Source: Longimicrobiales bacterium
Lineage (GTDB): Bacteria > Gemmatimonadota > Gemmatimonadetes > Longimicrobiales > Gaopeijiaceae
Length of the DNA: 64,000 nt
Direction of reading: 5' to 3'
Assembly: GCA_965219445.1 (NCBI GenBank)
Contig: CBDCNQ010000005.1
Location: 1,600,001-1,664,000 of the forward strand
The translations under genes and the position numbers were made by a program. The notes beneath the pieces are model-generated. The model ran no database searches, was not told the DNA's origin, and saw only the letters and a list, made by a program, of their open reading frames with translations. Positions 1-64,000 of the stretch are shown piece by piece (within the stretch, counting starts at the first letter, position 1; every line of letters begins with the position of its first letter).

Positions 1-750
1 CATGCGGCCCCGATACGTTCCCTCCAGCTCGACGAGTTCTCGCAAGACGCTGTCGTTCTCTTCAGGACTCATGCCCTGCATGAGTCCTGCTCGCCCGGTG
101 GGCACCACGAAGTAGACGTTGAAGGAAACGGCGCCCGCCTCGGCGGACCAGCGAGCCAAATCTGCTATCTCGTGCCTATTGCCGGTTGTGACCGTCGTCT
201 GAATAACGAAATCGAGCGTTCGGGTGGCGCAACGCTCGACCGCCGCCATCGTGTCCGTGAGTGCGCCCCCGCCGTGCCGGAATCGATCATGGTACTCGGG
301 ACGGAGCGAGTCGATGCTGACGGCGACACCTTTGACACCGGCCCCCATTAGAGAGTCGATGCGCTCCTCGGTCAGGCGCGTCCCGTTCGTGCCCACCACG
401 ACCGTGGCGCCCCGCCCCGAGGCTCGCTCGGCCAGGGCTTCCAGGTCGTCTCGCAGGAGGGGCTCTCCCCCCGTGAGGATCAGCATGGGGTTGGGGTTCA
501 CGTCGAGGATCTCATCCACGATGCGCAGGCATTGATCCGTTGTGAGCTCATCGTCGGCTGCATGCCAGGAACCCGCCGAGATATAACAGTGCGCGCACGC
601 CAGGTTGCATCGTTTCGTGAGGTTCCACGCAACGATGTGCGGAATGTACGGACCACGCTCACGGCTCGGTGAGACCGTCTCAAGCCCATCCGGAAGGGGG
701 GGGGTCAGAGCTGCCGAAGAGGCGGACCTGAGATCGGCTGCGAGGGTCAC
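1..750 (-). CDS. Radical SAM protein (NirJ/Ahb/PqqE-like), 3' part runs off window
   Basis: Manual translation from GTG at 750 (overlaps upstream stop): ...IVAWNLTKRCNLACAHCYISAG...LILTGGEPLLR; CxxxCxxC motif. Absent from the ORF track because it is open at the window edge. Confidence 0.85.
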   Translation of the reverse strand, partial: MTLAADLRSASSAALTPPLPDGLETVSPSRERGPYIPHIVAWNLTKRCNLACAHCYISAGSWHAADDELTTDQCLRIVDEILDVNPNPMLILTGGEPLLRDDLEALAERASGRGATVVVGTNGTRLTEERIDSLMGAGVKGVAVSIDSLRPEYHDRFRHGGGALTDTMAAVERCATRTLDFVIQTTVTTGNRHEIADLARWSAEAGAVSFNVYFVVPTGRAGLMQGMSPEENDSVLRELVELEGTYRGRM

Positions 751-2909
751 GCTTCGCTCGGTTCCTGTCTCATGAATTGTTCGATCGCGGCCTTTGCGTC
801 CTCCGGTGAGACGGTCTTGAAGTCCACCGGGCAGTCCTCGGCGGCCTCGGCCACGTCCCGAATCGGGCAGCGCGTCACGCCGCTGGCCTTGGCCTCCTCG
901 ATGAATTTCCGCATCTCGGGGGTCATGCCGTCGACGCCCTCGGCTGCCGCTTTGATCTGCTTTGTCTGGAGTTCTCGGAACATGACCAACATGGTGTCCA
1001 TGTCGAACTCGTCGGCCTCGATCATGGCCTGCTTGTTCTCATCCATCACAGGCGTGGTGACTCTCCAGAAGTCGTTCTCACGGGCGAAGCGCTCCACCGT
1101 GTTGCGGGCCAACGGCCTCGCGATCAACGGCACCTGCTTCAGTCGGTCGAAAGCCTCCTCGGTCCACTCGATAAGATCGTCCGCCGTCCGTTCGCGCATT
1201 AACGGATGACCACTGTACGGGCAGGTGGCGGAGATCATGGGGACCTCCGGCTGCGGGTCGGAATCCAAACCGTTGACCAGCGTCCGCTTCATCGCTTCGT
1301 CGGCCTTCACCTCGGCGAGGGCGAGCTCCTCTGCTGTGCCGATCCCCATGATCAACTGCATGTGGGTCGGAAGCAGCTTCGTGATGGCTTCGTCCAAGCG
1401 AGGGCTCGTCACCATCGGAAGACCGCCAACGCCGAGCGGGGGCACCGACGCGCCCGGATCCGCACCGTTGGTGGCGGCCTCGGTTCCCGTGAGGGTTGCC
1501 CCTTCGCCGTTAGCCGAGGAGCCGCTTCCGTTTTTCGTGGTGGCGGTGCCCTTCGAGGCCGCCTGCACGATCGACTCTTCGCGGTACGTGCCATTGGCTC
1601 CAGCGCCGTAGTTGTCGAGCACGTATTCTTCAACCGCTTTACGGGCGATCCCGAGTGCGAACGGCGGCACCCGAAGAATTCGGACTTCGGCATCGGGCGC
1701 CCACTCGAGCCCGGTCTCACCGTCCTCTTCGATCCAGGGAATGTCGTCCGGGCGAACGTCGGTCGTGCCGATGAGCAGGATGTTCGTGGGTGAGAGGCGG
1801 CACAGATTATCCGCCTGAGATCCCATGTCGGTACCCTCGATCCGGTGCCCCCCGTGGCGTGCGAGGATCAGAAGGCTCGGCTCGATCTCCTCGATCCACT
1901 GAAGGATGCATTGGAAGGGTTTACCGATGAGGATCTGCGTCTCGACCTGGACCTCGGGGAACTCCTGCGCCATCACCTCGGCCCGCTTGAGATTGGCCTG
2001 TGCCAGCTTCAGAAGACCCTTGTCGATGATGTTGTTATGGAGCTCTTCCTGCTCCTCGAACTTGAAGACCTTCGAGGCTTGCACGGAAAGAATGTCCTTG
2101 ATGTTCCCGAACACGGCGTGGTGGTATTCCACATCGAAGGCCGAGCACACATGAAGCTTCGCCCCGAACTCCTTGGCCATCTCCAAGGCATGCCGCATGG
2201 CCTTGTAGGAGTACGAAGAACCGTCGACACAGACGATCCAATCACCGCCTTCTAGTGCGCGTTCGTCCCTGACGATCAAGGTGTCCTTTTCGACCTGGCG
2301 GATGACCCGCGAAACCATCCCACCCAACTGTGAGTAGGGCTGCTTGCCGATCCCATGCGCACCGATGGCGAGGAGGTCATAGTCGCGACCACTCGAGCCG
2401 GCGAGCTTCTCATCCTGGTCCTCGTCCTCCGCGACGATCCGCCCGTCCTCGTCCACGATGACGTCGCTACGGACGCTTTCACCGCCGTCGTACTTGTCCG
2501 CGATGTTCGGGTCGAAGCCGATCAAGCTGGGAAGGCGGCCGGCGCCTCGGTTGGCCTCCCGAGAGACCTCCTCATAGTTGATGCCCTCGAGGAGCTGCCG
2601 GGTCAGCGGTACGCCCGCCGTCTCACAACTGTTGGCGGTCTGATCGAGAAAGGAATCCGATATGAGCTGGAGGCCCTTCTCGATCAGCTTGTCGTGAACC
2701 TTCCTCTGCCGCTTGATTTCTTCCGCGCTCTGGAACTGGGCGGGGAGCCCGGTCTCCAACTGTCGAAACCGCACATCGTGAAGGCGAGCAGCGTACACAT
2801 GATTGCCAGTGATCCGCCCCTCGGAGCGTTTACAAAGCTCGATGGCGCGGTCAACCGCCCAGTGTGAATTATCGGAGTTGTCGACGGGTACGAAGACTTC
2901 ACGGTACAT
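747..2909 (-). CDS. Universal stress protein (two USP domains) fused to two PCP_red-like C-terminal domains
   Basis: VFVPVDNSDNSHWA and IVCVDGSSYSYKA USP starts; two W-x-x-[DE]A...VP-x-x-x-x-x-x-AR-x-x-VE repeats. Confidence 0.75.
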   Translation of the reverse strand: MYREVFVPVDNSDNSHWAVDRAIELCKRSEGRITGNHVYAARLHDVRFRQLETGLPAQFQSAEEIKRQRKVHDKLIEKGLQLISDSFLDQTANSCETAGVPLTRQLLEGINYEEVSREANRGAGRLPSLIGFDPNIADKYDGGESVRSDVIVDEDGRIVAEDEDQDEKLAGSSGRDYDLLAIGAHGIGKQPYSQLGGMVSRVIRQVEKDTLIVRDERALEGGDWIVCVDGSSYSYKAMRHALEMAKEFGAKLHVCSAFDVEYHHAVFGNIKDILSVQASKVFKFEEQEELHNNIIDKGLLKLAQANLKRAEVMAQEFPEVQVETQILIGKPFQCILQWIEEIEPSLLILARHGGHRIEGTDMGSQADNLCRLSPTNILLIGTTDVRPDDIPWIEEDGETGLEWAPDAEVRILRVPPFALGIARKAVEEYVLDNYGAGANGTYREESIVQAASKGTATTKNGSGSSANGEGATLTGTEAATNGADPGASVPPLGVGGLPMVTSPRLDEAITKLLPTHMQLIMGIGTAEELALAEVKADEAMKRTLVNGLDSDPQPEVPMISATCPYSGHPLMRERTADDLIEWTEEAFDRLKQVPLIARPLARNTVERFARENDFWRVTTPVMDENKQAMIEADEFDMDTMLVMFRELQTKQIKAAAEGVDGMTPEMRKFIEEAKASGVTRCPIRDVAEAAEDCPVDFKTVSPEDAKAAIEQFMRQEPSEA

Positions 2910-3058
2910 AAGCACCTCGGGCGGCGGCCCTCATTATCACGGTCTTCGGCGCCCCTACAAAGGGCGCTTGTTCCAAATGGTGCATGTTGTGCGCATGAGT
3001 ATACCCGACCCCTCTCAGGGCTGTCAACAAAGGGTGAGTCGGGGTGTCTAATCGGTTC

Positions 3059-3772
3059 TCATCGGCCGCCGAGCCCTATCGCATAGCGGCCGGCTACAGC
3101 AAGCAGAAGCAACACTGCGAGCGTGGCTCCGATGGGTGCTGTGAGCAGTGCCGGGTCCAAGTCGGACCCGCCGGCCCCGGCTGCCGAGAGTAAGGTCTCA
3201 TGGAGCGGACGGAAGGGATTCCACGCCTCCAGCGTGGCCTGCCATGTTTCTGGAACGGGGGTACGAAACGTGCCCGCCCAATGCAGAAACAGGAGAGCAG
3301 CCACGGCCGAGAAGAGTGCTCCTTCGGCGACGGATTTGGCCAAGGCAGCAGTGAGTGCCCCGAGCGCGTTCGCTGCCAGCAGTCCGAGTACCATGGCTGG
3401 TACGACGATGGCCAGCTGAGAAGCCGAACTTCCCCTCGCTGCGGCGATGACCAGCACCGACGGCGCCAGCTCGATCAGGTCGAGTACGGTGGTGGCGAGT
3501 ACGCGCTGAAGAAGGAGGCCACCGGGGTGAACTCCTGTGAGCACGTAACGCCGGAGAAGCCCCGACTCACCATCACGGATCAGTGGGATGCTCGAGCCGA
3601 ACGTGCCGAACAGGGCGAAGAGCACGGTGAAGACGGCCGCCGCGTGTACGGCGGGCGCCGAGCTGAGCGCGATGGTGGCCACGAACGTCAGGGGAATCAG
3701 AATGTTGAACAGAAAGAGGCGTCGGCGCCGTAGGGCGGTGAGCCATTCCGTCCTCCACACGGCGAGCGTCAC
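3059..3772 (-). CDS. ABC-2 type permease
   Basis: Hydrophobic ~237 aa protein from GTG 3772 overlapping the ATPase stop; RDGESGLLRRY motif. Confidence 0.75.
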   Translation of the reverse strand: MTLAVWRTEWLTALRRRRLFLFNILIPLTFVATIALSSAPAVHAAAVFTVLFALFGTFGSSIPLIRDGESGLLRRYVLTGVHPGGLLLQRVLATTVLDLIELAPSVLVIAAARGSSASQLAIVVPAMVLGLLAANALGALTAALAKSVAEGALFSAVAALLFLHWAGTFRTPVPETWQATLEAWNPFRPLHETLLSAAGAGGSDLDPALLTAPIGATLAVLLLLAVAGRYAIGLGGR

Positions 3773-4728
3773 GCGTCCTCTTTCTGTGTGCCCAAGGCGT
3801 GTCTCTCTGGGCCGAAGGCTTCGCCGGTGAAATGCGTGAACACGTCCGTGAGGTCGGGTTCCCGGAGCTCGATCCGCTCGATCTTCAGCCCCGTGCCGAG
3901 AATCGTGCCAACCAACTGCGGAAGGACGTCTGGGCCGGATCCGCTCTCGGCGATGATCCGCCCCGGTAGTTGTTGGATCGAAAGGATGTCCGCCGGGAGC
4001 TCCGCGAGGTCCACCGGAGGGCCAGCGACGTGCACCTCGATTCGCGTGGCACCGCCGACTTCGGCGAGAAGCTGGGATGGACTGCCGTGCGCGACGACCT
4101 TCCCTTCGTGGAGAAGAACCACCACTGTGGCCAATGCTTGGGCCAGTGCGGGTTCGTTGGTGGCGACGAGCGTGCACACACCCTTTGCCGAGCGCTCCTC
4201 GAGTATAGAAAGGAGTGCTTCCCGCGAAGGTGGATCGAGGCCGAGCGCCGGCTCGTCCAAAATGAGCATCTTGGGCTCGTGAACCAGAGCCTGTGTGATG
4301 AGAAGCTTTTTCTTCATCCCGTACGAGTACTCCCTCGTGGGGACGTGAAGCGCATCATCGAGGCCCATCGACGTGAAAAGCGCCTCCAGGGCCCTCGCAG
4401 ACCTGTCCCGAGGTAAACCGTAGAGCTCGGCGAACAGGAGTCCGTTCTCCATCCCGGTGAGATAGTCGACGTGGACCGGCGTATCCTGAACGATGCCGAT
4501 CTTTCTGCGGACCTCTCGCGAAGAGCGTCCGTAGGCTTCGCCGAAGAGGGTGAGCGATCCGGGGCGGGAGGGGAGTTCCGTGGATACCAGGCGAAGCAAA
4601 GTGCTTTTTCCGGATCCGTTCGGGCCCATCACGACCACGCGATCCCCGGGGCCTCCTCCGAGGGAGACCCCTCGCAGGCCCCTACGGCCCGAGGGATAGG
4701 TGAAGGAAAGCTCCGTGGCGCCGAACAA
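3769..4728 (-). CDS. ABC transporter ATP-binding protein
   Basis: GPNGSGKST Walker A, YSYGMKKK signature, LILDEP Walker B; start approximate (TTG). Confidence 0.9.
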   Translation of the reverse strand: MFGATELSFTYPSGRRGLRGVSLGGGPGDRVVVMGPNGSGKSTLLRLVSTELPSRPGSLTLFGEAYGRSSREVRRKIGIVQDTPVHVDYLTGMENGLLFAELYGLPRDRSARALEALFTSMGLDDALHVPTREYSYGMKKKLLITQALVHEPKMLILDEPALGLDPPSREALLSILEERSAKGVCTLVATNEPALAQALATVVVLLHEGKVVAHGSPSQLLAEVGGATRIEVHVAGPPVDLAELPADILSIQQLPGRIIAESGSGPDVLPQLVGTILGTGLKIERIELREPDLTDVFTHFTGEAFGPERHALGTQKEDA

Positions 4729-4730
4729 GC

Positions 4731-5231
4731 CTACATCCCTTCCAGGCCCAACTCCGTGCGTGCCCGGTCCATGATATCGGGCGTGATCTCGGAAATCCCC
4801 TTCTCGCGTGCCCAATCGGTGTAAATCCGCTTCACCATGCCGCGGACGAAGCTGGGCACACGCTCGAGCCGGCCCGCGGCCTCGGCGGTCCACACGACTG
4901 GGCCCCCGGCGGCCTCGGCGGCGCTCACGCCCTCGCCCCGGATCGCCGGTTCACCCGAGGCGAGCGGGATATCCTCGGACAGAGCGAACGCACCCTCGCG
5001 GCCGCCCTCGAGTGACGTGCGCGCCAGCTCCATGGGCTGGGTGGGGACTTCGCGTCCGCCGATCTTCACACCCATACTCGAGACCAGCTGCGTCTCCATC
5101 GGGTTGGTGAGCATCGCCATCTCCCGTCCGCATGACCCGCACGTGAATACGGCCGCCAGCGTACCGTCCCCGGGAATCTGTCGCTCGGCGAACTCCATGA
5201 CGTTGTCACAGTCCACGCAGAGAAACTTCAT
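4731..5231 (-). CDS. CxxC...CxxC metal-binding protein with C-terminal PCP_red-like domain
   Basis: MKFLCVDC...FTCGSCG; WTAEAAGRLERVPSFVRGMVKR. Confidence 0.7.
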   Translation of the reverse strand: MKFLCVDCDNVMEFAERQIPGDGTLAAVFTCGSCGREMAMLTNPMETQLVSSMGVKIGGREVPTQPMELARTSLEGGREGAFALSEDIPLASGEPAIRGEGVSAAEAAGGPVVWTAEAAGRLERVPSFVRGMVKRIYTDWAREKGISEITPDIMDRARTELGLEGM

Positions 5232-6151
5232 GAGCCCGCCTCCTCGACCGCGTCCTCGGCCCGGGTCCCGACACGCTTTTCGACCTGATCGGCCAAGGTG
5301 AGAATCGCCCGGCTCGAGTGGGCGTCGGAGTCCGTGATCACGAGCGGCGTGCCCGAGTCCGTGGCGGCGCCGAACCGTGGATCGAAAGGAATCTCCGCCC
5401 AAACCGGTACGCCGGACTCCTCTTCGAGGCGTTTGGCGCCATCGCCCCTGAAGAGCTCGGACACGTGACCGCACTCCGGACATGTGTGACCCACCATGTT
5501 CGAAACCAACGCGACCTCTCCCACAGCGGCCTCACGGGCCATCCGAACTGATTTCGAAACCACGAAACGAGCCGCCTCGGACGGGGTCGTTACGAGGAGC
5601 ATCTGATCCACGTCAGGGACCAGTTCCAAGAGCCGTCGAATCTTGTCCGTCCCGGGGGGAACGTCGACCAGGAGTACGTCCAGCTCCCCCCACTCCACGT
5701 CACCCAGAAACTCCCGGAGGACCCCCGTTTCGAGCGTGCTTTGCCAAATGAACCCACCCATTCCGGGTTCGCGCCAGCGAAGGGGGGCGTCCTCCTCCTC
5801 CTGGAGCAACTCCATGGATATCACCCGGACTCCCGACGGGCTTTGGGCGGGCGCCACTCCGCTTGGCCGATCGGCCAGCCGCGCCCCGGATACGCCCAAC
5901 ATACCGGCTAACGAGGGTCCGTTGAGGTCGGCGTCGGCGGCCCCGACTGCGAGCCCCCTGGCCGCGAGAGCGGCGGCCAGGTTGGCCGTGATGGCGCTCT
6001 TGCCGACGCCCCCTTTGCCGCTAGCGATGGCCACGACCGACCGAACCCGAGCGAGGCGGTCGGCGAGGCGGCGTTGCTGGTCTACGACTTGCTCGAGCAG
6101 GTCCGAGCCGGTCTCATGGGTGACGTCTTGATAGGTTCGAATTTTTCGCAT
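5228..6151 (-). CDS. Mrp/NBP35 (ApbC) Fe-S carrier ATPase
   Basis: SGKGGVGKS, DADLNGPS, DVPPGT, CPECG. Confidence 0.9.
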   Translation of the reverse strand: MRKIRTYQDVTHETGSDLLEQVVDQQRRLADRLARVRSVVAIASGKGGVGKSAITANLAAALAARGLAVGAADADLNGPSLAGMLGVSGARLADRPSGVAPAQSPSGVRVISMELLQEEEDAPLRWREPGMGGFIWQSTLETGVLREFLGDVEWGELDVLLVDVPPGTDKIRRLLELVPDVDQMLLVTTPSEAARFVVSKSVRMAREAAVGEVALVSNMVGHTCPECGHVSELFRGDGAKRLEEESGVPVWAEIPFDPRFGAATDSGTPLVITDSDAHSSRAILTLADQVEKRVGTRAEDAVEEAGS

Positions 6152-6235
6152 CGGATCAGTCGTTTTGCAACGCCCGAAAGATCGCGCCGGATCCAGAGCC
6201 GCGGCACTCCCGGTGGCTCGCGAACTTCCGGGACA

Positions 6236-6469
6236 TCACGCTACTTGCTCCCCCTCTTCGTCGAACGCGGAGAGTGCGTCAACGGGGCAAGAGGCGCAGG
6301 CCTCGATCAATACTTCCCGCCCGATCGCATCGGTCTCACTGACAAAGACCGCTATCTCCTCGTCGTCGAACTCGAAGACGCCTGGCGCTGCTTCAATGCA
6401 GTCCCCGAAGCTGACACATAGGTCTCGGTCGATATGGACCCGGAGACCCTCTATAATACGCTCGGACAT
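6236..6469 (-). CDS. Single-cluster ferredoxin
   Basis: IDRDLCVSFGDC...CPVDAL. Confidence 0.9.
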   Translation of the reverse strand: MSERIIEGLRVHIDRDLCVSFGDCIEAAPGVFEFDDEEIAVFVSETDAIGREVLIEACASCPVDALSAFDEEGEQVA

Positions 6470-6623
6470 ATATTGTCGGGGAAATCGTGGCGACCGTCTC
6501 CGGTCGCTGGTGGATGTAATTCAACCCCGCCGCTCATGCGCGATGAGTGAGCCGTAACGTGTCCGAGAGTGATCGGGGTGGCAAGGGGAATCTTGGCCCA
6601 TCCACTGATTTGGGAGAACCACT

Positions 6624-7112
6624 GTGGACGGACATCACACGGAAGCCCATGAGCCCTCCGCGGAGGGCCGTGGAGGTTCCTCCGATCCCTCCCAAAATCG
6701 CATAGGACTGGCCACGAGTGCGACCGTCCACTGTCTGGCCGGCTGCGGCCTGGGAGAGGTTCTGGGTGTCGTCATCGGAGTGGGGATCGGGCTGACGGCC
6801 GTCGCGACGATCGTTCTTGCCGTAATCCTCGGCTTCGTCTTCGGGTTTGCGTTGGGCCTCATTCCGCTGTTGCGAGGGGGATTTTCTTGGTCGTGGGCCA
6901 TCCGCCAAGTGCTCGTCGCCGAGGGCTTGAGCATCGCCGTAATGGAGACGGCTGAGGTCCTGGTGGAGGTCTATACGCCGGGTGTGATGCAAGCGGGTCT
7001 CAGCAGCCCGATTTTTTGGGGCGGAATGCTTCTGGCGTTGACCGCCGGCTTCCTCGCCGCCTGGCCGGTGAACTACTGGTTGGTGGGAAAGGGTGTCCGT
7101 CATATTCATTAG
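6624..7112 (+). CDS. DUF4396-like membrane protein
   Basis: ATVHCLAGCGLGE...AWPVNYWL. Confidence 0.75.
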   Translation: MDGHHTEAHEPSAEGRGGSSDPSQNRIGLATSATVHCLAGCGLGEVLGVVIGVGIGLTAVATIVLAVILGFVFGFALGLIPLLRGGFSWSWAIRQVLVAEGLSIAVMETAEVLVEVYTPGVMQAGLSSPIFWGGMLLALTAGFLAAWPVNYWLVGKGVRHIH

Positions 7113-7194
7113 ACGGGCTACCTTTTAGAGGACGCCCATCACCGCCTGGACCACCCAGACGATGGCGAAGAGCAGGGCCGGAAACAGGGCGAGG

Positions 7195-9429
7195 CTAGTT
7201 GCTGGGTGGCGGCGCCTCGATATGCATCTCAACGAGCATCGCCTGGAACCTGGGGTCCTCCCTGATCGGATCCACGTCCGGCAGCCAGGCGAGCGTCGCT
7301 ACTCCGAAAGCACGGAGGTCGATTGCTCGCTGCAGTGTGGCGATAGCCGAGTCGTACTGACCGACGGCTAACTGATACCGAGCCAGGTCGACCGATCGCT
7401 CGCGGAGCGCCGCGCTCAGGTCGGCGGGAACCTCCTGGGCCTGCCCGGTCGTGGCGAGGTGCTCGGCACCCGCCAGGAACTCAGCCATCGGCTCCGCATC
7501 GATCCCTTTCACCTCGGCCACGCGCGCGAAAGCATCCCCCGCGTCCCCGAAGCGCTTCTCAGCGAGGAATAGGAACCCGATCTCGGTCCAGATCCGTTCG
7601 TCGTTCGGGCTCAGCCGGATCCCGTCCTGAGCCTTGCCGATCGCCTGTTCCAGCCGCCCCGAAGCGGCGAATACGCGCGTTGCAGCGAGCTTCACGGCCG
7701 ACGACAGCATATCGACGCGCTCAGCGGCCCGAATCGTCGCGACGGCCCGCTCATGTTGTCCGGCACCCGCGAGCCCGCGGGCCCGGCGCAGGAGCGTCGA
7801 GGATGACGTTGGCCCACTCGCCAACGCTCGCTGGAACTCCACGCCGGCACCGGTCCAATCGTAGGACCTCGACAGGAAGAGCCCCATCGCCGATGGCGCC
7901 TCGCTCGACCCTGGGTCGATCCTCAGCGCTTCCAACGCGGTGCTAGCACCTTCCTCGAGCACCTCACCGACTTGTCGATCGGGCAGGATCTCAGAAGCCC
8001 GCGCGTATGCTTCCGCCGCACCGGCCCAGGCAGGCGCATAGGCGGAGTCCAACGCGATCGCCATGTGGTAATTGTCAATCGCCGCGAGGACTCCAGCCTC
8101 CGTATGGCGATTCACGTTGAACTGGCCCCACAGGTACTTGTCGTACGCCATCTGGTTGGTGGTTGGCACTTCATCGATCATGGACAGCTCACCCTCGGCG
8201 AATCGCATCTCGAGCGCGCCGAGGATCGCGCGCGATACTTCGTCTTGCACCACAAAGAGGTCATCGATAAGGCGCTCGTACTCCGCGCTCCAGATCTCCC
8301 CTCCATCGGCGGACAACAAGCGCGTCTGGACCCGAACACGGGCGTCGCTCTTCGCCACCGTGCCGGCGAGCACGCTGCGTACGCCCAACGCGGAAGCTAC
8401 GGCTGCATGGTCTACCCCTCCCATCATGGCGGCGAGAGAGGATGCTCGAGCGGCGACATCGAGCTCCGGAACGCTGGACAGGCGAATGCGCAGCTCGTCC
8501 GACAGCCCATCGCTGAAGTAGTCGTCCTCTGGGTTGTCCCCCACGTTCTCGAAAGGCAGGACGGCGATCGATCGGATCGCGCCGCCACCTGCGATGGGCT
8601 CCGGAGCCACGGAAGTCGCGTCGGTGAGGAACCACCCGAGCCCTCCCGCAGCCAAGACACCCGCGATCAAGAGCGCGGATCCGCCGCTCAGGAGACGAAT
8701 GGGAGCCGGTGACTCGCCGTGACTCCCGGCCGTGCGGATGAGCCCCTGGGACGTGATGTCGAAGAGCCAGGACCCCGCGAACGCGAGCGGCAATCCCACC
8801 AGGGTCGTGATTACGAGGAGCCGCATGACGAAGTAGGGCAGCCCAAGGGCGGGGAGCATGATGTCGGCGGCTTGCAGCACGGCGAACATCGCCGCCCCAT
8901 AGATCAGCACGACGCGAAAGACCCGGCGGCGCTTGAGCTCGGCGACGAAGTCCTTCACTGCGGAGGGGTCTCTTTTCTCAACGTCGTCTCGCATGGGGAC
9001 TTCCAGTCCGTCTGCCGCGATCGCATGGATTGCCACGGGTGAAACGACGTTCTTGAGACAGAAATGACCGAGGGACACGGTTGGAATCGACGGCCGGTTC
9101 TTGAGCTCGTCGAAAATTTTTTCCGAGACGAGAACACTCCCGGGAACCGCTAGCACCTGAATTCGAGCCGCTACGTTGACGGCGTCTCCGTAGACACCCT
9201 GATCGTCGAAGGAGACCTCTCCTTGATGGACCCCGATCCGTACGGGCACGGGGCTGTCGCTGGCGAGTGCACGTTGAATGTCGATTGCGGCTGAAACCGC
9301 AGCGACTGCACTCGGAAAGACGGTGAGGCTGCCGTCGCCATAGTGCTGGACAACCTTACCACCGTGCTCCCCAGCGGAGGAAGCAACCGCGTCACGCTGA
9401 CGCCGCCGAGCGGAAAGCGCGTTTGGGTC
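7195..9429 (-). pseudogene. Class III adenylate/guanylate cyclase + TM + TolB-like + TPR protein, 5'-truncated
   Basis: Frame extends upstream of the tracked ORF (GGKVVQHYGDG, RIGVHQG, GDAVNVAARIQ, SIAVLPFEN) up to an in-frame TGA at 9430-9432; the first cyclase strand (FxDI) is missing. Confidence 0.75.
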
Positions 9430-9434
9430 TCAGC

Positions 9435-10079
9435 GTGAAGGATTTGCTTCATCACGTGCTGGCTGTGCTCCACGATCCGGTCTACCGCAAGGCCAACGCC
9501 GGGGCGCTCAGGATGGAATGGCCGCGCATCCCGCTGCCCGGCTGGCCAGACGGCGAGGCTGAAGGAGCAGCTGAGGCGCTCGCCCGGTCGGCGACACATG
9601 GGCGCGAGCTAGCCGCTCTACTCGATCCAGAAATGCCGGTGCCCGGCGTCACTCGAACCCCGCTGCGTCCCGCCGCCGCCGCTATCGCTGTTCCGTGTAC
9701 CGTCGGGGGACGCAACATGGCGGGCGCCGATTTCGTCGTCACCGTCGGCTGGGGGCACTACGGGTCGGGCGACGCTGTGATGCCCGGCCGAGGCCGCGCC
9801 GAGGAACGAGCCTACACACCGGAGGAAACTACGGCCATGTTGGACGCGTTGCCGGTTCTCGGCGACAAGACCTTCGATGTCTACCTCAACGGGGAGGCAT
9901 TCTGGCGCAACATCCCCGCCGCGGTCTGGGACTACAGGCTCGGTGGCTACCAGATCCTCAAGAAGTGGTTGTCATACCGGGAACGTGAAGTCCTCGGCCG
10001 GAGACTTCGGACCGAGGAAGTTCAGCACTTCACCGATACGGCACGACGAATCGGTGCGATACTGGTAGCGCTAGGTTAG
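9435..10079 (+). pseudogene. C-terminal fragment of type ISP restriction-modification enzyme
   Basis: AVLHDPVYR...EWPRIP and WDYRLGGYQILKKWLSYRE motifs; no N-terminal domains. Confidence 0.7.
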
Positions 10080-10265
10080 GATGTCCTGCACGAGTTGCTT
10101 ACGCCGTGACTCTAACCCTCTCAAACGCGGGCGCAGGTGAATTGTCGTCGAGCCAGCGAGAAAGACCTAGACGCCGGGAGCGAGCCACCGCGCGGCGACG
10201 CCTACCAAGATCTTGGTAATTGTATACCCCTTACACGACAGGGACAGGGCGGCTAGCGTAGACGA

Positions 10266-10952
10266 ATGCGGAAACTCATCGTGCTGTGCGTTGCCGAAAT
10301 CATGATCGTAGCAGGGAGTTTCCTGGCCGAATATTTCTGGCCAGCAGGAGACCTTCGTTGGGCTTACGTATTGCTCGCTGGAGCAATCGTGATTCCACTG
10401 CTCTATAGTCCAGAAATTTGGGGCTTCATTCGCCGTCAAGCAACGAAGAGCAGAGAGGCAGACGACACCGAAGTAGAGTCGTCACCACTCCCCCCGGTTA
10501 TTCCCGAGCCGCGTGTTGTCACTACGGTTGACCCAGGGGAAAGCCAAGTTAGCCAGGGGAGAGGCAACCCACTCATCGTTCCAATCTGCATTACAGTAGA
10601 AAACGGCCTTGACGTAGCTGCGCACTTTAGCAAGCTCACACTCGATATTGAAATGAAGGGAGGGGAACGCTCAAGCTGTCAGTTCAAGCACTATCAGATT
10701 TCTCCTCCACCTAGTACCGAACCCAAGCCAGCTGTTTTCCTGTATCGGGTTAGTGATATATCTGTACCAGCTAGACAGTCTATACAGGGATGGGTGTGCT
10801 TTCAGCACGACATCATACGTATTCCATCTTTTGAGAGGTTCGTGTTCACTGCTCAGGCCATAGGTGAGCCCGAGCAAGAATTCAGTTTTGAGCCCTATGA
10901 TTGGCCGCAGGCGACCAATCATCATTCACGGCTCGTCAAGGTGTCGCAGTGA
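10266..10952 (+). CDS. Hypothetical membrane-anchored protein, lower GC than flanks
   Basis: 228-aa ORF with two N-terminal hydrophobic segments. Confidence 0.55.
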   Translation: MRKLIVLCVAEIMIVAGSFLAEYFWPAGDLRWAYVLLAGAIVIPLLYSPEIWGFIRRQATKSREADDTEVESSPLPPVIPEPRVVTTVDPGESQVSQGRGNPLIVPICITVENGLDVAAHFSKLTLDIEMKGGERSSCQFKHYQISPPPSTEPKPAVFLYRVSDISVPARQSIQGWVCFQHDIIRIPSFERFVFTAQAIGEPEQEFSFEPYDWPQATNHHSRLVKVSQ

Positions 10953-11292
10953 GGGGGCGGTCTATGCGTAGTAGCACATTGGGATCCTGCGGAGAAGGTA
11001 GATGACTCATCGCTTGCTGCTGCCTGACCTTGAAATACGCTCGGGAGCGTTCGGAAAGGTCCACCGGAACAACATCTACAATGTCATCGCTGTGTCCGTA
11101 CTAGGCGGTGAGCCAATGCGCCTGTGAGCTAGGATCAAAGGCATCATAGGGGCATGGCGACCGCTACCGGTACCGATCAGCAGCGAAGCAGCCCGAAGAC
11201 GAAGAGGCGTTCTCCTCCGGGAGCGGGTGCGCGTTCATCATTATTCGCGCAAGCAAGCAACCCAACCCGTCCTACCCAAGAGGAGGATGCCC

Positions 11293-12540
11293 ATGGAGAG
11301 GTATATCGGACTCGACGCACACGCGTCGAGCTGCACGCTGGGGATTGTAGGCCCCAGCGGCAAGCGCTTGGGCTCGCAGGTGGTGGAGACGAACGCGCGG
11401 GCGCTGATCGAGGTGCTGCGAGGGATTCCGAGGAACCGGCACTTATGCCTGGAAGAAGGGACGCTGTCGGGGTGGCTGTACGAGGTGCTGAAGCCGCACG
11501 TGGAGGAGCTGACGGTGGCGGGGGTCGGCAAGAGCCGGGGCCCGAAGACCGACAAGCTGGACGCGTTTGCCCTGGCGGAGAAGCTGCGGATCGGATCACT
11601 GGAGACGACGGTCTACAAGAACCGGGGCCAGTTCAGGCGGCTGGGGGAACGGGCGAAGAGCTACGACTTCTTGGTCGGCGACACGGTGCGGGTGAAGAAC
11701 CGGCTCAAGAGCGTGCTGCGCTCGAGAGGAGTGGCCTACGGCGCGGGGCGCTCGGTCTACTTAAAGCGCGACCGGGAGGAGTGGTTGGCCAAGCTGCCGG
11801 AAGCGAGCAGGACGACGGCCGGGTTGCTGTACGAGGAGCACGACGCACTCGTGGCATTGAGGGCGAAGGCCGAGAAGGCGTTGCTGGCGGAAGCACGCAA
11901 GCATCGAGAGTGGCATGTGCTGAAGACGTGCCCGGGTCTGGGTCCGATCCGGACGGCGGAGCTCCTGCCGGTGGTGGTGACGCCGTACCGGTTCCAGAGC
12001 CGGAGCAGGTTCTGGGCGTACTGCGGACTGGGCGTCGTGATGCGGAGCTCGTCGGACTGGGTGCGGGGTCCGGGTGGGCGGTGGGTAAGGGAACCGGTAC
12101 AGCAGACGCGGGGGCTGAATCGGAACTTCAACCACACGCTGAAGCGTGTGTTCAAGGGCGCAGCGACGACGGTGATCGGTCGGGCCGAGGACGAGCCCTT
12201 GTACCGCCACTACGAGCGACTCCTGGAGGGGGGCACGAAGCCGAATCTGGCGAAGCTGACGATCGCGCGTCAGCTCGCCTCGATCGTGCTAGCGGTGTGG
12301 CGCACGGGCGAAGCGTACGACCCAAGAGACTGGAAGCGACGGAGTAAACCGGCCTGGGATCGGCGAGCGTGGGGTCGAAAGCGGTCACAACATGGGGTCC
12401 GACGAAACGGAAGCGAACCGGTTACAGGGGACAGCATCCATACACACCGTGGGCCGGGGCAGAGAGCCCAAGCCCCCACTCAAAGGCTATGCACCCCTGG
12501 AAGAGCCGAACGAAGCGATGGGCCACAGAGTCCCAGATAG
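11293..12540 (+). CDS. IS110-family DEDD recombinase/transposase (C-terminus probably frameshift-extended; native end likely near 12347)
   Basis: IGLDAH, CLEEG, KTDKLDA, CPGLG, YCGLG; RBS AGGAGG. Confidence 0.92.
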   Translation: MERYIGLDAHASSCTLGIVGPSGKRLGSQVVETNARALIEVLRGIPRNRHLCLEEGTLSGWLYEVLKPHVEELTVAGVGKSRGPKTDKLDAFALAEKLRIGSLETTVYKNRGQFRRLGERAKSYDFLVGDTVRVKNRLKSVLRSRGVAYGAGRSVYLKRDREEWLAKLPEASRTTAGLLYEEHDALVALRAKAEKALLAEARKHREWHVLKTCPGLGPIRTAELLPVVVTPYRFQSRSRFWAYCGLGVVMRSSSDWVRGPGGRWVREPVQQTRGLNRNFNHTLKRVFKGAATTVIGRAEDEPLYRHYERLLEGGTKPNLAKLTIARQLASIVLAVWRTGEAYDPRDWKRRSKPAWDRRAWGRKRSQHGVRRNGSEPVTGDSIHTHRGPGQRAQAPTQRLCTPGRAERSDGPQSPR

Positions 12541-12720
12541 AAGGATGGTTCCCGCTCCAGAGCGGAGAACGCGACGGCTGTGAACGTCTTCCGGACTGCG
12601 ATGCGGACCCTGCGAGCGCACCCCTCCCCACCCTGAGTCGTCGACCGGGCAATCCAAACCATGCGGACGCCGACGGTCAAAAAATGAGCCGACGGCGCGT
12701 GGGGAAGGTGCGTCTTGACC
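12350..12720 (+). ncRNA. Candidate bridge/seek RNA region of the IS1111-type element (boundaries unknown)
   Basis: Stem-loop 12425-12499 with internal-loop strands TACACACC and TCAAAGG matching the insertion target; ATAGAAGG (12537-12544) matches the element's own right end. Confidence 0.75.
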
Positions 12721-12737
12721 GCCAGCCCCATAGAAGG

Positions 12738-13245
12738 GGGGCACGAAGCCGAATCTGGCGAAGCTGACGATCGCGCGTCAGCTCGCCTCGATCGTGCTAG
12801 CGGTGTGGCGCACGGGCGAAGCGTACGACCCCAAGAGACTGGAAGCGACGGAGTAAACCGGCCTGGGATCGGCGAGCGTGGGGTCGAAAGCGGTCACAAC
12901 ATGGGGTCCGACGAAACGGAAGCGAACCGGTTACAGGGGACAGCATCCATACACACCGTGGGCCGGGGCAGAGAGCCCAAGCCCCCACTCAAAGGCTATG
13001 CACCCCTGGAGAGCCGAACGAAGCGATGGGCCACAGAGTCCCAGATAGAAGGATGGTTCCCGCTCCAGAGCGGAGAACGCGACGGCTGTGAACGTCTTCC
13101 GGACTGCGATGCGGACCCTGCGAGCGCACCCCTCCCCACCCTGAGTCGTCGACCGGGCAATCCAAACCATGCGGACGCCGACGGTCAAAAAATGAGCCGA
13201 CGGCGCGTGGGGAAGGTGCGTCTTGACCGCCAGCCCCATAGAAGG
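12738..13245 (+). repeat. 508-bp tandem duplication of the IS110 3' end (copy of 12230-12737)
   Basis: Direct comparison; two 1-bp indel differences noticed. Confidence 0.95.
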
Positions 13246-13341
13246 GTGTGTAAAAAAAGAGGCGACGTACCTTTCCGCTAGGTAGTAAGAAGTTAACCAG
13301 CGAATCCCGGGTGAGCGCCCGGGGGAAAGGAACGATGCCTC

Positions 13342-14586
13342 GTGAGGAAGAATATGGTGGGACCCGAGAGTGAGTCCAGCACGCCGACGTGGGAGTGCTT
13401 GGAAGCGCTGGTTCGTGAGAAGGCCCAGGAGATGGTCCAGCGGATTCTGGAGGAGGAAGTGACGGAGTTGCTCGGCCGGGAGAAGTCGGAGCGGAAGACG
13501 GTCGTAGACCCGGCGCCAGGCTACCGCAACGGCTACGGCAAGGCTCGGCGGCTGGCGATGAGCTCGGGCACGATCATGCTCCGACGGCCCCGGGTTCGAG
13601 GCATTGAGGAGCGGTTCGAGAGTCGGGTGTTGCCGTTGTTCGCACGACGGACGAAGGAGGTGGGTGCTCTGCTTCCGGAGCTGTATCTGCACGGGCTGGC
13701 GGAGGGAGACTTCGAGCTGGCGATGCGGGGCCTGCTGGGCGAGGGGGCCCCGTTGTCGAAGTCTTCGATTTGGCGGCTGCGGGCGGGATGGACAAGGAAA
13801 TTCGAGGAATGGTCGAAGCGCTCGCTGGCCGACCGTGAGGTCGTCTACGTCTGGGCGGACGGGATCTACGTGAAGGCGGGGCTCGAGCGGGACAAGGCAG
13901 CGCTGCTGGTGGTTCTCGGTGCGATGCGAGATGGTACGAAGGAGGTGTTGGCCCTGAGATCGGGCTACCGAGAGTCGGTCGAGTCCTGGTCCGAGGTGTT
14001 GCGGGATCTGAAGGCACGCGGCATCGAGGCGCCCCGGCTTTTGATGGCGGACGGCAACGCGGCGATCTGGGGCGCAGTACGGCAGGTATGGCCTGAGGCG
14101 GGCGAGCAACGGTGCTGGAACCACAAGATGAGGAACGTGCTGGACCGGCTGCCTCAGCGGGAGCAGAGCGAGGCGAAGGACCTTCTCAGGACCGTGGTCT
14201 ACGCACCGAGGCGGTCCGAGGCGCTGAAGGCCCGTGAGGCGTTCGCCAGGCGCTACAGACCGTGGTATCCGAAGGCGGTGGATGTACTCGAGGACGACTG
14301 GGAGCGGATGGTGGCGTTCTACGACTTCCCCGAGGACCACTGGAAGCATCTACGCACGACGAACGTGGTCGAGAGCCCCTTTGCCGCAGTACGGCTCAGG
14401 ACAACGGCGGCGAAGCGCTTCAAGCGGGTCGAGAGCGCTACGGCGCTGATCTGGAAGCTGCTCTTGGTGGCGGAGAAGCGCTTCAGAAGGCTCGACGCTC
14501 CTCACCTCCTCAAGGACGTATTTGAAGGAAGAAAGTTCGAAGACGGAAAGCCCGTCTCAACCCAACAGCGGAAAAACGCCGCCTGA
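13342..14586 (+). CDS. IS256-family (mutator-type) transposase
   Basis: YRNGY, YVWADGIY, MADG, QRCWNHK, LRTTNVVES. Confidence 0.95.
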   Translation: MRKNMVGPESESSTPTWECLEALVREKAQEMVQRILEEEVTELLGREKSERKTVVDPAPGYRNGYGKARRLAMSSGTIMLRRPRVRGIEERFESRVLPLFARRTKEVGALLPELYLHGLAEGDFELAMRGLLGEGAPLSKSSIWRLRAGWTRKFEEWSKRSLADREVVYVWADGIYVKAGLERDKAALLVVLGAMRDGTKEVLALRSGYRESVESWSEVLRDLKARGIEAPRLLMADGNAAIWGAVRQVWPEAGEQRCWNHKMRNVLDRLPQREQSEAKDLLRTVVYAPRRSEALKAREAFARRYRPWYPKAVDVLEDDWERMVAFYDFPEDHWKHLRTTNVVESPFAAVRLRTTAAKRFKRVESATALIWKLLLVAEKRFRRLDAPHLLKDVFEGRKFEDGKPVSTQQRKNAA

Positions 14587-14750
14587 AACATTTACACACC
14601 TATTGACCCAACCTCTGCGCCTGACTGCCGACGCATTGAGCGCAAATGAGTTCTCATCCTACGTGGAGAACCTAAAGAAGCGATTAGACACTCTTGTGGC
14701 AGAGGCGAGGGCCGACGAGACGAAGCTTCGAAAGAGCCAGGGTCTACCCC

Positions 14751-15640
14751 TTATGCGGCCGTCAGCTCCCGATATCGAAGAGCCTCCCGATCCAGGAGCC
14801 GGGTCATGATCGTCTCGAAGATGTACGGGTTGTGCCGGTTGTTGAACCTGAACTCGACCTCGGAGAGGTAGGCGTCCAGGTGCTTCGCGCTGATCTGGTG
14901 CCACGCGCCGACGATGGAGCGCTTGAGCAGGCTCCAGACGCCCTCGACGCTGTTCGTGTGAACGTCACCGGCCACCCCACTCCTCCTCGCAGTGCCTGAC
15001 CGTCTCGTGGCGCGTGTCGTGGTCGGCGATCCCGAGGTAGGACTTGAGCTCGTCGGTGTAAATCGCCTCGGTGTCGGGCCGCGTGTTCCTGGCGATGAAG
15101 GCGTGGAGCGTGGCCCGCTTGATGTCGGGAACGGCCTTGATGCGGACCTCGCCGCCACGCTGGACGGCCCCTGCCACCCATGTCTTGTCGACCCGGTTGC
15201 CGGTCCCGACCCCGCGCCTCTTGCCGCTGATCAGGGTCTCGTCCACCTCGACCACCCCGAACAGGGTCGGTCCGCCGACTACACGGCTCTTCATGGCCGT
15301 ACGGATGCGGTGGCACAGGTGCCACGCGGTCTTGTAGGAGACGCCGATCATCCGCTTGATCTGGTTCGCGCTGATGCTCTTCTTCGACTCGCAGATCAGG
15401 TAGATCGTCACGAACCACTTCCAGAGCGGAAGGTTCGTGTTGTCGAAGATCGTCCCAGACGTGACGCTGAAGCGGTAGCGGCACCCGTTGCAATCGAACT
15501 GGTCGCGGGTGCTGATCTCGGAGACGGACAGGCCCCCGCAACGGGGGCAGCAGACGCCAGCGGACCAGCGCAGCTTTTCGAGATACTCGCGGCAAGTCTC
15601 TTCGTCGCGGAACTTCTCGATCAAGGAAATCAGATTGATT
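14751..15640 (-). pseudogene. IS1595-family transposase with +1 frameshift near 14976
   Basis: Zn ribbon CPRC/CNGC, VEVDET, IYTDE, then VHTNSVEGVWSLLKR...YLSEVEFRFNNR in another frame. Confidence 0.85.
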
Positions 15641-16229
15641 CTCCCGTCCTAGCTGTCTCTCGCGAAGGCGGTACAGCGCTAATGGGCGCGGCGTTTCAAC
15701 GGACCGGACCAGCGGCCTCCCGGTTTCGACGCTCGCTGGCCAGATAGGCCGACCGGTCGTCCATGAGTCGGCCAAAGTGGGATCGCTTCGGTCGAGGTAT
15801 GGAATCACCCTGCCGACGGGTGAGGCTCGGTGCGCACGGGCGACCGGACTCCTTTGATGGCAGCCACTTTCAACCTCCTACCGGTCCGCGTCATCACACC
15901 ACGACCGAACGGCTACCTTCGGTCGGCGCTCATCCGGCGACGCCTCGTATCGGGCGCGGCCAACCCCTGCTGCAGCCGCCCGTTCGTTTTGTATATCCGA
16001 AGTGATCCACAACGTATCGGCTACCGGCTAACCGCAAGCGTAGCAATAGGTTACTGAATCATTCGTCGGTTCAACCAGGACTGCGCGATCTGCTGCACTT
16101 GCCGTCCTACCATACCTGATGCTGCCGTGCTTAAAGGGCGGGGAAACGGCATCAAGTGGCGGGTATGACTGGCAGGCATCTCGAACCCGGATCAAGGACC
16201 AGTTGTTTGGGGTCAGCACCGGTCCATTC

Positions 16230-17062
16230 GGATGTGTTGCAACTTTCAAAAATCAGCAAGAGAGCGACTGGTTGGGTCGACCAGGCTCCGTCTTACTGCG
16301 GCCACTTCGAACAGCTTGTTGATGAACTGAATCTGTTGCCGAACATCCGAACCGCTCACCCACCTCGCCTGACCCTTCCGGATCATGTGAATTGCCTCAT
16401 AATCCTTGGATCGTTCGCCGTGCCGCGTGAAATTCACGAAAGCCCTGCTTGGCCTTCACGCGTCGTTTGATCGCTCGATGATCCTGCTCCAGGATGTTGT
16501 TCAAGTATTGGATCGGCCGGTGACGGCAACGGTGTCGCAGGATTCCTTCCTGCTTCACTCCTGAAATCGCCGCGCCATAGAGGCGTGCTTGGTCCGTATA
16601 GATAACCCGGGGCTGCCGATGCGACGGATTCGTCAGCGCCTGGCGGAACAGGCGTTTGGCCGTAGCGGCATCGCGCAACCTCGAGAGCACGAAGTCGGTC
16701 GTGGCGCCGGTGGAATCGATGGCTCGGTAGAGGTAGCACCAACGGCCCTTGACACGAACGTAGGTCTCATCGACCCGCCAGGACCTGTTGGTTGGCTTGA
16801 GATGACGGCGCAGCCGCGCCTCCAGTTCGGGACCGTAGCGCTGGACCCGGCGCCAGATTGTCGTGTGGTCCGCCTCCAGGCCGCGCTCGCTGAACAGCTC
16901 TTCGACATCGCGGAACGAGAGCGAGTACCGAAGGTACCAGCGCACGGCGCAAAGAATCGGCTCGGGCTCGGTTTGTCGCCACTTGAAGATCGCCGGTCGG
17001 ATTGTCTTTTTCATGATCTCTTCAGGTTACCAGCCGCTGTCCGCCAAAGTTGCAACACAACC
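16230..17062 (-). mobile_element. IS6-family element; transposase 17014-16246 frameshifted near 16400
   Basis: IRs GGATGTGTTGCAACTTT / AAAGTTGCAACACAACC; WRVDETYVRVKG, LNNILEQDHR. Confidence 0.9.
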
Positions 17063-17296
17063 CTTCGAAGTGCAGTTCCGACTCCGTCGTCTTGCTGCCC
17101 TCAACTAAATCCATCGCTTTCAAGCTTGTACCACAGATCGAAAGGAGTTAAGTGTCAGGTGAGGAATCCGTGGGAAAAGCCCGCATTAGAACCGAGCAGT
17201 GCAACGATCCGGACGACCGCCCTTGACATCGGTCAGCCGGTGGGTCATTCCCCGTAATCAAAATTGCGCGCTATGCGGCCTATCAGGAGAAGCACG

Positions 17297-18235
17297 ATGC
17301 AAGTCATCTTGGCACAACCGCGCGGTTTTTGCGCCGGTGTCGAGCGCGCCATCGAAATCGTCGAAACGGCCCTGCATCAATACGGCCCCCCGGTTTACGT
17401 GCGCCACGAAATCGTCCATAACCGGCACGTCGTGGAGGATCTGAAGGCGAAGGGCGTGCGTTTCGTCGACCAAGTCGAGCAGATTCCCAGCGGGGCCCTC
17501 ACGGTATTCAGTGCCCACGGCGTGTCGGCAAAGGTCGAGCAGGACGCATCGGTGCGCCGCCTGCGGACGCTGGATGCTACTTGCCCGCTGGTCTCCAAGG
17601 TACACATCGAGGGGCGCCGCTACGCCGCCAAGGGCTACACCATCATTCTGATCGGTCATGAAAACCATCCGGAGGTCGAGGGCACCGTGGGTCAGATCCC
17701 GGGGCGGGTACTGCTGGTGGGCGACGTGGCCGATGTGGAAATGCTCCAGGTCCGCGACCCCGACAGAGTTGCCTATATCACACAGACGACTCTGTCGGTC
17801 GACGACACCCGGGACGTGATCTCAGCCCTGCGCAATCGATTCCCCAAGATTGTCGGCCCGGGGGTCAAGGACATTTGCTACGCGACCCAGAACCGTCAGG
17901 CCGCCGTAAGAACGCTCGCCTCCTTCGTGGACCTGGTGTTCGTGGTCGGTGCCCAGAACAGCTCCAATTCAAACCGCTTGTGCGAGGTCAGTAACGACAG
18001 CGGCGTGCCGAGCTATCTGATCGAGGATCCGTCGGCGCTCGATCCAGTTTGGCTCCACGGCAAGAAGAGCGTCGGCATTACCGCCGGTGCCTCGACCCCC
18101 GAGGAACTGGTGCAGGACCTCATCGCGAAGATGCGGGAATACGTTGACGTCGAACTCTCGACGATGGATGGCATCGTCGAGAACGTTCGCTTCAGCCTGC
18201 TTCCAAAACTGAGCCAAGCCGCCGTTGCCCAATAG
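17297..18235 (+). CDS. ispH: 4-hydroxy-3-methylbut-2-enyl diphosphate reductase
   Basis: [42 protein letters not shown]. Confidence 0.97.
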
Positions 18236-18569
18236 CGGGAAGGTGTCACACCGATTGCCACGACACCCGCGGCCGAGATCTCGATACACTGGACCGCGAC
18301 GGCAGGCGGTCAAAGAGTACCGGCCCACCGGCCTGGTAGCGCGTAGATGCTTGCGCACTTGAGCCGGAGCATGCGGATAGCGGCGCGGTCCCCGCCGAGA
18401 CAGAAAGCGTTCGGCTTGACAGGGACCCTCAACCAGTCCACATACATGCCCACTGGCCACACACACCAAGCCACCAGGGGCGGCGTGTGGGAGTCTTAAC
18501 ACTGACGGGCATGGTTCTGTTACCATCCGCGGATGGAACTCGCCAAAGCTACCGCGCTTTCGCACCTGA

Positions 18570-18675
18570 CCCGCGACGCTCTCCGCCGAATCTTCTTCGA
18601 CAAGCTTGACGTGGTCTTCCTCGGATTCATCCTCTTCGCACTCATCCTCGGAGGCCGCCGTCATGCCAGGGCCTG
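18570..18675 (+). pseudogene. Remnant of IS5-family transposase C-terminus
   Basis: [21 protein letters not shown] resembles IS5-type C-termini. Confidence 0.4.
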
Positions 18676-18684
18676 TTACCGCTA

Positions 18685-19716
18685 ATGTGCTCCGATGGGA
18701 TATCAGACAGCGATCTCGCCTACCAGGCAGAACTCCTGCAGCGCGTATCCCGCACCTTCGCTCTCACGATTCCGCAGCTTCCAACCGGGCTCCGCGATGT
18801 GGTGGAAAACGCCTACCTCCTGTGCCGGATTACCGACACGATCGAAGACGAGCCCGCGCTGTCCGCCAGGCAGAAGCGGGTGTTCTGGGAACGGTTCATC
18901 GACATTGTCGCTGGTCGGGACACCGTGGAGCCGTTCGCGCGCGAGCTCGGTGCCGGGCTGTCGTCGTCGACCCCCACTAGTGAACATGACCTGATCGCCA
19001 ACACTGCCCGCGTAATCCGCATCACACGCGGGTTTGAGCCCGCGCAGCGCGAGGCGCTCGCACGCTGCGTGCAAATCATGGCCCGAGGCATGGCGGACTT
19101 TCAGTTGCAGGCAACTCCTGTTGTCGGCCTAGCCGACCTAGCTCACCTCGACCGCTACTGCTACTACGTCGCTGGCGTGGTAGGCGAGATGCTTACCGAG
19201 CTGTTCTGCGATTATTCCGCGGAAATCAACGCGCATCGGGAGGAGTTGCTCAGGTTATCCGTGTCGTTCGGCCAAGGGCTGCAGATGACCAACATCCTCA
19301 AGGATGTATGGGACGACTGGCAGCGCGGGGCGTGCTGGTTGCCGCGGGACGTCTTCCTGGATGCCGGTTTCGACCTGCGCTCCCTGTCAGCGAACCGGAA
19401 CGATCCGCGCTTCGCTAATGGACTTTTCACCCTGGTGGGCATCGCCCACGGTCACCTGGCAAATGCGCTGCGCTACATCCATATCATCCCGGCCCACGAA
19501 ACCGGCATCCGCCGACACTGCCTGTGGGCGTTGGGCATGGCTGTGCTGACGCTACGCCGCATTCACGCGAGGCCGGCGTTCCAAAGTGGCCGGCAGGTCA
19601 AGATCTCGCGGCGCAGCGTGCGGACAGTCACCGTCGTCACCAGCAGCCTGGTCCGCTCGAACCTGGCGCTAACGCTGCTGTTCAGGGCACTCACTCGCGG
19701 ACTGCCACGTGGGTGA
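18685..19716 (+). CDS. Squalene/phytoene synthase family protein
   Basis: [37 protein letters not shown]. Confidence 0.9.
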
Positions 19717-19741
19717 TTCAGACGCGCGGTTATGTTTCACG

Positions 19742-20045
19742 GGTTCTGGTGCAGACAGCCAACGGGGATTGGCGATAATGAGATATGGCGCATCGCAAAA
19801 CTGAAAGGAATCCTCTATTTGCCGGACGTTGGTTCGAAGACGACATCATTCTCCTCTGCCTTCGCTGGTATTTTCGCTTCAAACTGAGTTACCGGGACCT
19901 GGTCGCGATCTTAGGTGAGCGGGGTTTATCGATTTCGCACACCACGATCTTGCGTTGGGTCATTCGCTATGCCGAAATCTGCGAAAAGCGGTGGAGCCGA
20001 TTCGAGCGGCCGGTGGGTGGAAGTTGGCAAGTTGATGAAACGTTG
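19742..20045 (+). pseudogene. Truncated IS6-family element (left end + N-terminal transposase)
   Basis: LRWYFRFKLSYRDL...HTTILRWV...WQVDET then breaks off. Confidence 0.8.
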
Positions 20046-20669
20046 CCGGACAGACCGCCGTCTCGGTGCTCGCGGGCGTCACGTCGGCCGGACTGAAGGC
20101 GGCAGACGCGGACGACGATTCCGATGGGTCACGCACGGGCGTATCTCTGGGCGCTGCGGTGACCGTTCCGGTAGTCCCCCAACCTCGGAATTCGTCTTGG
20201 CGGCGCCTATGTTCAAAAGGGCGGAAGCATCGGCGTTCGCGCGGACGATATCGTCAACGCGTTCTACGCTGATCTGAAGCTCGACTACATCGAATTGTCG
20301 GCGCTGGCGAAAGCGAGCGCCCCGGGCAGCGTCGGCTTCCTCTACCTGCTCGCGGGGCCAACCGTTTCCTTCGAAGTGCGGTGTACGACCGATCTGACGT
20401 ATTCCCTCGGCGGGGACACGGTCGAGCCCCAGTTGGGGCGCGACTATTCGGACGTTCCTTGTTCCGAGAGGGATTACGGAATCGGAGCCGCTAACACCGA
20501 AGCGGTCGAGTTCGCCGTCGCGGGAGGAATCGGCACAGAATTCCCGGTGGGCGCATCGACCCGGGTCTCGGTGGAGCTGCTCTATACACTCGGTTTGGTC
20601 TCGGTTCTTGACGACAGCAGGAACCGCGCCATCACGCTCCGGGCCGGAGTCTCCCTTCCGATCGGGTAG
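20045..20669 (+). pseudogene. Outer-membrane beta-barrel (PorT/OmpA-like) gene, 5'-truncated and frameshifted
   Basis: AYVQKG...LKLDYIEL...LAGPTVSF...ELLYTLGL...LRAGVSLPIG. Confidence 0.55.
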
Positions 20670-20959
20670 CGAGTCCAAAAGGCACCGGACCGGGGAGCCA
20701 AGCCGGAGTGTGCCGCGCGCCTTGCCCGCAGCGGGCGCCCGATCTGCTCCCGGAGAGCCCGCGGAAAACCTCAATCGCGGTCGGTCGAAGTGCGTGCTAT
20801 CCGGGGCAGTTCATGGCCGTCAGGGTCCGAGCTTTTTGACACAATACAAATAGGGCATGGAAACAATGCAATTATGCTATTGACGAGACGTTCAGCGAGC
20901 CCAAGGTTTCCGTTGAAATCGCTGCTGGACTCCCATCTTTCGGACATTCAGGAATCCGA

Positions 20960-21150
20960 ATGAGCTGTCGCCGCACCATCATCCGGCTGTCCGCCGTGCT
21001 AGCGGTTGTGGCCTTGACCAAGGGGTGCGGGGACGGTGACAGCCCTGCCGCGCCTCCAACGCCAGAGCCCACCCGCCCGACGACGGTCACGGTGAGCCCG
21101 GCCACGCACGAGCTCCCACGCCAGCGGACCCGTGCTGCCGACGGCAATAG
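20960..21150 (+). pseudogene. N-terminal stub of Ig-like-domain lipoprotein
   Basis: Lipobox-like KGC then PTTVTVSPAT; homology ends where it meets the LOG gene. Confidence 0.45.
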
Positions 21151-21151
21151 T

Positions 21152-21811
21152 TTACCGTTCATATGTCTTGATCACGTCGAGCATGGCCTGTTCCGCGTCG
21201 TCCCACGCGGTCTGAATCGTCCGGAGCGCCGCCGGGGCGTTCGGCACCTGGCTGGCGAGCGCGCGGTTCTGCGGCAGCAGGAGACCCTGTGCGGTCGCAC
21301 GATCGAGGAAGGCGAACAGGTGGTCGTAGTAGCCGTCAATGTTGGCGAAGCAGCACGGCTTTTCGTGCAGCTCCAGCGGTCGTTGTGACCAGCACAGGAC
21401 TTCGAAGATCTCCTCCAGCGTGCCGAACCCGCCGGGTAGAGCGATGCAGCCCTGCGCCAACCGCTGCATCAGGTGTTTGCGCTCGTGCATCGTGGCGACT
21501 TCGAGGAGACGGCTGAGTCCCTCGTGGGCGAGTTCCTGGTACGACAGCTGCCGGGGAACCACACCGGTCACGAAGCCGCCGCCCTCCAGCACAGCATTTG
21601 CCAGCACACCCATCAGTCCGACGCTACCGCCACCGTAAACCAGCCCGATGCCCTCGGCCGCCATCAGTCGCCCTAGGGCCTCGGCCTCGTCGATGTAGCG
21701 CTGCTCGCGTCCTAGGTTGCCGCCCAGGTAGACGCAGATGTTTTTTCCGCTGGGCGGCCCATCGGGTTCTGCGGGGTTCTCGCCCGCCGCCAATGCTCTC
21801 GCGTTCGGCAT
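21152..21811 (-). CDS. LOG family (TIGR00730) nucleotide phosphoribohydrolase
   Basis: LVYGGGSVGLMG, MHERK, PGGFGTLEE. Confidence 0.92.
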   Translation of the reverse strand: MPNARALAAGENPAEPDGPPSGKNICVYLGGNLGREQRYIDEAEALGRLMAAEGIGLVYGGGSVGLMGVLANAVLEGGGFVTGVVPRQLSYQELAHEGLSRLLEVATMHERKHLMQRLAQGCIALPGGFGTLEEIFEVLCWSQRPLELHEKPCCFANIDGYYDHLFAFLDRATAQGLLLPQNRALASQVPNAPAALRTIQTAWDDAEQAMLDVIKTYER

Positions 21812-22101
21812 TCTGTAAGTTTTCCTTGTCGCGCTCCGGCATCAGTACGCTGCCAGACCATCGAGAAGGAACCCCTAGTGCTACCACGGATCGTGTGCCC
21901 TAGTGGGCCCCTTCAGGTAAAGCGGTGGTTTCATTGTGCGTTCTCTCGCGGACGGATAGAATCGGCACAGCCCCGGCCAAGCAAATTTCGAAATCCGGCG
22001 GTCGCGGGTGACCATGTGGCAAGTTTAACCTACAAGGAAGGCATAGTCACCTTCAGCCCGTCAAGCACGACAACTCATCGCCGTGTAGGTAACATTTCGT
22101 C

Positions 22102-22896
22102 ATGAAGAATCTTACCCAGACTGGTTCGCTCCGGGGCTGGCTTGTCGCTGTGGCGGTTCTTGCGGCTGCACCGGTCGGGACGGCCGCACAGACGGAGTTT
22201 CACTATCAGTACGGCAAGCTCACCAACCCCTTTGACGGAGCGCAGCACTACACGCACATCCTGACCTTCCAGCAGGCATCGAGCTGGTCGCTCGGCGACA
22301 GCTTCTTCTTCATCGACTTGCTCGACGACGGCGTCACGGACGGATTCAACGACATAGAGGTCTACGGCGAATGGTATCCCACCCTGAGCCTGGGTAGGCT
22401 CGCGGACCGGACGGTGGGCGCAGGACCGGTGAGGGATATCGCACTGATCGGGGGCATTAACTTCGACAGCGACGCCGACGTCTTCAAGTGGTTGCCCGGT
22501 GCGCGACTCTCCTGGGACATCCCTGGCTTCATCTTCTTCAACACCGACGTAACTGCCTTCATCGATGCCAGCAGCGGTGTGGACCAGGGAAGTGCGCCGA
22601 GGACGAATGACAGCTTCATGTTCGATGTAAGCTGGGGCGCCGCCTTCGATCTCGGTAGCCAGTCGTTCTGGTTCACTGGCCACGCGGAGTACATTGGTGG
22701 GACGACCAACGAACTCGGTGATGCCGTAGCGGGGTGGATCCTCGCGCAGCCGCAGCTTGGTTGGGATGTTGGAAAGGCACTGACGGACAGTGCCAATCAG
22801 CTCTTTGTCGGCGTCGAGTACCAGTACTGGTGGAACAAGCTGGGTGAGAACAACGACGACAACGTCCCACAGTTGTGGGTGATGTGGCGTCTGTGA
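22102..22896 (+). CDS. Tsx-like (nucleoside-channel-like) outer membrane protein
   Basis: Signal peptide, GDSFFFID, YGEWYP, GVEYQYWWNKLG. Confidence 0.7.
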   Translation: MKNLTQTGSLRGWLVAVAVLAAAPVGTAAQTEFHYQYGKLTNPFDGAQHYTHILTFQQASSWSLGDSFFFIDLLDDGVTDGFNDIEVYGEWYPTLSLGRLADRTVGAGPVRDIALIGGINFDSDADVFKWLPGARLSWDIPGFIFFNTDVTAFIDASSGVDQGSAPRTNDSFMFDVSWGAAFDLGSQSFWFTGHAEYIGGTTNELGDAVAGWILAQPQLGWDVGKALTDSANQLFVGVEYQYWWNKLGENNDDNVPQLWVMWRL

Positions 22897-22926
22897 TGTC
22901 TGGGCGCTGCCGCACAGGATAGTGAG

Positions 22927-25467
22927 GTGAACCAGAACGCGACGGACGCACAGGACGCGCCGACCACAGAGATCCGGTCGACAAAGAGGGGACTGCGTCT
23001 TGCGGCGCGAGGCTTCCTCGCGCTTGCCGCGCTGCTCACCGTCACGATCACCGCGACCTCTGCCACCATGCTCTACAACTCCGCCACCGCGCTTCGTGAC
23101 GGGGCGGAGGCGGCCGCCACGCACCTAGCGGAACTTCTGGCGGCAAGCTTCGCCGACATGGGTGAGATCTCGCTGGCCAATGTTGCCCGTACGCTCGATG
23201 CAACGCTCGACGACCAGATGATCGCACAGGCCCGCATCGCGGCACACCTCGTGGCGGCGGCCGAGGAAGCAGGGCAAGATCCCGGGCGCATCATCGAGAC
23301 CCTAGACGCGATCTTGGCGAGCACGGTGCTGGACGAGTTCTGGATCACGGACAATGTGGGCTTTTCCTATCTCACTAACGTCCGTGATGAGAACGGGGAG
23401 CTCGTGCCCTTCCGATTCGAGGCTGATCCGGCGGTGCAGCCACAGGCGTCGAAGTTCTACGTGCTCCTCGAATCGGATATCGACGACGACGATTTCATCA
23501 CACAGCCAGCGCAAGTCCGGGAGATCGATCAAGAAGTCTACAAGTACGTCGGAGTCGGCGGCGTCGATCAGGAGCGGATCGTGCAGATCGGCAATGCACT
23601 CGACTTTGGTGAGCAGGAGATTTTGACGAACGTCTACGCCACGGAGCGGGCGGACGTTTCGGCCGTGGTCGAGGGGATCATCGGTCAGCACATGCTGGCG
23701 CAGGCGACCATAGCGGGCCACTTCATCGTTGCGGCTGAGGAGGCCGGCTGGACGGCGGAGGAGATCAACAGCCGACTGCGACGTATCGCCGGAGCGACGG
23801 TCATCGGTGAAATCCGGGTTCTCGACCTGGACGGCTCGGTTGCCTACTCCAGTCTGCTTCCGCCGCTAGAAGGCGGGGCAGACGTACCCGTACCTCGTGT
23901 GGAGGAGATCACGCCGCTCCTGGAGGGTTCCGAGGGCAGCGTGGAATTTGCGACGGCCCCGCGCGCCTCGGACGGCGAGGTCTACAAGTACGTGGCGGCT
24001 GCCGGCGCCGGCTCGCCGCGGGTCGTGCAAGTTGGCGTACCCATCGAGGGTAGCTCGGGCAACCTGCTCTATGCCGTGTACCAGCGGGAGGCGGACCTGC
24101 TTGTCCGATCGCGTAATTTGGAGGCGCTCTGGGTCGTCAATCTTGACCGCGACTTGGCTGCGTCCGCGCCGCGGGCCGGACAGTCGGGCACCCAGCCGGT
24201 GGGCGCAGCCAGCGTCTTCTCGCGCCGGGCTGAATCGGTCGTGGAGCAGGCCATGGACCAGGGTCAGGTGGTGAGCGAGGCTAGCCTGAGCCTGCTGGCG
24301 CCCGCCGACCGCGGCATTTGGGTCGCCTCACCGATCATCAATACAGGAGGGATCCCGATCGGAGGGCTCGCGCTCGCGGTCAGCCTAGACGACATCGCCG
24401 GCACGGTTCGGGGCGAAGCACGGAACACGACCCTGATCGCTTTTGTCCTCTTCGCTCTTACCGGCGCCGCTGCGCTCTGGGGAACGCGGTGGCTGACGCA
24501 GCCCATCGAGGCCATCGCCACGGCAGCCCGCCAGGTGGAAGCGGGCAGGCAGCCGGACGATGGCTTGATTGAGCCAGTGATGGAACGGACCGACGAGCTG
24601 GGGAGCCTAGCACGGGTGTTTGACGCCATGACGATCCAAGTCTTCGACCGGGAGGAGCAGCTCGAGACGATGGTCTCGGCGCGGACCGAGGAGCTCCAGC
24701 AGAGCAACCGCAACCTGCGCCGTGCCCAGCGGGCACTGGAGCAGGACCTGGAGATGGCGAGGGTGGTGCAATCCGCACTAGTGCGTGAAGGCAACGTGGA
24801 TTTGGCCGGCTTCGCGGCCTACGCGCGGATGACCCCGGCGCAGCAGGTGGGCGGCGACTTCGTCGACGTGTTCGAGTCGTCCGAGGGCCAGCTGTTCTTC
24901 AGCGTTTGCGACGTCTCTGGCAAGGGGGTGGCAGCGGCCCTGTTCATGGCAGTGTCGCAGGGCACGATCAACGCTGCGGCCACCAAGAGCCAGAACGGCG
25001 GCGTCGGCGTAATCGCCACCGAAGCCAACCGTCTGCTCTGCAGCGAGAACCCGATGGGGCTCTTTGTGACCGGCATGCTCGCCATCGTCGACCTCGAGCG
25101 GGCCGTCATGGAATACGTCTGCGCTGGGCATGAGCCTGCTTTCCTGGTGAGCCCCGACGACTCCCGGCGAGTTCTCCCGCTGACTCGCGGGGTGCCGATG
25201 GGCGTGTTAGACGACTTCGAGTACGAGAGCCGCCAGGAAGAGTTGCGCCCCGGTGACTCGCTCTTCCTCTACACGGACGGACTCACGGACGCGGTGAACA
25301 TGAGCGGCGAGCTCTTCGGGAAGGAGCGGCTAGAGAAGACGCTCGACGGCGCATCCGCGCGCTCGCCCGAAGAGATCGTGGGCCACGTCTGGAGGGAGAT
25401 CGAAGCCTATTCCGCGGGAGCTCCCGCCGCCGACGACATGACCTGTCTAGTTCTGCGTCGCCGGTAA
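22927..25467 (+). CDS. Membrane sensor with HAMP and SpoIIE/PP2C phosphatase (RsbU-like)
   Basis: VGGDFVD, DVSGKG, CAGH, YTDGLTD, DDMT; two TM segments; DELGSLA HAMP. Confidence 0.92.
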   Translation: MNQNATDAQDAPTTEIRSTKRGLRLAARGFLALAALLTVTITATSATMLYNSATALRDGAEAAATHLAELLAASFADMGEISLANVARTLDATLDDQMIAQARIAAHLVAAAEEAGQDPGRIIETLDAILASTVLDEFWITDNVGFSYLTNVRDENGELVPFRFEADPAVQPQASKFYVLLESDIDDDDFITQPAQVREIDQEVYKYVGVGGVDQERIVQIGNALDFGEQEILTNVYATERADVSAVVEGIIGQHMLAQATIAGHFIVAAEEAGWTAEEINSRLRRIAGATVIGEIRVLDLDGSVAYSSLLPPLEGGADVPVPRVEEITPLLEGSEGSVEFATAPRASDGEVYKYVAAAGAGSPRVVQVGVPIEGSSGNLLYAVYQREADLLVRSRNLEALWVVNLDRDLAASAPRAGQSGTQPVGAASVFSRRAESVVEQAMDQGQVVSEASLSLLAPADRGIWVASPIINTGGIPIGGLALAVSLDDIAGTVRGEARNTTLIAFVLFALTGAAALWGTRWLTQPIEAIATAARQVEAGRQPDDGLIEPVMERTDELGSLARVFDAMTIQVFDREEQLETMVSARTEELQQSNRNLRRAQRALEQDLEMARVVQSALVREGNVDLAGFAAYARMTPAQQVGGDFVDVFESSEGQLFFSVCDVSGKGVAAALFMAVSQGTINAAATKSQNGGVGVIATEANRLLCSENPMGLFVTGMLAIVDLERAVMEYVCAGHEPAFLVSPDDSRRVLPLTRGVPMGVLDDFEYESRQEELRPGDSLFLYTDGLTDAVNMSGELFGKERLEKTLDGASARSPEEIVGHVWREIEAYSAGAPAADDMTCLVLRRR

Positions 25468-25815
25468 CGCCGCCCCGCCCGAGTCGCACTTGAGGCTCTG
25501 ATCACCCATGGGGTGAGCCACGGCCCCTGAGGGTGAAGCCGAACCGAGATCCAGATCACGATGCGGAGCGACTGCGGCACGCCGACCCTGATGAAGGAGG
25601 ACACCGGTCAGCCGTTGGATCCGCCGCAGAGACATGAATCCTGACGCCACGTCATCGCTGGAGGGACGGTCCCTCAGTGGTTCGGGGTTGCACGTAGTGG
25701 AGGGCCTCGCGGAGCGCATTTCCTACGAGTCCGCCGTCAAGGGGCCCGGCCTTGTCCCGCGACCAGGCAGTGACTAGAGTTGCGTGGTTGCCTGCACGGG
25801 AAGGGATCGTTCGCA

Positions 25816-26244
25816 ATGATGAATGAACTGCGCGTCTCGTTGGCACCCAGCCTGCCCGCAGTACGCGGCCTGGCGCAGATGGTAGAGGAATTCGGGGACG
25901 CCAACGATCTGCCGGATCAGAAGATCTACATGATCAACCTGGCCCTCGAGGAATTGATCACCAATATGGTGAGCTACGGTCTTCGAGGCGTGGCCCAACC
26001 AAAGATCGAGATCACCGTGCAGGTCAACGGTACCGTCCTGGTGCTGACCGTGGCGGACAACGGCCAACAGTTTGATCCGACGCAAGACACGAGTCCCGAC
26101 CTGTCATCGGCGGTGGACGATCGGCCGATCGGCGGCTTAGGGCTGCATCTGATCAAGACGTTTGCCGACCGCATGAAATACGAGTACGTGGAGGGCAAGA
26201 ACCGGCTGACGCTGGAACACGATCTCGCGCCACAGGCTGTGTGA
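25816..26244 (+). CDS. Anti-sigma factor / Ser-Thr kinase (RsbW-like)
   Basis: LALEELITN, DNGQQFDP, GGLGLHL. Confidence 0.9.
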   Translation: MMNELRVSLAPSLPAVRGLAQMVEEFGDANDLPDQKIYMINLALEELITNMVSYGLRGVAQPKIEITVQVNGTVLVLTVADNGQQFDPTQDTSPDLSSAVDDRPIGGLGLHLIKTFADRMKYEYVEGKNRLTLEHDLAPQAV

Positions 26245-26276
26245 CGAGGCCAGCGTAGCAACGAGGGGTGCATCGA

Positions 26277-26618
26277 ATGGATATCGAAGTCGGCGAGGAA
26301 CGCAGTGGCGAGGTGTTGGTGCTGGTGCCCATTGGACGACTGGACAGCGGAAACGCCAGCTCGTTCGAATCCATCGTCATGGATCGCGTCAGCAGCGGAG
26401 AGCTGCGCCTGATCGTCGACTTCAGTCGCCTCGACTTCATCAGCAGCTCGGGCTTGCGGGTGCTCCTCATCGCCGCCAAGGCGCTGAGGGTGGCGGACGG
26501 AACGCTCGTTCTCTGCTCCATGAAGGACCACATCGAGGAAGTCTTCCAGGTCAGCGGCTTCGGCCAGATCATTCCCATCAAGGAGTCTCGCAAAGCGGCC
26601 CTCTCCGTCGCGTCCTAA
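26277..26618 (+). CDS. STAS-domain anti-sigma factor antagonist (RsbV-like)
   Basis: GRLD, LDFISSSGLRVL. Confidence 0.92.
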   Translation: MDIEVGEERSGEVLVLVPIGRLDSGNASSFESIVMDRVSSGELRLIVDFSRLDFISSSGLRVLLIAAKALRVADGTLVLCSMKDHIEEVFQVSGFGQIIPIKESRKAALSVAS

Positions 26619-26699
26619 CGGGGATCACGTTGAGCATGCGCAGTAGTTGCCTTCGCTCGACGGAGATGCTAGGCGGGGAGAAGTCAGTGTGCATACGAC

Positions 26700-27100
26700 T
26701 TCGGTCGATGTCATGTCTTCGCGTGCCCGGGTCAGATCGCGTAGCACCTCCTGTTCCGGTCCCGGCACCCACACCGCGCTCAACTCCCCGGCGCGGTGAA
26801 GACGCGCCAGACTCAGCGCGTCGCGCCGGTCCGTCTTCATCCTATCCCCCCGGCTTGCGCGGGATCAGGCTCGGCGCCACCATCGCGCAGTGGTGCCCGG
26901 TCGCGATGATCTCCCGATACACCCCGTAGCCGCACGTGCTGGCTTCGTGGCAGAAGCTCAACACCTCCCCGTGTGGGCTCAGCTTGCCCATCAGACGAGA
27001 CCGCCCATAGCCAATCGCTTCAAAGGTGGCTCTGACCTGCGGCAACATATTCGGGCGGCCACGGCCAGCAACGACCTGCACTTGCTCCAAGGAATCGGCA
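26700..27100 (-). pseudogene. Remnant of a different IS110-family transposase
   Basis: [22 protein letters not shown], then (frameshift) [13 protein letters not shown]. Confidence 0.8.
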
Positions 27101-27289
27101 AGACGGATGAAACCTGCATCGGTGGGAACCCCCGCAAAGGAACCCGCCGTGACGACGACAAGCCCAGCCCGAGAGAGCGTGCAACCCGGAAGATCCCGGC
27201 TATCGGTGCCGTAGAACGCGGAGGGGCGCCTCGGTATGGCAATAGTTGGTGAGGGAGTCAACCCGGGTGGAATAGAGTGCCACCCACAC

Positions 27290-27560
27290 GGCGTCGGTCA
27301 ACACCGATCCCTCTCGGAGGGTGCAACGGCAATCACCGCGCGGTCGCGGTGGCGGAGTAGGTATTCTCCAGGGCCTGGAACGCGAGGAGTTGCGGATTGT
27401 CGTGCCTGAAGAGGACGAGGCAATCGCTCGTAACGACGATGAAGAGGGCGCAGGTCGTCACGGGCCGTCATGAGCGAGGCAGTGAACGCAGCAACCATCC
27501 AGTAGTGGCGCACGGTGGCGACGACGTAGCGGTCCAGCAGGGAAAGAGTCGTCGCTTCGA
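27290..27560 (-). pseudogene. Degenerate 5' fragment of an MMPL gene paralogous to 34424-36742
   Basis: LDRYVV...LFRHDNPQLLAFQALENTY...RAVIAVAP matches LDRYVA...LFSEDNPQLFAFDALENTY...RALIAVAP. Confidence 0.75.
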
Positions 27561-27595
27561 CTATCTCGGATCGGGAGCGAGGAGCTAGTCGATCG

Positions 27596-28792
27596 TCACC
27601 ACGGGTTTGATTGCGACGTGTGGACGTGGTCGGGCATCTTGTAGCTCAGCCCCTCGCCGTCGAACACCGATATCTGGAGAAGCTGGGTGAAATTATCCGA
27701 TCTGACCATCTTGTTGGTCCGCAACAATCGCAGAAAGCGCTGCTGCATCCGGTACTTGAACAGGGTCGCGAATTTGGGGTCCCGTGGAAAGTCGAAGCTG
27801 TCGGCGAGCTCGGTGCCGATGAGGCCCCGCGACAGACGGTAGGCCAAGCCCACCAATCTCTCCCGTTCAGCCGGGTCCTGTATGCCCGCAACCTTTGGAA
27901 TGGACTGGATCAACAAGTTGGCGACGGCTACAGAATCGGCATCCGGGGGCGGCTCGCACAGGTAGCCGATCTTGTACATCTTTTCCGCTTCCTCGGCGTT
28001 CGTATAGAGGATGGTTTCTGGTATCCCCATGAGGTAGCCGGCGTAGCGCCAGACGGCGAGAACGCTCTTCCTTTCATCCTTGCTGAATTTGGCGCCCAGC
28101 AACATCGAGTACTCCAGCAGCCGCTTCGAAAAGACGGAGATTGCGAAACCCAGGTGCGCCGCGCTCAACGGCGTCCCCCAGGCTTCGTGATTCCATTCAT
28201 CCGACTTCGCCAGCAGGCCCCGTATACGGGTATGAACGAACCGAATGCGCGTGGACAGCTTCCACCCCTCGCTGCTTCTCTGCAGGCCGGCAGGAAAGAA
28301 GATCTCCAGCATGTGGCGGTTGTTTTGCTGCAGACGCCTTCTGGTGCTCGCCACTCGCCCGGTAATGCTGAAGGACTTGGCGATGAGAGTCGAAAAGCCT
28401 TCCACCAGCACTCCCGTGACGAACGCGGCGAGCATCCGGTCCACGTTTTCGTGGAAGGCACGGACCCCGGGACGAAAACCTTCGTAGTAGAGCCACGGAG
28501 GCTCCCGGAAGTTCTTGAAGAAATCGCGCAAGGCACGCGGCGCGAGACGCAGAGCTTCCTCGTTCTGCTCTATGCCGGCCCCGATGAACCGGTGCAGGTC
28601 GCCTGGAGACAACTCCGCCGAGAGCTCCTCCATGAGCGGGTCGAGCTCGGGGTCACCGATGGTGACGTGCTTGAGGTAGTTATCGGCCAAGGCCTGATCG
28701 TAGAGACGGGCCTTTTCGTAGCCTTCGACGTACGCGGTGGGCATCTTTGGCGTGACGTCGCCGGTGACCGATGAGAAAACGACAGAATTCAC
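27596..28792 (-). CDS. MpaB/DUF2236 (Lcp-like) oxygenase family protein
   Basis: GDPELD, RIRFVHTRIR, WGTPLS, WRYAGYLMGIP. Confidence 0.8.
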   Translation of the reverse strand: MNSVVFSSVTGDVTPKMPTAYVEGYEKARLYDQALADNYLKHVTIGDPELDPLMEELSAELSPGDLHRFIGAGIEQNEEALRLAPRALRDFFKNFREPPWLYYEGFRPGVRAFHENVDRMLAAFVTGVLVEGFSTLIAKSFSITGRVASTRRRLQQNNRHMLEIFFPAGLQRSSEGWKLSTRIRFVHTRIRGLLAKSDEWNHEAWGTPLSAAHLGFAISVFSKRLLEYSMLLGAKFSKDERKSVLAVWRYAGYLMGIPETILYTNAEEAEKMYKIGYLCEPPPDADSVAVANLLIQSIPKVAGIQDPAERERLVGLAYRLSRGLIGTELADSFDFPRDPKFATLFKYRMQQRFLRLLRTNKMVRSDNFTQLLQISVFDGEGLSYKMPDHVHTSQSNPW

Positions 28793-29216
28793 GAGAAACC
28801 CTCCTGTGGCAACCTAATCGCGGCGATCGGACCCCACGGATGCTCAGGACGGGGGCACGGGCAACTGATGTCAAGGGGCTGCTCGTGGCAGGCCAAAGGT
28901 TATAAGCTTAGGCCAGTATGGTCCCCACTGTCAAGCCCATAACCAGTCGTTGCTTAATCTCGTACAGCATATGAGCGGACACATCGCGGCTACCGACTCC
29001 GCGGCCAGACGCCAGCTGCGACGGCCAGCGGATCCAGAGGGTTCCGTAGGAGCTAGGATCAAAGGCATCATAGGGGCATGGCGACCGCTACCGGTACCGA
29101 TCAGCAGCGAAGCAGCCCGAAGACGAAGAGGCGTTCTCCTCCGGGAGCGGGTGCGCGTTCATCATTATTCGCGCAAGCAAGCAACCCAACCCGTCCTACC
29201 CAAGAGGAGGATGCCG

Positions 29217-30464
29217 ATGGAGAGGTATATCGGACTCGACGCACACGCGTCGAGCTGCACGCTGGGGATTGTAGGCCCCAGCGGCAAGCGCTTGGGCTCG
29301 CAGGTGGTGGAGACGAACGCGCGGGCGCTGATCGAGGTGCTGCGAGGGATTCCGAGGAACCGGCACTTATGCCTGGAAGAAGGGACGCTGTCGGGGTGGC
29401 TGTACGAGGTGCTGAAGCCGCACGTGGAGGAGCTGACGGTGGCGGGGGTCGGCAAGAGCCGGGGCCCGAAGACCGACAAGCTGGACGCGTTTGCCCTGGC
29501 GGAGAAGCTGCGGATCGGATCACTGGAGACGACGGTCTACAAGAACCGGGGCCAGTTCAGGCGGCTGGGGGAACGGGCGAAGAGCTACGACTTCTTGGTC
29601 GGCGACACGGTGCGGGTGAAGAACCGGCTCAAGAGCGTGCTGCGCTCGAGAGGAGTGGCCTACGGCGCGGGGCGCTCGGTCTACTTAAAGCGCGACCGGG
29701 AGGAGTGGTTGGCCAAGCTGCCGGAAGCGAGCAGGACGACGGCCGGGTTGCTGTACGAGGAGCACGACGCACTCGTGGCATTGAGGGCGAAGGCCGAGAA
29801 GGCGTTGCTGGCGGAAGCACGCAAGCATCGAGAGTGGCATGTGCTGAAGACGTGCCCGGGTCTGGGTCCGATCCGGACGGCGGAGCTCCTGCCGGTGGTG
29901 GTGACGCCGTACCGGTTCCAGAGCCGGAGCAGGTTCTGGGCGTACTGCGGACTGGGCGTCGTGATGCGGAGCTCGTCGGACTGGGTGCGGGGTCCGGGTG
30001 GGCGGTGGGTAAGGGAACCGGTACAGCAGACGCGGGGGCTGAATCGGAACTTCAACCACACGCTGAAGCGTGTGTTCAAGGGCGCAGCGACGACGGTGAT
30101 CGGTCGGGCCGAGGACGAGCCCTTGTACCGCCACTACGAGCGACTCCTGGAGGGGGGCACGAAGCCGAATCTGGCGAAGCTGACGATCGCGCGTCAGCTC
30201 GCCTCGATCGTGCTAGCGGTGTGGCGCACGGGCGAAGCGTACGACCCAAGAGACTGGAAGCGACGGAGTAAACCGGCCTGGGATCGGCGAGCGTGGGGTC
30301 GAAAGCGGTCACAACATGGGGTCCGACGAAACGGAAGCGAACCGGTTACAGGGGACAGCATCCATACACACCGTGGGCCGGGGCAGAGAGCCCAAGCCCC
30401 CACTCAAAGGCTATGCACCCCTGGAAGAGCCGAACGAAGCGATGGGCCACAGAGTCCCAGATAG
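29217..30464 (+). CDS. IS110-family DEDD recombinase/transposase
   Basis: Same protein as copy 1. Confidence 0.92.
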   Translation: MERYIGLDAHASSCTLGIVGPSGKRLGSQVVETNARALIEVLRGIPRNRHLCLEEGTLSGWLYEVLKPHVEELTVAGVGKSRGPKTDKLDAFALAEKLRIGSLETTVYKNRGQFRRLGERAKSYDFLVGDTVRVKNRLKSVLRSRGVAYGAGRSVYLKRDREEWLAKLPEASRTTAGLLYEEHDALVALRAKAEKALLAEARKHREWHVLKTCPGLGPIRTAELLPVVVTPYRFQSRSRFWAYCGLGVVMRSSSDWVRGPGGRWVREPVQQTRGLNRNFNHTLKRVFKGAATTVIGRAEDEPLYRHYERLLEGGTKPNLAKLTIARQLASIVLAVWRTGEAYDPRDWKRRSKPAWDRRAWGRKRSQHGVRRNGSEPVTGDSIHTHRGPGQRAQAPTQRLCTPGRAERSDGPQSPR

Positions 30465-30644
30465 AAGGATGGTTCCCGCTCCAGAGCGGAGAACGCGACG
30501 GCTGTGAACGTCTTCCGGACTGCGATGCGGACCCTGCGAGCGCACCCCTCCCCACCCTGAGTCGTCGACCGGGCAATCCAAACCATGCGGACGCCGACGG
30601 TCAAAAAATGAGCCGACGGCGCGTGGGGAAGGTGCGTCTTGACC
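30274..30644 (+). ncRNA. Candidate bridge/seek RNA region, copy 2
   Basis: Same stem-loop at 30349-30423. Confidence 0.75.
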
Positions 30645-30757
30645 GCCAGCCCCATAGAAGGGTGTGTAAAAAAAGAGGCGACGTACCTTTCCGCTAGGTA
30701 GTAAGAAGTTAACCAGCGAATCCCGGGTGAGCGCCCGGGGGAAAGGAACGATGCCTC

Positions 30758-32002
30758 GTGAGGAAGAATATGGTGGGACCCGAGAGTGAGTCCAGCACGC
30801 CGACGTGGGAGTGCTTGGAAGCGCTGGTTCGTGAGAAGGCCCAGGAGATGGTCCAGCGGATTCTGGAGGAGGAAGTGACGGAGTTGCTCGGCCGGGAGAA
30901 GTCGGAGCGGAAGACGGTCGTAGACCCGGCGCCAGGCTACCGCAACGGCTACGGCAAGGCTCGGCGGCTGGCGATGAGCTCGGGCACGATCATGCTCCGA
31001 CGGCCCCGGGTTCGAGGCATTGAGGAGCGGTTCGAGAGTCGGGTGTTGCCGTTGTTCGCACGACGGACGAAGGAGGTGGGTGCTCTGCTTCCGGAGCTGT
31101 ATCTGCACGGGCTGGCGGAGGGAGACTTCGAGCTGGCGATGCGGGGCCTGCTGGGCGAGGGGGCCCCGTTGTCGAAGTCTTCGATTTGGCGGCTGCGGGC
31201 GGGATGGACAAGGAAATTCGAGGAATGGTCGAAGCGCTCGCTGGCCGACCGTGAGGTCGTCTACGTCTGGGCGGACGGGATCTACGTGAAGGCGGGGCTC
31301 GAGCGGGACAAGGCAGCGCTGCTGGTGGTTCTCGGTGCGATGCGAGATGGTACGAAGGAGGTGTTGGCCCTGAGATCGGGCTACCGAGAGTCGGTCGAGT
31401 CCTGGTCCGAGGTGTTGCGGGATCTGAAGGCACGCGGCATCGAGGCGCCCCGGCTTTTGATGGCGGACGGCAACGCGGCGATCTGGGGCGCAGTACGGCA
31501 GGTATGGCCTGAGGCGGGCGAGCAACGGTGCTGGAACCACAAGATGAGGAACGTGCTGGACCGGCTGCCTCAGCGGGAGCAGAGCGAGGCGAAGGACCTT
31601 CTCAGGACCGTGGTCTACGCACCGAGGCGGTCCGAGGCGCTGAAGGCCCGTGAGGCGTTCGCCAGGCGCTACAGACCGTGGTATCCGAAGGCGGTGGATG
31701 TACTCGAGGACGACTGGGAGCGGATGGTGGCGTTCTACGACTTCCCCGAGGACCACTGGAAGCATCTACGCACGACGAACGTGGTCGAGAGCCCCTTTGC
31801 CGCAGTACGGCTCAGGACAACGGCGGCGAAGCGCTTCAAGCGGGTCGAGAGCGCTACGGCGCTGATCTGGAAGCTGCTCTTGGTGGCGGAGAAGCGCTTC
31901 AGAAGGCTCGACGCTCCTCACCTCCTCAAGGACGTATTTGAAGGAAGAAAGTTCGAAGACGGAAAGCCCGTCTCAACCCAACAGCGGAAAAACGCCGCCT
32001 GA
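30758..32002 (+). CDS. IS256-family transposase
   Basis: Same protein as 13342-14586. Confidence 0.95.
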   Translation: MRKNMVGPESESSTPTWECLEALVREKAQEMVQRILEEEVTELLGREKSERKTVVDPAPGYRNGYGKARRLAMSSGTIMLRRPRVRGIEERFESRVLPLFARRTKEVGALLPELYLHGLAEGDFELAMRGLLGEGAPLSKSSIWRLRAGWTRKFEEWSKRSLADREVVYVWADGIYVKAGLERDKAALLVVLGAMRDGTKEVLALRSGYRESVESWSEVLRDLKARGIEAPRLLMADGNAAIWGAVRQVWPEAGEQRCWNHKMRNVLDRLPQREQSEAKDLLRTVVYAPRRSEALKAREAFARRYRPWYPKAVDVLEDDWERMVAFYDFPEDHWKHLRTTNVVESPFAAVRLRTTAAKRFKRVESATALIWKLLLVAEKRFRRLDAPHLLKDVFEGRKFEDGKPVSTQQRKNAA

Positions 32003-32163
32003 AACATTTACACACCTATTGACCCAACCTCGTTCCGTAGCCCAGTATGGCACTAGCCCTCCTAATCTTGACACAGGTGAGCCATCCTAGCTCCCTTTGC
32101 CGTGAGGCTGGGGGCTAACTGCCGCCTGGGCCGAGTTGCCTAGTACTGTCAAGGAGGCGAGCC

Positions 32164-32991
32164 ATGGCGCCCACATACATCGACGCACGACCGATGCTCC
32201 TGCTCTGCGGAATGTCTCTTGTCCTCGCAGTAGGGGTCGGCACGCCGGCTCCGGTCCGTGCCCAGAATCAGACACCTGAGGAAATCGGGCTGCAGATCGC
32301 GCAGGGCGCGCGCGTGCGCGAGGAAGGATTCGGCAACTTTGCGGCGCAGCAGGTGATGGTGTTGCGGAACAGGCAGGGGCAGGAAAGCCGGCGTCGGCTC
32401 CAGGTGCAGGTTCTTGAAGTGCCGGACGGGGGCAATAGGAGCCTCTTCGTATTCGATGAACCGCGGGACGTACAGGGAACGGCGTTTCTGGTGCATGCCC
32501 AGCGTGAAGGCGCGGACGATCAGTGGCTCTACCTTCCCGCATTGAGGCGCGTCAAACGTATCAGCTCGGCGAACCAATCCGGCTCCTTCATGGGCAGCGA
32601 GTTTGCCTACGAAGACCTGACCCCGCAGGAAGTGGAGAGGTTCACGTACCGCCATCTGCGCGACGAGCCCTGCGGCGACCTGACCTGCACGGTCACGGAG
32701 CGCACACCTATGGACACCGGGTCAAGCTACCGACGCCAGGTGGTTTGGCGCGACACGGACGAGCTTCGCGTCTGGAAGATCGAATACTACGACCGCAAGG
32801 ATGACCACCTGAAGACGCTCACCATGCGCGACTACACGCAGTACCTGGGTCGCTACTGGCGGGCCAGCGAAATGGAAATGGTGAATCACCTGACCGGCAA
32901 GAGCACACTATTGACCTGGACAGATTATGAGTTCCAGGCGGATCTCGACGACAGCGATTTCACACAGACGGGACTGAGACGAGCGAGGTGA
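32164..32991 (+). CDS. Outer membrane lipoprotein-sorting (LolA-like) protein
   Basis: DDQWLYLPALRRVKRI, SFMGSEFAYED. Confidence 0.85.
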   Translation: MAPTYIDARPMLLLCGMSLVLAVGVGTPAPVRAQNQTPEEIGLQIAQGARVREEGFGNFAAQQVMVLRNRQGQESRRRLQVQVLEVPDGGNRSLFVFDEPRDVQGTAFLVHAQREGADDQWLYLPALRRVKRISSANQSGSFMGSEFAYEDLTPQEVERFTYRHLRDEPCGDLTCTVTERTPMDTGSSYRRQVVWRDTDELRVWKIEYYDRKDDHLKTLTMRDYTQYLGRYWRASEMEMVNHLTGKSTLLTWTDYEFQADLDDSDFTQTGLRRAR

Positions 32992-34301
32992 CGCACGTCC
33001 AAGAGGCTCTCTCCGGGAGTCTCCCGGCCAGCGCCGCCTGGGCTCTGGCTTCCTTGTTCGCCGTGTTTGTCGTCCACGCCCATGCCGCCGCCGGCCTGCA
33101 GGCCCAAGAAGCCGATGCGCCGCCGATCGAGTACGAGATCTCGGGGCGCGTGAGCGCTGAAGGCCGTTGGTTCCCCCAGGAGGGGGCCTTCGATGGCCAG
33201 AAGTCACTCGCCGCGGGCTTTGTCACGGCGCTGAGGCTCGATTTAGAGAACGTCGTTGGCCAGAGTGTCGCGGTCGCCCCTTTCTTCCGCTACGACCACT
33301 CCGATCCACACCGAACGCACTTCGATCTGCACGAAGCGTATCTGCTGATGTTCGGCGACGTCGGTGCAAGCGGCTGGGAGCTGCGCATCGGTGCCGACCA
33401 GGTGTTCTGGGGCGTCACCGAATCGCAGCGTCTGGTCGACATCGTCAACCAAATCGACTTCGTCGAGCATCCGACCGGAGAAGCCAAGCTGGGGCAACCG
33501 ATGGTGCACGCCACGTGGTTCGGCGACTGGGGCGCGTTCGAAGTATTCGGGATGCCATATCACCGCGCGCGGACGTTTCAAGGGCGTGAGGGCCGGCTGC
33601 GACTGCAGTTTGTCGTGGATGAGGAACGTATCGAGTACGAGAGAGGGGCCGGGCCGTGGCACCTGGATCTGGCCGCTCGCTACAGCCATAGCCTTGGGTT
33701 GCTCGATCTGGGTCTGAGCGTATTTGACGGCCTGAGTCGGGAGCCCTTTCTGGTGCCGGTGGGCAATCCGGACGGAGTACTAGCCCTGCTCCAGCACTAC
33801 GAGCAGATCCGTCAGTTCGGGCTCGACGCCCAGGTGACGTTTGGCTCCTGGCTGCTGAAGCTGGAGGCAATTCAGCGTGCCGGTGCTCGAAATCTCTCCG
33901 GTGTACAGGAAGACTATTTCGCTGCCGTCGTGGGTGGCGAGTACGCGTTCTATTCGGTCGCCGGCTCCGCAGCCGATCTGAGCCTGCTCGGCGAATGGAA
34001 CTACGACGGGCGGGGCCGTAGCGCGACGCCGAGCCGTTCGCCCGACACGCTCGAAAACGATCTCTTCTTTGCCGCGCGCCTCGCACTCAACGATGTCCAC
34101 AGCACAGCGATTACTGCCGGCTTTTTCACAGACGTGAGCCGGGCCACCCGTACGCTAGCGCTCGAATTTGATCGGCGTCTTCTCGGCGAGTGGTCCCTGC
34201 GTGCGGAGGTCGTCACACTCCTTAGCGTCGACCCGGCGGATCTCCACTACCTGATGCGAAACGACAGTTTCCTCGACCTTAGCCTTACCTACAACTTCTA
34301 G
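32988..34301 (+). CDS. Putative outer-membrane beta-barrel protein
   Basis: Signal-like N-terminus, QVFWGVTES...DIVNQ, C-terminal YNF; overlaps LolA-like gene stop. Confidence 0.7.
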   Translation: MTHVQEALSGSLPASAAWALASLFAVFVVHAHAAAGLQAQEADAPPIEYEISGRVSAEGRWFPQEGAFDGQKSLAAGFVTALRLDLENVVGQSVAVAPFFRYDHSDPHRTHFDLHEAYLLMFGDVGASGWELRIGADQVFWGVTESQRLVDIVNQIDFVEHPTGEAKLGQPMVHATWFGDWGAFEVFGMPYHRARTFQGREGRLRLQFVVDEERIEYERGAGPWHLDLAARYSHSLGLLDLGLSVFDGLSREPFLVPVGNPDGVLALLQHYEQIRQFGLDAQVTFGSWLLKLEAIQRAGARNLSGVQEDYFAAVVGGEYAFYSVAGSAADLSLLGEWNYDGRGRSATPSRSPDTLENDLFFAARLALNDVHSTAITAGFFTDVSRATRTLALEFDRRLLGEWSLRAEVVTLLSVDPADLHYLMRNDSFLDLSLTYNF

Positions 34302-34402
34302 AGAAGTCGGGGTGAAGGTAAAACAGGACGCCCGGGACGCTGCAATCGCGGCTGAAGCCTCGTAGGTCCCCGACGCCGGCAGGGTTGCCTACATCACCTA
34401 GA

Positions 34403-34438
34403 CGACGGGAGCCATGAAGTCCTTCATGGCTCCCGTCG
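34403..34438. terminator. Perfect 17-bp inverted repeat between convergent genes
   Basis: CGACGGGAGCCATGAAG-TC-CTTCATGGCTCCCGTCG; overlaps the MMPL stop; no U-tract. Confidence 0.4.
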
Positions 34439-36742
34439 ATCGAAGGTGAGCAAGAGCGTAGACAGCAGCAAGAAGTCGGTGGCTAGCGCCAGGATGATCG
34501 TCATTGCCACCAGAATTCCGAGCGCCCAGCTCACCTCGAACCCAGACGAGGCGAACACCAAAAAACCGGCCGAAATGACGGCGGTCGTCGTAAACAATGC
34601 ATGCCCCACAGTTCGGAAGGCGAAGCGCACGGCCTCCGGCGGGGGAAGCCCTTCGCGCCGCCCCTCGATGTACTTGCTCAAGAAATGGACGGTGTCGTCC
34701 ACGACGATGCCGAAGACGACGGCGATGACCACCGAGGACGCAATACCCACATGGCCCACAAGATAACCCCATAGCCCGAAACTCATGATGGCCGGTATGA
34801 AATTCGGAAGGAGGCTGATCAGGCCAATCCAAACGCTTCTGAATATGAAGATCAGGATGAACGAAATGAGCGCCATCGCGACAATCGTGCCGCTGAGCAT
34901 GCTGTTGATATTGCGCTGTGACAAGTGAGCGAACATAACGCTGATGCCCGAGGCCTCATTCGCTAATTCCGGCGCGTTGGCTTGCAGCCAGTCCTGGGCG
35001 CGCGCGTCGAGCTCCCGTACCTCCCGAGACCATGCGTTGCCCATGGCGACGACCATACGCGTGGCCGACTTGCCGACATCGATGCGATCATTGAGATCAC
35101 TTCCGAATGGCAGTGACAGCTCATAGAGCAGCAGGTACTGCGCCGCCAGATCTCCGCTCTCGGGCAGGCGGTAGAATGCCGGATCGTCACCGTTCATGTT
35201 CCTGTTGAGGCGCTTCATGATGTCCGTGAACGACTGGACAAACGACACCTCAGGCTGTTCTCGGTACCATTCCGTGAATGCATCGACCTGCCGAAGATAC
35301 TCGGGATCCGTAATACCGCCTTCCTCTCCCGCGTCCAGCGAATATTCCAGCCTGTCGAGTCCTGTCAGATTCGCGGCGATGAAATCCGAATCGCGCCGAA
35401 ACTGATACCGGTCGTCGAAGTACTGCGTCATGTTGTCGTTAAGTTCGATGCGCGCCACGCCGGTCGCCAGAACGACCACTGCCAGTGTTGTGGACCCAAG
35501 CAGAAGCGTGCGCCGGGCGACGACGATATCGGCTAAACGATCGAAGAAGCGTTCGAAGAGCACCGGCTCGCCGGCCGGAACGTGCGCGGAGCGCAGCGGC
35601 AGGCAAGCGAGCAACGCGGGCAGAAACGTCATCGTGTATGCAAGGGCGCAGAGCACCCCAAACGCCACGTAATTTCCTAGGACATGGAATGGCGGTGAGT
35701 CGGAGGCATTGAGGCTGAGGAATCCAATCGCGGTCGTAACGGAGGTAATGAAGATCGGGTAGGTATTGATCTTGAACGACTCGATAATCGCAGTGAATTT
35801 GTCCAGTCCGCGCCGTATCCCCAGTAAGACAGTCGAGATGACGTGGATCGAATCCGCAACCGCTATAACCATGACGATGATTGGCACGCCGACGTTGGTA
35901 GGGCTGAACACCACGCCCCGCCATCCGGCAAACCCCATCGTCGTGCTGACAACGAATAGGAGTATGGCGACGACCGCCAACGTGGCGAACGCCGAGCGCA
36001 GCAGGAGAACCGTGGCGACGACGATGACGAGGAACACGATCGGCGTCAGCGTCCGAATGTCGTCGCGCGTAGCGTCCGAAAACGTTTGGTTCATCACGAC
36101 GTCGCCGGTCGTGAAGTAGTCGATTTCGGGGTGGCTTGCGCGGGCTTCGTCCACGACCGCATTCAGATAGTCGGTGATTTCGGTCACCGCCTGATCGGGA
36201 TTCTCGGGGAGGACGAAGTTGATCGCGACGCCTGCCACGCGCCCGTCGTAGGAGATCAGACGGCCGGCAATATCTATGGCGTTCCGCGCAATCGTCTCAA
36301 TCCGAGCGAGGTCGGCATCACTCAGGCCGTCGGCATCTTCGACGAGCGGGGCGACGATAAGGTCGTCCTCACCGAAAGCCTCGCTGTGGCTGTAGTTGGT
36401 GAGCGAGTTGACACGGCTGGAGTACGGCGCCTGCCAAGCTGCGTCGGTTAGCTCCACGATCGCGCCGAGCGCCTCGCGCGTGAACACGGTGCCCTCCCTT
36501 GGTGCCACGGCGATCAGGGCGCGGTTGGAGACGGCGTAGGTGTTCTCTAGGGCGTCGAAAGCGAAAAGTTGCGGATTGTCCTCACTAAACAGAATCCGAT
36601 AGTCATTCGTGATGGTAATGAAGGCAACACCGGCAGTCGCCGCCAACATGAGAGCCGTAGTAAGCGCCACAACCGGCCAGCGGTAGCAGAGCACGGCGGC
36701 GACATAGCGGTCCAGCCGCGAAGAGTTCATCGCCTCGGACAT
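34424..36742 (-). CDS. MMPL/RND-family transporter
   Basis: IAVADSIH, TSVTTAIGF, GIVVDDTVH; multiple TM segments. Confidence 0.9.
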   Translation of the reverse strand: MSEAMNSSRLDRYVAAVLCYRWPVVALTTALMLAATAGVAFITITNDYRILFSEDNPQLFAFDALENTYAVSNRALIAVAPREGTVFTREALGAIVELTDAAWQAPYSSRVNSLTNYSHSEAFGEDDLIVAPLVEDADGLSDADLARIETIARNAIDIAGRLISYDGRVAGVAINFVLPENPDQAVTEITDYLNAVVDEARASHPEIDYFTTGDVVMNQTFSDATRDDIRTLTPIVFLVIVVATVLLLRSAFATLAVVAILLFVVSTTMGFAGWRGVVFSPTNVGVPIIVMVIAVADSIHVISTVLLGIRRGLDKFTAIIESFKINTYPIFITSVTTAIGFLSLNASDSPPFHVLGNYVAFGVLCALAYTMTFLPALLACLPLRSAHVPAGEPVLFERFFDRLADIVVARRTLLLGSTTLAVVVLATGVARIELNDNMTQYFDDRYQFRRDSDFIAANLTGLDRLEYSLDAGEEGGITDPEYLRQVDAFTEWYREQPEVSFVQSFTDIMKRLNRNMNGDDPAFYRLPESGDLAAQYLLLYELSLPFGSDLNDRIDVGKSATRMVVAMGNAWSREVRELDARAQDWLQANAPELANEASGISVMFAHLSQRNINSMLSGTIVAMALISFILIFIFRSVWIGLISLLPNFIPAIMSFGLWGYLVGHVGIASSVVIAVVFGIVVDDTVHFLSKYIEGRREGLPPPEAVRFAFRTVGHALFTTTAVISAGFLVFASSGFEVSWALGILVAMTIILALATDFLLLSTLLLTFDRREP

Positions 36743-36782
36743 ATTGGCATGGCCCAAGCATCAGTCGCGCGGAAGCCGATTG

Positions 36783-37367
36783 TCAAGGGCGACTCCTGAC
36801 GATTCCACACATGGGTTGTTTCGCGCCTTTCTTTCGGATACTTCGCACAGCAGATCTGATCTCGGGCATGCACTTCTGCACGAGCTCTTTCGCCCCGCGG
36901 TATTTCGGGTCCTTATGTCGCATTCCTTCTGGGTGTCCGTTGATATGCCCCTGAACCAGGCTGCGGATGTTCTGGTAGTCGGGATGGAGCTGGCCGGCCC
37001 GCTCGCGGACCCATTCGGCAAGGCGGGGACGGATCGCCTTTGTCCAGCGCCTCTCCTGACTGCGCGTGAGCGGTAGCGCCTCGTCGCCGGCACCGGCAAC
37101 CAGATCCGGTGCGAAGCCGCGGATGTCGTAGGTGATGTCGATGTCTTCCGAGAACCGCCGGATCGCGCGCCACACCTTGGACAAGGAGGTGCCGCCCTTG
37201 AACACCAACTGATGGCCGAACGGGGCGTCGAACAGGACGCCGAGGGTTGCGACCACCCAGATGTCTTTCTCGAGCACGAACGCCGGGTGCGGGCATTCGG
37301 CTTGAGCGGCATGCAAGGCATGACGGCGCTCTTCGGCCGCCAGGCGCTGAAACAGTGCTTCAGCCAT
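36783..37367 (-). pseudogene. AbiEii-family nucleotidyltransferase toxin, apparently C-terminally truncated/chimeric
   Basis: LEKDIWV, FKGGTSLSK, RFSEDID; sequence character changes after ~36990. Confidence 0.75.
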
Positions 37368-37944
37368 GCGCCAGACGCGTGGTCAGCGGCTCCGCCATCC
37401 ACACCGGCATGACGCCCCGCGCGACCGCAAGCTCCTCGAGGTCTTCCTCCGAGAGCTTGGGCAGGATCGCGTCGAGGCTGTCTTCGACCTCTTCGGGGCC
37501 GAGCCATGCCAGGGCACGGATCACCACTCCCGCCATCCTGTGCGGAGCCGCCAACTGCCAGCGCGGAGCGTGGCGCAGCTCGACGGGATGCTTGCCGAAG
37601 CGCAATCGCCGACTGCGGCCGGAGGTGAGATAGACCGAGCGGACGGGATTCTGCGTCGTCAAACCAAGCCAGTTGGCCGCGCCGCCTCCGTTCGGGACGA
37701 TCGTCTCGCCCCAGAGCTCCGAGAGCGCCAGGAGTGACTTCTCGGTGCCCGGCGCACACCGCCCCAAGCGGGTCTCGATCGGGCGCATGTAGACCCCTTG
37801 GCGGATCCGCATGAGCCGGCCTGAACGGGCCAGGCGAGAGAGCGCCTGACCCACCGCGGCCCTTTGGCCGAGGTGAAGCAGGGCCGCCGGGCAGATCGGC
37901 GTGGCCTCGGCGTGCTCCATGATGCGCTCGGGCAGGCTCTTCAT
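37360..37944 (-). CDS. DUF6088 / AbiEi-like antitoxin
   Basis: QALSRLARSGRLMRIRQGVY, ANWLGLTTQNP, YLTSGRSR; overlaps AbiEii start. Confidence 0.8.
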   Translation of the reverse strand: MKSLPERIMEHAEATPICPAALLHLGQRAAVGQALSRLARSGRLMRIRQGVYMRPIETRLGRCAPGTEKSLLALSELWGETIVPNGGGAANWLGLTTQNPVRSVYLTSGRSRRLRFGKHPVELRHAPRWQLAAPHRMAGVVIRALAWLGPEEVEDSLDAILPKLSEEDLEELAVARGVMPVWMAEPLTTRLAHG

Positions 37945-38346
37945 GGCTTTCTCTCTCCGCGTCACAAATCGAACCACAAATATAACAGTCGTCCTGTTCG
38001 GAGCGACTCTCGAAGCCCTTGATCCGTTGCCGCGGCAGGCACGGCACGCCGCTCGGCGACCGCCCCGCGCCGCGGCATGTGAAACCTGTCACTTCCGTGT
38101 GGGCGACGCCAAGTCGGCCGTGCCCGGGCCGACCTTCCGGTCGAGCCCTAAGACCCTTGACGGGAACCTCTGGCGAGCGCTGCGGAGGGTGTGTCTGCCA
38201 TGCCACTGGCGGCGGTGTCCAACAGCTCGTGTACCGTACTGGCCATCTCTAGCCGTTACAGGCACTTAGGAGATTTCCTATGAGTTGACTTCCTTGCATG
38301 CGGGTCTTCACCGTTGTGGCCATGAAGACGCGGGAGCAGTACGGGC

Positions 38347-38889
38347 ATGGAGACGCTGGAGCAGCAGTTCGACTCGCGTGTGAGGGTGTTCCTCGGGCGG
38401 ACGGGCCTGAGTCCGACGACGTTCGGCTTGAAGGCGCTGGGCGACCCGAACCTGATGCGCCAGCTCGACGGCGGGCGCTCGCTGTCGCTGAGAACGGCGG
38501 ACCGGGTTCTGGCGTTCGTGGCGGACTACGACCTGGACTCGGGCGGCGCTCGGACTCCGTCCCGAGGCCACCGGCGCCGGAAGCCTTCGTCACGGGCGAG
38601 GAGAACGAGGAGCAGCAGAGCGATGAGTGAACAACCGATCGAACAGAGAACAAATCCGCCGACCCGCTTCCTGCGGCGGCCGGAGGTGACGGCCCGCACG
38701 GGGCTCGGGCGGAGCACGATCAAGGTGCGGATGCGCGAGGGGTGCTTCCCCCGGCCGGTATTGCTGGGCTCGCGCGCCGTGGGCTGGATCGAGGAGGAGG
38801 TGGACGCGTGGATCCGCGAGCGGATCGCGGAAAGCCGGGGCGACGCGGAGGTGCCGCCCACTGACCCAAGGACAAAGGAAGATACATGA
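38347..38889 (+). CDS. Cro-like HTH fused (or in frame) with AlpA-family regulator/excisionase
   Basis: PTTFGLKALGDPNL...; FLRRPEVTARTGLGRST...FPRPVLLGSRAVGW. Confidence 0.75.
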   Translation: METLEQQFDSRVRVFLGRTGLSPTTFGLKALGDPNLMRQLDGGRSLSLRTADRVLAFVADYDLDSGGARTPSRGHRRRKPSSRARRTRSSRAMSEQPIEQRTNPPTRFLRRPEVTARTGLGRSTIKVRMREGCFPRPVLLGSRAVGWIEEEVDAWIRERIAESRGDAEVPPTDPRTKEDT

Positions 38890-39173
38890 AGACGTTCTCG
38901 AGGACGGTGCGAGCGGCTGCGTGGGCCGCGCTGTGGATGCTCATGCCCGGTCAGCTCTGGGCTCAGGGGACGAGCCCGTGGGTGGAGGCGGTGAACGAGC
39001 TGCAGGCGCAGTTCACGGGTCCGATCGCGAGGGGGCTGTCGCTGATCGCGATCGTGGTGGGCGGGCTGATGTTCGCGTTCGGCGAGGGCGGGAGCAAGCG
39101 GACGCTGGCCGGGATCATCTTCGGGCTGGGGATGGCGATGGGCGCGGCGAACTTCCTGGCGTGGCTATTCTGA
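38886..39173 (+). CDS. virB2: TrbC/VirB2 pilin
   Basis: Signal + TGPIARGLSLIAIVVGGLMFAFGE. Confidence 0.85.
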   Translation: MKTFSRTVRAAAWAALWMLMPGQLWAQGTSPWVEAVNELQAQFTGPIARGLSLIAIVVGGLMFAFGEGGSKRTLAGIIFGLGMAMGAANFLAWLF

Positions 39174-39475
39174 TGAGGGGTCTGAGGCGCTGGGCCGGCT
39201 ATGCGGCGCTGAACCGTCCGCTCACGATCCTGGGTGTGGAGCGTAGGGGGTTTCTCCTCGTCGCGACGCTCGGGCTCGCGATGTGGAACGCGACGGCTTC
39301 GCTGGTGACGGGCGGCGTGGTGTTCGCGGTCGGCTTTGGGGCCGGATGGCTGGCCGGCCGCAAGGACCCCGACATGCTCGGCGTGCTACGGGCCGGGACG
39401 CGCTACCCGGCGCGCTTCGACCCGGGCAAGTGGGCCGAAGAGCCGTGGCATCTCGTGATCCGGAGCGGGCGATGA
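39173..39475 (+). CDS. virB3: VirB3 family protein
   Basis: ALNRPLTILGVER...KDP; position between virB2 and virB4. Confidence 0.8.
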   Translation: MRGLRRWAGYAALNRPLTILGVERRGFLLVATLGLAMWNATASLVTGGVVFAVGFGAGWLAGRKDPDMLGVLRAGTRYPARFDPGKWAEEPWHLVIRSGR

Positions 39476-40090
39476 GGATCGCCGCGGAGCTCCGGGACCA
39501 CGAGGCAGCCGGCTCGCTGGCCGAGGAGCTGCCCTACTGGGGTTGGCTCGAGGACGGCCGCACCTGCCTGACCCGCTCGGGCGAGCTGATCGCGGTCGGA
39601 CGTCTGGAGCCTGCGGTGGTGGATGGGCGTTCGCCGGAACAGATCGACCGCGTGCTGGGCCGCTGGCAGCGGCTGCTCTCGGGTTTGGACGCTGACACGC
39701 GCCTCTACTTCTATATGCTGCGCCGGCCAAGTGTGCCCGAGGCCGCGGACGACGACGGTTCCGGCATCGTAGCGGTGTCCCAGCGTAAGCGCGGCGCGTT
39801 TCTCTCGGGCCGCGTGCAGCGGCTCGAGGCCTACCTGGTCTGGTCGCACGATCCGCGGCTACGCACGGTCGCAGACGGGCCCACGTCGGGTAGCGCCTCC
39901 CGGCTCATGCAGTGGTGGAAGCGCCGCCGAGGGGGCGCGCCCACCTACCTGCGGTCCGAGATCGAGGCCGCCGCCGCCCGCTTTCGCTCGACGGTGGACG
40001 CGGGCCGTGCGCTCGTGGAGGAGCACACGCCGATCGAGATGCTCGAGCCCGCCGAAGCCTCGCGGTTTCTCTCCGAGCTGATCAACCGTC
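39472..40090 (+). pseudogene. virB4: VirB4 ATPase, 5' part (interrupted)
   Basis: MRIAAELRD...LPYWGW...LSELINR; joins in frame to 49492 onward. Confidence 0.85.
40080..40090 (+). repeat. att core (integrase-proximal end)
   Basis: GATCAACCGTC. Confidence 0.9.
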
Positions 40091-40193
40091 TGCTACATAT
40101 AGATTCCAATACAATCCATATGTGTCTGATAAGATTCTATAACTATATCTATCACAGTGAGTTATGTAGGACACTCCCGGTTGCACTGTCGCT

Positions 40194-41441
40194 GTGTGTC
40201 CACTATGTTCCCGTATAGAACATACGATATTTTATACGGTGACTCCCGAATTGGATTTGCCCAAACACCGAGGCAGGCGACCGCATAACGCACTCAGCGC
40301 GGCCTTCGTGCGCAGCGCCAAGCCCGGATACTACTGCGATGGGAACGGCCTCTATCTGCGCGTGGACCGATCCGGCGCGCGCCGATGGGAGCAGCGTCTG
40401 CGGATCCAGGGCCGAAACCGCACGCTGGGGCTCGGGGGCTACCAACTGGTATCGCTGGCCGAGGCGCGCGAGAAGGCATTCATGAACCGCAAGATCGCGC
40501 GCTCGGGCGGTGATCCGCGTACCGAGCGGCACAAGGTCCGGGACATGCCCACGTTCGCCGAAGCGGCCGCCCGTGTTCTGGAACAGCTGCGGCCGGGCTG
40601 GCGCAGCCCCAGGCATGCGCAGGACTGGGTCTCCAGCCTGCGCGTCTATGCGTTTCCACAGCTGGGCCATCGTCCGGTTGGCGAGATAACGACAGCCGAC
40701 GTTCTGGCGGTGCTGACACCGATCTGGCACGCCAAGCAGGTGACTGCCCGGCGGGTGCGCCAGCGCATTGGGGCGGTGATGAAGTGGGCGGTGGCGATGG
40801 GGCTTCGGCCGGACAACCCCGCCAGCGATGTGCTCGGTCAAGCGCTTGGCCGACAACGAGCCGTAGTCCGGCACATGCGCGCGTTGCATCACTCGAAGGT
40901 CGCGGGCGCGATGGAGACGGTGCGGAAGTCGCACGCTTACCCGGCCACGAAACTCGCCTTCGAGTTCCTGGTGTTGACGGCGGCCCGCTCGGGAGAGGTT
41001 CGCTTGGCGCACTGGGATGAAATCGACCTGGAGGCTCGAGAGTGGACGGTTCCCGCCGAACGCACGAAGGCCCATCGCCCCCACAGGGTGCCGCTGTCCG
41101 GGCGCGCTGTGGAGATACTGAGCGAGGCGCGGACGCTCGGCGGCGGCAGCGGTCTCGTTTTCCCGTCGCCGGAGGGCCGCGCATCTGCCCACAGCAGACT
41201 CTCCACGCTGCTCCGAGACCTGGGTATCGCGGCCGTGCCGCACGGCTTCCGGTCGAGCTTCAGGGACTGGTGCGGCGAGTGTTCCAACGCACCGCGTGAA
41301 GTCGCCGAGGCCGCGTTGGCGCATGCGGTTGGCAACAAGGTGGAAGCGGCTTACGCGCGTTCCGACCTGTTCGAGCGCAGGCGCGTCCTGATGGACAATT
41401 GGGCTACGTATCTGAGTAAGGAGCCTACGGCAGATCACTGA
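40194..41441 (+). CDS. P4-like tyrosine integrase with arm-binding domain (true start probably ~40251-40257)
   Basis: DGNGLYLRV, TAARSGEVR, HGFRSSFRDW, LAH, AAYARSD. Confidence 0.95.
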   Translation: MCPLCSRIEHTIFYTVTPELDLPKHRGRRPHNALSAAFVRSAKPGYYCDGNGLYLRVDRSGARRWEQRLRIQGRNRTLGLGGYQLVSLAEAREKAFMNRKIARSGGDPRTERHKVRDMPTFAEAAARVLEQLRPGWRSPRHAQDWVSSLRVYAFPQLGHRPVGEITTADVLAVLTPIWHAKQVTARRVRQRIGAVMKWAVAMGLRPDNPASDVLGQALGRQRAVVRHMRALHHSKVAGAMETVRKSHAYPATKLAFEFLVLTAARSGEVRLAHWDEIDLEAREWTVPAERTKAHRPHRVPLSGRAVEILSEARTLGGGSGLVFPSPEGRASAHSRLSTLLRDLGIAAVPHGFRSSFRDWCGECSNAPREVAEAALAHAVGNKVEAAYARSDLFERRRVLMDNWATYLSKEPTADH

Positions 41442-41572
41442 TCGTTCCGATCCGACCATGCAGCCGAAGCGTCTGTTTGAACCACCGCGCATCGTCTAAC
41501 CCGCATCAGGTTGGACGAGAGTCCGAGTCAGCGGCAGGCGTGAGCCAGGCCGTGGGTAGGGCCTCCGCCCCC

Positions 41573-42296
41573 ATGCGGGTCCAGAAGTACATCTCCCGGG
41601 CAGGGGCGGCGTCGCGCCGTCAGGCCGAAGTCCTGATGCGCGATGGCCGGATCACGGTAAACGGCGTGCCAGTCACCGTCATGGGGACGCTCGTGACCCC
41701 GGGCGTCGACACCGTGATGCTGGATGGGCGTGTGGTGGAAGTCGCGCCGCGGCGGTGGCTCGTCTTCCACAAGCCGCGTGGAGTTCTCTGCACCCGTGGC
41801 GATCCTCACGGCGGCGAGACGATCTACGCCCTCCGCCCCAACTCGGCACGATCGCTACGCTACGTGGGTCGACTCGATCGCGATACTTCGGGGCTGCTGC
41901 TCCTCACCAACGACGGGGACATGGGGTTCGCGTTGGCTCATCCCAGCGGGGGCGTCGAGATGGTGGCCGGGCAGATAACAGCCCCGGGGGCTGCGGTCGC
42001 TGAGGCATGGCATCGAGCTGGAAGACGGCTTTGCGCGGCCCAGGTCGGTCCGCAAGGTCCGATTCGGCGCAGAGGATTGGGGTGTGAGGCTGGTCCTGGC
42101 GGAAGGCCGAAAGCGGGAGGTGCGGCGGCTGCTGAAGGCGGTGGGGCATCCGGTGGTGGAACTCGTACGCACGCGCTTCGGCCCCTTCCGTCTGGGAAAA
42201 CTGAAGCCCGGCACCTGGAGGCCGGCGCACACATCGGAACTTGCGGAGGCGCGCGCCCTGATCCGGCGAGGGGGCCGCGGCCGGTCGCGTCGCTAG
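41573..42296 (+). pseudogene. RluB/RsuA-family pseudouridine synthase, frameshifted with small deletion near 41960-41995
   Basis: MRVQKYISRAGAASRR, HKPRG, VGRLDRDTSGLLLLTNDG; EGRKREVRR in a different frame. Confidence 0.85.
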
Positions 42297-42306
42297 AGGA
42301 GATGGA

Positions 42307-42943
42307 ATGGCTGAGCTGACAATCGAGGTGGTCGAGCATCCGCTCATCGAACACAAGCTGTCCTTTGTGCGGGACCGGAGCACCGGGCAGAAGCGGATGC
42401 GGGAACTCGTCGAGGAGATCACGCTGCTGATGACCTTCCAGGCCCTGCGAGGACTGAGGGGCGAAGAGGTGGCCTTCTCGACACCACTCGAAGAGACGCG
42501 GGCGCGTCGTATCCGCGAAGACCGGATCGTCGTCGTCCCGATCCTGAGGGCGGGGCTGGGCATGGTCGAGGGAGTGCTGCGGCTGATTCCGGGAGCGCGG
42601 GTGGGCCATCTGGGCTTCTATCGGAACGAAGAGACGCTGCAGCCCGTGCGCTACTACGGAAAACTGCCCCCCGACGCCGAACGGTGCAGCTTTCTGCTGG
42701 TGGATCCGATGCTTGGAACCGGTGGCACTGCCTGTGCCTCTATCGCGGATCTGAAGGCACGCGGGGCGCACGACATCGCACTGATGTGTCTGATTGCGGC
42801 GCCCCGAGGGAGCCGGCCGCCTGGCTATGGAGCACCCTGACGTGCCCATATTCGCTGCGGCACTCGACCGCAGGCTCAACAAGCGTGGCTACATCCTTCC
42901 AGGCCTCGGGGACGGGGGCGACCGTCTGTTCGGCACCCTGTAG
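42307..42943 (+). pseudogene. upp: Uracil phosphoribosyltransferase, frameshift near 42805
   Basis: [35 protein letters not shown] in another frame. Confidence 0.88.
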
Positions 42944-42975
42944 CAGGCGGCTCACCTTTCGGTTACCGTTAAGAT

Positions 42976-43049
42976 GGGCCCATAGCTCAGGCGGTTAGAG
43001 CAGCGGACTCATAATCCGACGGTCGGGGGTTCAAGTCTCTCTGGGCCCA
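42976..43049 (+). tRNA. tRNA with CAT anticodon, most likely tRNA-Ile2; no encoded CCA
   Basis: GGGCCCA/TGGGCCC acceptor, TAGCTCAG D-arm, CTCATAA loop, GTTCAAGT T-loop; G.A mismatch at the top of the anticodon stem. Confidence 0.88.
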
Positions 43050-43152
43050 TGAGTGCGCGGGCTTTGTGGCCTTCGAGCACTTGACGACCGAGGAAAAGCG
43101 GCTTCAATTCTCGTAGGTTCTCGCGCTTCTCAAACTCTGAAGGCGGCGGCAC

Positions 43153-43515
43153 TTGTTCTTCCGGCAATCGAGCAGATGGGACCTGCGCCGGGTGGGCATT
43201 TCGTGCATCGCCACGCTTCAGATCGGCGTTTCGGCCAGCCTGAGTCCCGCCGATGCGATCCTCGACATCGAGGGATTCGGGTCACCGGTTCATATCGAAT
43301 CGCCGGAAAATGCAGATTGTGCCGTCGATCACGGGCACTTCTTCTGCCAAGTGGTGCGATCGCTCTCCAAGGCCGGGGTCTCGGAAGGGATCACGCTTTC
43401 CCAGGTAGGCGAGCCTCCCCTCCGACTACCCGAGGCGAACCGAGACGCTGACCGAGTCCCCATCGCGCGGGTCCTGGTCGGTTCGGTCTTTCCCAGGGCT
43501 CCGCCCACCGCTTGA
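43153..43515 (+). CDS. His/Cys-rich leader protein ending in RAPP (DUF2946-like)
   Basis: HIESPENADCAVDHGHFFC...FPRAPPTA* directly upstream of a TonB-dependent receptor. Confidence 0.65.
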   Translation: MFFRQSSRWDLRRVGISCIATLQIGVSASLSPADAILDIEGFGSPVHIESPENADCAVDHGHFFCQVVRSLSKAGVSEGITLSQVGEPPLRLPEANRDADRVPIARVLVGSVFPRAPPTA

Positions 43516-43599
43516 CGCGCCTCGGGGCGCCCGCGCCCCGCTCCTTCCGTCCTTTCACGGTCTGGTCACCCTATCGCGGGTGGCCCGTATCCGTGAACC

Positions 43600-45864
43600 G
43601 TGCGTCCAAAGCGAATCCGCCATCCATTGAAGAAAACGCTGCTCGACTTGCTCCGTACCGGCGTCGTCATAACCATCGCCGGACTCGCCGCGCTATCGGC
43701 ACCCGCATCATCGCAGGAGCCGGAGCACGAAGGCGAGATCGAGGGGGTGGTGCGCGACGCCGAGACGGGAGCCCCTCTCGCAGGGGGGCTCGTTTCGGTC
43801 ATCGGCACGGGAACGAGGGCCGTGACACACGGCGACGGGACCTTTCACCTGACCGGGATCGCCGACGGGAGCTACTCGCTACGAGTCGACCGGTTGGGGT
43901 ACCGCGGCTCTACCACCGAGGTGACGGCGGGGGACGAATCCGCGGTAGTCGTAATCGAATTGGTGACGTCTCCGATTGCACTCCAGGGAATGGTGGTCAC
44001 CGCGACCCTTACCGAGCGGGGTGCCGCGGAAGCGCTGCGGCCCGTGAGCGTCATGGCTGGCGAAGAGCTGCAACGCCGGATGGAAGCGACTATCGCGGCA
44101 ACCCTGGCCGCCATGCCGGGGATGGCCGTCACGAGCATGGGACCGGCAGTTTCGCAACCGGTTGTCCGCGGGTTGAGCGGGGACAGGGTGCTCTTGCTGG
44201 AGGACGGGACAGCTGTGGGGGATGCCTCCAACTCCGGCTCGGACCACACTACCGGGCTCGACCCGGCGTCCGCACGACGGATCGAGGTGGTGCGGGGCCC
44301 GGGGGCCCTCCTCTACGGGGGTAACGCCCTTGGCGGGGTCATTAACGTCATCCGCGATGAGATCCCCTCGGCGGTCCCGCATCACGTGACGGGCTCGGCA
44401 ACGCTTCAGACCCAGACGGTGACCGGCTCGCTGAGTGGCAGCGCGACGGCCGTTTTCGCGGTCGCCGAGCACGTGCCTTTGCGCGTGGAGGGGGCGGTGC
44501 GGACGGGTGGAGACCTCAAGACACCGCTGGGCACACTGCCCAACACCGATGGCGATCTGTGGAGTGGCGGAGTCGGCACGGCCTACGTGGCGGAGTGGGG
44601 TCACCTGGGGGCGTCTTTCCGTGGCTATCGAAACCACTACGGCATCCCGGGCGGTTTCGTGGGGGGACACGAGGAAGGGGTGCGTATCGAGATGGAGCGC
44701 GCCGCTTCGAAATTCCGGACTTTGGTCGACGATCCCGTCGGTCTCTTCCAGGACATCCGTTTCGACGCGACCCACACCTGGTATCGACACCGTGAACTGG
44801 AGCCACCGGGAATCCTCGGAACCCTCTACGAGAGGCAGACCGCCAGTGGGGAACTCCTGGGCCGACACGGAGAATTGGGACCCTTCACAGCAGGAGCGGT
44901 GGGCGGTCGTTTTTCCTGGGAGGACTTCGGGTACGGCGGAAGCCTGTACACGCCGGACACGCGTCGCAGCAAGGCGTCTCTGTACTTTCTGGAAGAGGTC
45001 GACCTGGGATCTGTCCAGATCGAATGGGGGCTACGCTACGACTGGACCGGAGCCAATCCGGTGGAGAGTGATCGGGATTCGGACATCGGCAAGATCCGTA
45101 ACCGCACGTTCAATTCGTTGTCGGGTTCGCTCGGTGTGCTGTACACCGCCAGCTCGGGTCTGACGCTCGGGGTCAGTCTTACCCGTGCGTTCCGGACACC
45201 CGACATCAACGAACTCTACTCGGAGGGGCCGCATCTGGCGGCCTACTCTTTCGAAGTCGGAAACCCGTCCCTGGAGGGCGAGATCGGTAGAGGGCTCGAC
45301 GTCTTCCTCCGCTTCGAGTCCGACCGGGTAAGGGCCGAAGTGACCGGCTTCTACAACGACATCGAGGACTACGTCTACGGAGAGGACACGGGCCGCCTGA
45401 GCCGGGTGCTCCTCCCCATCTATCAGTTCCGGGGCAACGACGCTGTCTTCAGCGGTTTCGAAGCCGCCGCGGACCTGGCCGTGGGGCGCGGAATGGCCCT
45501 GGAGGCGGTTGCGTCGTCGGTGAAGGGGAGTCTGAAGGCGACCGAGCAACCCCTCCCACTCGTACCTCCGCTCAAAGGGCATTTGGCTCTGAAGTACGAG
45601 CGGCCGCTGTGGTTCATCCGCGCGGAGACCGAGATGGCGAGCCGCCAGGACCGAATCGGCGAGTTCGAGATGCCGACCGGCGGCTACACGGTCCTGAATC
45701 TCTCAGCCGGTGCGAGGGTCACTCTGGGAGGTCGTCTGAATGTGCTCACGGTGAGCCTCGACAACGCCACGGACGCGGAATACCGCAACCACCTCTCCCG
45801 GGTAAAGGAGATCATGCCCGAGGCCGGGAGGGGCCTGAGTGTGACATACCGAGTCGTGTTCTAG
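43600..45864 (+). CDS. TonB-dependent receptor, probably metal uptake (ZnuD-like)
   Basis: CarboxypepD-like N-domain, PVVRGLSGDRV, RIEVVRGPGALLYG, ELYSEGPHLA, C-terminal F. Confidence 0.92.
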   Translation: MRPKRIRHPLKKTLLDLLRTGVVITIAGLAALSAPASSQEPEHEGEIEGVVRDAETGAPLAGGLVSVIGTGTRAVTHGDGTFHLTGIADGSYSLRVDRLGYRGSTTEVTAGDESAVVVIELVTSPIALQGMVVTATLTERGAAEALRPVSVMAGEELQRRMEATIAATLAAMPGMAVTSMGPAVSQPVVRGLSGDRVLLLEDGTAVGDASNSGSDHTTGLDPASARRIEVVRGPGALLYGGNALGGVINVIRDEIPSAVPHHVTGSATLQTQTVTGSLSGSATAVFAVAEHVPLRVEGAVRTGGDLKTPLGTLPNTDGDLWSGGVGTAYVAEWGHLGASFRGYRNHYGIPGGFVGGHEEGVRIEMERAASKFRTLVDDPVGLFQDIRFDATHTWYRHRELEPPGILGTLYERQTASGELLGRHGELGPFTAGAVGGRFSWEDFGYGGSLYTPDTRRSKASLYFLEEVDLGSVQIEWGLRYDWTGANPVESDRDSDIGKIRNRTFNSLSGSLGVLYTASSGLTLGVSLTRAFRTPDINELYSEGPHLAAYSFEVGNPSLEGEIGRGLDVFLRFESDRVRAEVTGFYNDIEDYVYGEDTGRLSRVLLPIYQFRGNDAVFSGFEAAADLAVGRGMALEAVASSVKGSLKATEQPLPLVPPLKGHLALKYERPLWFIRAETEMASRQDRIGEFEMPTGGYTVLNLSAGARVTLGGRLNVLTVSLDNATDAEYRNHLSRVKEIMPEAGRGLSVTYRVVF

Positions 45865-45935
45865 GAATGTTCCGGCGCACGACTTCGACTGACCGACACA
45901 ATGAAAAACTCAAGAGCCATCGAAGGAGAATACAG

Positions 45936-46409
45936 ATGAACACGAAGAGCTACAGAAGCCCGCTGGCCGCATTGGCGGCCATTCTCGCCCTGACGCTTGC
46001 CGGCTGCAGCGAGTCGATGACCGAGGTCGAAGAGGAACATGCGGAACCCGAGGGAGTCGAGCTGGTCATGGGCGGCCTCGTGATCGCCACCTACGATGGG
46101 GAGACTCAGAGATGGGTCGGCGAGATGGAGGTCGATGCAGGTGAGGAGACGCCCCACATCGCGGTGCGATTTGTCGATCATGACGGCGATGCGATCACTC
46201 TCGGCCAGGAGCTCTACCTGGAGGTGGATATCGAAGATGAATCGATTGCCGAGTTCGAACAGGATACGCCGGGAGAGTTCGGTGGCCATCTACACGGCGT
46301 CGCGGAGGGTGAAACGGGAGTGACTTTCAAGCTCATGCATGGTACCATCGGGTCCGGACATCCCGACTTCGTGACGACTCCCGTCCACGCGCATGTGCAT
46401 GGGTCATGA
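45936..46409 (+). CDS. His/acidic-rich lipoprotein
   Basis: RBS AAGGAG, lipobox LAGC, EEEHAE, GHPDF, HAHVH. Confidence 0.8.
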   Translation: MNTKSYRSPLAALAAILALTLAGCSESMTEVEEEHAEPEGVELVMGGLVIATYDGETQRWVGEMEVDAGEETPHIAVRFVDHDGDAITLGQELYLEVDIEDESIAEFEQDTPGEFGGHLHGVAEGETGVTFKLMHGTIGSGHPDFVTTPVHAHVHGS

Positions 46410-46784
46410 ATCCTGGCAGCCCGTGGAAGAAACCCTCTCGGCATTCGACCGGCGATGCATCCGGGCCGGGACGCTGCGTTCTGCGTTGCTTTTCGGGCGA
46501 ATAGCGCTGCTCCTCGCCCTTCAAAGCGCCTTGCCGGGCCGTAGGATCGCCCAAGATCGACGAACTCCCGTCCCTGAGGGGTACGGGTAGGGTGGAAAGC
46601 GGGGCGCGGGAGAGGTCGCCGCCATCGCCAAGGCGAACGGACTCGCCCTCGCCGCCCGCGAGACTGGTGGCAACGAGGCGGAGAAGCTTGCCCGCAACGG
46701 CCCGGTGGACGCTGTTCCGGGCGGTGCCCGGAGGTGCGTGACGGAGGTCCGTCAGCGCTGGCTTGAGCCACTCTAAGGTGGTCA

Positions 46785-46865
46785 AGCCAGCCTACCCTTT
46801 GGGGCCACGCTTCGCGGGTCCCCGGCAGGGGCTGGCGAGGGTGGCTCCGCCCCCTTCGATCCCCT
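46785..46865 (+). promoter_or_regulatory. oriT-like motif A (copy 1)
   Basis: 53 bp identical to 58207-58259, which precedes a mobC-like gene; related to 62274-62334(-). Confidence 0.5.
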
Positions 46866-47100
46866 GGACGCCCGCGCTCCGGCAGGCCATGGCGCGCACG
46901 CGGCCGGCAGGTCGCGCGCATCGGCGGCAACCTCAACCACCTCGGGGCAGTTTCGGGCTTGGTCGAGCGCCGACGCCGACCTCACTGGGACGACTTGCCG
47001 AGCCACCTAGCTGGTGAAAAGCCGTGACCGGCGGCCGGATTCGTTGATACGCCGCGCTCGCAGCGGCGCTTGATGGCCTTCCCGCTAGGGATTGCTGGAG

Positions 47101-47347
47101 GGGAGCGACCCCCGGCGGAGGGTGGCATGGGTGTGCACATGCCAACCCTCCGCGATGCCGATCGAGGCATCGAATCCGGGGGGTCGCTCCCTTCTTCGGC
47201 CGAAAGCTCCGGAGCGGCGTCGCCGCTCCGGCGGCCGTGCCGCAACTGTAAGACAGGCAGCCACATACGGGAGCGCCGGCGCGCACATGAAAATGGCGTT
47301 TCGGTGCACATGCACCCCGTTGTCTGATGTGCACTCGCCGATCAGCA
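47101..47347 (-). repeat. Inverted near-copy of the host element's structured intergenic region 57041-57289
   Basis: Direct comparison, e.g. TGCTGATCGGCGAGTGCACATCAGACAACGGGGTGCATGTGCACCGAAACGCCATTT shared. Confidence 0.9.
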
Positions 47348-47399
47348 CCGACGCTCGCCGTCCGGGGGTCAAGATCCGCCCCCCGGAAGCCGACTCGAA

Positions 47400-47968
47400 C
47401 GCCATGGCGGCATCTCTATGCTGACCCCCGAACAGGTCCACTTCGGTCACGCCGATCAAGTCATCGCCCGCAGGAAGGCTGTGCTCCGCGAGGCTTGGGC
47501 CGCTCATCCCGAGCGCTTCGTCTCCGGTCAACCGAAGCCTCAACCACTCCCGGAGGCCGTCTGGATCAATCCTCCAAGCCTCCCCCTCACTACACAGGAG
47601 ATTGCTCTCTAATTGATTCCCCCCGAGTGTCTCACAACCGTTGACAGGTTCCGTTGCGCCATGTCGTCAGGTGCGACGAGTACAAGCCCTCCCGCCGTAG
47701 GAGTCGGCCGACCTCTCCGAACTCCGTGCAGCGGTCCGCTTCTTCGACGATCCGCAGCTTGTACGACGGAGCGAACCGGCGGCGGAGCGGCTTAACCACG
47801 ACCTCCGGGTCCGGAGCAGCTGCCGCGCTTCGCTTACCCTCCCAGGTTAGTGGGGCGATTCCATTCTCTTCCATTCTCTCTCGGTGTCCCAGCATCCTCG
47901 ATTTCTCTGCCTTCGCCCTACTCTAATTCTTTACTCGTTCCGTGTCTCACCTAAGTTGGCAGAGAGGG
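47400..47968. mobile_element. IS3/IS481-like remnants: transposase C-terminus + right end (+), abutting inverted left end + N-terminus (-)
   Basis: LTPEQVHFG...AHPERF...VWINPP; RRRFAPSYKLRIVEEAD...LRREGLYSSHL; TGTCTCAC ends at 47628 and 47943. Confidence 0.7.
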
Positions 47969-47969
47969 T

Positions 47970-48164
47970 TACGTTGTTGAAGGACATGTGCCCGCGGATG
48001 ACATCAAAAGCATGCTCCGGGACAGGCCGACCATGGTGGGGTTGGCGATACCGGGTATGATTGTCGGGACGCCCGGAATGGAGGTGCCCGGCCAGCTGGC
48101 TCGACCTTATCAGGTTCTCGCGTTCGACGAACAGGGTAGGACGGCCGTCTACACTAGCCGTTGA
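47970..48164 (+). pseudogene. DUF411-like metal-binding protein, 3' fragment
   Basis: YVVEGHVPADDI...GLAIPGMIVGTPGME. Confidence 0.75.
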
Positions 48165-48256
48165 GGGTCAGATTCTTAACGCCTCTTGGGGACTTTTCCT
48201 TCAATGGTAGGACGGACTCGTGACCTTTAGGTGAACACTCTGCGGAAGGAGCCTCC

Positions 48257-49126
48257 ATGTTTGAGAAAGTGCTAGTGTCTATGGACCTATCGCCGGCCAC
48301 CGAGGCCCTCGTGTCTGCACTTCCTGATATGCGAGAGCTCGGTACTCGAGAGTTTCTTCTTGTCCACGCGGCAAAGCCTCTTCGCGGTCCGACATCCGAG
48401 TCGCTGGCCCGAGTGGAGGAGTACCGTGGCCGCTTGAACGGCTTGGCGGACCGCCTGAAGGAGGCTGGATTTTCGGTGAGCGTCCGTGTTCCGACCGGTG
48501 CACCGGCCGAAGAAGTGGCGAAGGCAGTAAAAGCCAAGGATCCCGATGTCGTTCTCGTGGGGTCCCGGAGTCACACCCTGATCCGGGAGGCCTTCATCGG
48601 TAGCGTGGCATGGGACATCGTGCGAAGTGCCGGCCGTCCTGTCCTTCTCCAAAAGATCGAACCGAGCCGAGGAGACCCGGAAGCGGCGTTGGAGAGTCCT
48701 GGCACGGGCCTTCCCAAGCACGTGGTTTTTCCTACCGACTTCTCCGATACGGCGAAAAGGGCCCGCCCGTGGCTTCTCGGACTCGTCGGAGATGGCGCGC
48801 CCTCTTTCTCACTTCTCCACGTGATGCCCACGGTGGCAAAGGAGGGAAGGAAATCGGCCGAGAGCCAGTTGGACGAGCTCGCTCAAGAGCTTCGTGAGCA
48901 AGGCGCTACAGACGTAAGCTACCGCGTTCCAATCGGCACGCCGTACGAAGAGATCCTGAAGGCGGGTGGCAACAGGGCCGATGCGTTCGTTGTGATGGGC
49001 ACCCACGGACGGGGGTTGCTCCCCGGGGTAGTGCTAGGGAGCGTGGGCCGACAAGTGGTTCGTCACGCCTCTGCTCGGGTTCTCCTCATCCCAGGGGAGG
49101 AGGAGTCGGTGGTCAGATGGCGTTAG
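48257..49126 (+). CDS. Universal stress protein (tandem USP)
   Basis: VLVSMDLS, FIGSVA, VFPTDFS, MGTHGRG, LGSVG. Confidence 0.92.
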   Translation: MFEKVLVSMDLSPATEALVSALPDMRELGTREFLLVHAAKPLRGPTSESLARVEEYRGRLNGLADRLKEAGFSVSVRVPTGAPAEEVAKAVKAKDPDVVLVGSRSHTLIREAFIGSVAWDIVRSAGRPVLLQKIEPSRGDPEAALESPGTGLPKHVVFPTDFSDTAKRARPWLLGLVGDGAPSFSLLHVMPTVAKEGRKSAESQLDELAQELREQGATDVSYRVPIGTPYEEILKAGGNRADAFVVMGTHGRGLLPGVVLGSVGRQVVRHASARVLLIPGEEESVVRWR

Positions 49127-49480
49127 CGCTCGGGCGCGTGGCGATCCGGGGCCGACACGTCCGTTCAGTAAGCGTTCGGCGGGGTGACTAGAGGCGCCTC
49201 GCCAGTACGTTCCCGAACGCCCCCGCCGTCGCGACGAGATTCCAATTTTCGGGATCGCCACGTCGTCATCTGCCGGGTCTTCCTCAGCCCCGCGGGACGC
49301 CCGCGACGCCCAAGGAAGAACCCGTCACGGGTTCCGCGAACGTACCGTAAGCTCCCGTGTAATCGCCCGCCAATTATACGGGATCACATACGATAGAAAC
49401 GAGTCGGACCAAAAACTACGACATCCATAAATAACTATAGGTCATATACTTATGACGACATAGGGACAGGATAGACAGTA

Positions 49481-49491
49481 GATCAACCGTC
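49481..49491 (+). repeat. att core (distal end)
   Basis: GATCAACCGTC. Confidence 0.9.
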
Positions 49492-51317
49492 CGGGCACGG
49501 TGTGGGACGGCGCGACGGGGAGCGGTATGAACTGGCGGCTCGCCCTCTCGGAGCTCGAGGCGGAGCGTTCGCACCTGCGCCTCGACGGCGAGCCGGTGAT
49601 CCTGTACTCGCTCCTGTCCCCGCCCGGCCAAGCCTACGCCAACCTGCTCCGGGAGCTCTACTGCCTGGACGCGGTGATGACGGTCTCGCTCGAGTGGCGG
49701 CCCTGGGCGATGGAGGCGGCCCGGCGCCGGATCCGTGGCACGCAGCGGCACTACTTCGCGCGCCGTTACTCGATGATGGCGCACGTGCAGGAGACGGAGG
49801 GCACGGCCGCCGCGATGGTCGACTCGGCCGCGGCCACGGAGTCGGACCGTCTGGGCGAGGCGCTGGTCGAGCTGGAAGCGGACGGGGTGAGCTACGGCGA
49901 GGCGACGCTGACCGTGGCGCTCCACGGCGAGCTGGGAAGCATCGAGCGGCTGGACGGCGACCTGCGTCGGCTGTTCGCCGCGCACGACGCGAAGGTGATC
50001 CGGGAGGGCTACGGCCAGCTGCCGGCCTGGTTCTCCCGGCTGCCGGCCCAGCCGCGTGGGCGGCAGGTGCGGAAGGTGTTCGTATCGGCCGGAGTGGCCG
50101 CGTGCCTGGCGCCGCTCTTCGGGCCGCCCAAGGGCCGGGCTAAGAGCAAACACCTTGGCCGTGAGTCGCTCGCGGTCTTGGAGACCCCGTGGCGCACGGC
50201 GTACCACTACGACCTGTTCGCCGGTGATGTGGGCCACACGTTGATGCTCGGCGCGACGGGCTCGGGCAAGAGCTTCACACTGAACTTCCTCCTGGTCGAA
50301 GCTCTCAGGTACGACCCGCGCGTCCTGATTCTGGACTTGGGCGGCTCGTACCGCTGGCTGACCCGGTTTCTCGGGGGCCGCTACCTGGAGCTCTCGCCAG
50401 GCGAGGCGGAGCCGACGCTCCGGCTTCAGCCGTTCGCGCTCCCGGCGGGCACGCGGACGTTCCAGTTCCTGACGGGCTGGGTGCTACGGCTGCTGAAGCT
50501 CGGCGGTTGGGAAGCGAGCGGAGCGGATACGAGCGAGATCCGGGCGCGCATTGAGGATCTGTATGCGTTCGAGCCGGAGCGGCGGACGCTGAGCGTCCTG
50601 GCAAGCTCGCTTCCGTCCGCGACGTGGCCGGCCTGGAGCCGCTGGACCCAAGGCGGCGCGTGGGGCGGCTACTTCGACAACCCGGCCGTCGGAGCGCCGG
50701 ATCTCGAGTTCGCCGACTGGCAGGTGATCGATCTCGCCGGGGCGGTCGAGCATCCGGATCTCTGCGACGCGGCGCTCTCCTACCTGCTCGAGCGCATGCG
50801 CCTCGAGGTCGAGGACCCGTCCGAGGCGGCGCGCCTGAAGTTGATGGTCGTGGACGAGGCCTGGCGCTACCTGCAGGACCCGGCGGTGCTGAGCTACCTG
50901 GCCGAGGCGGCGAAGACGTGGCGGAAGAAGAACGCCGCGCTGATCCTCGCCACGCAGTCCGCCGTCGACGTGACGGCAACGCCCGGCGCTGCGGCGCTCC
51001 TCGAGTCGATCCCGACCAAGCTGTTCCTCGCGAACCCGGAGCTCCCCGACGAGGTCGGGGCGCTGTTCCGGCTGAACGACTCGGAGCTGGCGCAGGTCCG
51101 GGGCCTGATCCCCAAACGCGAGCTCTACCTCCGCCGCCCGGACGGGGCGGCGGTGCTCCGGCTCGAGGTCGATCCGGAGAGCTACTGGCTCTACACCTCG
51201 TCCGCATTGGACGCCGAGGAGAGGGCCCGTGCCGTCGAGCGCCACGGGCTCGCCCGGGCCATCGAGGTTCTCGCGAGCCGAGACGATCCCACCCCCACCC
51301 CCAACGCAAGGAGCTGA
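49492..51317 (+). pseudogene. virB4: VirB4 ATPase, 3' part (interrupted)
   Basis: GHTLMLGATGSGKS, MVVDEAW, TWRKKNA, ATQS. Confidence 0.9.
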
Positions 51318-51323
51318 TACGCC

Positions 51324-52187
51324 ATGCGACCACCGACTACACCCATCGTTCTAACCGCGCTTCTCTTGGCTGCGCTCCCGGCCGGGGCTACCGCCCAGCA
51401 GGAGGACGACCAAGCGTTCCTCCGGGTGCCGGTCCCGGAGGAGGGGGAGGATCGGATCCACCGGCTCCGCACCCAAGTCCGTCACACGACGGTGATCGTG
51501 CTCCCCGCCGGTGAGAACATCCTGGATTTCGTGGTCGGCGACTCGGAGTACTGGCATCTGACGGGCGCCGCGAACGTCGCGTTCCTGAAGCCCCTCTCGG
51601 CGGACGCGGCGACGAATATCGCGCTCGTCTGCGAGTCCGGGCGCATCTACTCGTTCCTGGTGGCTGAGCAGAGCGACGGGCCGCCCCATCTGGTCGTTCG
51701 CGTAGAGTCTGGAGCAGAGGCGGCGCGGCTCTCCGGAGGCAGCGGCCGTCCCGCGTTCGTCGCGCGTAGCGAGGTCGCGGCCTATCAGCAGATGGCCGCC
51801 GAGGCGGCCGAGGCGGCTCGCAGCGCCCGGGAGGCGGCCGAGGCCGGCATCCTGGAGGCCCGGTCGCAGGCTGAGTCGGCGATCGAGGCGTTCCGTGCCG
51901 GCTATCCGGAGCGTCTCGCGTTCGAGTACCGGCTCGACGAGGACGCGGCCGACCGGCCGTTCCTGGTCGAGGCGATGTGGCACGACGGGCAGTTCACCTA
52001 CCTGCGCTCGCATGCCCAGGAGTCGCCGGCCCTCTATGAGCTCCGGGACGGCGAACCGGCGCTCGTCGCCTACGACCTCAGTGAGGACGGCCTCTACATC
52101 GCTCGACACGTGTTGGGCGACGGATGGCTCCAGATCGGCGACAAGCGGGCTGCCTGGCGGTTCACGCCGCGGGAAGCGCTCCGATGA
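51324..52187 (+). CDS. virB9: TrbG/VirB9 family protein
   Basis: TTVIVLPAGE, FLKP, TN, WHDGQFTY. Confidence 0.8.
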   Translation: MRPPTTPIVLTALLLAALPAGATAQQEDDQAFLRVPVPEEGEDRIHRLRTQVRHTTVIVLPAGENILDFVVGDSEYWHLTGAANVAFLKPLSADAATNIALVCESGRIYSFLVAEQSDGPPHLVVRVESGAEAARLSGGSGRPAFVARSEVAAYQQMAAEAAEAARSAREAAEAGILEARSQAESAIEAFRAGYPERLAFEYRLDEDAADRPFLVEAMWHDGQFTYLRSHAQESPALYELRDGEPALVAYDLSEDGLYIARHVLGDGWLQIGDKRAAWRFTPREALR

Positions 52188-53452
52188 GCCGCTGGAAGCA
52201 GTGGGTCCGGCCCCCGGAAGGCGCGCTGCCGGGCGGCATCGTGACGAAGGCCGGCGTGGTGTTGATCGCCGTGCTCGTCGGTGGACTCCTGTTCTCGTGG
52301 GCGATGACGGGTCCCGAGGAAGATGCGCCCACTCTCGTAGCCCTGCCCGAGGCGCAGGCGGTCGACGACGGGATGGGCCGATCGCTCGAAGGCCGTATTC
52401 GCGCCGAGGCCGAGCGGCAGACTCTGGAGGCCGCCGCCCGGGCGCGCGCCGAGCTCGAGCGCCGGCAGGCTGCGGCCGCCGAAGAGATGGCTCGGCTCCA
52501 GACCGAGTCGGAGACGCCGAACACCGCAGCCTTGATCCCAGGCGTGAGCGCGGCCGAGTCGGAGCTTAGGGAGGCGCTTCGCCTGGAGGAGCTGGAGCGA
52601 AGAACCCGCTCGCTCCGTGCCCTTCCCGTGGCTCAGTCGTACCGGGATCCCAACGCGACCGCGGAGTCGTCCGAAGCCGGCACCGGCGATGCGGCCGACG
52701 CGGATGTGGCGCTCCTCGAGAACACGGTCCAAGCGGCGCTCGCCTCTTTCGAGCAGTCGGTCGGGGCGCTCGAGAACGAATTGGAAGCGGAGTTGGCGGC
52801 CGGGCAGCTCCTCTCCGGCTCCCCGGGACCTGCCGCACCGCCAAGCTCTCCTCGCACCCCCGGCACGGCTGAGCCCGGCCGGAGCGTGCAACCCGCCGAC
52901 CCGCCGGGCTGGGAGCGGATCCACGAGGGCTCGTTCCTCGAAGGGGTGCTCCTCACGCAGCTCTCGGGCGATTTCCCGGGACCGGTGCTCGCCATGGTCT
53001 CGGTCCCGTTCTATTCGGCCGACCGCCAGCGGGTCCTGATCCCGCGCGGCACGCGCGTCGTCGGCACGGCCCGGGCCGTTCAGGACCCGGACCAGAGCCG
53101 GCTCGCCGTCGCGTTCCACCGGCTGCTGCTCCCCGACGGCAGCTGGATCGACCTCGAGTTCACCGGCCTGAACCAGGCGGGCGAGGGCGCCCTTCGGGAC
53201 CAGGTCGATCGCCACTACTTCAGCACGTTCGCGGCCGCCGGAGCCATCGGCGTCGTAAGCGGACTCGCCCTGGCCGGCGGTTCGCCGTTCGGCCTGAGGA
53301 CGGGCGTCGGCCAAGGCCTCGGCCAGAGCGCGACCTCGGTTCTCGACCGGTTCCTGAACCGGCTACCCACGATCACGATCCGCGCCGGCCATCGCCTGCG
53401 CATCTGGTTCACGTCCGACGTCCTGGTCCCCAGGTCCGGGACACGGCAATGA
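52184..53452 (+). CDS. virB10: TrbI/VirB10 family protein
   Basis: VLIPRGTRVVG, GEGALRDQVDRHY, PTITIRAG. Confidence 0.88.
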   Translation: MSRWKQWVRPPEGALPGGIVTKAGVVLIAVLVGGLLFSWAMTGPEEDAPTLVALPEAQAVDDGMGRSLEGRIRAEAERQTLEAAARARAELERRQAAAAEEMARLQTESETPNTAALIPGVSAAESELREALRLEELERRTRSLRALPVAQSYRDPNATAESSEAGTGDAADADVALLENTVQAALASFEQSVGALENELEAELAAGQLLSGSPGPAAPPSSPRTPGTAEPGRSVQPADPPGWERIHEGSFLEGVLLTQLSGDFPGPVLAMVSVPFYSADRQRVLIPRGTRVVGTARAVQDPDQSRLAVAFHRLLLPDGSWIDLEFTGLNQAGEGALRDQVDRHYFSTFAAAGAIGVVSGLALAGGSPFGLRTGVGQGLGQSATSVLDRFLNRLPTITIRAGHRLRIWFTSDVLVPRSGTRQ

Positions 53453-54378
53453 CAAACAAGGAGCTCATCATGCGTCACCGCAGCCTTACCACCGTCCTCT
53501 TGGTCTCGGTCCTGATGCTCGCGAGCGCTGGGCCGGCCAACGCCCTCTTCGACATCGGCGGCGTGATTCAGCGTGCCCAGATGATCGCGAACCAAGTGAC
53601 CCAGCTTGCGAACCAGCTCAGCCAGATGCGGACGATGACCCGCCAGCTCACCGAGCTCGAGGAGCAGCTCGACCACATGAAGGACGTCGCGCGCGGCGAG
53701 GTGGACGCTTTGGTCGAACCGTTCGCGGAGCTCGCGGCCGGATCCATCGGCCTCGTCGGCAACGACCTCGACTGGGGCTCCGAGTTCAGCGGCGCGGCCG
53801 GCGAGCTGGTCGACGCGGTGCGTGACATGGGGAGCGGAAGCTCGTTCACCGACGTCTGGCGGAGCGCCCAAGGGGTGGCCGACCAGGTGAGCGAGGCGGA
53901 CATCCTCGAGCTGTTCCGTAACCGCCCGGCCGAGGCGTCGTCGCGCGCGGTGGAGGACTACCGCCAGGCCAAGGAGACCGCCGACCGGCAGAGGGTGCTC
54001 GACTACGCGATGATGGACGCCGCGGCCTCGCTCGCATCGACCGTCGAGAGCGCGCAGAGCTCGTTCGACGACCTGACCGCGAATGGGAACCTGTCCAACA
54101 CGGCACTCCAGCAGGCGCAGGTCGCGGCCGCGCTGACCCAGGGCCGGATCAACGCCGCCGTGGCGCAGGTGCTCGCCTATCAGGCGGTCGAGCAGGCGAA
54201 CCGGATGCAGCAGGCCGAGATCGACCGGCTCGAGCGGCTCGCCGAGTGGAGGGACGCGCGCCTCCGTACGAACGCGATGGCCGATGCGATGCGCACGGCC
54301 GCGTTCCAGAACCGCGACCGGCTCCGGGAGGGGCTCCTGTTCAAGGTCCCGTCGTTCTATATGGGCGGCCAAGTTTAG
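53449..54378 (+). CDS. TrbJ/VirB5-like secreted coiled-coil protein
   Basis: Signal peptide, Q-rich helical segment; position before virB6. Confidence 0.6.
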   Translation: MTNKELIMRHRSLTTVLLVSVLMLASAGPANALFDIGGVIQRAQMIANQVTQLANQLSQMRTMTRQLTELEEQLDHMKDVARGEVDALVEPFAELAAGSIGLVGNDLDWGSEFSGAAGELVDAVRDMGSGSSFTDVWRSAQGVADQVSEADILELFRNRPAEASSRAVEDYRQAKETADRQRVLDYAMMDAAASLASTVESAQSSFDDLTANGNLSNTALQQAQVAAALTQGRINAAVAQVLAYQAVEQANRMQQAEIDRLERLAEWRDARLRTNAMADAMRTAAFQNRDRLREGLLFKVPSFYMGGQV

Positions 54379-54396
54379 GCCCCGGGAGCGACCGTC

Positions 54397-55407
54397 ATGC
54401 AACTTCCTCCCCCGCAGTCGATCGATCCGAACGTCCCGGCCCAGATCCCGGCGGATCAGCTCCAGGACTTCAAGGGGTTCCTCGACGTCGTGCTAGATAC
54501 CGTGGTCGGCGGCGCCGCGCCCGACGTGCTGACGCTCGGCCACCAGCTGTGGGGCGGTCTCGCGGCGATCGTCGTCGCATGGAGCGGCCTCAAGATCGCG
54601 TTCAGCGGAACCTTCGAGCCCTGGGCCCTCGTGCGTGTCGTGCTCGGGATCGCGATCCCCCGGACGCTGCTCCATTACTACAGCGTCCCGATCCCGGGCG
54701 TGGGCTTCACGTTTCCGGCCATGGTGGCGGCCGGAGGGATCTGGCTCCAGAACCTGTTCATCTCCGACGTCGTGTCCGTCGGCTACACGGAGATGACCGC
54801 GCTGGTGCAGGCGTTCGCCGCACGGCTCGGCGCGGCATGGTCGGGCGGGAGCCTGATGACCCTCATGACCGAGGGCGTGAGCGTGTTCTTCTCGTCCCTC
54901 GTCGCGCTGATGATGGGCGTGCCGCTCGTGCTCGGCCTCGTCGCGCTCTTCTGCCTGACCTACGCGCAGGTGATCTGGGCGCAGGTGGCGCTCGCGATCG
55001 TGATCCTGCTCGGCCCCGTGTTCATCCCCTGGCTGCTGTTCGAGCCGCTCGCGTTCCTGTTCTGGGGATGGTTCCGCACGCTCATCGTCTACACACTCTA
55101 CGGCGTCGTGGCGGGAGCCATTCTCCGTGTGTTCATGGGCGTGGGCATGGGCTACGTCACGACCTACACCGGCGCCTTGATGGGCACCGGCTCCTCCGAC
55201 CCCGCGGAGCTGGGGCTGTGGGTCGTCGTCCTCCTACCGCTCGTCGTCTCCGGCCTGATGGCCGGCATGAAGGTGGGCGAGCTCGCCGCGATGCTCGTCT
55301 CAGGCTCCGGATCCGTCGGATCGGGGTTCATGGCGCTCGTGGTGCGCGGCGGCGGACGCCTCAGCGCTGCCGCGAACCCGGCCCGCCCCCCAGTCCCCGG
55401 AGGCTGA
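54397..55407 (+). CDS. virB6: TrbL/VirB6 family protein
   Basis: Polytopic, LLGPVFIPW...LFWGW. Confidence 0.82.
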   Translation: MQLPPPQSIDPNVPAQIPADQLQDFKGFLDVVLDTVVGGAAPDVLTLGHQLWGGLAAIVVAWSGLKIAFSGTFEPWALVRVVLGIAIPRTLLHYYSVPIPGVGFTFPAMVAAGGIWLQNLFISDVVSVGYTEMTALVQAFAARLGAAWSGGSLMTLMTEGVSVFFSSLVALMMGVPLVLGLVALFCLTYAQVIWAQVALAIVILLGPVFIPWLLFEPLAFLFWGWFRTLIVYTLYGVVAGAILRVFMGVGMGYVTTYTGALMGTGSSDPAELGLWVVVLLPLVVSGLMAGMKVGELAAMLVSGSGSVGSGFMALVVRGGGRLSAAANPARPPVPGG

Positions 55408-55418
55408 AGGAGACATCC

Positions 55419-56087
55419 ATGAACCGAGAACACGATGCCGGCCGCGAGTACGCGGAAATCTGGGGCGAGACCGTCGAGGCGAACCGGAAGCTCCGGACGC
55501 TTGCAATGATTCTCGGAGGAGCGTGTCTCGCGCTCGCCGTGCTGCTCCTCCGGGTCGCGACCGTCGCGCCGCCCAGGCCGATCGTGGTGCGGGTCGACGA
55601 GGTCGGCCGCGCCGAGGCCGTGGCCTACGAGGCCGCAACGGCCCAGGCGGATCCGCTCGATCCCACGACCAAGTACTTCCTGAACCGGTTCATCGCCGAC
55701 TTCTACTCCAGGCGCCAGGCGACGGTCGAGGAGCACTGGACGCGGAGCCTCCGGTTCCTCTCGACCGAGCTGGCGAACGCCGCATTCACGCGCGACGGCG
55801 CCGAGGTCGCCGCCATGGCGGCCGGCACCGCCGACACCGAGCTCCAGGTCGAGCAGGTCGTGCTCCGCATCCACCCCGCACCGGAGGCGCCGCACGGCGC
55901 GACCGCCGACTTCGATCTGGTCCACCTCAGGCAGGGGCAGGAGACCCGGCGCGAGCGCTGGTCGATCACGCTCCGGTTCACGTTCCTCACCGTCATCCCC
56001 TCCGAGCTCGTCGTCTACAACCCGATGGGCATCCTCATCACCTACCTCCAGGCCGACCGTGCCCTGGTCACGGAGCAGCCCAGGTGA
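55419..56087 (+). CDS. virB8: VirB8/TrbF family protein
   Basis: Single TM, VVRVDEVG, NPMGILIT. Confidence 0.85.
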   Translation: MNREHDAGREYAEIWGETVEANRKLRTLAMILGGACLALAVLLLRVATVAPPRPIVVRVDEVGRAEAVAYEAATAQADPLDPTTKYFLNRFIADFYSRRQATVEEHWTRSLRFLSTELANAAFTRDGAEVAAMAAGTADTELQVEQVVLRIHPAPEAPHGATADFDLVHLRQGQETRRERWSITLRFTFLTVIPSELVVYNPMGILITYLQADRALVTEQPR

Positions 56088-57019
56088 TCGCCCATCTGCG
56101 GGGACGGGAAGCGGCGCTTGAGCCGTTCGGTTGGACGGGACGCCAGGCCGAGTGGATCGCGCTGGCTTGTCTCCACAGTGGCGTGTTCACCCGCGCCCAG
56201 CTCTCCGCCTATCTACGGATCGATCGCTGGCAGGCTCTTCGGTTCGTCCGGGCCATGTCGGAGCGAAGGCTGGCGGCCGACGAGACACTGGAAGGCCGGA
56301 AAGTCTGCCGGATCTGCGGGCGCGGGATCTACCGCGCGCTCGGCGCCGAGGACATCCGCCACCGCCGGATCGCTTCCGAGGAAGTGCTCCTGCGGCGCCT
56401 GCTCTCGCTCGACTACGTGATCGAGCACACCGGCTTGTCGTGGCTGCCCACCGAGCTGGAGAAGGTCGGCGCGTTCGAGGTGCTCGGCATCGAGCGCCGG
56501 ATCCTGCCCTCGCGGCTCTACCGGGGAGCCGCCGGGAACACGCGGCGTTACTTCCCAGTCAAGCTGCCGGTCGCGCTCGAGGCCGAACGCGCCGTGTTCG
56601 TCTACGTCGATCCCGGACACGATACCTCGACGGCGCTACGCTCGTGGGCCGTGGCACATCGCGGCCTCTGGGAAGCGCTGCGGGAGCGCGGCCGATCCGT
56701 CGAGGTCGTGGCCGTCGTCCGCACCGTGAGGGAGCTGCAGCGGGCCCTGACGATCCTCGAGGGCTGGACCAACACATCTACAGCATCCGGCCCCTCCGCC
56801 GCTCCGGAACCCGACAGTGCGGCCCGCCGCGAGATCGTCCGAATCGAGCAGGCCATCCGCGCCAAGGACGAGCGGGTGCTCAAAGAGTATGGCGACCTGC
56901 AGGCCTGCCTCAAGCGGATCGTCGAGCTGAACGACCTCCACCGATCCTCGACTCCCGGAACGTTGATCCACGGCTTCGCGACATGGCGCTCGAGACGGCT
57001 CCCTGGAGGCGGATTTTGA
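56084..57019 (+). CDS. Hypothetical protein closing the T4SS operon (candidate DNA-processing protein)
   Basis: GTG overlaps virB8 stop; LHSGVFTRAQ, RHRR, RLLSLDYV, RYFPVKLP; degenerate paralog at 57830-58150. Confidence 0.7.
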   Translation: MIAHLRGREAALEPFGWTGRQAEWIALACLHSGVFTRAQLSAYLRIDRWQALRFVRAMSERRLAADETLEGRKVCRICGRGIYRALGAEDIRHRRIASEEVLLRRLLSLDYVIEHTGLSWLPTELEKVGAFEVLGIERRILPSRLYRGAAGNTRRYFPVKLPVALEAERAVFVYVDPGHDTSTALRSWAVAHRGLWEALRERGRSVEVVAVVRTVRELQRALTILEGWTNTSTASGPSAAPEPDSAARREIVRIEQAIRAKDERVLKEYGDLQACLKRIVELNDLHRSSTPGTLIHGFATWRSRRLPGGGF

Positions 57020-57040
57020 ACGCGGATCGGCGAGGGTCGT

Positions 57041-57289
57041 TGCTGATCGGCGAGTGCACATCAGACAACGGGGTGCATGTGCACCGAAACGCCATTTCCA
57101 TGTGCGCGCCAGCGCTCCCTTATGTGCCTGACTGTCTTGCAGTTGCGGCACGGCCGCCGGAGCTGCGACGCCGCTCCGGAGCTTTCGGCCGAAGAAGGGA
57201 GCGACCCCCCCTTTGGGGATGCCTCGATCGGCATCGGGGAGGGTTGGCATGTGCACACCCATGCCACCCTCCCACGGGGGGTCGCTCCC
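57041..57289 (+). promoter_or_regulatory. Highly structured intergenic region (candidate oriT/origin or ncRNA)
   Basis: Nested inverted repeats (GGGAGCGACCCCCC/GGGGGGTCGCTCCC; CCGGAGC/GCTCCGG), repeated GTGCAC; upstream of coupling protein gene. Confidence 0.5.
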
Positions 57290-57323
57290 ATCCATGGATC
57301 CCTACGGGAAGGTTGTCAGAGCG

Positions 57324-57828
57324 ATGCTGAAGCCGGCGACGCTCGTCCTCATGGGCCTCGCTTCGGCGGCCGCCATCGCTCACGCCTTCCGAGCACCGTT
57401 CCCCGGCCCCGGCGGCAACCCCGTGCTGGACTTGATCGCCTACCACGATCCGGGCTTCCACACGGTGATCCGCGTCTGGTACTACGTGGCGCCCACCGTC
57501 GCCGTGGTGCTCTTCGGCAGTCTCGGCCTCTCGGTCTGGAGAGTCTGGCTCCAGCCACGAGCGGGAGGAGGGCGCCGGGGCACGTTGCCACCCTGGCCCG
57601 CCTCGCCCGAGGACGAGACACCATCGCTCGTGATCGGCGAGCTCCACCATCCCGTCGTCCCGCGCGAGAGCGAGCGGCCCTCCTGGCTCGTCGTTCCCGA
57701 GACGGGGCTCTACACCGGCGTCCTCATCGTCGGCGCCGTCGGCTCCGGCAAGACCACCGCCTGCATGTATCCGTTCGCCCAGCAGCTCCTCTCCTGGCAG
57801 GCCGACCGGCCCGCACGACGGGCCAGCG
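57324..57828 (+). pseudogene. Type IV coupling protein (VirD4/TraD-like), 3'-truncated
   Basis: N-terminal TMs, GLYTGVLIVGAVGSGKT Walker A, then homology lost. Confidence 0.75.
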
Positions 57829-57829
57829 C

Positions 57830-58150
57830 CCGCACCCCGAACAGTCCCGGCGCGGCGTGCACGCTGATCGCGCGAGGCTTGGTCGCCGAGGAGCCTTGCC
57901 CGGCATTCGGGGGATCGGACGAGTTTGCCGCATCCATGCCCGGAGCCTCTTGCAGGGCACTCGCCGAGGGCATCCGCCACCGCCGCGACGCCTCGCCCGC
58001 CGTGCTCATGCGCCGCCTGTTTTCGCTCGACTACTTGATGGAGCACGCGACCTGCCTTGGCTTCGCGCCGAGGGCGAGATGCGAGGGAAGGCCCAAGCCG
58101 GGACCCCCAGGGCGCGTGAGCACGTCGAAGAGGCTGATGCGGCGCGTTGA
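57830..58150 (+). pseudogene. Degenerate paralog fragment of 56084-57019
   Basis: CRALAEGIRHRRDASPAVLMRRLFSLDYLMEH vs YRALGAEDIRHRRIASEEVLLRRLLSLDYVIEH. Confidence 0.75.
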
Positions 58151-58206
58151 GCCGGAGCGTCCGCGGCTGCGGCGGACGGGCTTGTCGGCCGCCCCTAAGG
58201 CGGGAG

Positions 58207-58290
58207 AGCCAGCCTACCCTTTGGGGCCACGCTTCGCGGGTCCCCGGCAGGGGCTGGCGGGGGGCTGTGCCCCCTCTGACCCCCCCAACG
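58207..58290 (+). promoter_or_regulatory. oriT-like motif A (copy 2)
   Basis: Identical 53-bp block to 46785-46837; immediately upstream of mobC-like fragment. Confidence 0.5.
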
Positions 58291-58303
58291 GCAACGGCAC
58301 ATC

Positions 58304-58507
58304 GTGGGCGCTGGACGCGACGTGTGGGTGAAGATCCGCGCCCGCGAGGCGGAGCGTGCCGAGTGGCACGCGAAGGCGTGCTCCGCAGGGTTGCCGCTGT
58401 CGGATCTGGTGCGCCGGTCGGTGGGCCGGGTGCGCAGCTGGATCGTGGCGCACGCCGAGGTGGAGCGCGAGCGCTTCCGAGGGATCCCGGCCTTGGACAC
58501 CTCGTAA
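58304..58507 (+). pseudogene. MobC-like ribbon-helix-helix protein fragment
   Basis: VWVKIRAREAERAEWHAKACSAGLPLSDLVRR. Confidence 0.6.
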
Positions 58508-58914
58508 GGCGCGCGTCCCGCCATGCCGCGACCTCGGCCGGACTAGGGCTGGACGCGGCAGTGCATGCGACCCTAGCCTTGAAGAGGCGGAGGAGTCCCT
58601 CCGACACTCTAATTTGGAGGCGGAACCCAGATGGCTTGGCCCGACGTGCTCCGGTGGCTGACGCTGATTGTTGGTGGTGCGGCGTCCCTCATGGGGCTGG
58701 TGTGGACGCTGCGGCGCATCTCCCGACCGTGAATGCGGGAAGCGGCGCGGGAGGCAGCGGACGGCCTGTATGAAGCGGCTCCGGGGCAACGACTTCCGGC
58801 AGCCATGAAGGGGCTCGGGGACCGCATCGAGCGCGTGGACGCCAGGGGGCGGGAGGACCGGGCGGCGATCCTGGAGGCCTTGGCCACCCCAAAGGACCGT
58901 CCGGGAGCCTAGTA

Positions 58915-59322
58915 GTGGACCCTGACTTTGTTCGGCCGTGGAATAGGGGCTACTTGGTATGGTGTGTGGTGCTGCTCGGAGGCATGTTGGCGTTAGAGCC
59001 GGTTGTTCGTGTGGCTTGTGAGGCGGTTCTCGATGGCCGCACGCCGCGCCCGCTCCCGCTCGAGATGCGGTGTGTTGAGGTAATGGAAGTACAGGGGGGG
59101 GAGCTCAGTGGAGACTCTTACTTTTGGTGGTGGATCCTCCCGATGGGGGCTACTGTGGTGGGGATGGGCGTTTTGGGACTCGTGGCGGAGGCCCTGAGCC
59201 GCGCTATTTGCGACGTTCTCCCACCTGCGGCGGACGTTCTTCCGCGTGGAGCGCTGGCCGCTCGGCCCCGAGCCTCGGTTGAAACGGTTCGGAAATCATC
59301 TCGCGGGCCTCTGATGGGATAG
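58915..59322 (+). CDS. Hypothetical membrane protein
   Basis: ORF with two hydrophobic segments. Confidence 0.4.
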   Translation: MDPDFVRPWNRGYLVWCVVLLGGMLALEPVVRVACEAVLDGRTPRPLPLEMRCVEVMEVQGGELSGDSYFWWWILPMGATVVGMGVLGLVAEALSRAICDVLPPAADVLPRGALAARPRASVETVRKSSRGPLMG

Positions 59323-59415
59323 AGGAGCTCTGGGCGGCAAAGTAAATATGCACATGCTTGATTTCTTCCGGTCGAGAATCCTAGATGCCCTCCGTCAGCG
59401 GGCCGTTGCCCTCTG

Positions 59416-59883
59416 ATGTGGTACCGTGCCTGGGGGCACGTCATCCCTAACACGACTGCGGAGGTTGGACGGATCCGTGAAGAGCTTGAAAAGCTCGAAA
59501 GACGCCTGCCAGAGGCTACGAGTCATCGCGACCTGGAACGCGACAAACGCGAGTGGAAGCGTGAGAAGGCGAAGTACCAGTTGGTAGCTCCTGTTCGTGG
59601 CGTTTCTGTTTATGTGCTCAAGCCGGAGGTGGAGACGATGGATGAACCACATTGGCTCTGTCCAACCTGTTTTGACCATCGTCAGAAGAAGTCCATCCTC
59701 CAAAGGCACGACCGCCACGTCAATCGCCACGCCATGGTCTGCCACCACTGCTGCTCGCGTAACAACGCAGCTGGGATGTTCTTCATCCAGGCATCCATCA
59801 ATCCGGGGGGGAAGAACACCCGGGAAGGCGTCGGGCAACCGGAGCCTATGCTCCTTGGCGATGGCCCGAAGCCACGGCTGTGA
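59416..59883 (+). CDS. Hypothetical protein with coiled coil and CxxC...CxxC (start uncertain)
   Basis: HWLCPTCF...KSILQ...CHHC. Confidence 0.5.
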   Translation: MWYRAWGHVIPNTTAEVGRIREELEKLERRLPEATSHRDLERDKREWKREKAKYQLVAPVRGVSVYVLKPEVETMDEPHWLCPTCFDHRQKKSILQRHDRHVNRHAMVCHHCCSRNNAAGMFFIQASINPGGKNTREGVGQPEPMLLGDGPKPRL

Positions 59884-59888
59884 CCTCC

Positions 59889-60483
59889 TCACTGACGCTC
59901 GAAGCCCAGTATCCTGGGGCGGCAACAGGTCCGGCTCGGACCTTCCGGTTGGTTCGCGCGCCCGGTGCTGCGTGCGGGCAGCGAGGTACGACGCCAGCGA
60001 GGTGTGGCGAACCGCCGGGGCGAGCCTGACGTTCGGGCGGCGCCACAGCACCTGCGGCATGGTCCATCTCGGGAGGGGCGGCTACCTGTCCTTCGGACTA
60101 AGACGCTCAGGCTGAAGCGGTACCGGTTCCCGAGGGTGATCTGCGCTTCGACGTCGCCCTGCTCGGCGGCCAGGCGCATCCAGCGCACGCCTTCGGCATC
60201 GTCAGCCGGGACGCCATGGCCGTTGGCGTACATGAACCCGAGGCGGCTCTGCGCTAGGGCGTTGCCCTGCTCGGCGGCCATCCGGAGCCAGCGCACGGCC
60301 TCGGCGGCGTCCTCCGGGACGCCCTCGCCATCGGCGTACATGAGCCCGAGGTTGAGCTGCGCTAGGGCGTTGCCCTGCTCGGCGGCCAGGCGGATTGCTT
60401 CGACGTCCGGGGCATCCGATACACGCGCCCGCGAGAGCGAACAGGACCACGGCGGCGGCGGGGCGTAAGGTTGGGGCGCTCAC
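59889..60483 (-). pseudogene. Sel1-repeat protein, frameshifted after signal peptide
   Basis: AAEQGNALAQ..LG.MY..G.GVP.D repeats; signal peptide in a different frame. Confidence 0.7.
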
Positions 60484-60530
60484 TTGGCCGCGCGCTCCGC
60501 CCGGACCCGGGGCCGTCCTGTGGGCCCGGT

Positions 60531-61166
60531 TCACCTTCCACAGTCCTCGTAACCGGAGGCCATGCACGTTTGGGCCAGTTCGACTGCAAGGTCCCTTCCG
60601 GCAGCGCTCATGAATACCTCGATGAGCATCTCTGCATCGCTGGCGGCCTCAGCGTGTCCGTTTTCTGCGGCGAGGATGAGCCACATAAGCCTGTTCACGT
60701 TGCCGCGGCGGTACATGCCACCGAGGCTATACTGCGCAGGCGCGTAGCCCTGCTCGGCGGCCATCCGGTACCAGCGCACCGCTTCGGCGGAGTCTTCCGG
60801 CACACCGTGGCCGTTGGCGTACATGTCACCGAGGCTGTGCTGCGTAGGCGCGTAGCCGCCCTGCTCGGCGATTTGGCGGACCTCCGAAACAGCCGCCGCG
60901 ATCACGTCCGCCATGGGTTCCCCGCGTCTGGCGGGGCGCTTGAAGATGACCTCGTAAGAGGCTTCGTCGGAGTCGGAGTCAACCGCCCGTCTCGCGAGGA
61001 TCGCCTCCCATCCCTGCGCACCGCCGATGTTCATTGCCTGGGTGAACACCGGGTCCGGAATAGCCACGATCCTGTACTCCCACTTCGTCGGAAGAAGGAG
61101 CGGAAGGGCCAGCAAGGCGATTATGACCGCCAGCGCGCCACCGACCGCCCACGCCTTGGCGCTCAC
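60531..61166 (-). CDS. Sel1-repeat membrane-anchored protein
   Basis: TM, KWEYRIV, AEQGYAPAQYSLG. Confidence 0.8.
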   Translation of the reverse strand: MSAKAWAVGGALAVIIALLALPLLLPTKWEYRIVAIPDPVFTQAMNIGGAQGWEAILARRAVDSDSDEASYEVIFKRPARRGEPMADVIAAAVSEVRQIAEQGGYAPTQHSLGDMYANGHGVPEDSAEAVRWYRMAAEQGYAPAQYSLGGMYRRGNVNRLMWLILAAENGHAEAASDAEMLIEVFMSAAGRDLAVELAQTCMASGYEDCGR

Positions 61167-61498
61167 GATGCCCGCTCCCGGAGCCGTGCGAGGCGTTCTC
61201 GCCGGGCGATCCTTCGCTCTTCCTCGGAAAAGAGCGGCGCGAACTCGGCAGCGAGCGCGAGCGCCTCAACGGTCAGGTCCAGGCGCTTGCACTCGCATAA
61301 TGCCGTAAGACCGGCAGCGTAATCGGGACCGGGACGGGGTTGGAGCAGTTGCTTTGCGGTCTCGATGCCGCCGTGCTCTGCGATCATCGCGAGGAACCGA
61401 GCCGCGTTATAGCCGCACTCGCATTTTGCCCGCTTGTAGATATCCAACATCCGCGCAGTGAAGCGCCGTTCCAGGGTGCGCGGGTTGATCGCCCCCAT
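61163..61498 (-). CDS. Hypothetical protein
   Basis: GYNAARFLAMIAEHGG...RLDLTVEAL...LFSEEE; stop overlaps next start. Confidence 0.65.
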   Translation of the reverse strand: MGAINPRTLERRFTARMLDIYKRAKCECGYNAARFLAMIAEHGGIETAKQLLQPRPGPDYAAGLTALCECKRLDLTVEALALAAEFAPLFSEEERRIARRERLARLRERAS

Positions 61499-62273
61499 CA
61501 GGCCCACTCCCGGCGCTTGCGGGCCGCGTCCAAGGCGAGCCGGACGGTCTGGCGGAGCCATTCCGCCGGGGTCATGCCGTCGCCCGCCGCCGCTTCCTCG
61601 ATCCGCTCTTGCGTGCCCGTCGGACAGGCGACCGAAACCCTGTCCGGCAGCCGCCCGCCGCGCGGTCCATGCCGCCGCTCGCGCGCGCGCGCGTGGATGC
61701 CGCGCCGCTATTCCGTCCCGCTCGATCGTCCACCGGCCCCGCCTCCCGTTCAGGGGGAATACTTCCTAGCAATGGCAGGGTGGCCGGAGGTTGTCAATCT
61801 GCGGGAGTGGCATGAATGTATGCCGGGGTCTTACTTGCCCCCCCGTTCTAACCGCATATATCCCAGCAGTATGGACGCCGATACACCCCGGACCACGGAC
61901 CCGGACGCACCCGCCGCCGCCGTCCTCCCGGCCGCCGGGATGGACCTCGCCCACGCGCTCCGCTGCGCCCCCCTTCGACCCCCAGCTTTCCGCCCTGCTG
62001 CCGGGACAGCGCGATGGGCGGGGCGCGCGCGCCGACCCCGTCTCCGGTGCGCCCCTCGCTGACCGGTGCACCGTCATGGCCGTCTCCCATGTTAACGCCG
62101 GCGGAACACGCCGCCTAGCGCAACCAGGCTGCGGTGGCGCGGAGGCGAACGTGGACCGCGCCTGCGCGCGCCATTGAGCGCGAGCGGAGCCGTCAAGCCG
62201 CGCGCCACCGGCAACGACCGGAACCAGCACGTACGCTGGGCGAACACCCGCCGCAGCGGAGCGCGGACCTCCT

Positions 62274-62334
62274 AGGGGATCGAAGGGGCGGAGTCCCTCG
62301 CCAGCCCCAATGTCTTACATTGGGTAGGCTGGCT
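62274..62334 (-). promoter_or_regulatory. oriT-like motif A variant (copy 3)
   Basis: AGCCAGCCTA-CCCAATGT AAG ACATTGGG-GCTGGCGAGGG..CTCCGCCCCTTCGATCCCCT; same flanks, different central hairpin. Confidence 0.5.
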
Positions 62335-62424
62335 CATGACTGCTAACGGGTCGTGAGCCAGCCTTCGCGCCCCCGCTCTTCAGCGCCTTACGGACTCGTC
62401 CGCCCACACTGCGAGCGCGGCGGA

Positions 62425-63687
62425 TCAGCGAGCCGGTTCGGCCTCCGGGTCGCGACTCTTGTCGGCCAGGTACGCCGCCCAATCGTCCATCAGGACGCGC
62501 CTGCGCTCGAAGAGGTCCGAACGCGCGTAGGCAGCTTCCACCTTGTTGCCAACCGCATGCGCCAACGCGGCCTCGGCGACTTCACGCGGTGCGTTGGAAC
62601 ACTCGCCGCACCAGTCCCTGAAGCTCGACCGGAAGCCGTGCGGCACGGCCGCGATACCCAGGTCTCGGAGCAGCGTGGAGAGTCTGCTGTGGGCAGATGC
62701 GCGGCCCTCCGGCGACGGGAAAACGAGACCGCTGCCGCCGCCGAGCGTCCGCGCCTCGCTCAGTATCTCCACAGCGCGCCCGGACAGCGGCACCCTGTGG
62801 GGGCGATGGGCCTTCGTGCGTTCGGCGGGAACCGTCCACTCTCGAGCCTCCAGGTCGATTTCATCCCAGTGCGCCAAGCGAACCTCTCCCGAGCGGGCCG
62901 CCGTCAACACCAGGAACTCGAAGGCGAGTTTCGTGGCCGGGTAAGCGTGCGACTTCCGCACCGTCTCCATCGCGCCCGCGACCTTCGAGTGATGCAACGC
63001 GCGCATGTGCCGGACTACGGCTCGTTGTCGGCCAAGCGCTTGACCGAGCACATCGCTGGCGGGGTTGTCCGGCCGAAGCCCCATCGCCACCGCCCACTTC
63101 ATCACCGCCCCGATGCGCTGGCGCACCCGCCGGGCAGTCACCTGCTTGGCGTGCCAGATCGGTGTCAGCACCGCCAGAACGTCGGCTGTCGTTATCTCGC
63201 CAACCGGACGATGGCCCAGCTGTGGGAACGCGTAGACGCGCAAGCTGGAGACCCAGTCCTTCTCATGCCTGGCGCTGCGCCAGCCCGGCCGCAGCTGTTC
63301 CAGAACACGGTCGGCCGCCTCGGCGAACGTGGGCATGTCCCGGACCTTGTGCCGCTCGGTCCGCGGATCGCCGCCCGAGCGCGCGATCTTGCGGTTCGTG
63401 AATGCCTTCTCGCGCGCCTCGGCCAGCGATACCAGCTGGTAGCCCCCGAGCCCCAGCGTGCGGTTTCGGCCCTGGATCCGCAGACGCTGCTCCCATCGGC
63501 GCGCGCCCGATCGGTCCACGCGCAGATAGAGGCCGTTCCCATCGCAGTAGTATCCGGGCTTGGCGCTGCGCACGAAGGCCGCGCTGAGTGCGTTATGCGG
63601 TCGCCTGCCTCGGTGTTTGGGCAAATCCAATTCGGGAGTCCCCGTATAAAGTATCGTATGTTGTATACGGGAACATAGTGGACACAC
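62425..63687 (-). CDS. P4-like tyrosine integrase, near-identical to 40194-41441
   Basis: Direct comparison; diverges mainly after ...RRVLMD. Confidence 0.95.
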   Translation of the reverse strand: MCPLCSRIQHTILYTGTPELDLPKHRGRRPHNALSAAFVRSAKPGYYCDGNGLYLRVDRSGARRWEQRLRIQGRNRTLGLGGYQLVSLAEAREKAFTNRKIARSGGDPRTERHKVRDMPTFAEAADRVLEQLRPGWRSARHEKDWVSSLRVYAFPQLGHRPVGEITTADVLAVLTPIWHAKQVTARRVRQRIGAVMKWAVAMGLRPDNPASDVLGQALGRQRAVVRHMRALHHSKVAGAMETVRKSHAYPATKLAFEFLVLTAARSGEVRLAHWDEIDLEAREWTVPAERTKAHRPHRVPLSGRAVEILSEARTLGGGSGLVFPSPEGRASAHSRLSTLLRDLGIAAVPHGFRSSFRDWCGECSNAPREVAEAALAHAVGNKVEAAYARSDLFERRRVLMDDWAAYLADKSRDPEAEPAR

Positions 63688-63790
63688 AGCGACAGTGCAA
63701 CCGGAAGTGTCCTACATAACTCACTGTGATAGCTATAGTTATAGAATCTTATCGGACACATATGGATTGTATTGGAATCTATGTGTAGCA

Positions 63791-63801
63791 GACGGTTGAT
63801 C
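63791..63801 (-). repeat. att core of second virB4-inserted element
   Basis: GACGGTTGATC = reverse complement of GATCAACCGTC. Confidence 0.9.
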
Positions 63802-64000
63802 AGCTCGGAGAGAAGCCGCGAGGCTTCGGCGGGCTCGAGCATCTCGATCGGCGTGTGCTCCTCCACGAGTGCACGGCCCGCGTCCACCGTCGCGCGAAAG
63901 CGGGCGGCGGCGGCCTCGATCTCGGAACCGAGGTAGGTGGGCGCGCTCGCCCGGTGGCGCTGCCACCACTGCCTGAGACGGGAGGCTCTTCCCGATGTTG
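63791..64000 (-). pseudogene. virB4: Second VirB4, 5' part (interrupted at the same codon; runs off window)
   Basis: PTYLGSEIEAAAARFRATVDAGRALVEEHTPIEMLEPAEASRLLSELINR, paralogous to ~39940-40090. Confidence 0.85.

Follow-up and report, generated by a model that had tools for sequence, protein, structure and literature searches.

An IS110-family element with a predicted 3' bridge RNA occupies a fixed base of the IS256 left inverted repeat in a Longimicrobiales genome

The window (the whole stretch of 64,000 nucleotides that we have analyzed, from a Longimicrobiales genome) contains an insertion sequence placed inside another one. The outer one belongs to the IS256 family: it has a Mutator-type DDE transposase, encoded at 13342-14586 on the + strand (PF00872; NF033543 with 295 bits, cut-off 150), 25-bp imperfect terminal repeats and target duplications. 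Its right inverted repeat is found at 14591-14615 (- strand) and reads TCAATAG where the left repeat has TCAAAGG. The left repeat is split in two parts. The outer 15 bp, at 11126-11140 (+), end in the left target TCAAAG, which includes the core AG, and the inner 10 bp, at 13245-13254 (+), are the right target GGTGTGTAAA. The left copy of the IS256 target-site duplication is found at 11117-11125 (+) and shares 8 of its 9 bases with 14616-14624. Between both parts of the repeat, at 11141-13244 (+), lies the first copy of an IS110-family element, tandem duplication included, which starts with GCATCAT and ends with ATAGAAG. A second composite is present at 29050-32031 (+), formed by IS256 (29050-29064 and 30661-32031) and the IS110-family element (29065-30660). 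It has no tandem duplication, the same frameshift as the first copy and a perfect 9-bp target-site duplication. An ORF of 334 aa (14804-15808, - strand) directly follows the first IS256 copy and has no Pfam match at E 0.001.

In the genome census, the element interrupts the IS256 left repeat at TCAAAG^GGTGTGTA in 23 of the 24 copies (the caret marks the junction). The left junction is TCAAAG^GCATCAT and the right junction ATAGAAG^GGTGTGTA, with the same orientation throughout these 23 copies. The joined flanks give the empty IS256 left repeat, which is present intact 45 times in a related genome (G065), and no target duplication is seen; the identification of IS256 and of its empty site in a first-pass annotation of this DNA was correct. 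That annotation also described the insertion as identical in both copies and bordered by an AAGG repeat, and here it has to be amended. The first copy contains a 508-bp tandem duplication, in which 12229-12736 (gene tail, RNA module and right end) is repeated at 12737-13244 (+). The junctions in relatives fix the crossover, and therefore the core is AG and no bases are duplicated, so the earlier core and boundaries were off by one base. A four-base AAGG core or duplication is ruled out, since in relatives the left junction can read AA^GCAT and the right one AAG^A. The apparent repeat arises because donor and target have AAG^G in common in this element.

The gene of the element (11293-12540, +) codes for a DEDD recombinase, with 152 bp of non-coding DNA at the left end and a long non-coding region of 389 bp at the right end, downstream of the gene. 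Intact alleles code for 351 aa, with the stop codon at 12345-12347. In both copies of the window one C is missing (12321-12323; 30245-30247), a late frameshift which extends the reading frame to 415 aa. The C is kept in 18 of the 23 full genomic copies, and the nine of those with a located start give 351 aa. PF01548 and PF02371 both score above cut-off, and residues D9, E55, D88, D91 and S254 (the numbering begins one codon before the Met) are invariant in 40 homologues. The element is a member of the IS110 family. The protein is divergent, since NCBIfam NF033542 scores 112 against a cut-off of 140. Its identity is 18% to IS5075, 18-20% to IS621 and IS5075 taken together, and at most 27% to the plasmid IS110 matches listed; the comparison with named members covers four reference proteins, with 18-28% identity. 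The recombinase aligns to IS621, and the best structural matches of its AlphaFold model (mean pLDDT 83) are IS621 and ISCro4 (Foldseek E about 1e-12). A TIGR-Tas identity was considered and rejected: NF052498 gives 57 bits against a cut-off of 100, and 9mty ranks under IS621.

The left end of the element (11141-11159, +) contains a short imperfect sub-terminal repeat and a predicted -10 box, CATCAT (11142-11147). The first right end (12715-12736, +) contains TTGACC, the predicted -35 box of a junction promoter, followed by a sub-terminal repeat and the terminal ATAGAAG. When both ends are joined, a TTG-hexamer, 17 bp and CATYAT are found in 22 of 22 distinct end pairs, an arrangement as expected for a putative circle-junction promoter. 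No abutted circle junction is found in the assembly, and a simple promoter scan of the integrated right end gave nothing.

We predict a bridge RNA in the 3' non-coding end. Its putative target-binding stem-loop, suggested by folding and by consensus covariation, is located at 12425-12499 (+). Covariation also supports its two loop strands. The 5' strand (12440-12449, +) is the reverse complement of the right flank GGTGTGTA, and the 3' strand (12478-12487, +) consists of ACTCAAAG plus GC, that is, the left flank and then the first two bases of the element. We take this GC extension to be handshake-like. A predicted donor-binding stem-loop follows at 12502-12551 (+), where ATAGAAG (12537-12543) equals the right end of the element. 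The motifs read in the first pass are all confirmed at their positions: TACACACC at 12441-12448, TCAAAGG at 12479-12485/6, ATAGAAGG at 12537-12544 and the stem CAGGGG..CCCCTG at 12425-12499. The internal loop described there also appears in the single-sequence fold (z -1.1 to -1.7, weak by itself) and in the consensus fold obtained from 44 sequences, out of 82 distinct regions. The consensus has two internal loops and 26 pairs, 12 of them with two-sided changes, and 94.8% of its cells are paired, compared to 31.6-53.0% in slid controls. When the 389-nt end was resampled 20,000 times with a Markov model, both guide words occurred together only once. An Rfam search over the RNA region found no family. 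The proposal that the second stem-loop holds the element's own right end is upheld for one strand of the donor loop; the other one, the 5' strand, could not be assigned, as it has no more than about four possible pairs with the left end, and inspection showed no evident covariation.

In the genome assembly (4.56 Mb, 5 contigs), the element is represented by 24 left ends and 23 terminal right ends. Copies at sites unrelated to the guide, which the first pass had named as the observation that would speak against its proposal, are not seen: 23 of the 24 copies are on target, and the remaining one matches the guide, so the proposal survives. The IS256 hosts are 80-100% identical to the IS256 of the window and include isoforms with about 80%, 86%, 89% and 97% identity. 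The only copy outside IS256, at C2:336726, reads ACTCAAAG^GTGTG. The 3' loop strand is matched there in 8 of 8 positions, better than at the IS256 site (6 of the last 7), and the right half is shifted by one base. This locus found no match when sought in five related genomes. The assembly of this genome retains no exact empty target. Its 29 intact IS256 right repeats differ from the target at the core, and the element is inserted in none of them. Five IS256 left ends are free, each with a substitution or a one-base indel inside the 14-bp target; apart from this change, three of these copies show 99.9-100% identity to occupied ones along 1,386 bp.

Some additional features of this genome may be mentioned. 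The 23 element copies show 37 variable columns with mosaic haplotypes, which suggests recombination or gene conversion between copies. The copy at C2:603187 has an internal deletion, and the one at C5:124036 is truncated, with rearranged pieces. Among 28 IS256 left ends, ten have their own target-site duplication, and for eleven the matching sequence is the right flank of a different copy, an indication of many inversions or translocations between the 3-kb repeats, or else of misjoins. At G000:C4:1169767-1171666 (L230), a group II intron of 1.9 kb (Rfam RF02001, RF01998) is located 3 bp downstream of an element right junction and within the same IS256 repeat, forming a three-layer nest. There are 13 copies of this intron, mostly after hairpins or terminators ending in GTG, a placement which is presumably IIC-like; only one of them is at the L230 site. 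A decayed stand-alone relic at L004:1290-1430 (G000:C5:about 1023300) has a related bridge RNA with other loop strands and no gene. Finally, L003 (G000:C2:661602) is a lone left end of a related element, located behind the flank GGGATAG, the commonest target type of the clade.

The covariation between guides and targets, a check proposed in the first pass, has been carried out on 158 loci: 76 from genomes, 80 from metagenomes and two from the genome itself. The target loop could be parsed in 99 of them, 52 with a left junction and 60 with a right junction. We have kept one locus per distinct guide and used a corrected register for five guides affected by a lazy match at GGATAGGC. The anchors were designed after the data had been seen, and the permutation ignores kinship. 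With these definitions, both strands of the target loop track the insertion flanks. The 3' strand matches the left flank in 6.26 of 7 positions on average (31 distinct guides; permuted 3.63 +/- 0.22), with 27 of 31 guides matching at least 6 of 7 and four matching poorly. The 5' strand matches the right flank in 5.35 of 7 (43 distinct guides; permuted 3.30 +/- 0.16), 32 of 43 matching at least 5 of 7 and 11 poorly; here the best of three registers was taken, for observed and permuted values alike, because the match shifts by 0-2 bases between relatives. None of 20,000 permutations reached the observed mean for either strand, and controls with swapped geometry gave no signal. The last core base, A or G, follows the guide in 31 of 31 cases (22 G, 9 A), while the A before it is constant. 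A single-base change between L065 and L078 is tracked. In the second loop, the 3' strand equals the last seven bases of the element in 36 of 37 distinct ends, three variants being tracked, and the single miss is a parsing artefact.

Several relatives have targets of their own. Many of them (L053, L062, L113, L119, L129-L137, L152 and others) have GGATA[A/G]^GRA..(C)AA as insertion site, in many cases with AAGCTGC or AAGCGGG behind it, which suggests a common repeated target. In a subgroup made up mostly of Acidobacteriota, with about 40% identity (L039, L044, L048, L049, L054, L055, L061), left junctions end in CAC^GCATTAT, a third core variant (AC). A sister element with 95% protein identity, L013 (G001:C1:4813430), has the guide ATCACTAG and adjoins an IS256 right repeat, with an unrelated right flank. 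This is a possible reprogramming toward the IS256 right repeat, seen in a single copy whose right flank does not match.

The exact site in 23 of 24 copies, together with a predicted guide RNA in the tail which spells that site, makes this element a likely RNA-guided parasite of a transposon. We assign a probability of about 0.9 to this reading: an IS110-family element at an exact base of the IS256 left repeat, which likely arrived there by RNA guidance through its predicted 3' bridge RNA. The first-pass proposal of a bridge or seek-type RNA programmed against that repeat is thus strongly supported by the 23 of 24 copies, the guide-matching off-target copy and the covariation. A single entry into an IS256 end would also produce a shared site, by descent, if the IS256::IS110 composite had then been spread passively by the IS256 transposase. 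Thirteen occupied IS256 copies, those of the window included, in fact show 100% identity with the window's along 1,386 bp. Whole composites are bordered by target-site duplications, seven occupied copies retaining their own, and five copies have the same frameshift in common. On the other hand, near-identical elements are found in IS256 isoforms only about 80%, 89% and 86% identical to that of the window, and one copy lies outside IS256, at a site which matches the guide. Furthermore, guides track flanks in the relatives, among whose loci an IS256 starting just downstream is seen for near-identical copies only, and the tip of the composite retains only 15 of the 25 bp of the repeat. Passive spread is therefore very unlikely as the origin of the pattern, and some movement of composites may take place alongside targeting.

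Even less probable is a recombinase which reads the site directly, or by homology between donor and target, the loop matches being relics of a captured flank with no guiding role. Donor and target do have AAG^G in common, and the RNA is here a prediction. Against this, the bipartite loop is conserved and has the two matches on its opposite strands, and among proteins of 50-80% identity these matches vary together with the target. The same geometry has been shown experimentally to guide ISEc11 (PMC11187229).

The tandem duplication of the first copy joins the terminal AG of the element to an internal AG of the gene. A threefold repeat of 458 bp in L009 is joined likewise, 19 bp further on, and the internal joint sites do not resemble the guide. 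The duplication might reflect a one-ended strand transfer dependent on the core and independent of the guide; one-ended transfer is described in 10.1101/2025.10.25.684509. Smaller duplications at the right end, of 3 bp in L006 and about 17 bp in L080, are further signs of slips at the terminal core. It might also be thought that the duplication, the frameshift and the mutated free repeats are errors of long-read assembly or polishing, side features which do not concern the targeting. The frameshift is a homopolymer indel, one free variant is a deletion in an A run, and the free variants TCGAAG and TCAGAAG equal a chimera with the right end GAAG of the element, which mis-mapped reads from occupied copies could produce. 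Because of this terminal GAAG, these two variants, out of five free ones in the genome, may be excision scars or polishing chimeras. However, L009, from a different genome, has a triplication built in the same way, with its joint 19 bp away, five of the 23 copies have the frameshift at one and the same position, and the TCAAATGG repeat is found in eight separate copies of the related genome G062 and cannot derive from the right end of the element. We consider assembly errors a rather doubtful explanation for the three features.

The label IS1111-type, used in the first pass, applies to the layout of the element only. As in the strict IS1111 group (PMC11187229), we find a long 3' non-coding region and the same order of the two target matches. 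That group has near-perfect repeats of 11-13 bp, with extensions of 7 or 6 bp at the left and 3 bp at the right, and the motif GL-P----S(T)G; IS5075, used as a control, gave 12-bp repeats and 7+3 extensions. In our element and its relatives (36 loci), the extensions are 4+4 and the sub-terminal repeats are short: they reach at most about 7-10 perfect bp in some relatives and contain a bulge in the element itself. Its motif is GLGVVMRSSSD, and the 18% identity to IS5075 does not amount to the full-length relatedness to IS1111 transposases which defines the group. The short repeats with 4+4 extensions and the SSSD motif place it outside the strict IS1111 group, although by its sequence it would work like an IS1111-type seek/bridge system.

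The closest parallel in habit is IS4321/IS5075, also IS110-family elements with a fixed base and orientation in the terminal repeat of another element, a long 3' non-coding end and rare look-alike off-targets (ureC for IS5075, PMC8269217). In IS5075 the sub-terminal repeats are 12 bp long and perfect, their extensions measure 7 and 3 bp, the motif is GLVP..STGG (L227) and the host is Tn21. The repeats of our element are short and often imperfect; about 14 residues are inserted in addition to the motif mentioned above, and the host is IS256. The seekRNA systems ISEc11, ISKpn4 and ISPa11, compared by their published description in PMC11187229, differ in end geometry and C-terminal motif, and the conserved second loop matching the right end is present in our element. 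IS110-type elements with a 3' non-coding region are already noted in that text, so the layout of the element has a precedent. Similarity to IS621 and ISCro4 (PMC11208160; PDB 8wt6, 9t56) includes the fold, the DEDD residues and serine, two internal loops predicted for target and donor, and a predicted junction promoter. It also includes the CT core, which in our element is read on the opposite strand; its first base varies, and this is the base that is reprogrammed in IS621 (PMC11208160). Unlike them, our element shows 18-20% identity, has its RNA in the right end and not in the left one, reads its target in reversed orientation, and is inserted in an IS end instead of a REP sequence. ISEc21, of the IS110 group, is also inserted by RNA guidance into another insertion sequence; its RNA is located 5', and its targets are the catalytic codons in transposase genes of the IS3 family. 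The downstream RNA module of ISPpu9 (ssr9) can also have extra copies, which move as separate circles, while the module of our element is tandemly repeated in place.

IS256 ends were not found as targets in the titles and abstract openings searched. The word IS256 is absent from the main text of PMC11187229 and PMC11208160, and their supplements could list such targets. The idea of a transposon inside a transposon with a readable guide is strongly supported as regards guidance; the habit itself is known, from IS4321/IS5075 on Tn21 ends and ISEc21 in IS3 genes. The mechanism is known and published, while the host, IS256, is new and the enzyme is divergent. A new programmable recombinase, as suggested in the first pass, is plausible. 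Given the published mechanism, this is a clean and useful example for the specialist, and no surprise.

By analogy with IS621, ISEc11 and CazIS110, the element would form a circle, whose joined ends would create a TTGACC-17-CATCAT promoter transcribing the gene and the RNA. The complex of recombinase and RNA would then pair with both target strands and recombine at the AG core. The AG core corresponds to CT, the core of IS621, when the complementary strand is read, so that target and donor would be in reverse orientation. Insertion would put 1.6 kb between the conserved inner GGTGTGTAAA and the tip of the IS256 repeat. The interrupted IS256 end would likely be disabled until the element is lost, and the element would gain a renewable safe site. 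Restoration of the target on excision is disputed in print: it was not seen in PMC11187229 and 10.1101/2025.10.25.684509, and excision is reported in PMC13626964 to be less efficient than insertion. From these findings, an occupied IS256 end probably stays disabled most of the time.

The occupancy of the site has been compared in this genome and five related ones, by counts of exact patterns which can miss variant copies. G062 has five occupied and no perfect empty sites, as well as ten free left repeats with changes in the core or directly beside it (eight TCAAATGG, two TCAATAAG); the nine of these free variants that were measured are 97.9-99.8% identical to an occupied copy. G063 has six occupied sites and one perfect empty site, and G064 two and none. 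G065 has a single occupied site and 45 perfect empty ones. In the only element detected there, two residues which the alignment shows as invariant are substituted (R50Q and G102R), and the IS256 copies expanded in this genome belong to a different isoform, about 89% identical. G001 has five perfect empty sites and one full element, with a changed guide, which abuts a right repeat. When 60 relatives were searched, full copies were found in one only, G008, with the same coordinates as in G063. None of the statements made here is based on the unpublished genome G038.

This pattern, taken from six genomes only, suggests saturation, escape and release. The different IS256 isoform of the G065 expansion, and the two free variants of this genome which may be scars or chimeras, speak against it. 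A tentative reading, possible and still on the improbable side, is an arms race within the genome. An RNA-guided element of a divergent lineage, neither IS1111 nor IS621, would saturate and silence an IS256 family. IS256 would escape by changes of one or two bases in the 14 bp read by the guide and then multiply (eight copies of one variant in G062), and in the presence of a mutated parasite, as in G065, it would reach 45 free copies.

If this is true, the element would be a programmable and self-renewing brake on a transposon. With this element, RNA-guided targeting of the ends of mobile elements is likely extended to IS256. The divergent enzyme family, with 82 distinct natural guide pairs, offers a set for learning pairing rules and a candidate orthologue for genome editing. 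The occupancy pattern makes the possible control of one transposon by another directly testable, and putative escape alleles are already available for this.

Follow-up and report, generated by a model that had tools for sequence, protein, structure and literature searches.

An integrase-bearing island within virB4 of a Longimicrobiales ICE, a probable passenger of its conjugative host

virB4 is an essential transfer gene, and in the 64,000-nucleotide stretch of Longimicrobiales DNA analysed here (the window), one copy of it is interrupted by an island carrying its own integrase. The locus raises the question whether the island is an excision-gated switch of conjugation, as the first-pass annotation proposed, or a passenger embedded in the conjugative element. 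The features of the locus are as follows.

38347..38889, +: alpA-like gene, first in the host ICE transfer operon (PF05930, E 6.5e-17)
38886..39475, +: virB2 and virB3 of the host ICE (PF04956, PF05101)
39472..40090, +: 5' part of virB4, codons 1-206 (tblastn to intact 814-aa copies)
40080..40090, +: attL core, predicted 7-bp overlap 40082-40088 (sequence comparison)
40091..40250, +: AT-rich left att arm; 7-bp arm-type repeats, paired, at 40211-40239 (conservation across 12 aligned elements)
40239..41441, +: P4-type tyrosine integrase (PF13356, PF22022, PF00589)
41573..43050, +: rluB-like gene, upp and tRNA-Met, a captured chromosomal block (Pfam, feature calls)
43600..46409, +: TonB-dependent receptor and His-containing lipoprotein-like gene (best model ZnuD-like, below cut-off)
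46781..47075, +: module A, mob-like remnant (in other islands its initial ~100 bp are found again ahead of mobC/nikA genes)
47077..47410, -: module B, inverted copy of the cl2-virD4 spacer of the host ICE (89-91% to window 56979-57312)
47400..47968, -: IS3-family remnant, internally deleted (ends match IS-copy segments 1 kb apart; HTH_Tnp_1/rve IS proteins)
48257..49126, +: universal stress protein (PF00582)
49300..49480, +: right att arm, arm-type repeats at 49375 and 49387 (repeat comparison)
49481..49491, +: attR core (11-bp repeat)
49492..51317, +: 3' part of virB4 with the ATPase domain (Pfam; 100% identical to intact copy G000:C5:937k)
51324..56087, +: virB9, virB10, a gene in virB5 position with no family match, virB6 and virB8 (Pfam)
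56084..57019, +: conserved ICE gene cl2, winged helix and restriction-endonuclease-like domain (structure comparison)
57249..57881, +: truncated virD4, codons 1-211 of 706
62425..63801, -: second attL and integrase copy (96.5% aa), lying in a different virB4 and lacking a neighbouring attR

The split virB4 gene and its insertion site

virB4 had been described as split by about 9.4 kb between direct repeats, with no replacement half in the insert, and both statements were borne out: the insert measures 9,401 bp, is bounded by 11-bp repeats (40080-40090 and 49481-49491), and supplies no substitute virB4 half. Removing it joins 39472-40090 to 49492-51317 in the continuous frame that had been predicted, 814 codons with no internal stop, the same length as three intact virB4 ORFs of this genome. 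The empty junction matches an intact copy from the same genome (G000:C5:~938,956) at 100% identity and ungapped. Judging from the sequence, precise excision would restore the frame, and the island likely silences the virB4 copy that it occupies. The intact copy itself matches VirB4/TrbE models with scores below their cut-offs. The 5' half in the window is only 91% identical to the intact ICE copy, compared with about 100% identity elsewhere, a pattern suggesting that homologous recombination also contributes to spread.

The 11-mer occurs 13 times in the genome, against about two expected, and the repeat alone is not significant. Ten of the 13 occurrences lie at the virB4 site or at an element end, and it is this distribution, together with the recurrence of the junction in other genomes, that constitutes the evidence for the site. 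The same attL/virB4 junction was found at nine places in six of the 314 genomes of the family, with varied cargo, and the virB4 site is for this reason regarded as a real attB. A seventh genome carries a matching attR with the 3' half of virB4; five genera are represented overall. In the clade of integrases at least 93% identical, 9 of 12 left junctions lie at codon 206 and three are off-target, in line with the proposal of a P4-type integrase with an attB in virB4; homologs at this level were not found mainly at unrelated sites.

The two-ended elements (4.3-13.5 kb) have the integrase and arms in common and differ in cargo, and in each of the ten two-ended insertions tested the rejoined flanks align without gaps to an intact ICE gene. 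Several copies have a single end or are rearranged, and many may therefore be immobile. A PD40-repeat gene has been cut at a look-alike core, with one half joined to the virB4 5' part and the other to an element arm. Junction-pattern matches in G187, G200, G141 and the G103 variant were set aside, as they showed no ICE or element matches; variants G108, G262, G264, G268 and G269 and most of the 41 empty-type pattern matches lay outside the junction checks.

The integrase and its relatives

The integrase, previously noted as intact-looking and adjacent to one repeat, contains three P4-type domains (Arm-DNA-bind_3, Phage_int_M and Phage_integrase, all above Pfam cut-offs) and the R-K-H-R-H-Y motif residues R250, K277, H335, R338, H362 and Y372, which we take to be catalytic. 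Its likely start is the TTG at 40251, where sister elements have ATG. The arm-binding domain is related to structures 3jtz and 3ju0, and its sequence matches to CP4-like/HPI-type arm domains are weak. With its arm-binding, central and catalytic domains the protein resembles P4-like integrases (CP4, HPI), and the att sites appear to follow the P4-like layout of a 7-bp overlap, flanking core repeats and distal arm repeats. P4-like integrases typically, though not by definition, target tRNA or tmRNA genes or gene ends, which they restore. In contrast, this integrase targets the middle of virB4; none of the 36 P4-type integrases of the genome has a tRNA or tmRNA within 1 kb, and 20 of the 36 have an ICE-gene match at most 450 bp upstream. 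The additional attL and integrase copy at 62425-63801 had been missed in the earlier annotation.

Sister P4-type integrases possess the same att arms with other 7-bp cores; some reside in virB11, others at another position in virB4; three integrases, 82-86% identical, share arms and differ in the 7-bp core. More distant P4-type integrases split virD4, virB8, ardC, the relaxase candidate cl2 and the ICE integrase. The idea that integrase homologs are flanked by split virB4 genes holds for the closest clade (9 of 12 left junctions) and for the sisters at the second virB4 position; the virB11 sisters and these distant forms lie in other ICE genes. In a FastTree phylogeny that left out seven duplicate loci, integrases from genomes other than G000 below 50% identity and all hits below 950 bp, integrases cluster by target (support 99 for virB4@206, 99 for virB11@242, 100 for virD4@530 and 100 for cl2@160). 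Furthermore, the integrases that target virB4 and those that target virB11 are separated by 41 fixed differences, 37 of them after residue 200. Relatives of 60-69% identity in Vicinamibacterales mostly do not adjoin recognisable ICE genes, as judged by eye from translated flanks, and plasmid records yielded only relatives below 60% identity. The host elements probably belong to one Longimicrobiales ICE family, within which the elements are a radiation of helper-embedded satellites.

Cargo, candidate transfer origins and the host ICE

Like a canonical IME, the island has its own integrase and flanking direct repeats and is devoid of VirB4/MPF genes; unlike one, it lacks a relaxase, since a Pfam scan of the insert ORFs revealed no relaxase family, leaving the mob-like remnant only. 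The same scan found no primase, and no AlpA is present in the window island. The rluB-like/upp/tRNA-Met cargo is 99.4% shared with an element of another genus (G056), and assembly errors likely account for its frameshifts at 41982 and 42802, the extra base being absent from other sequencing runs. Sequence comparison makes the first ~100 bp of module A a candidate oriT, and likewise module B. Copies of module B longer than 150 bp number 28 in the genome, and the ICE spacer copy is kept in many islands. Either module may function as a putative oriT in a mobilisation of the island, though both assignments are weak.

The host backbone is of the VirB/D4 type. Its alpA-like product is a candidate excisionase, presumably acting in trans on the island. 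With regard to cl2, structure comparison (best Z 7.5-7.6) makes it a weak candidate for a MOBC-like relaxase; it has no Pfam or NCBIfam match, its Atlas matches are unnamed clusters only, and Foldseek gave no match at E<=0.001. Neither virB11 nor an ICE integrase was found 3' of the truncated virD4, and the host ICE is defective in cis, two-thirds of virD4 being gone and virB11 absent. This truncation of virD4 had also escaped the earlier annotation. Three stop-free virB4 genes elsewhere in the genome could act in trans.

Passenger, gate or landing pad

With moderate confidence, we favour a relaxase-less island with its attB at virB4 codon 206, which hitchhikes on one ICE family, embedded in its helper and using a putative borrowed oriT. 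A fixed 7-bp core at this codon is the predicted attB of the P4-type integrase; the island would silence the occupied gene, restore it upon precise excision, and likely move through the transfer machinery of the same or another ICE copy. At the sequence level, the split gene, its exact rejoining, the recurrent site and the conserved arms with clade-specific cores are directly supported, as are off-target copies at look-alike cores and att-core rearrangement.

A regulated gate is a possible but rather unlikely alternative, in which induction of the transfer operon yields AlpA and read-through into the integrase, so that excision restores virB4 and guarantees a satellite circle by the time the pore forms. 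The integrase follows attL by about 150 bp in the same orientation, the stretch 37900-41700 contains no terminator-like site, and alpA stands at the start of the ICE operon, is absent from the window island and occurs in only 2 of 10 elements. In G237, the island is the sole break in a full virB2-virB11/virD4 module. HE-PICIs have been shown to follow this logic (PMC10111431), and it has been suggested for streptococcal IMEs (PMC5357655). However, five of the six genomes whose site is occupied have an intact virB4 elsewhere, four of five two-ended cases show further breaks in the host module (the fifth shows none), sister elements occur in both orientations, and some targets, such as ardC and the ICE integrase, are dispensable for the pore. 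A promoter scan for sigma-70 sites, uninformative for this phylum, was negative in the left arm.

Excision, which may depend on the ICE AlpA, would presumably produce a circle, but no circle was seen in the contigs. A 22-base circle-junction pattern had seven matches in metagenome contigs, considered chance matches because none carries att arms or integrase. In Logan contigs of seven runs no circle joint was among the joints listed (15 of 115 in one comparison); such contigs drop rare forms, and absence is not implied. Runs X9 and X3 contained a loose end of the empty site, which may derive from intact ICE copies. For S. suis, PMC7168690 reports that no excision of nested IMEs could be detected. 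Of the switch proposed initially, the broken virB4 and the frame restored on excision stand, but the host ICE is without virB11 and most of virD4, and three intact virB4 copies could serve in trans; a strict on/off role is not supported here. Given these intact copies and the existing defects of the host ICE, gating in this genome is probably a by-product.

Still less probable is that ICE genes are abundant, cost-free landing pads, the elements spreading passively in ICE DNA or by homologous recombination and then decaying. The genome does hold about nine virB4 pieces and many ICE remnants, and the off-target and one-ended copies, the mosaic virB4 5' half and the missing relaxase fit such a history. 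Against it, the integrase is intact, many islands have kept the ICE spacer copy, new ICE sites have repeatedly been adopted as targets with the arms unchanged, and cargo differs between same-site elements, implying that these integrated independently or were actively remodelled. An assembly artefact of a repeat-rich genome bin, to which many near-identical ICE copies and two homopolymer-type cargo frameshifts might lend colour, is almost certainly not the explanation, given identical junctions in six other assemblies and the recovery of cargo and arms in independent runs.

The gating idea itself has a precedent, as Coluzzi et al. 2017 (PMC5357655) proposed excision-gated conjugation for streptococcal serine-integrase IMEs in virD4/traG. 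A search of main texts, supplementary target lists being outside its scope, gave no tyrosine-integrase case in virB4. PMC5357655, PMC5704250 and PMC7168690 describe streptococcal/Firmicute IMEs nested in the traG/virD4, maff2 and snf2 genes of Tn5252-superfamily ICEs, which share with the island family site-specific insertion in conserved ICE genes, disruption of the gene without replacement, several sites per gene and decayed host ICEs. These IMEs combine serine integrases and relaxases in Tn5252-family ICEs of Gram-positive hosts, whereas the island pairs a P4-type tyrosine integrase with no relaxase, in a VirB/D4 system of a diderm host, and its family targets virB4, virB11 and virB8.

HE-PICIs (PMC10111431) resemble the island family in that the subclades of one integrase clade follow distinct helper-gene sites without replacement sequence, with off-target events, truncated helpers and multiple satellites per helper. 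Their helper is a lambdoid prophage and the satellite carries replication genes and AlpA, with alpA next to int; the window island has an ICE helper and neither AlpA nor replication genes, and the main text of PMC10111431 mentions neither conjugation nor ICEs. iOriT islands (bioRxiv 10.64898/2026.01.13.699239) and Vibrio MGIs (described in part in PMC5704250) likewise combine integrase and cargo without relaxase or pore genes, and their helper-like oriT has a putative counterpart in the window island. As far as described, both integrate in host chromosomal loci, while the window island lies inside the helper.

More speculatively, and with the balance again against it, P4-type helper-embedded conjugative satellites might occupy nearly every ICE backbone gene, with operon read-through and ICE AlpA triggering excision and thereby gating the pore. 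If true, the ICE would build its pore only after its passengers circularise, a conjugative counterpart of HE-PICIs, and near-identical integrases would have been retargeted to orthogonal 7-bp cores within one Gemmatimonadota ICE family. The islands widen the satellite-inside-helper concept, represented by streptococcal serine-integrase IMEs and phage HE-PICIs, to a diderm phylum in which the enzymes are tyrosine integrases and the targets include core pore ATPases, and the three integrases of 82-86% identity provide a natural series for target-site change. A minimal system of integrase, two 200-bp arms and ICE AlpA makes the 2017 excision-gating hypothesis testable. Finally, these islands are one reason why chromosomal ICEs may appear virB4-less to annotation tools.

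The interrupted virB4 and its island

The source genome (G000; 4.56 Mb, five contigs, GC 63%) carries, within the window, the operon of an integrative and conjugative element (ICE) whose virB4 is interrupted by an integrase island. The window corresponds to positions 1,600,001-1,664,000 of contig C5. The features concerned are as follows.

38347-57881: host ICE operon, alpA-virB2-virB3-virB4-virB9-virB10-(virB5 position)-virB6-virB8-cl2-virD4
40080-40090 and 49481-49491: direct repeat GATCAACCGTC, the island ends
46781-47075 (+): module A, non-coding, in the island
47077-47410 (-): module B, non-coding, in the island
56084-57019 (+): cl2, a conserved ICE gene

The insert of 9,401 bp breaks virB4 after codon 206. 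Once rejoined, the gene comprises 814 codons free of stops, the same length as the three intact virB4 ORFs of G000, and its empty junction matches one of these at 100%, ungapped. The first-pass annotation had described a repeat-bounded insert, a frame that becomes continuous upon its removal and an intact-looking tyrosine integrase beside one repeat; all three descriptions are borne out. At its left end (attL) the insert begins with an AT-rich arm, which is followed by an integrase of 400 aa. This enzyme has an arm-binding, a central and a catalytic domain, and the full set of residues that we take to be catalytic was located in it. The 11-mer GATCAACCGTC itself occurs 13 times in G000 against about two expected, which is weak evidence taken alone; ten of these copies correspond to this virB4 site or to an element end. 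Adjoining attL, a patch of about 1.1 kb (38940-40040) stretches from the 3' end of virB2 into the 5' half of virB4. Its identity to the ICE at C5:937k, taken per 100 bp, is 84-99%, against ~100% on either side; judged by this profile, the patch reflects recombination between ICE alleles.

The cargo combines an rluB-upp-tRNA-Met block with a TonB-dependent receptor gene, a lipoprotein-like gene and a Usp gene, together with the remnant of an IS3 element. Neither a relaxase nor a pore gene was found in the island, in agreement with the earlier statement that it brings no replacement virB4 half. Both rluB and upp contain a single-base frameshift that is likely an assembly error, since it is missing in 3/4 and 2/4 other sequencing runs, respectively, and falls at a homopolymer position. 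The rluB-upp-tRNA-Met block (41573-43050) is captured; the chromosomal rluB beside tRNA-Met on contig C2 is just 57% identical to that of the island, and no further upp was found in G000, which is 92% complete. An AlpA profile built from G000 matched two of ten elements, the window island not among them.

With regard to mobilisation, other islands also have module A, placed upstream of their mobC/nikA genes, and module B is an inverted copy (89-91%) of the spacer that separates cl2 from virD4 in the ICE. The unnamed cl2 protein family (311 aa; 2,575 homologues among 8,000 scored) has a predicted structure combining a winged helix and a restriction-endonuclease-like domain. Given the middling score of this model against SdaI (Z 7.5-7.6, rmsd 3.5-3.8, 116-117 residues) and the kinship of MOBC relaxases with restriction endonucleases (PMC6499999), cl2 as candidate relaxase and module B as candidate oriT constitute a lead, not a result; the cl2 family is a possible uncharacterised relaxase.

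Recurrence of the virB4 site

A second attL with its integrase (96.5% identical) lies in the window at 62425-63801, and Sel1-repeat genes at 59892-61166 (-) are cargo of this second copy. Two additional cases of the right end (attR) followed by the virB4 3' half occur elsewhere in G000. A pattern search for the site across 314 genomes of the same family returned 59 matches in 31 genomes: 9 occupied, 41 empty and 9 others. The occupied ones come from six genomes (G000 twice, G109 three times, G056, G058, G237 and G312), each of the nine being verified to comprise the 5' half of virB4, the arm and the integrase; among the empty ones, one is an attR and 16 were checked as virB4. Together with G129, which contributes an attR and virB4 3' half, seven genomes spanning five genera are involved. 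The named relatives, whose integrases are 83-97% identical, are MAGs of Longimicrobiales, and the arm is present in 4 of 301 genomes of an order-wide sample, all within the same family. Homologous integrases are indeed flanked by split virB4 in nine of the 12 left junctions of the clade sharing at least 93% identity, the other three lying at look-alike cores in other DNA. The two-ended elements at this site (4.3, 4.3, 9.4, 13.1 and 13.5 kb) vary in cargo; that of G056 has 2.2 kb, 99.4% identical, in common with the window island. The insertion is real, site-specific and recurrent, and on these sequence patterns the virB4 site is a true attB.

At one of these three look-alike cores, a PD40-repeat gene of G000 is cut, its parts residing at C4:1,055,198 and C5:250,602 (loci L013 and L003). 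On C4 the 5' part is joined to a virB4 5' half, on C5 the 3' part is joined to the element arm, and the two are contiguous when aligned to paralogues. This is the outcome expected of integrase-mediated exchange at the core, and the island integrase has likely rearranged the chromosome.

Sister integrases and other ICE targets

In G000, G058 and G237, virB11 houses a sister integrase of 82% identity at codon ~242; in G058, a further sister, 86% identical, lies in reverse orientation in virB4 at codon ~683. Their arms are conserved, whereas the predicted 7-bp overlaps differ (TCAACCG, TCGCTCA and CGCCACG); virB4 and virB11 enzymes show 41 fixed differences, 37 of them past residue 200. In most of the integrases that target virB4, the stretch corresponding to 40240-40253 shows TTG and no AGGA motif, which may reduce translation; in the sisters at virB11 and virB4-683, it reads AGGA..ATG.

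The genes split by more distant P4-type integrases are virD4, virB8, ardC, cl2 and that of the ICE integrase itself; such enzymes also adjoin breaks in the ICE genes virB5 and cl5. Each of the ten two-ended insertions tested is bounded by direct repeats of 7-19 bp and, once rejoined, aligns without gaps to an intact copy. In a FastTree tree of 91 integrases, enzymes group by target; ICE-targeting clades are interspersed with enzymes of unassigned target, and a single ICE-tropic clade is therefore not supported. Relatives at 60-69% in Vicinamibacterales mostly lack ICE-gene flanks. In G000, an ICE-gene match lies within 450 bp upstream of 20 of the 36 near-full P4-type integrases, for which count the ICE-matching share of the genome (3.8%) is not a clean null since mobile DNA clusters; none of the 36 has a tRNA within 1 kb. 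From these sequence comparisons, the window island is part of a radiation of related elements, not one element.

The mobile-element load of G000 is extreme and falls mainly on C5: near-full P4-type integrases number at least 36, and a single ICE family accounts for ~9 virB4 pieces. Two satellites share a single ICE in G109 (L047) and G058 (L060), in virB4 and virB8 or at two virB4 sites. A defence-rich island (L010:6796-18157; two ThsB-like TIR genes, PLD, IrrE/beta protein) lies upstream of the second virB4 copy, and the cargo of the virB11 element in L001 includes a C-5 methylase and Vsr. Two near-identical ~3-kb repeats in the window (11126-14586 and 29050-32002), one with a 508-bp internal duplication, are probably paired IS elements.

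Hitchhiker or conjugation gate

The evidence for and against a switch leads us to favour, as the probable reading, a hitchhiker embedded in its helper ICE, for which gating of conjugation would be mostly a by-product. A regulated gate, compatible with this in single-ICE cells, appears rather unlikely. The absence of a replacement virB4 half would suit it, as would the integrase, which follows attL in the same direction and without a terminator-like site, and alpA, at the head of the ICE operon but missing from the island; in G237, the island is the sole break in an otherwise complete transfer module. However, the window ICE lacks virB11 and an ICE integrase and its virD4 ends at codon 211, so that excision would leave it incapable of self-transfer in cis. 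Further breaks affect four of the five two-ended hosts. Of the six genomes in which the site is occupied, five hold a stop-free virB4 elsewhere, and G000 among them has a complete virB2-virB11 module at C5:1,051-1,066 kb. Sister elements are found in both orientations, also in genes dispensable for the pore, and weak tests (sequence-pattern and contig searches) found no excised circle. For the switch first proposed, the missing half and the G237 case speak in favour; the broken host and the intact virB4 copies count against it. Passive accretion of islands in ICE DNA is weaker still, and we consider it improbable on the same evidence.

In Tn5252-type ICEs, Coluzzi et al. (2017) described 12 IMEs with serine integrases, lodged in traG/virD4, maff2 and snf2; they proposed that nested IMEs are excised when conjugation is induced, restoring the module (PMC5357655), which a 2017 IME review restates as untested (PMC5704250). 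For two nested IMEs of S. suis, no excision could be detected (PMC7168690), and Faecalibacterium ICEs hold up to four each (PMC12084326). HE-PICIs are of the same design but lie in prophage late genes, and their excision has been measured (PMC10111431); iOriTs are relaxase-less islands (bioRxiv 10.64898/2026.01.13.699239). The window island acts like a nested IME or HE-PICI, yet is a member of neither, having a tyrosine instead of a serine integrase and an ICE gene instead of a prophage late gene as target. In the article texts covered by the literature search, no case came up of a tyrosine integrase whose attB lies in virB4 or virB11, in line with the first-pass annotation, which knew of no P4-like integrase using virB4. 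Elements nested in ICE genes and the excision-gating idea are already known (PMC5357655); what is added here is the virB4/virB11 attB of tyrosine integrases.
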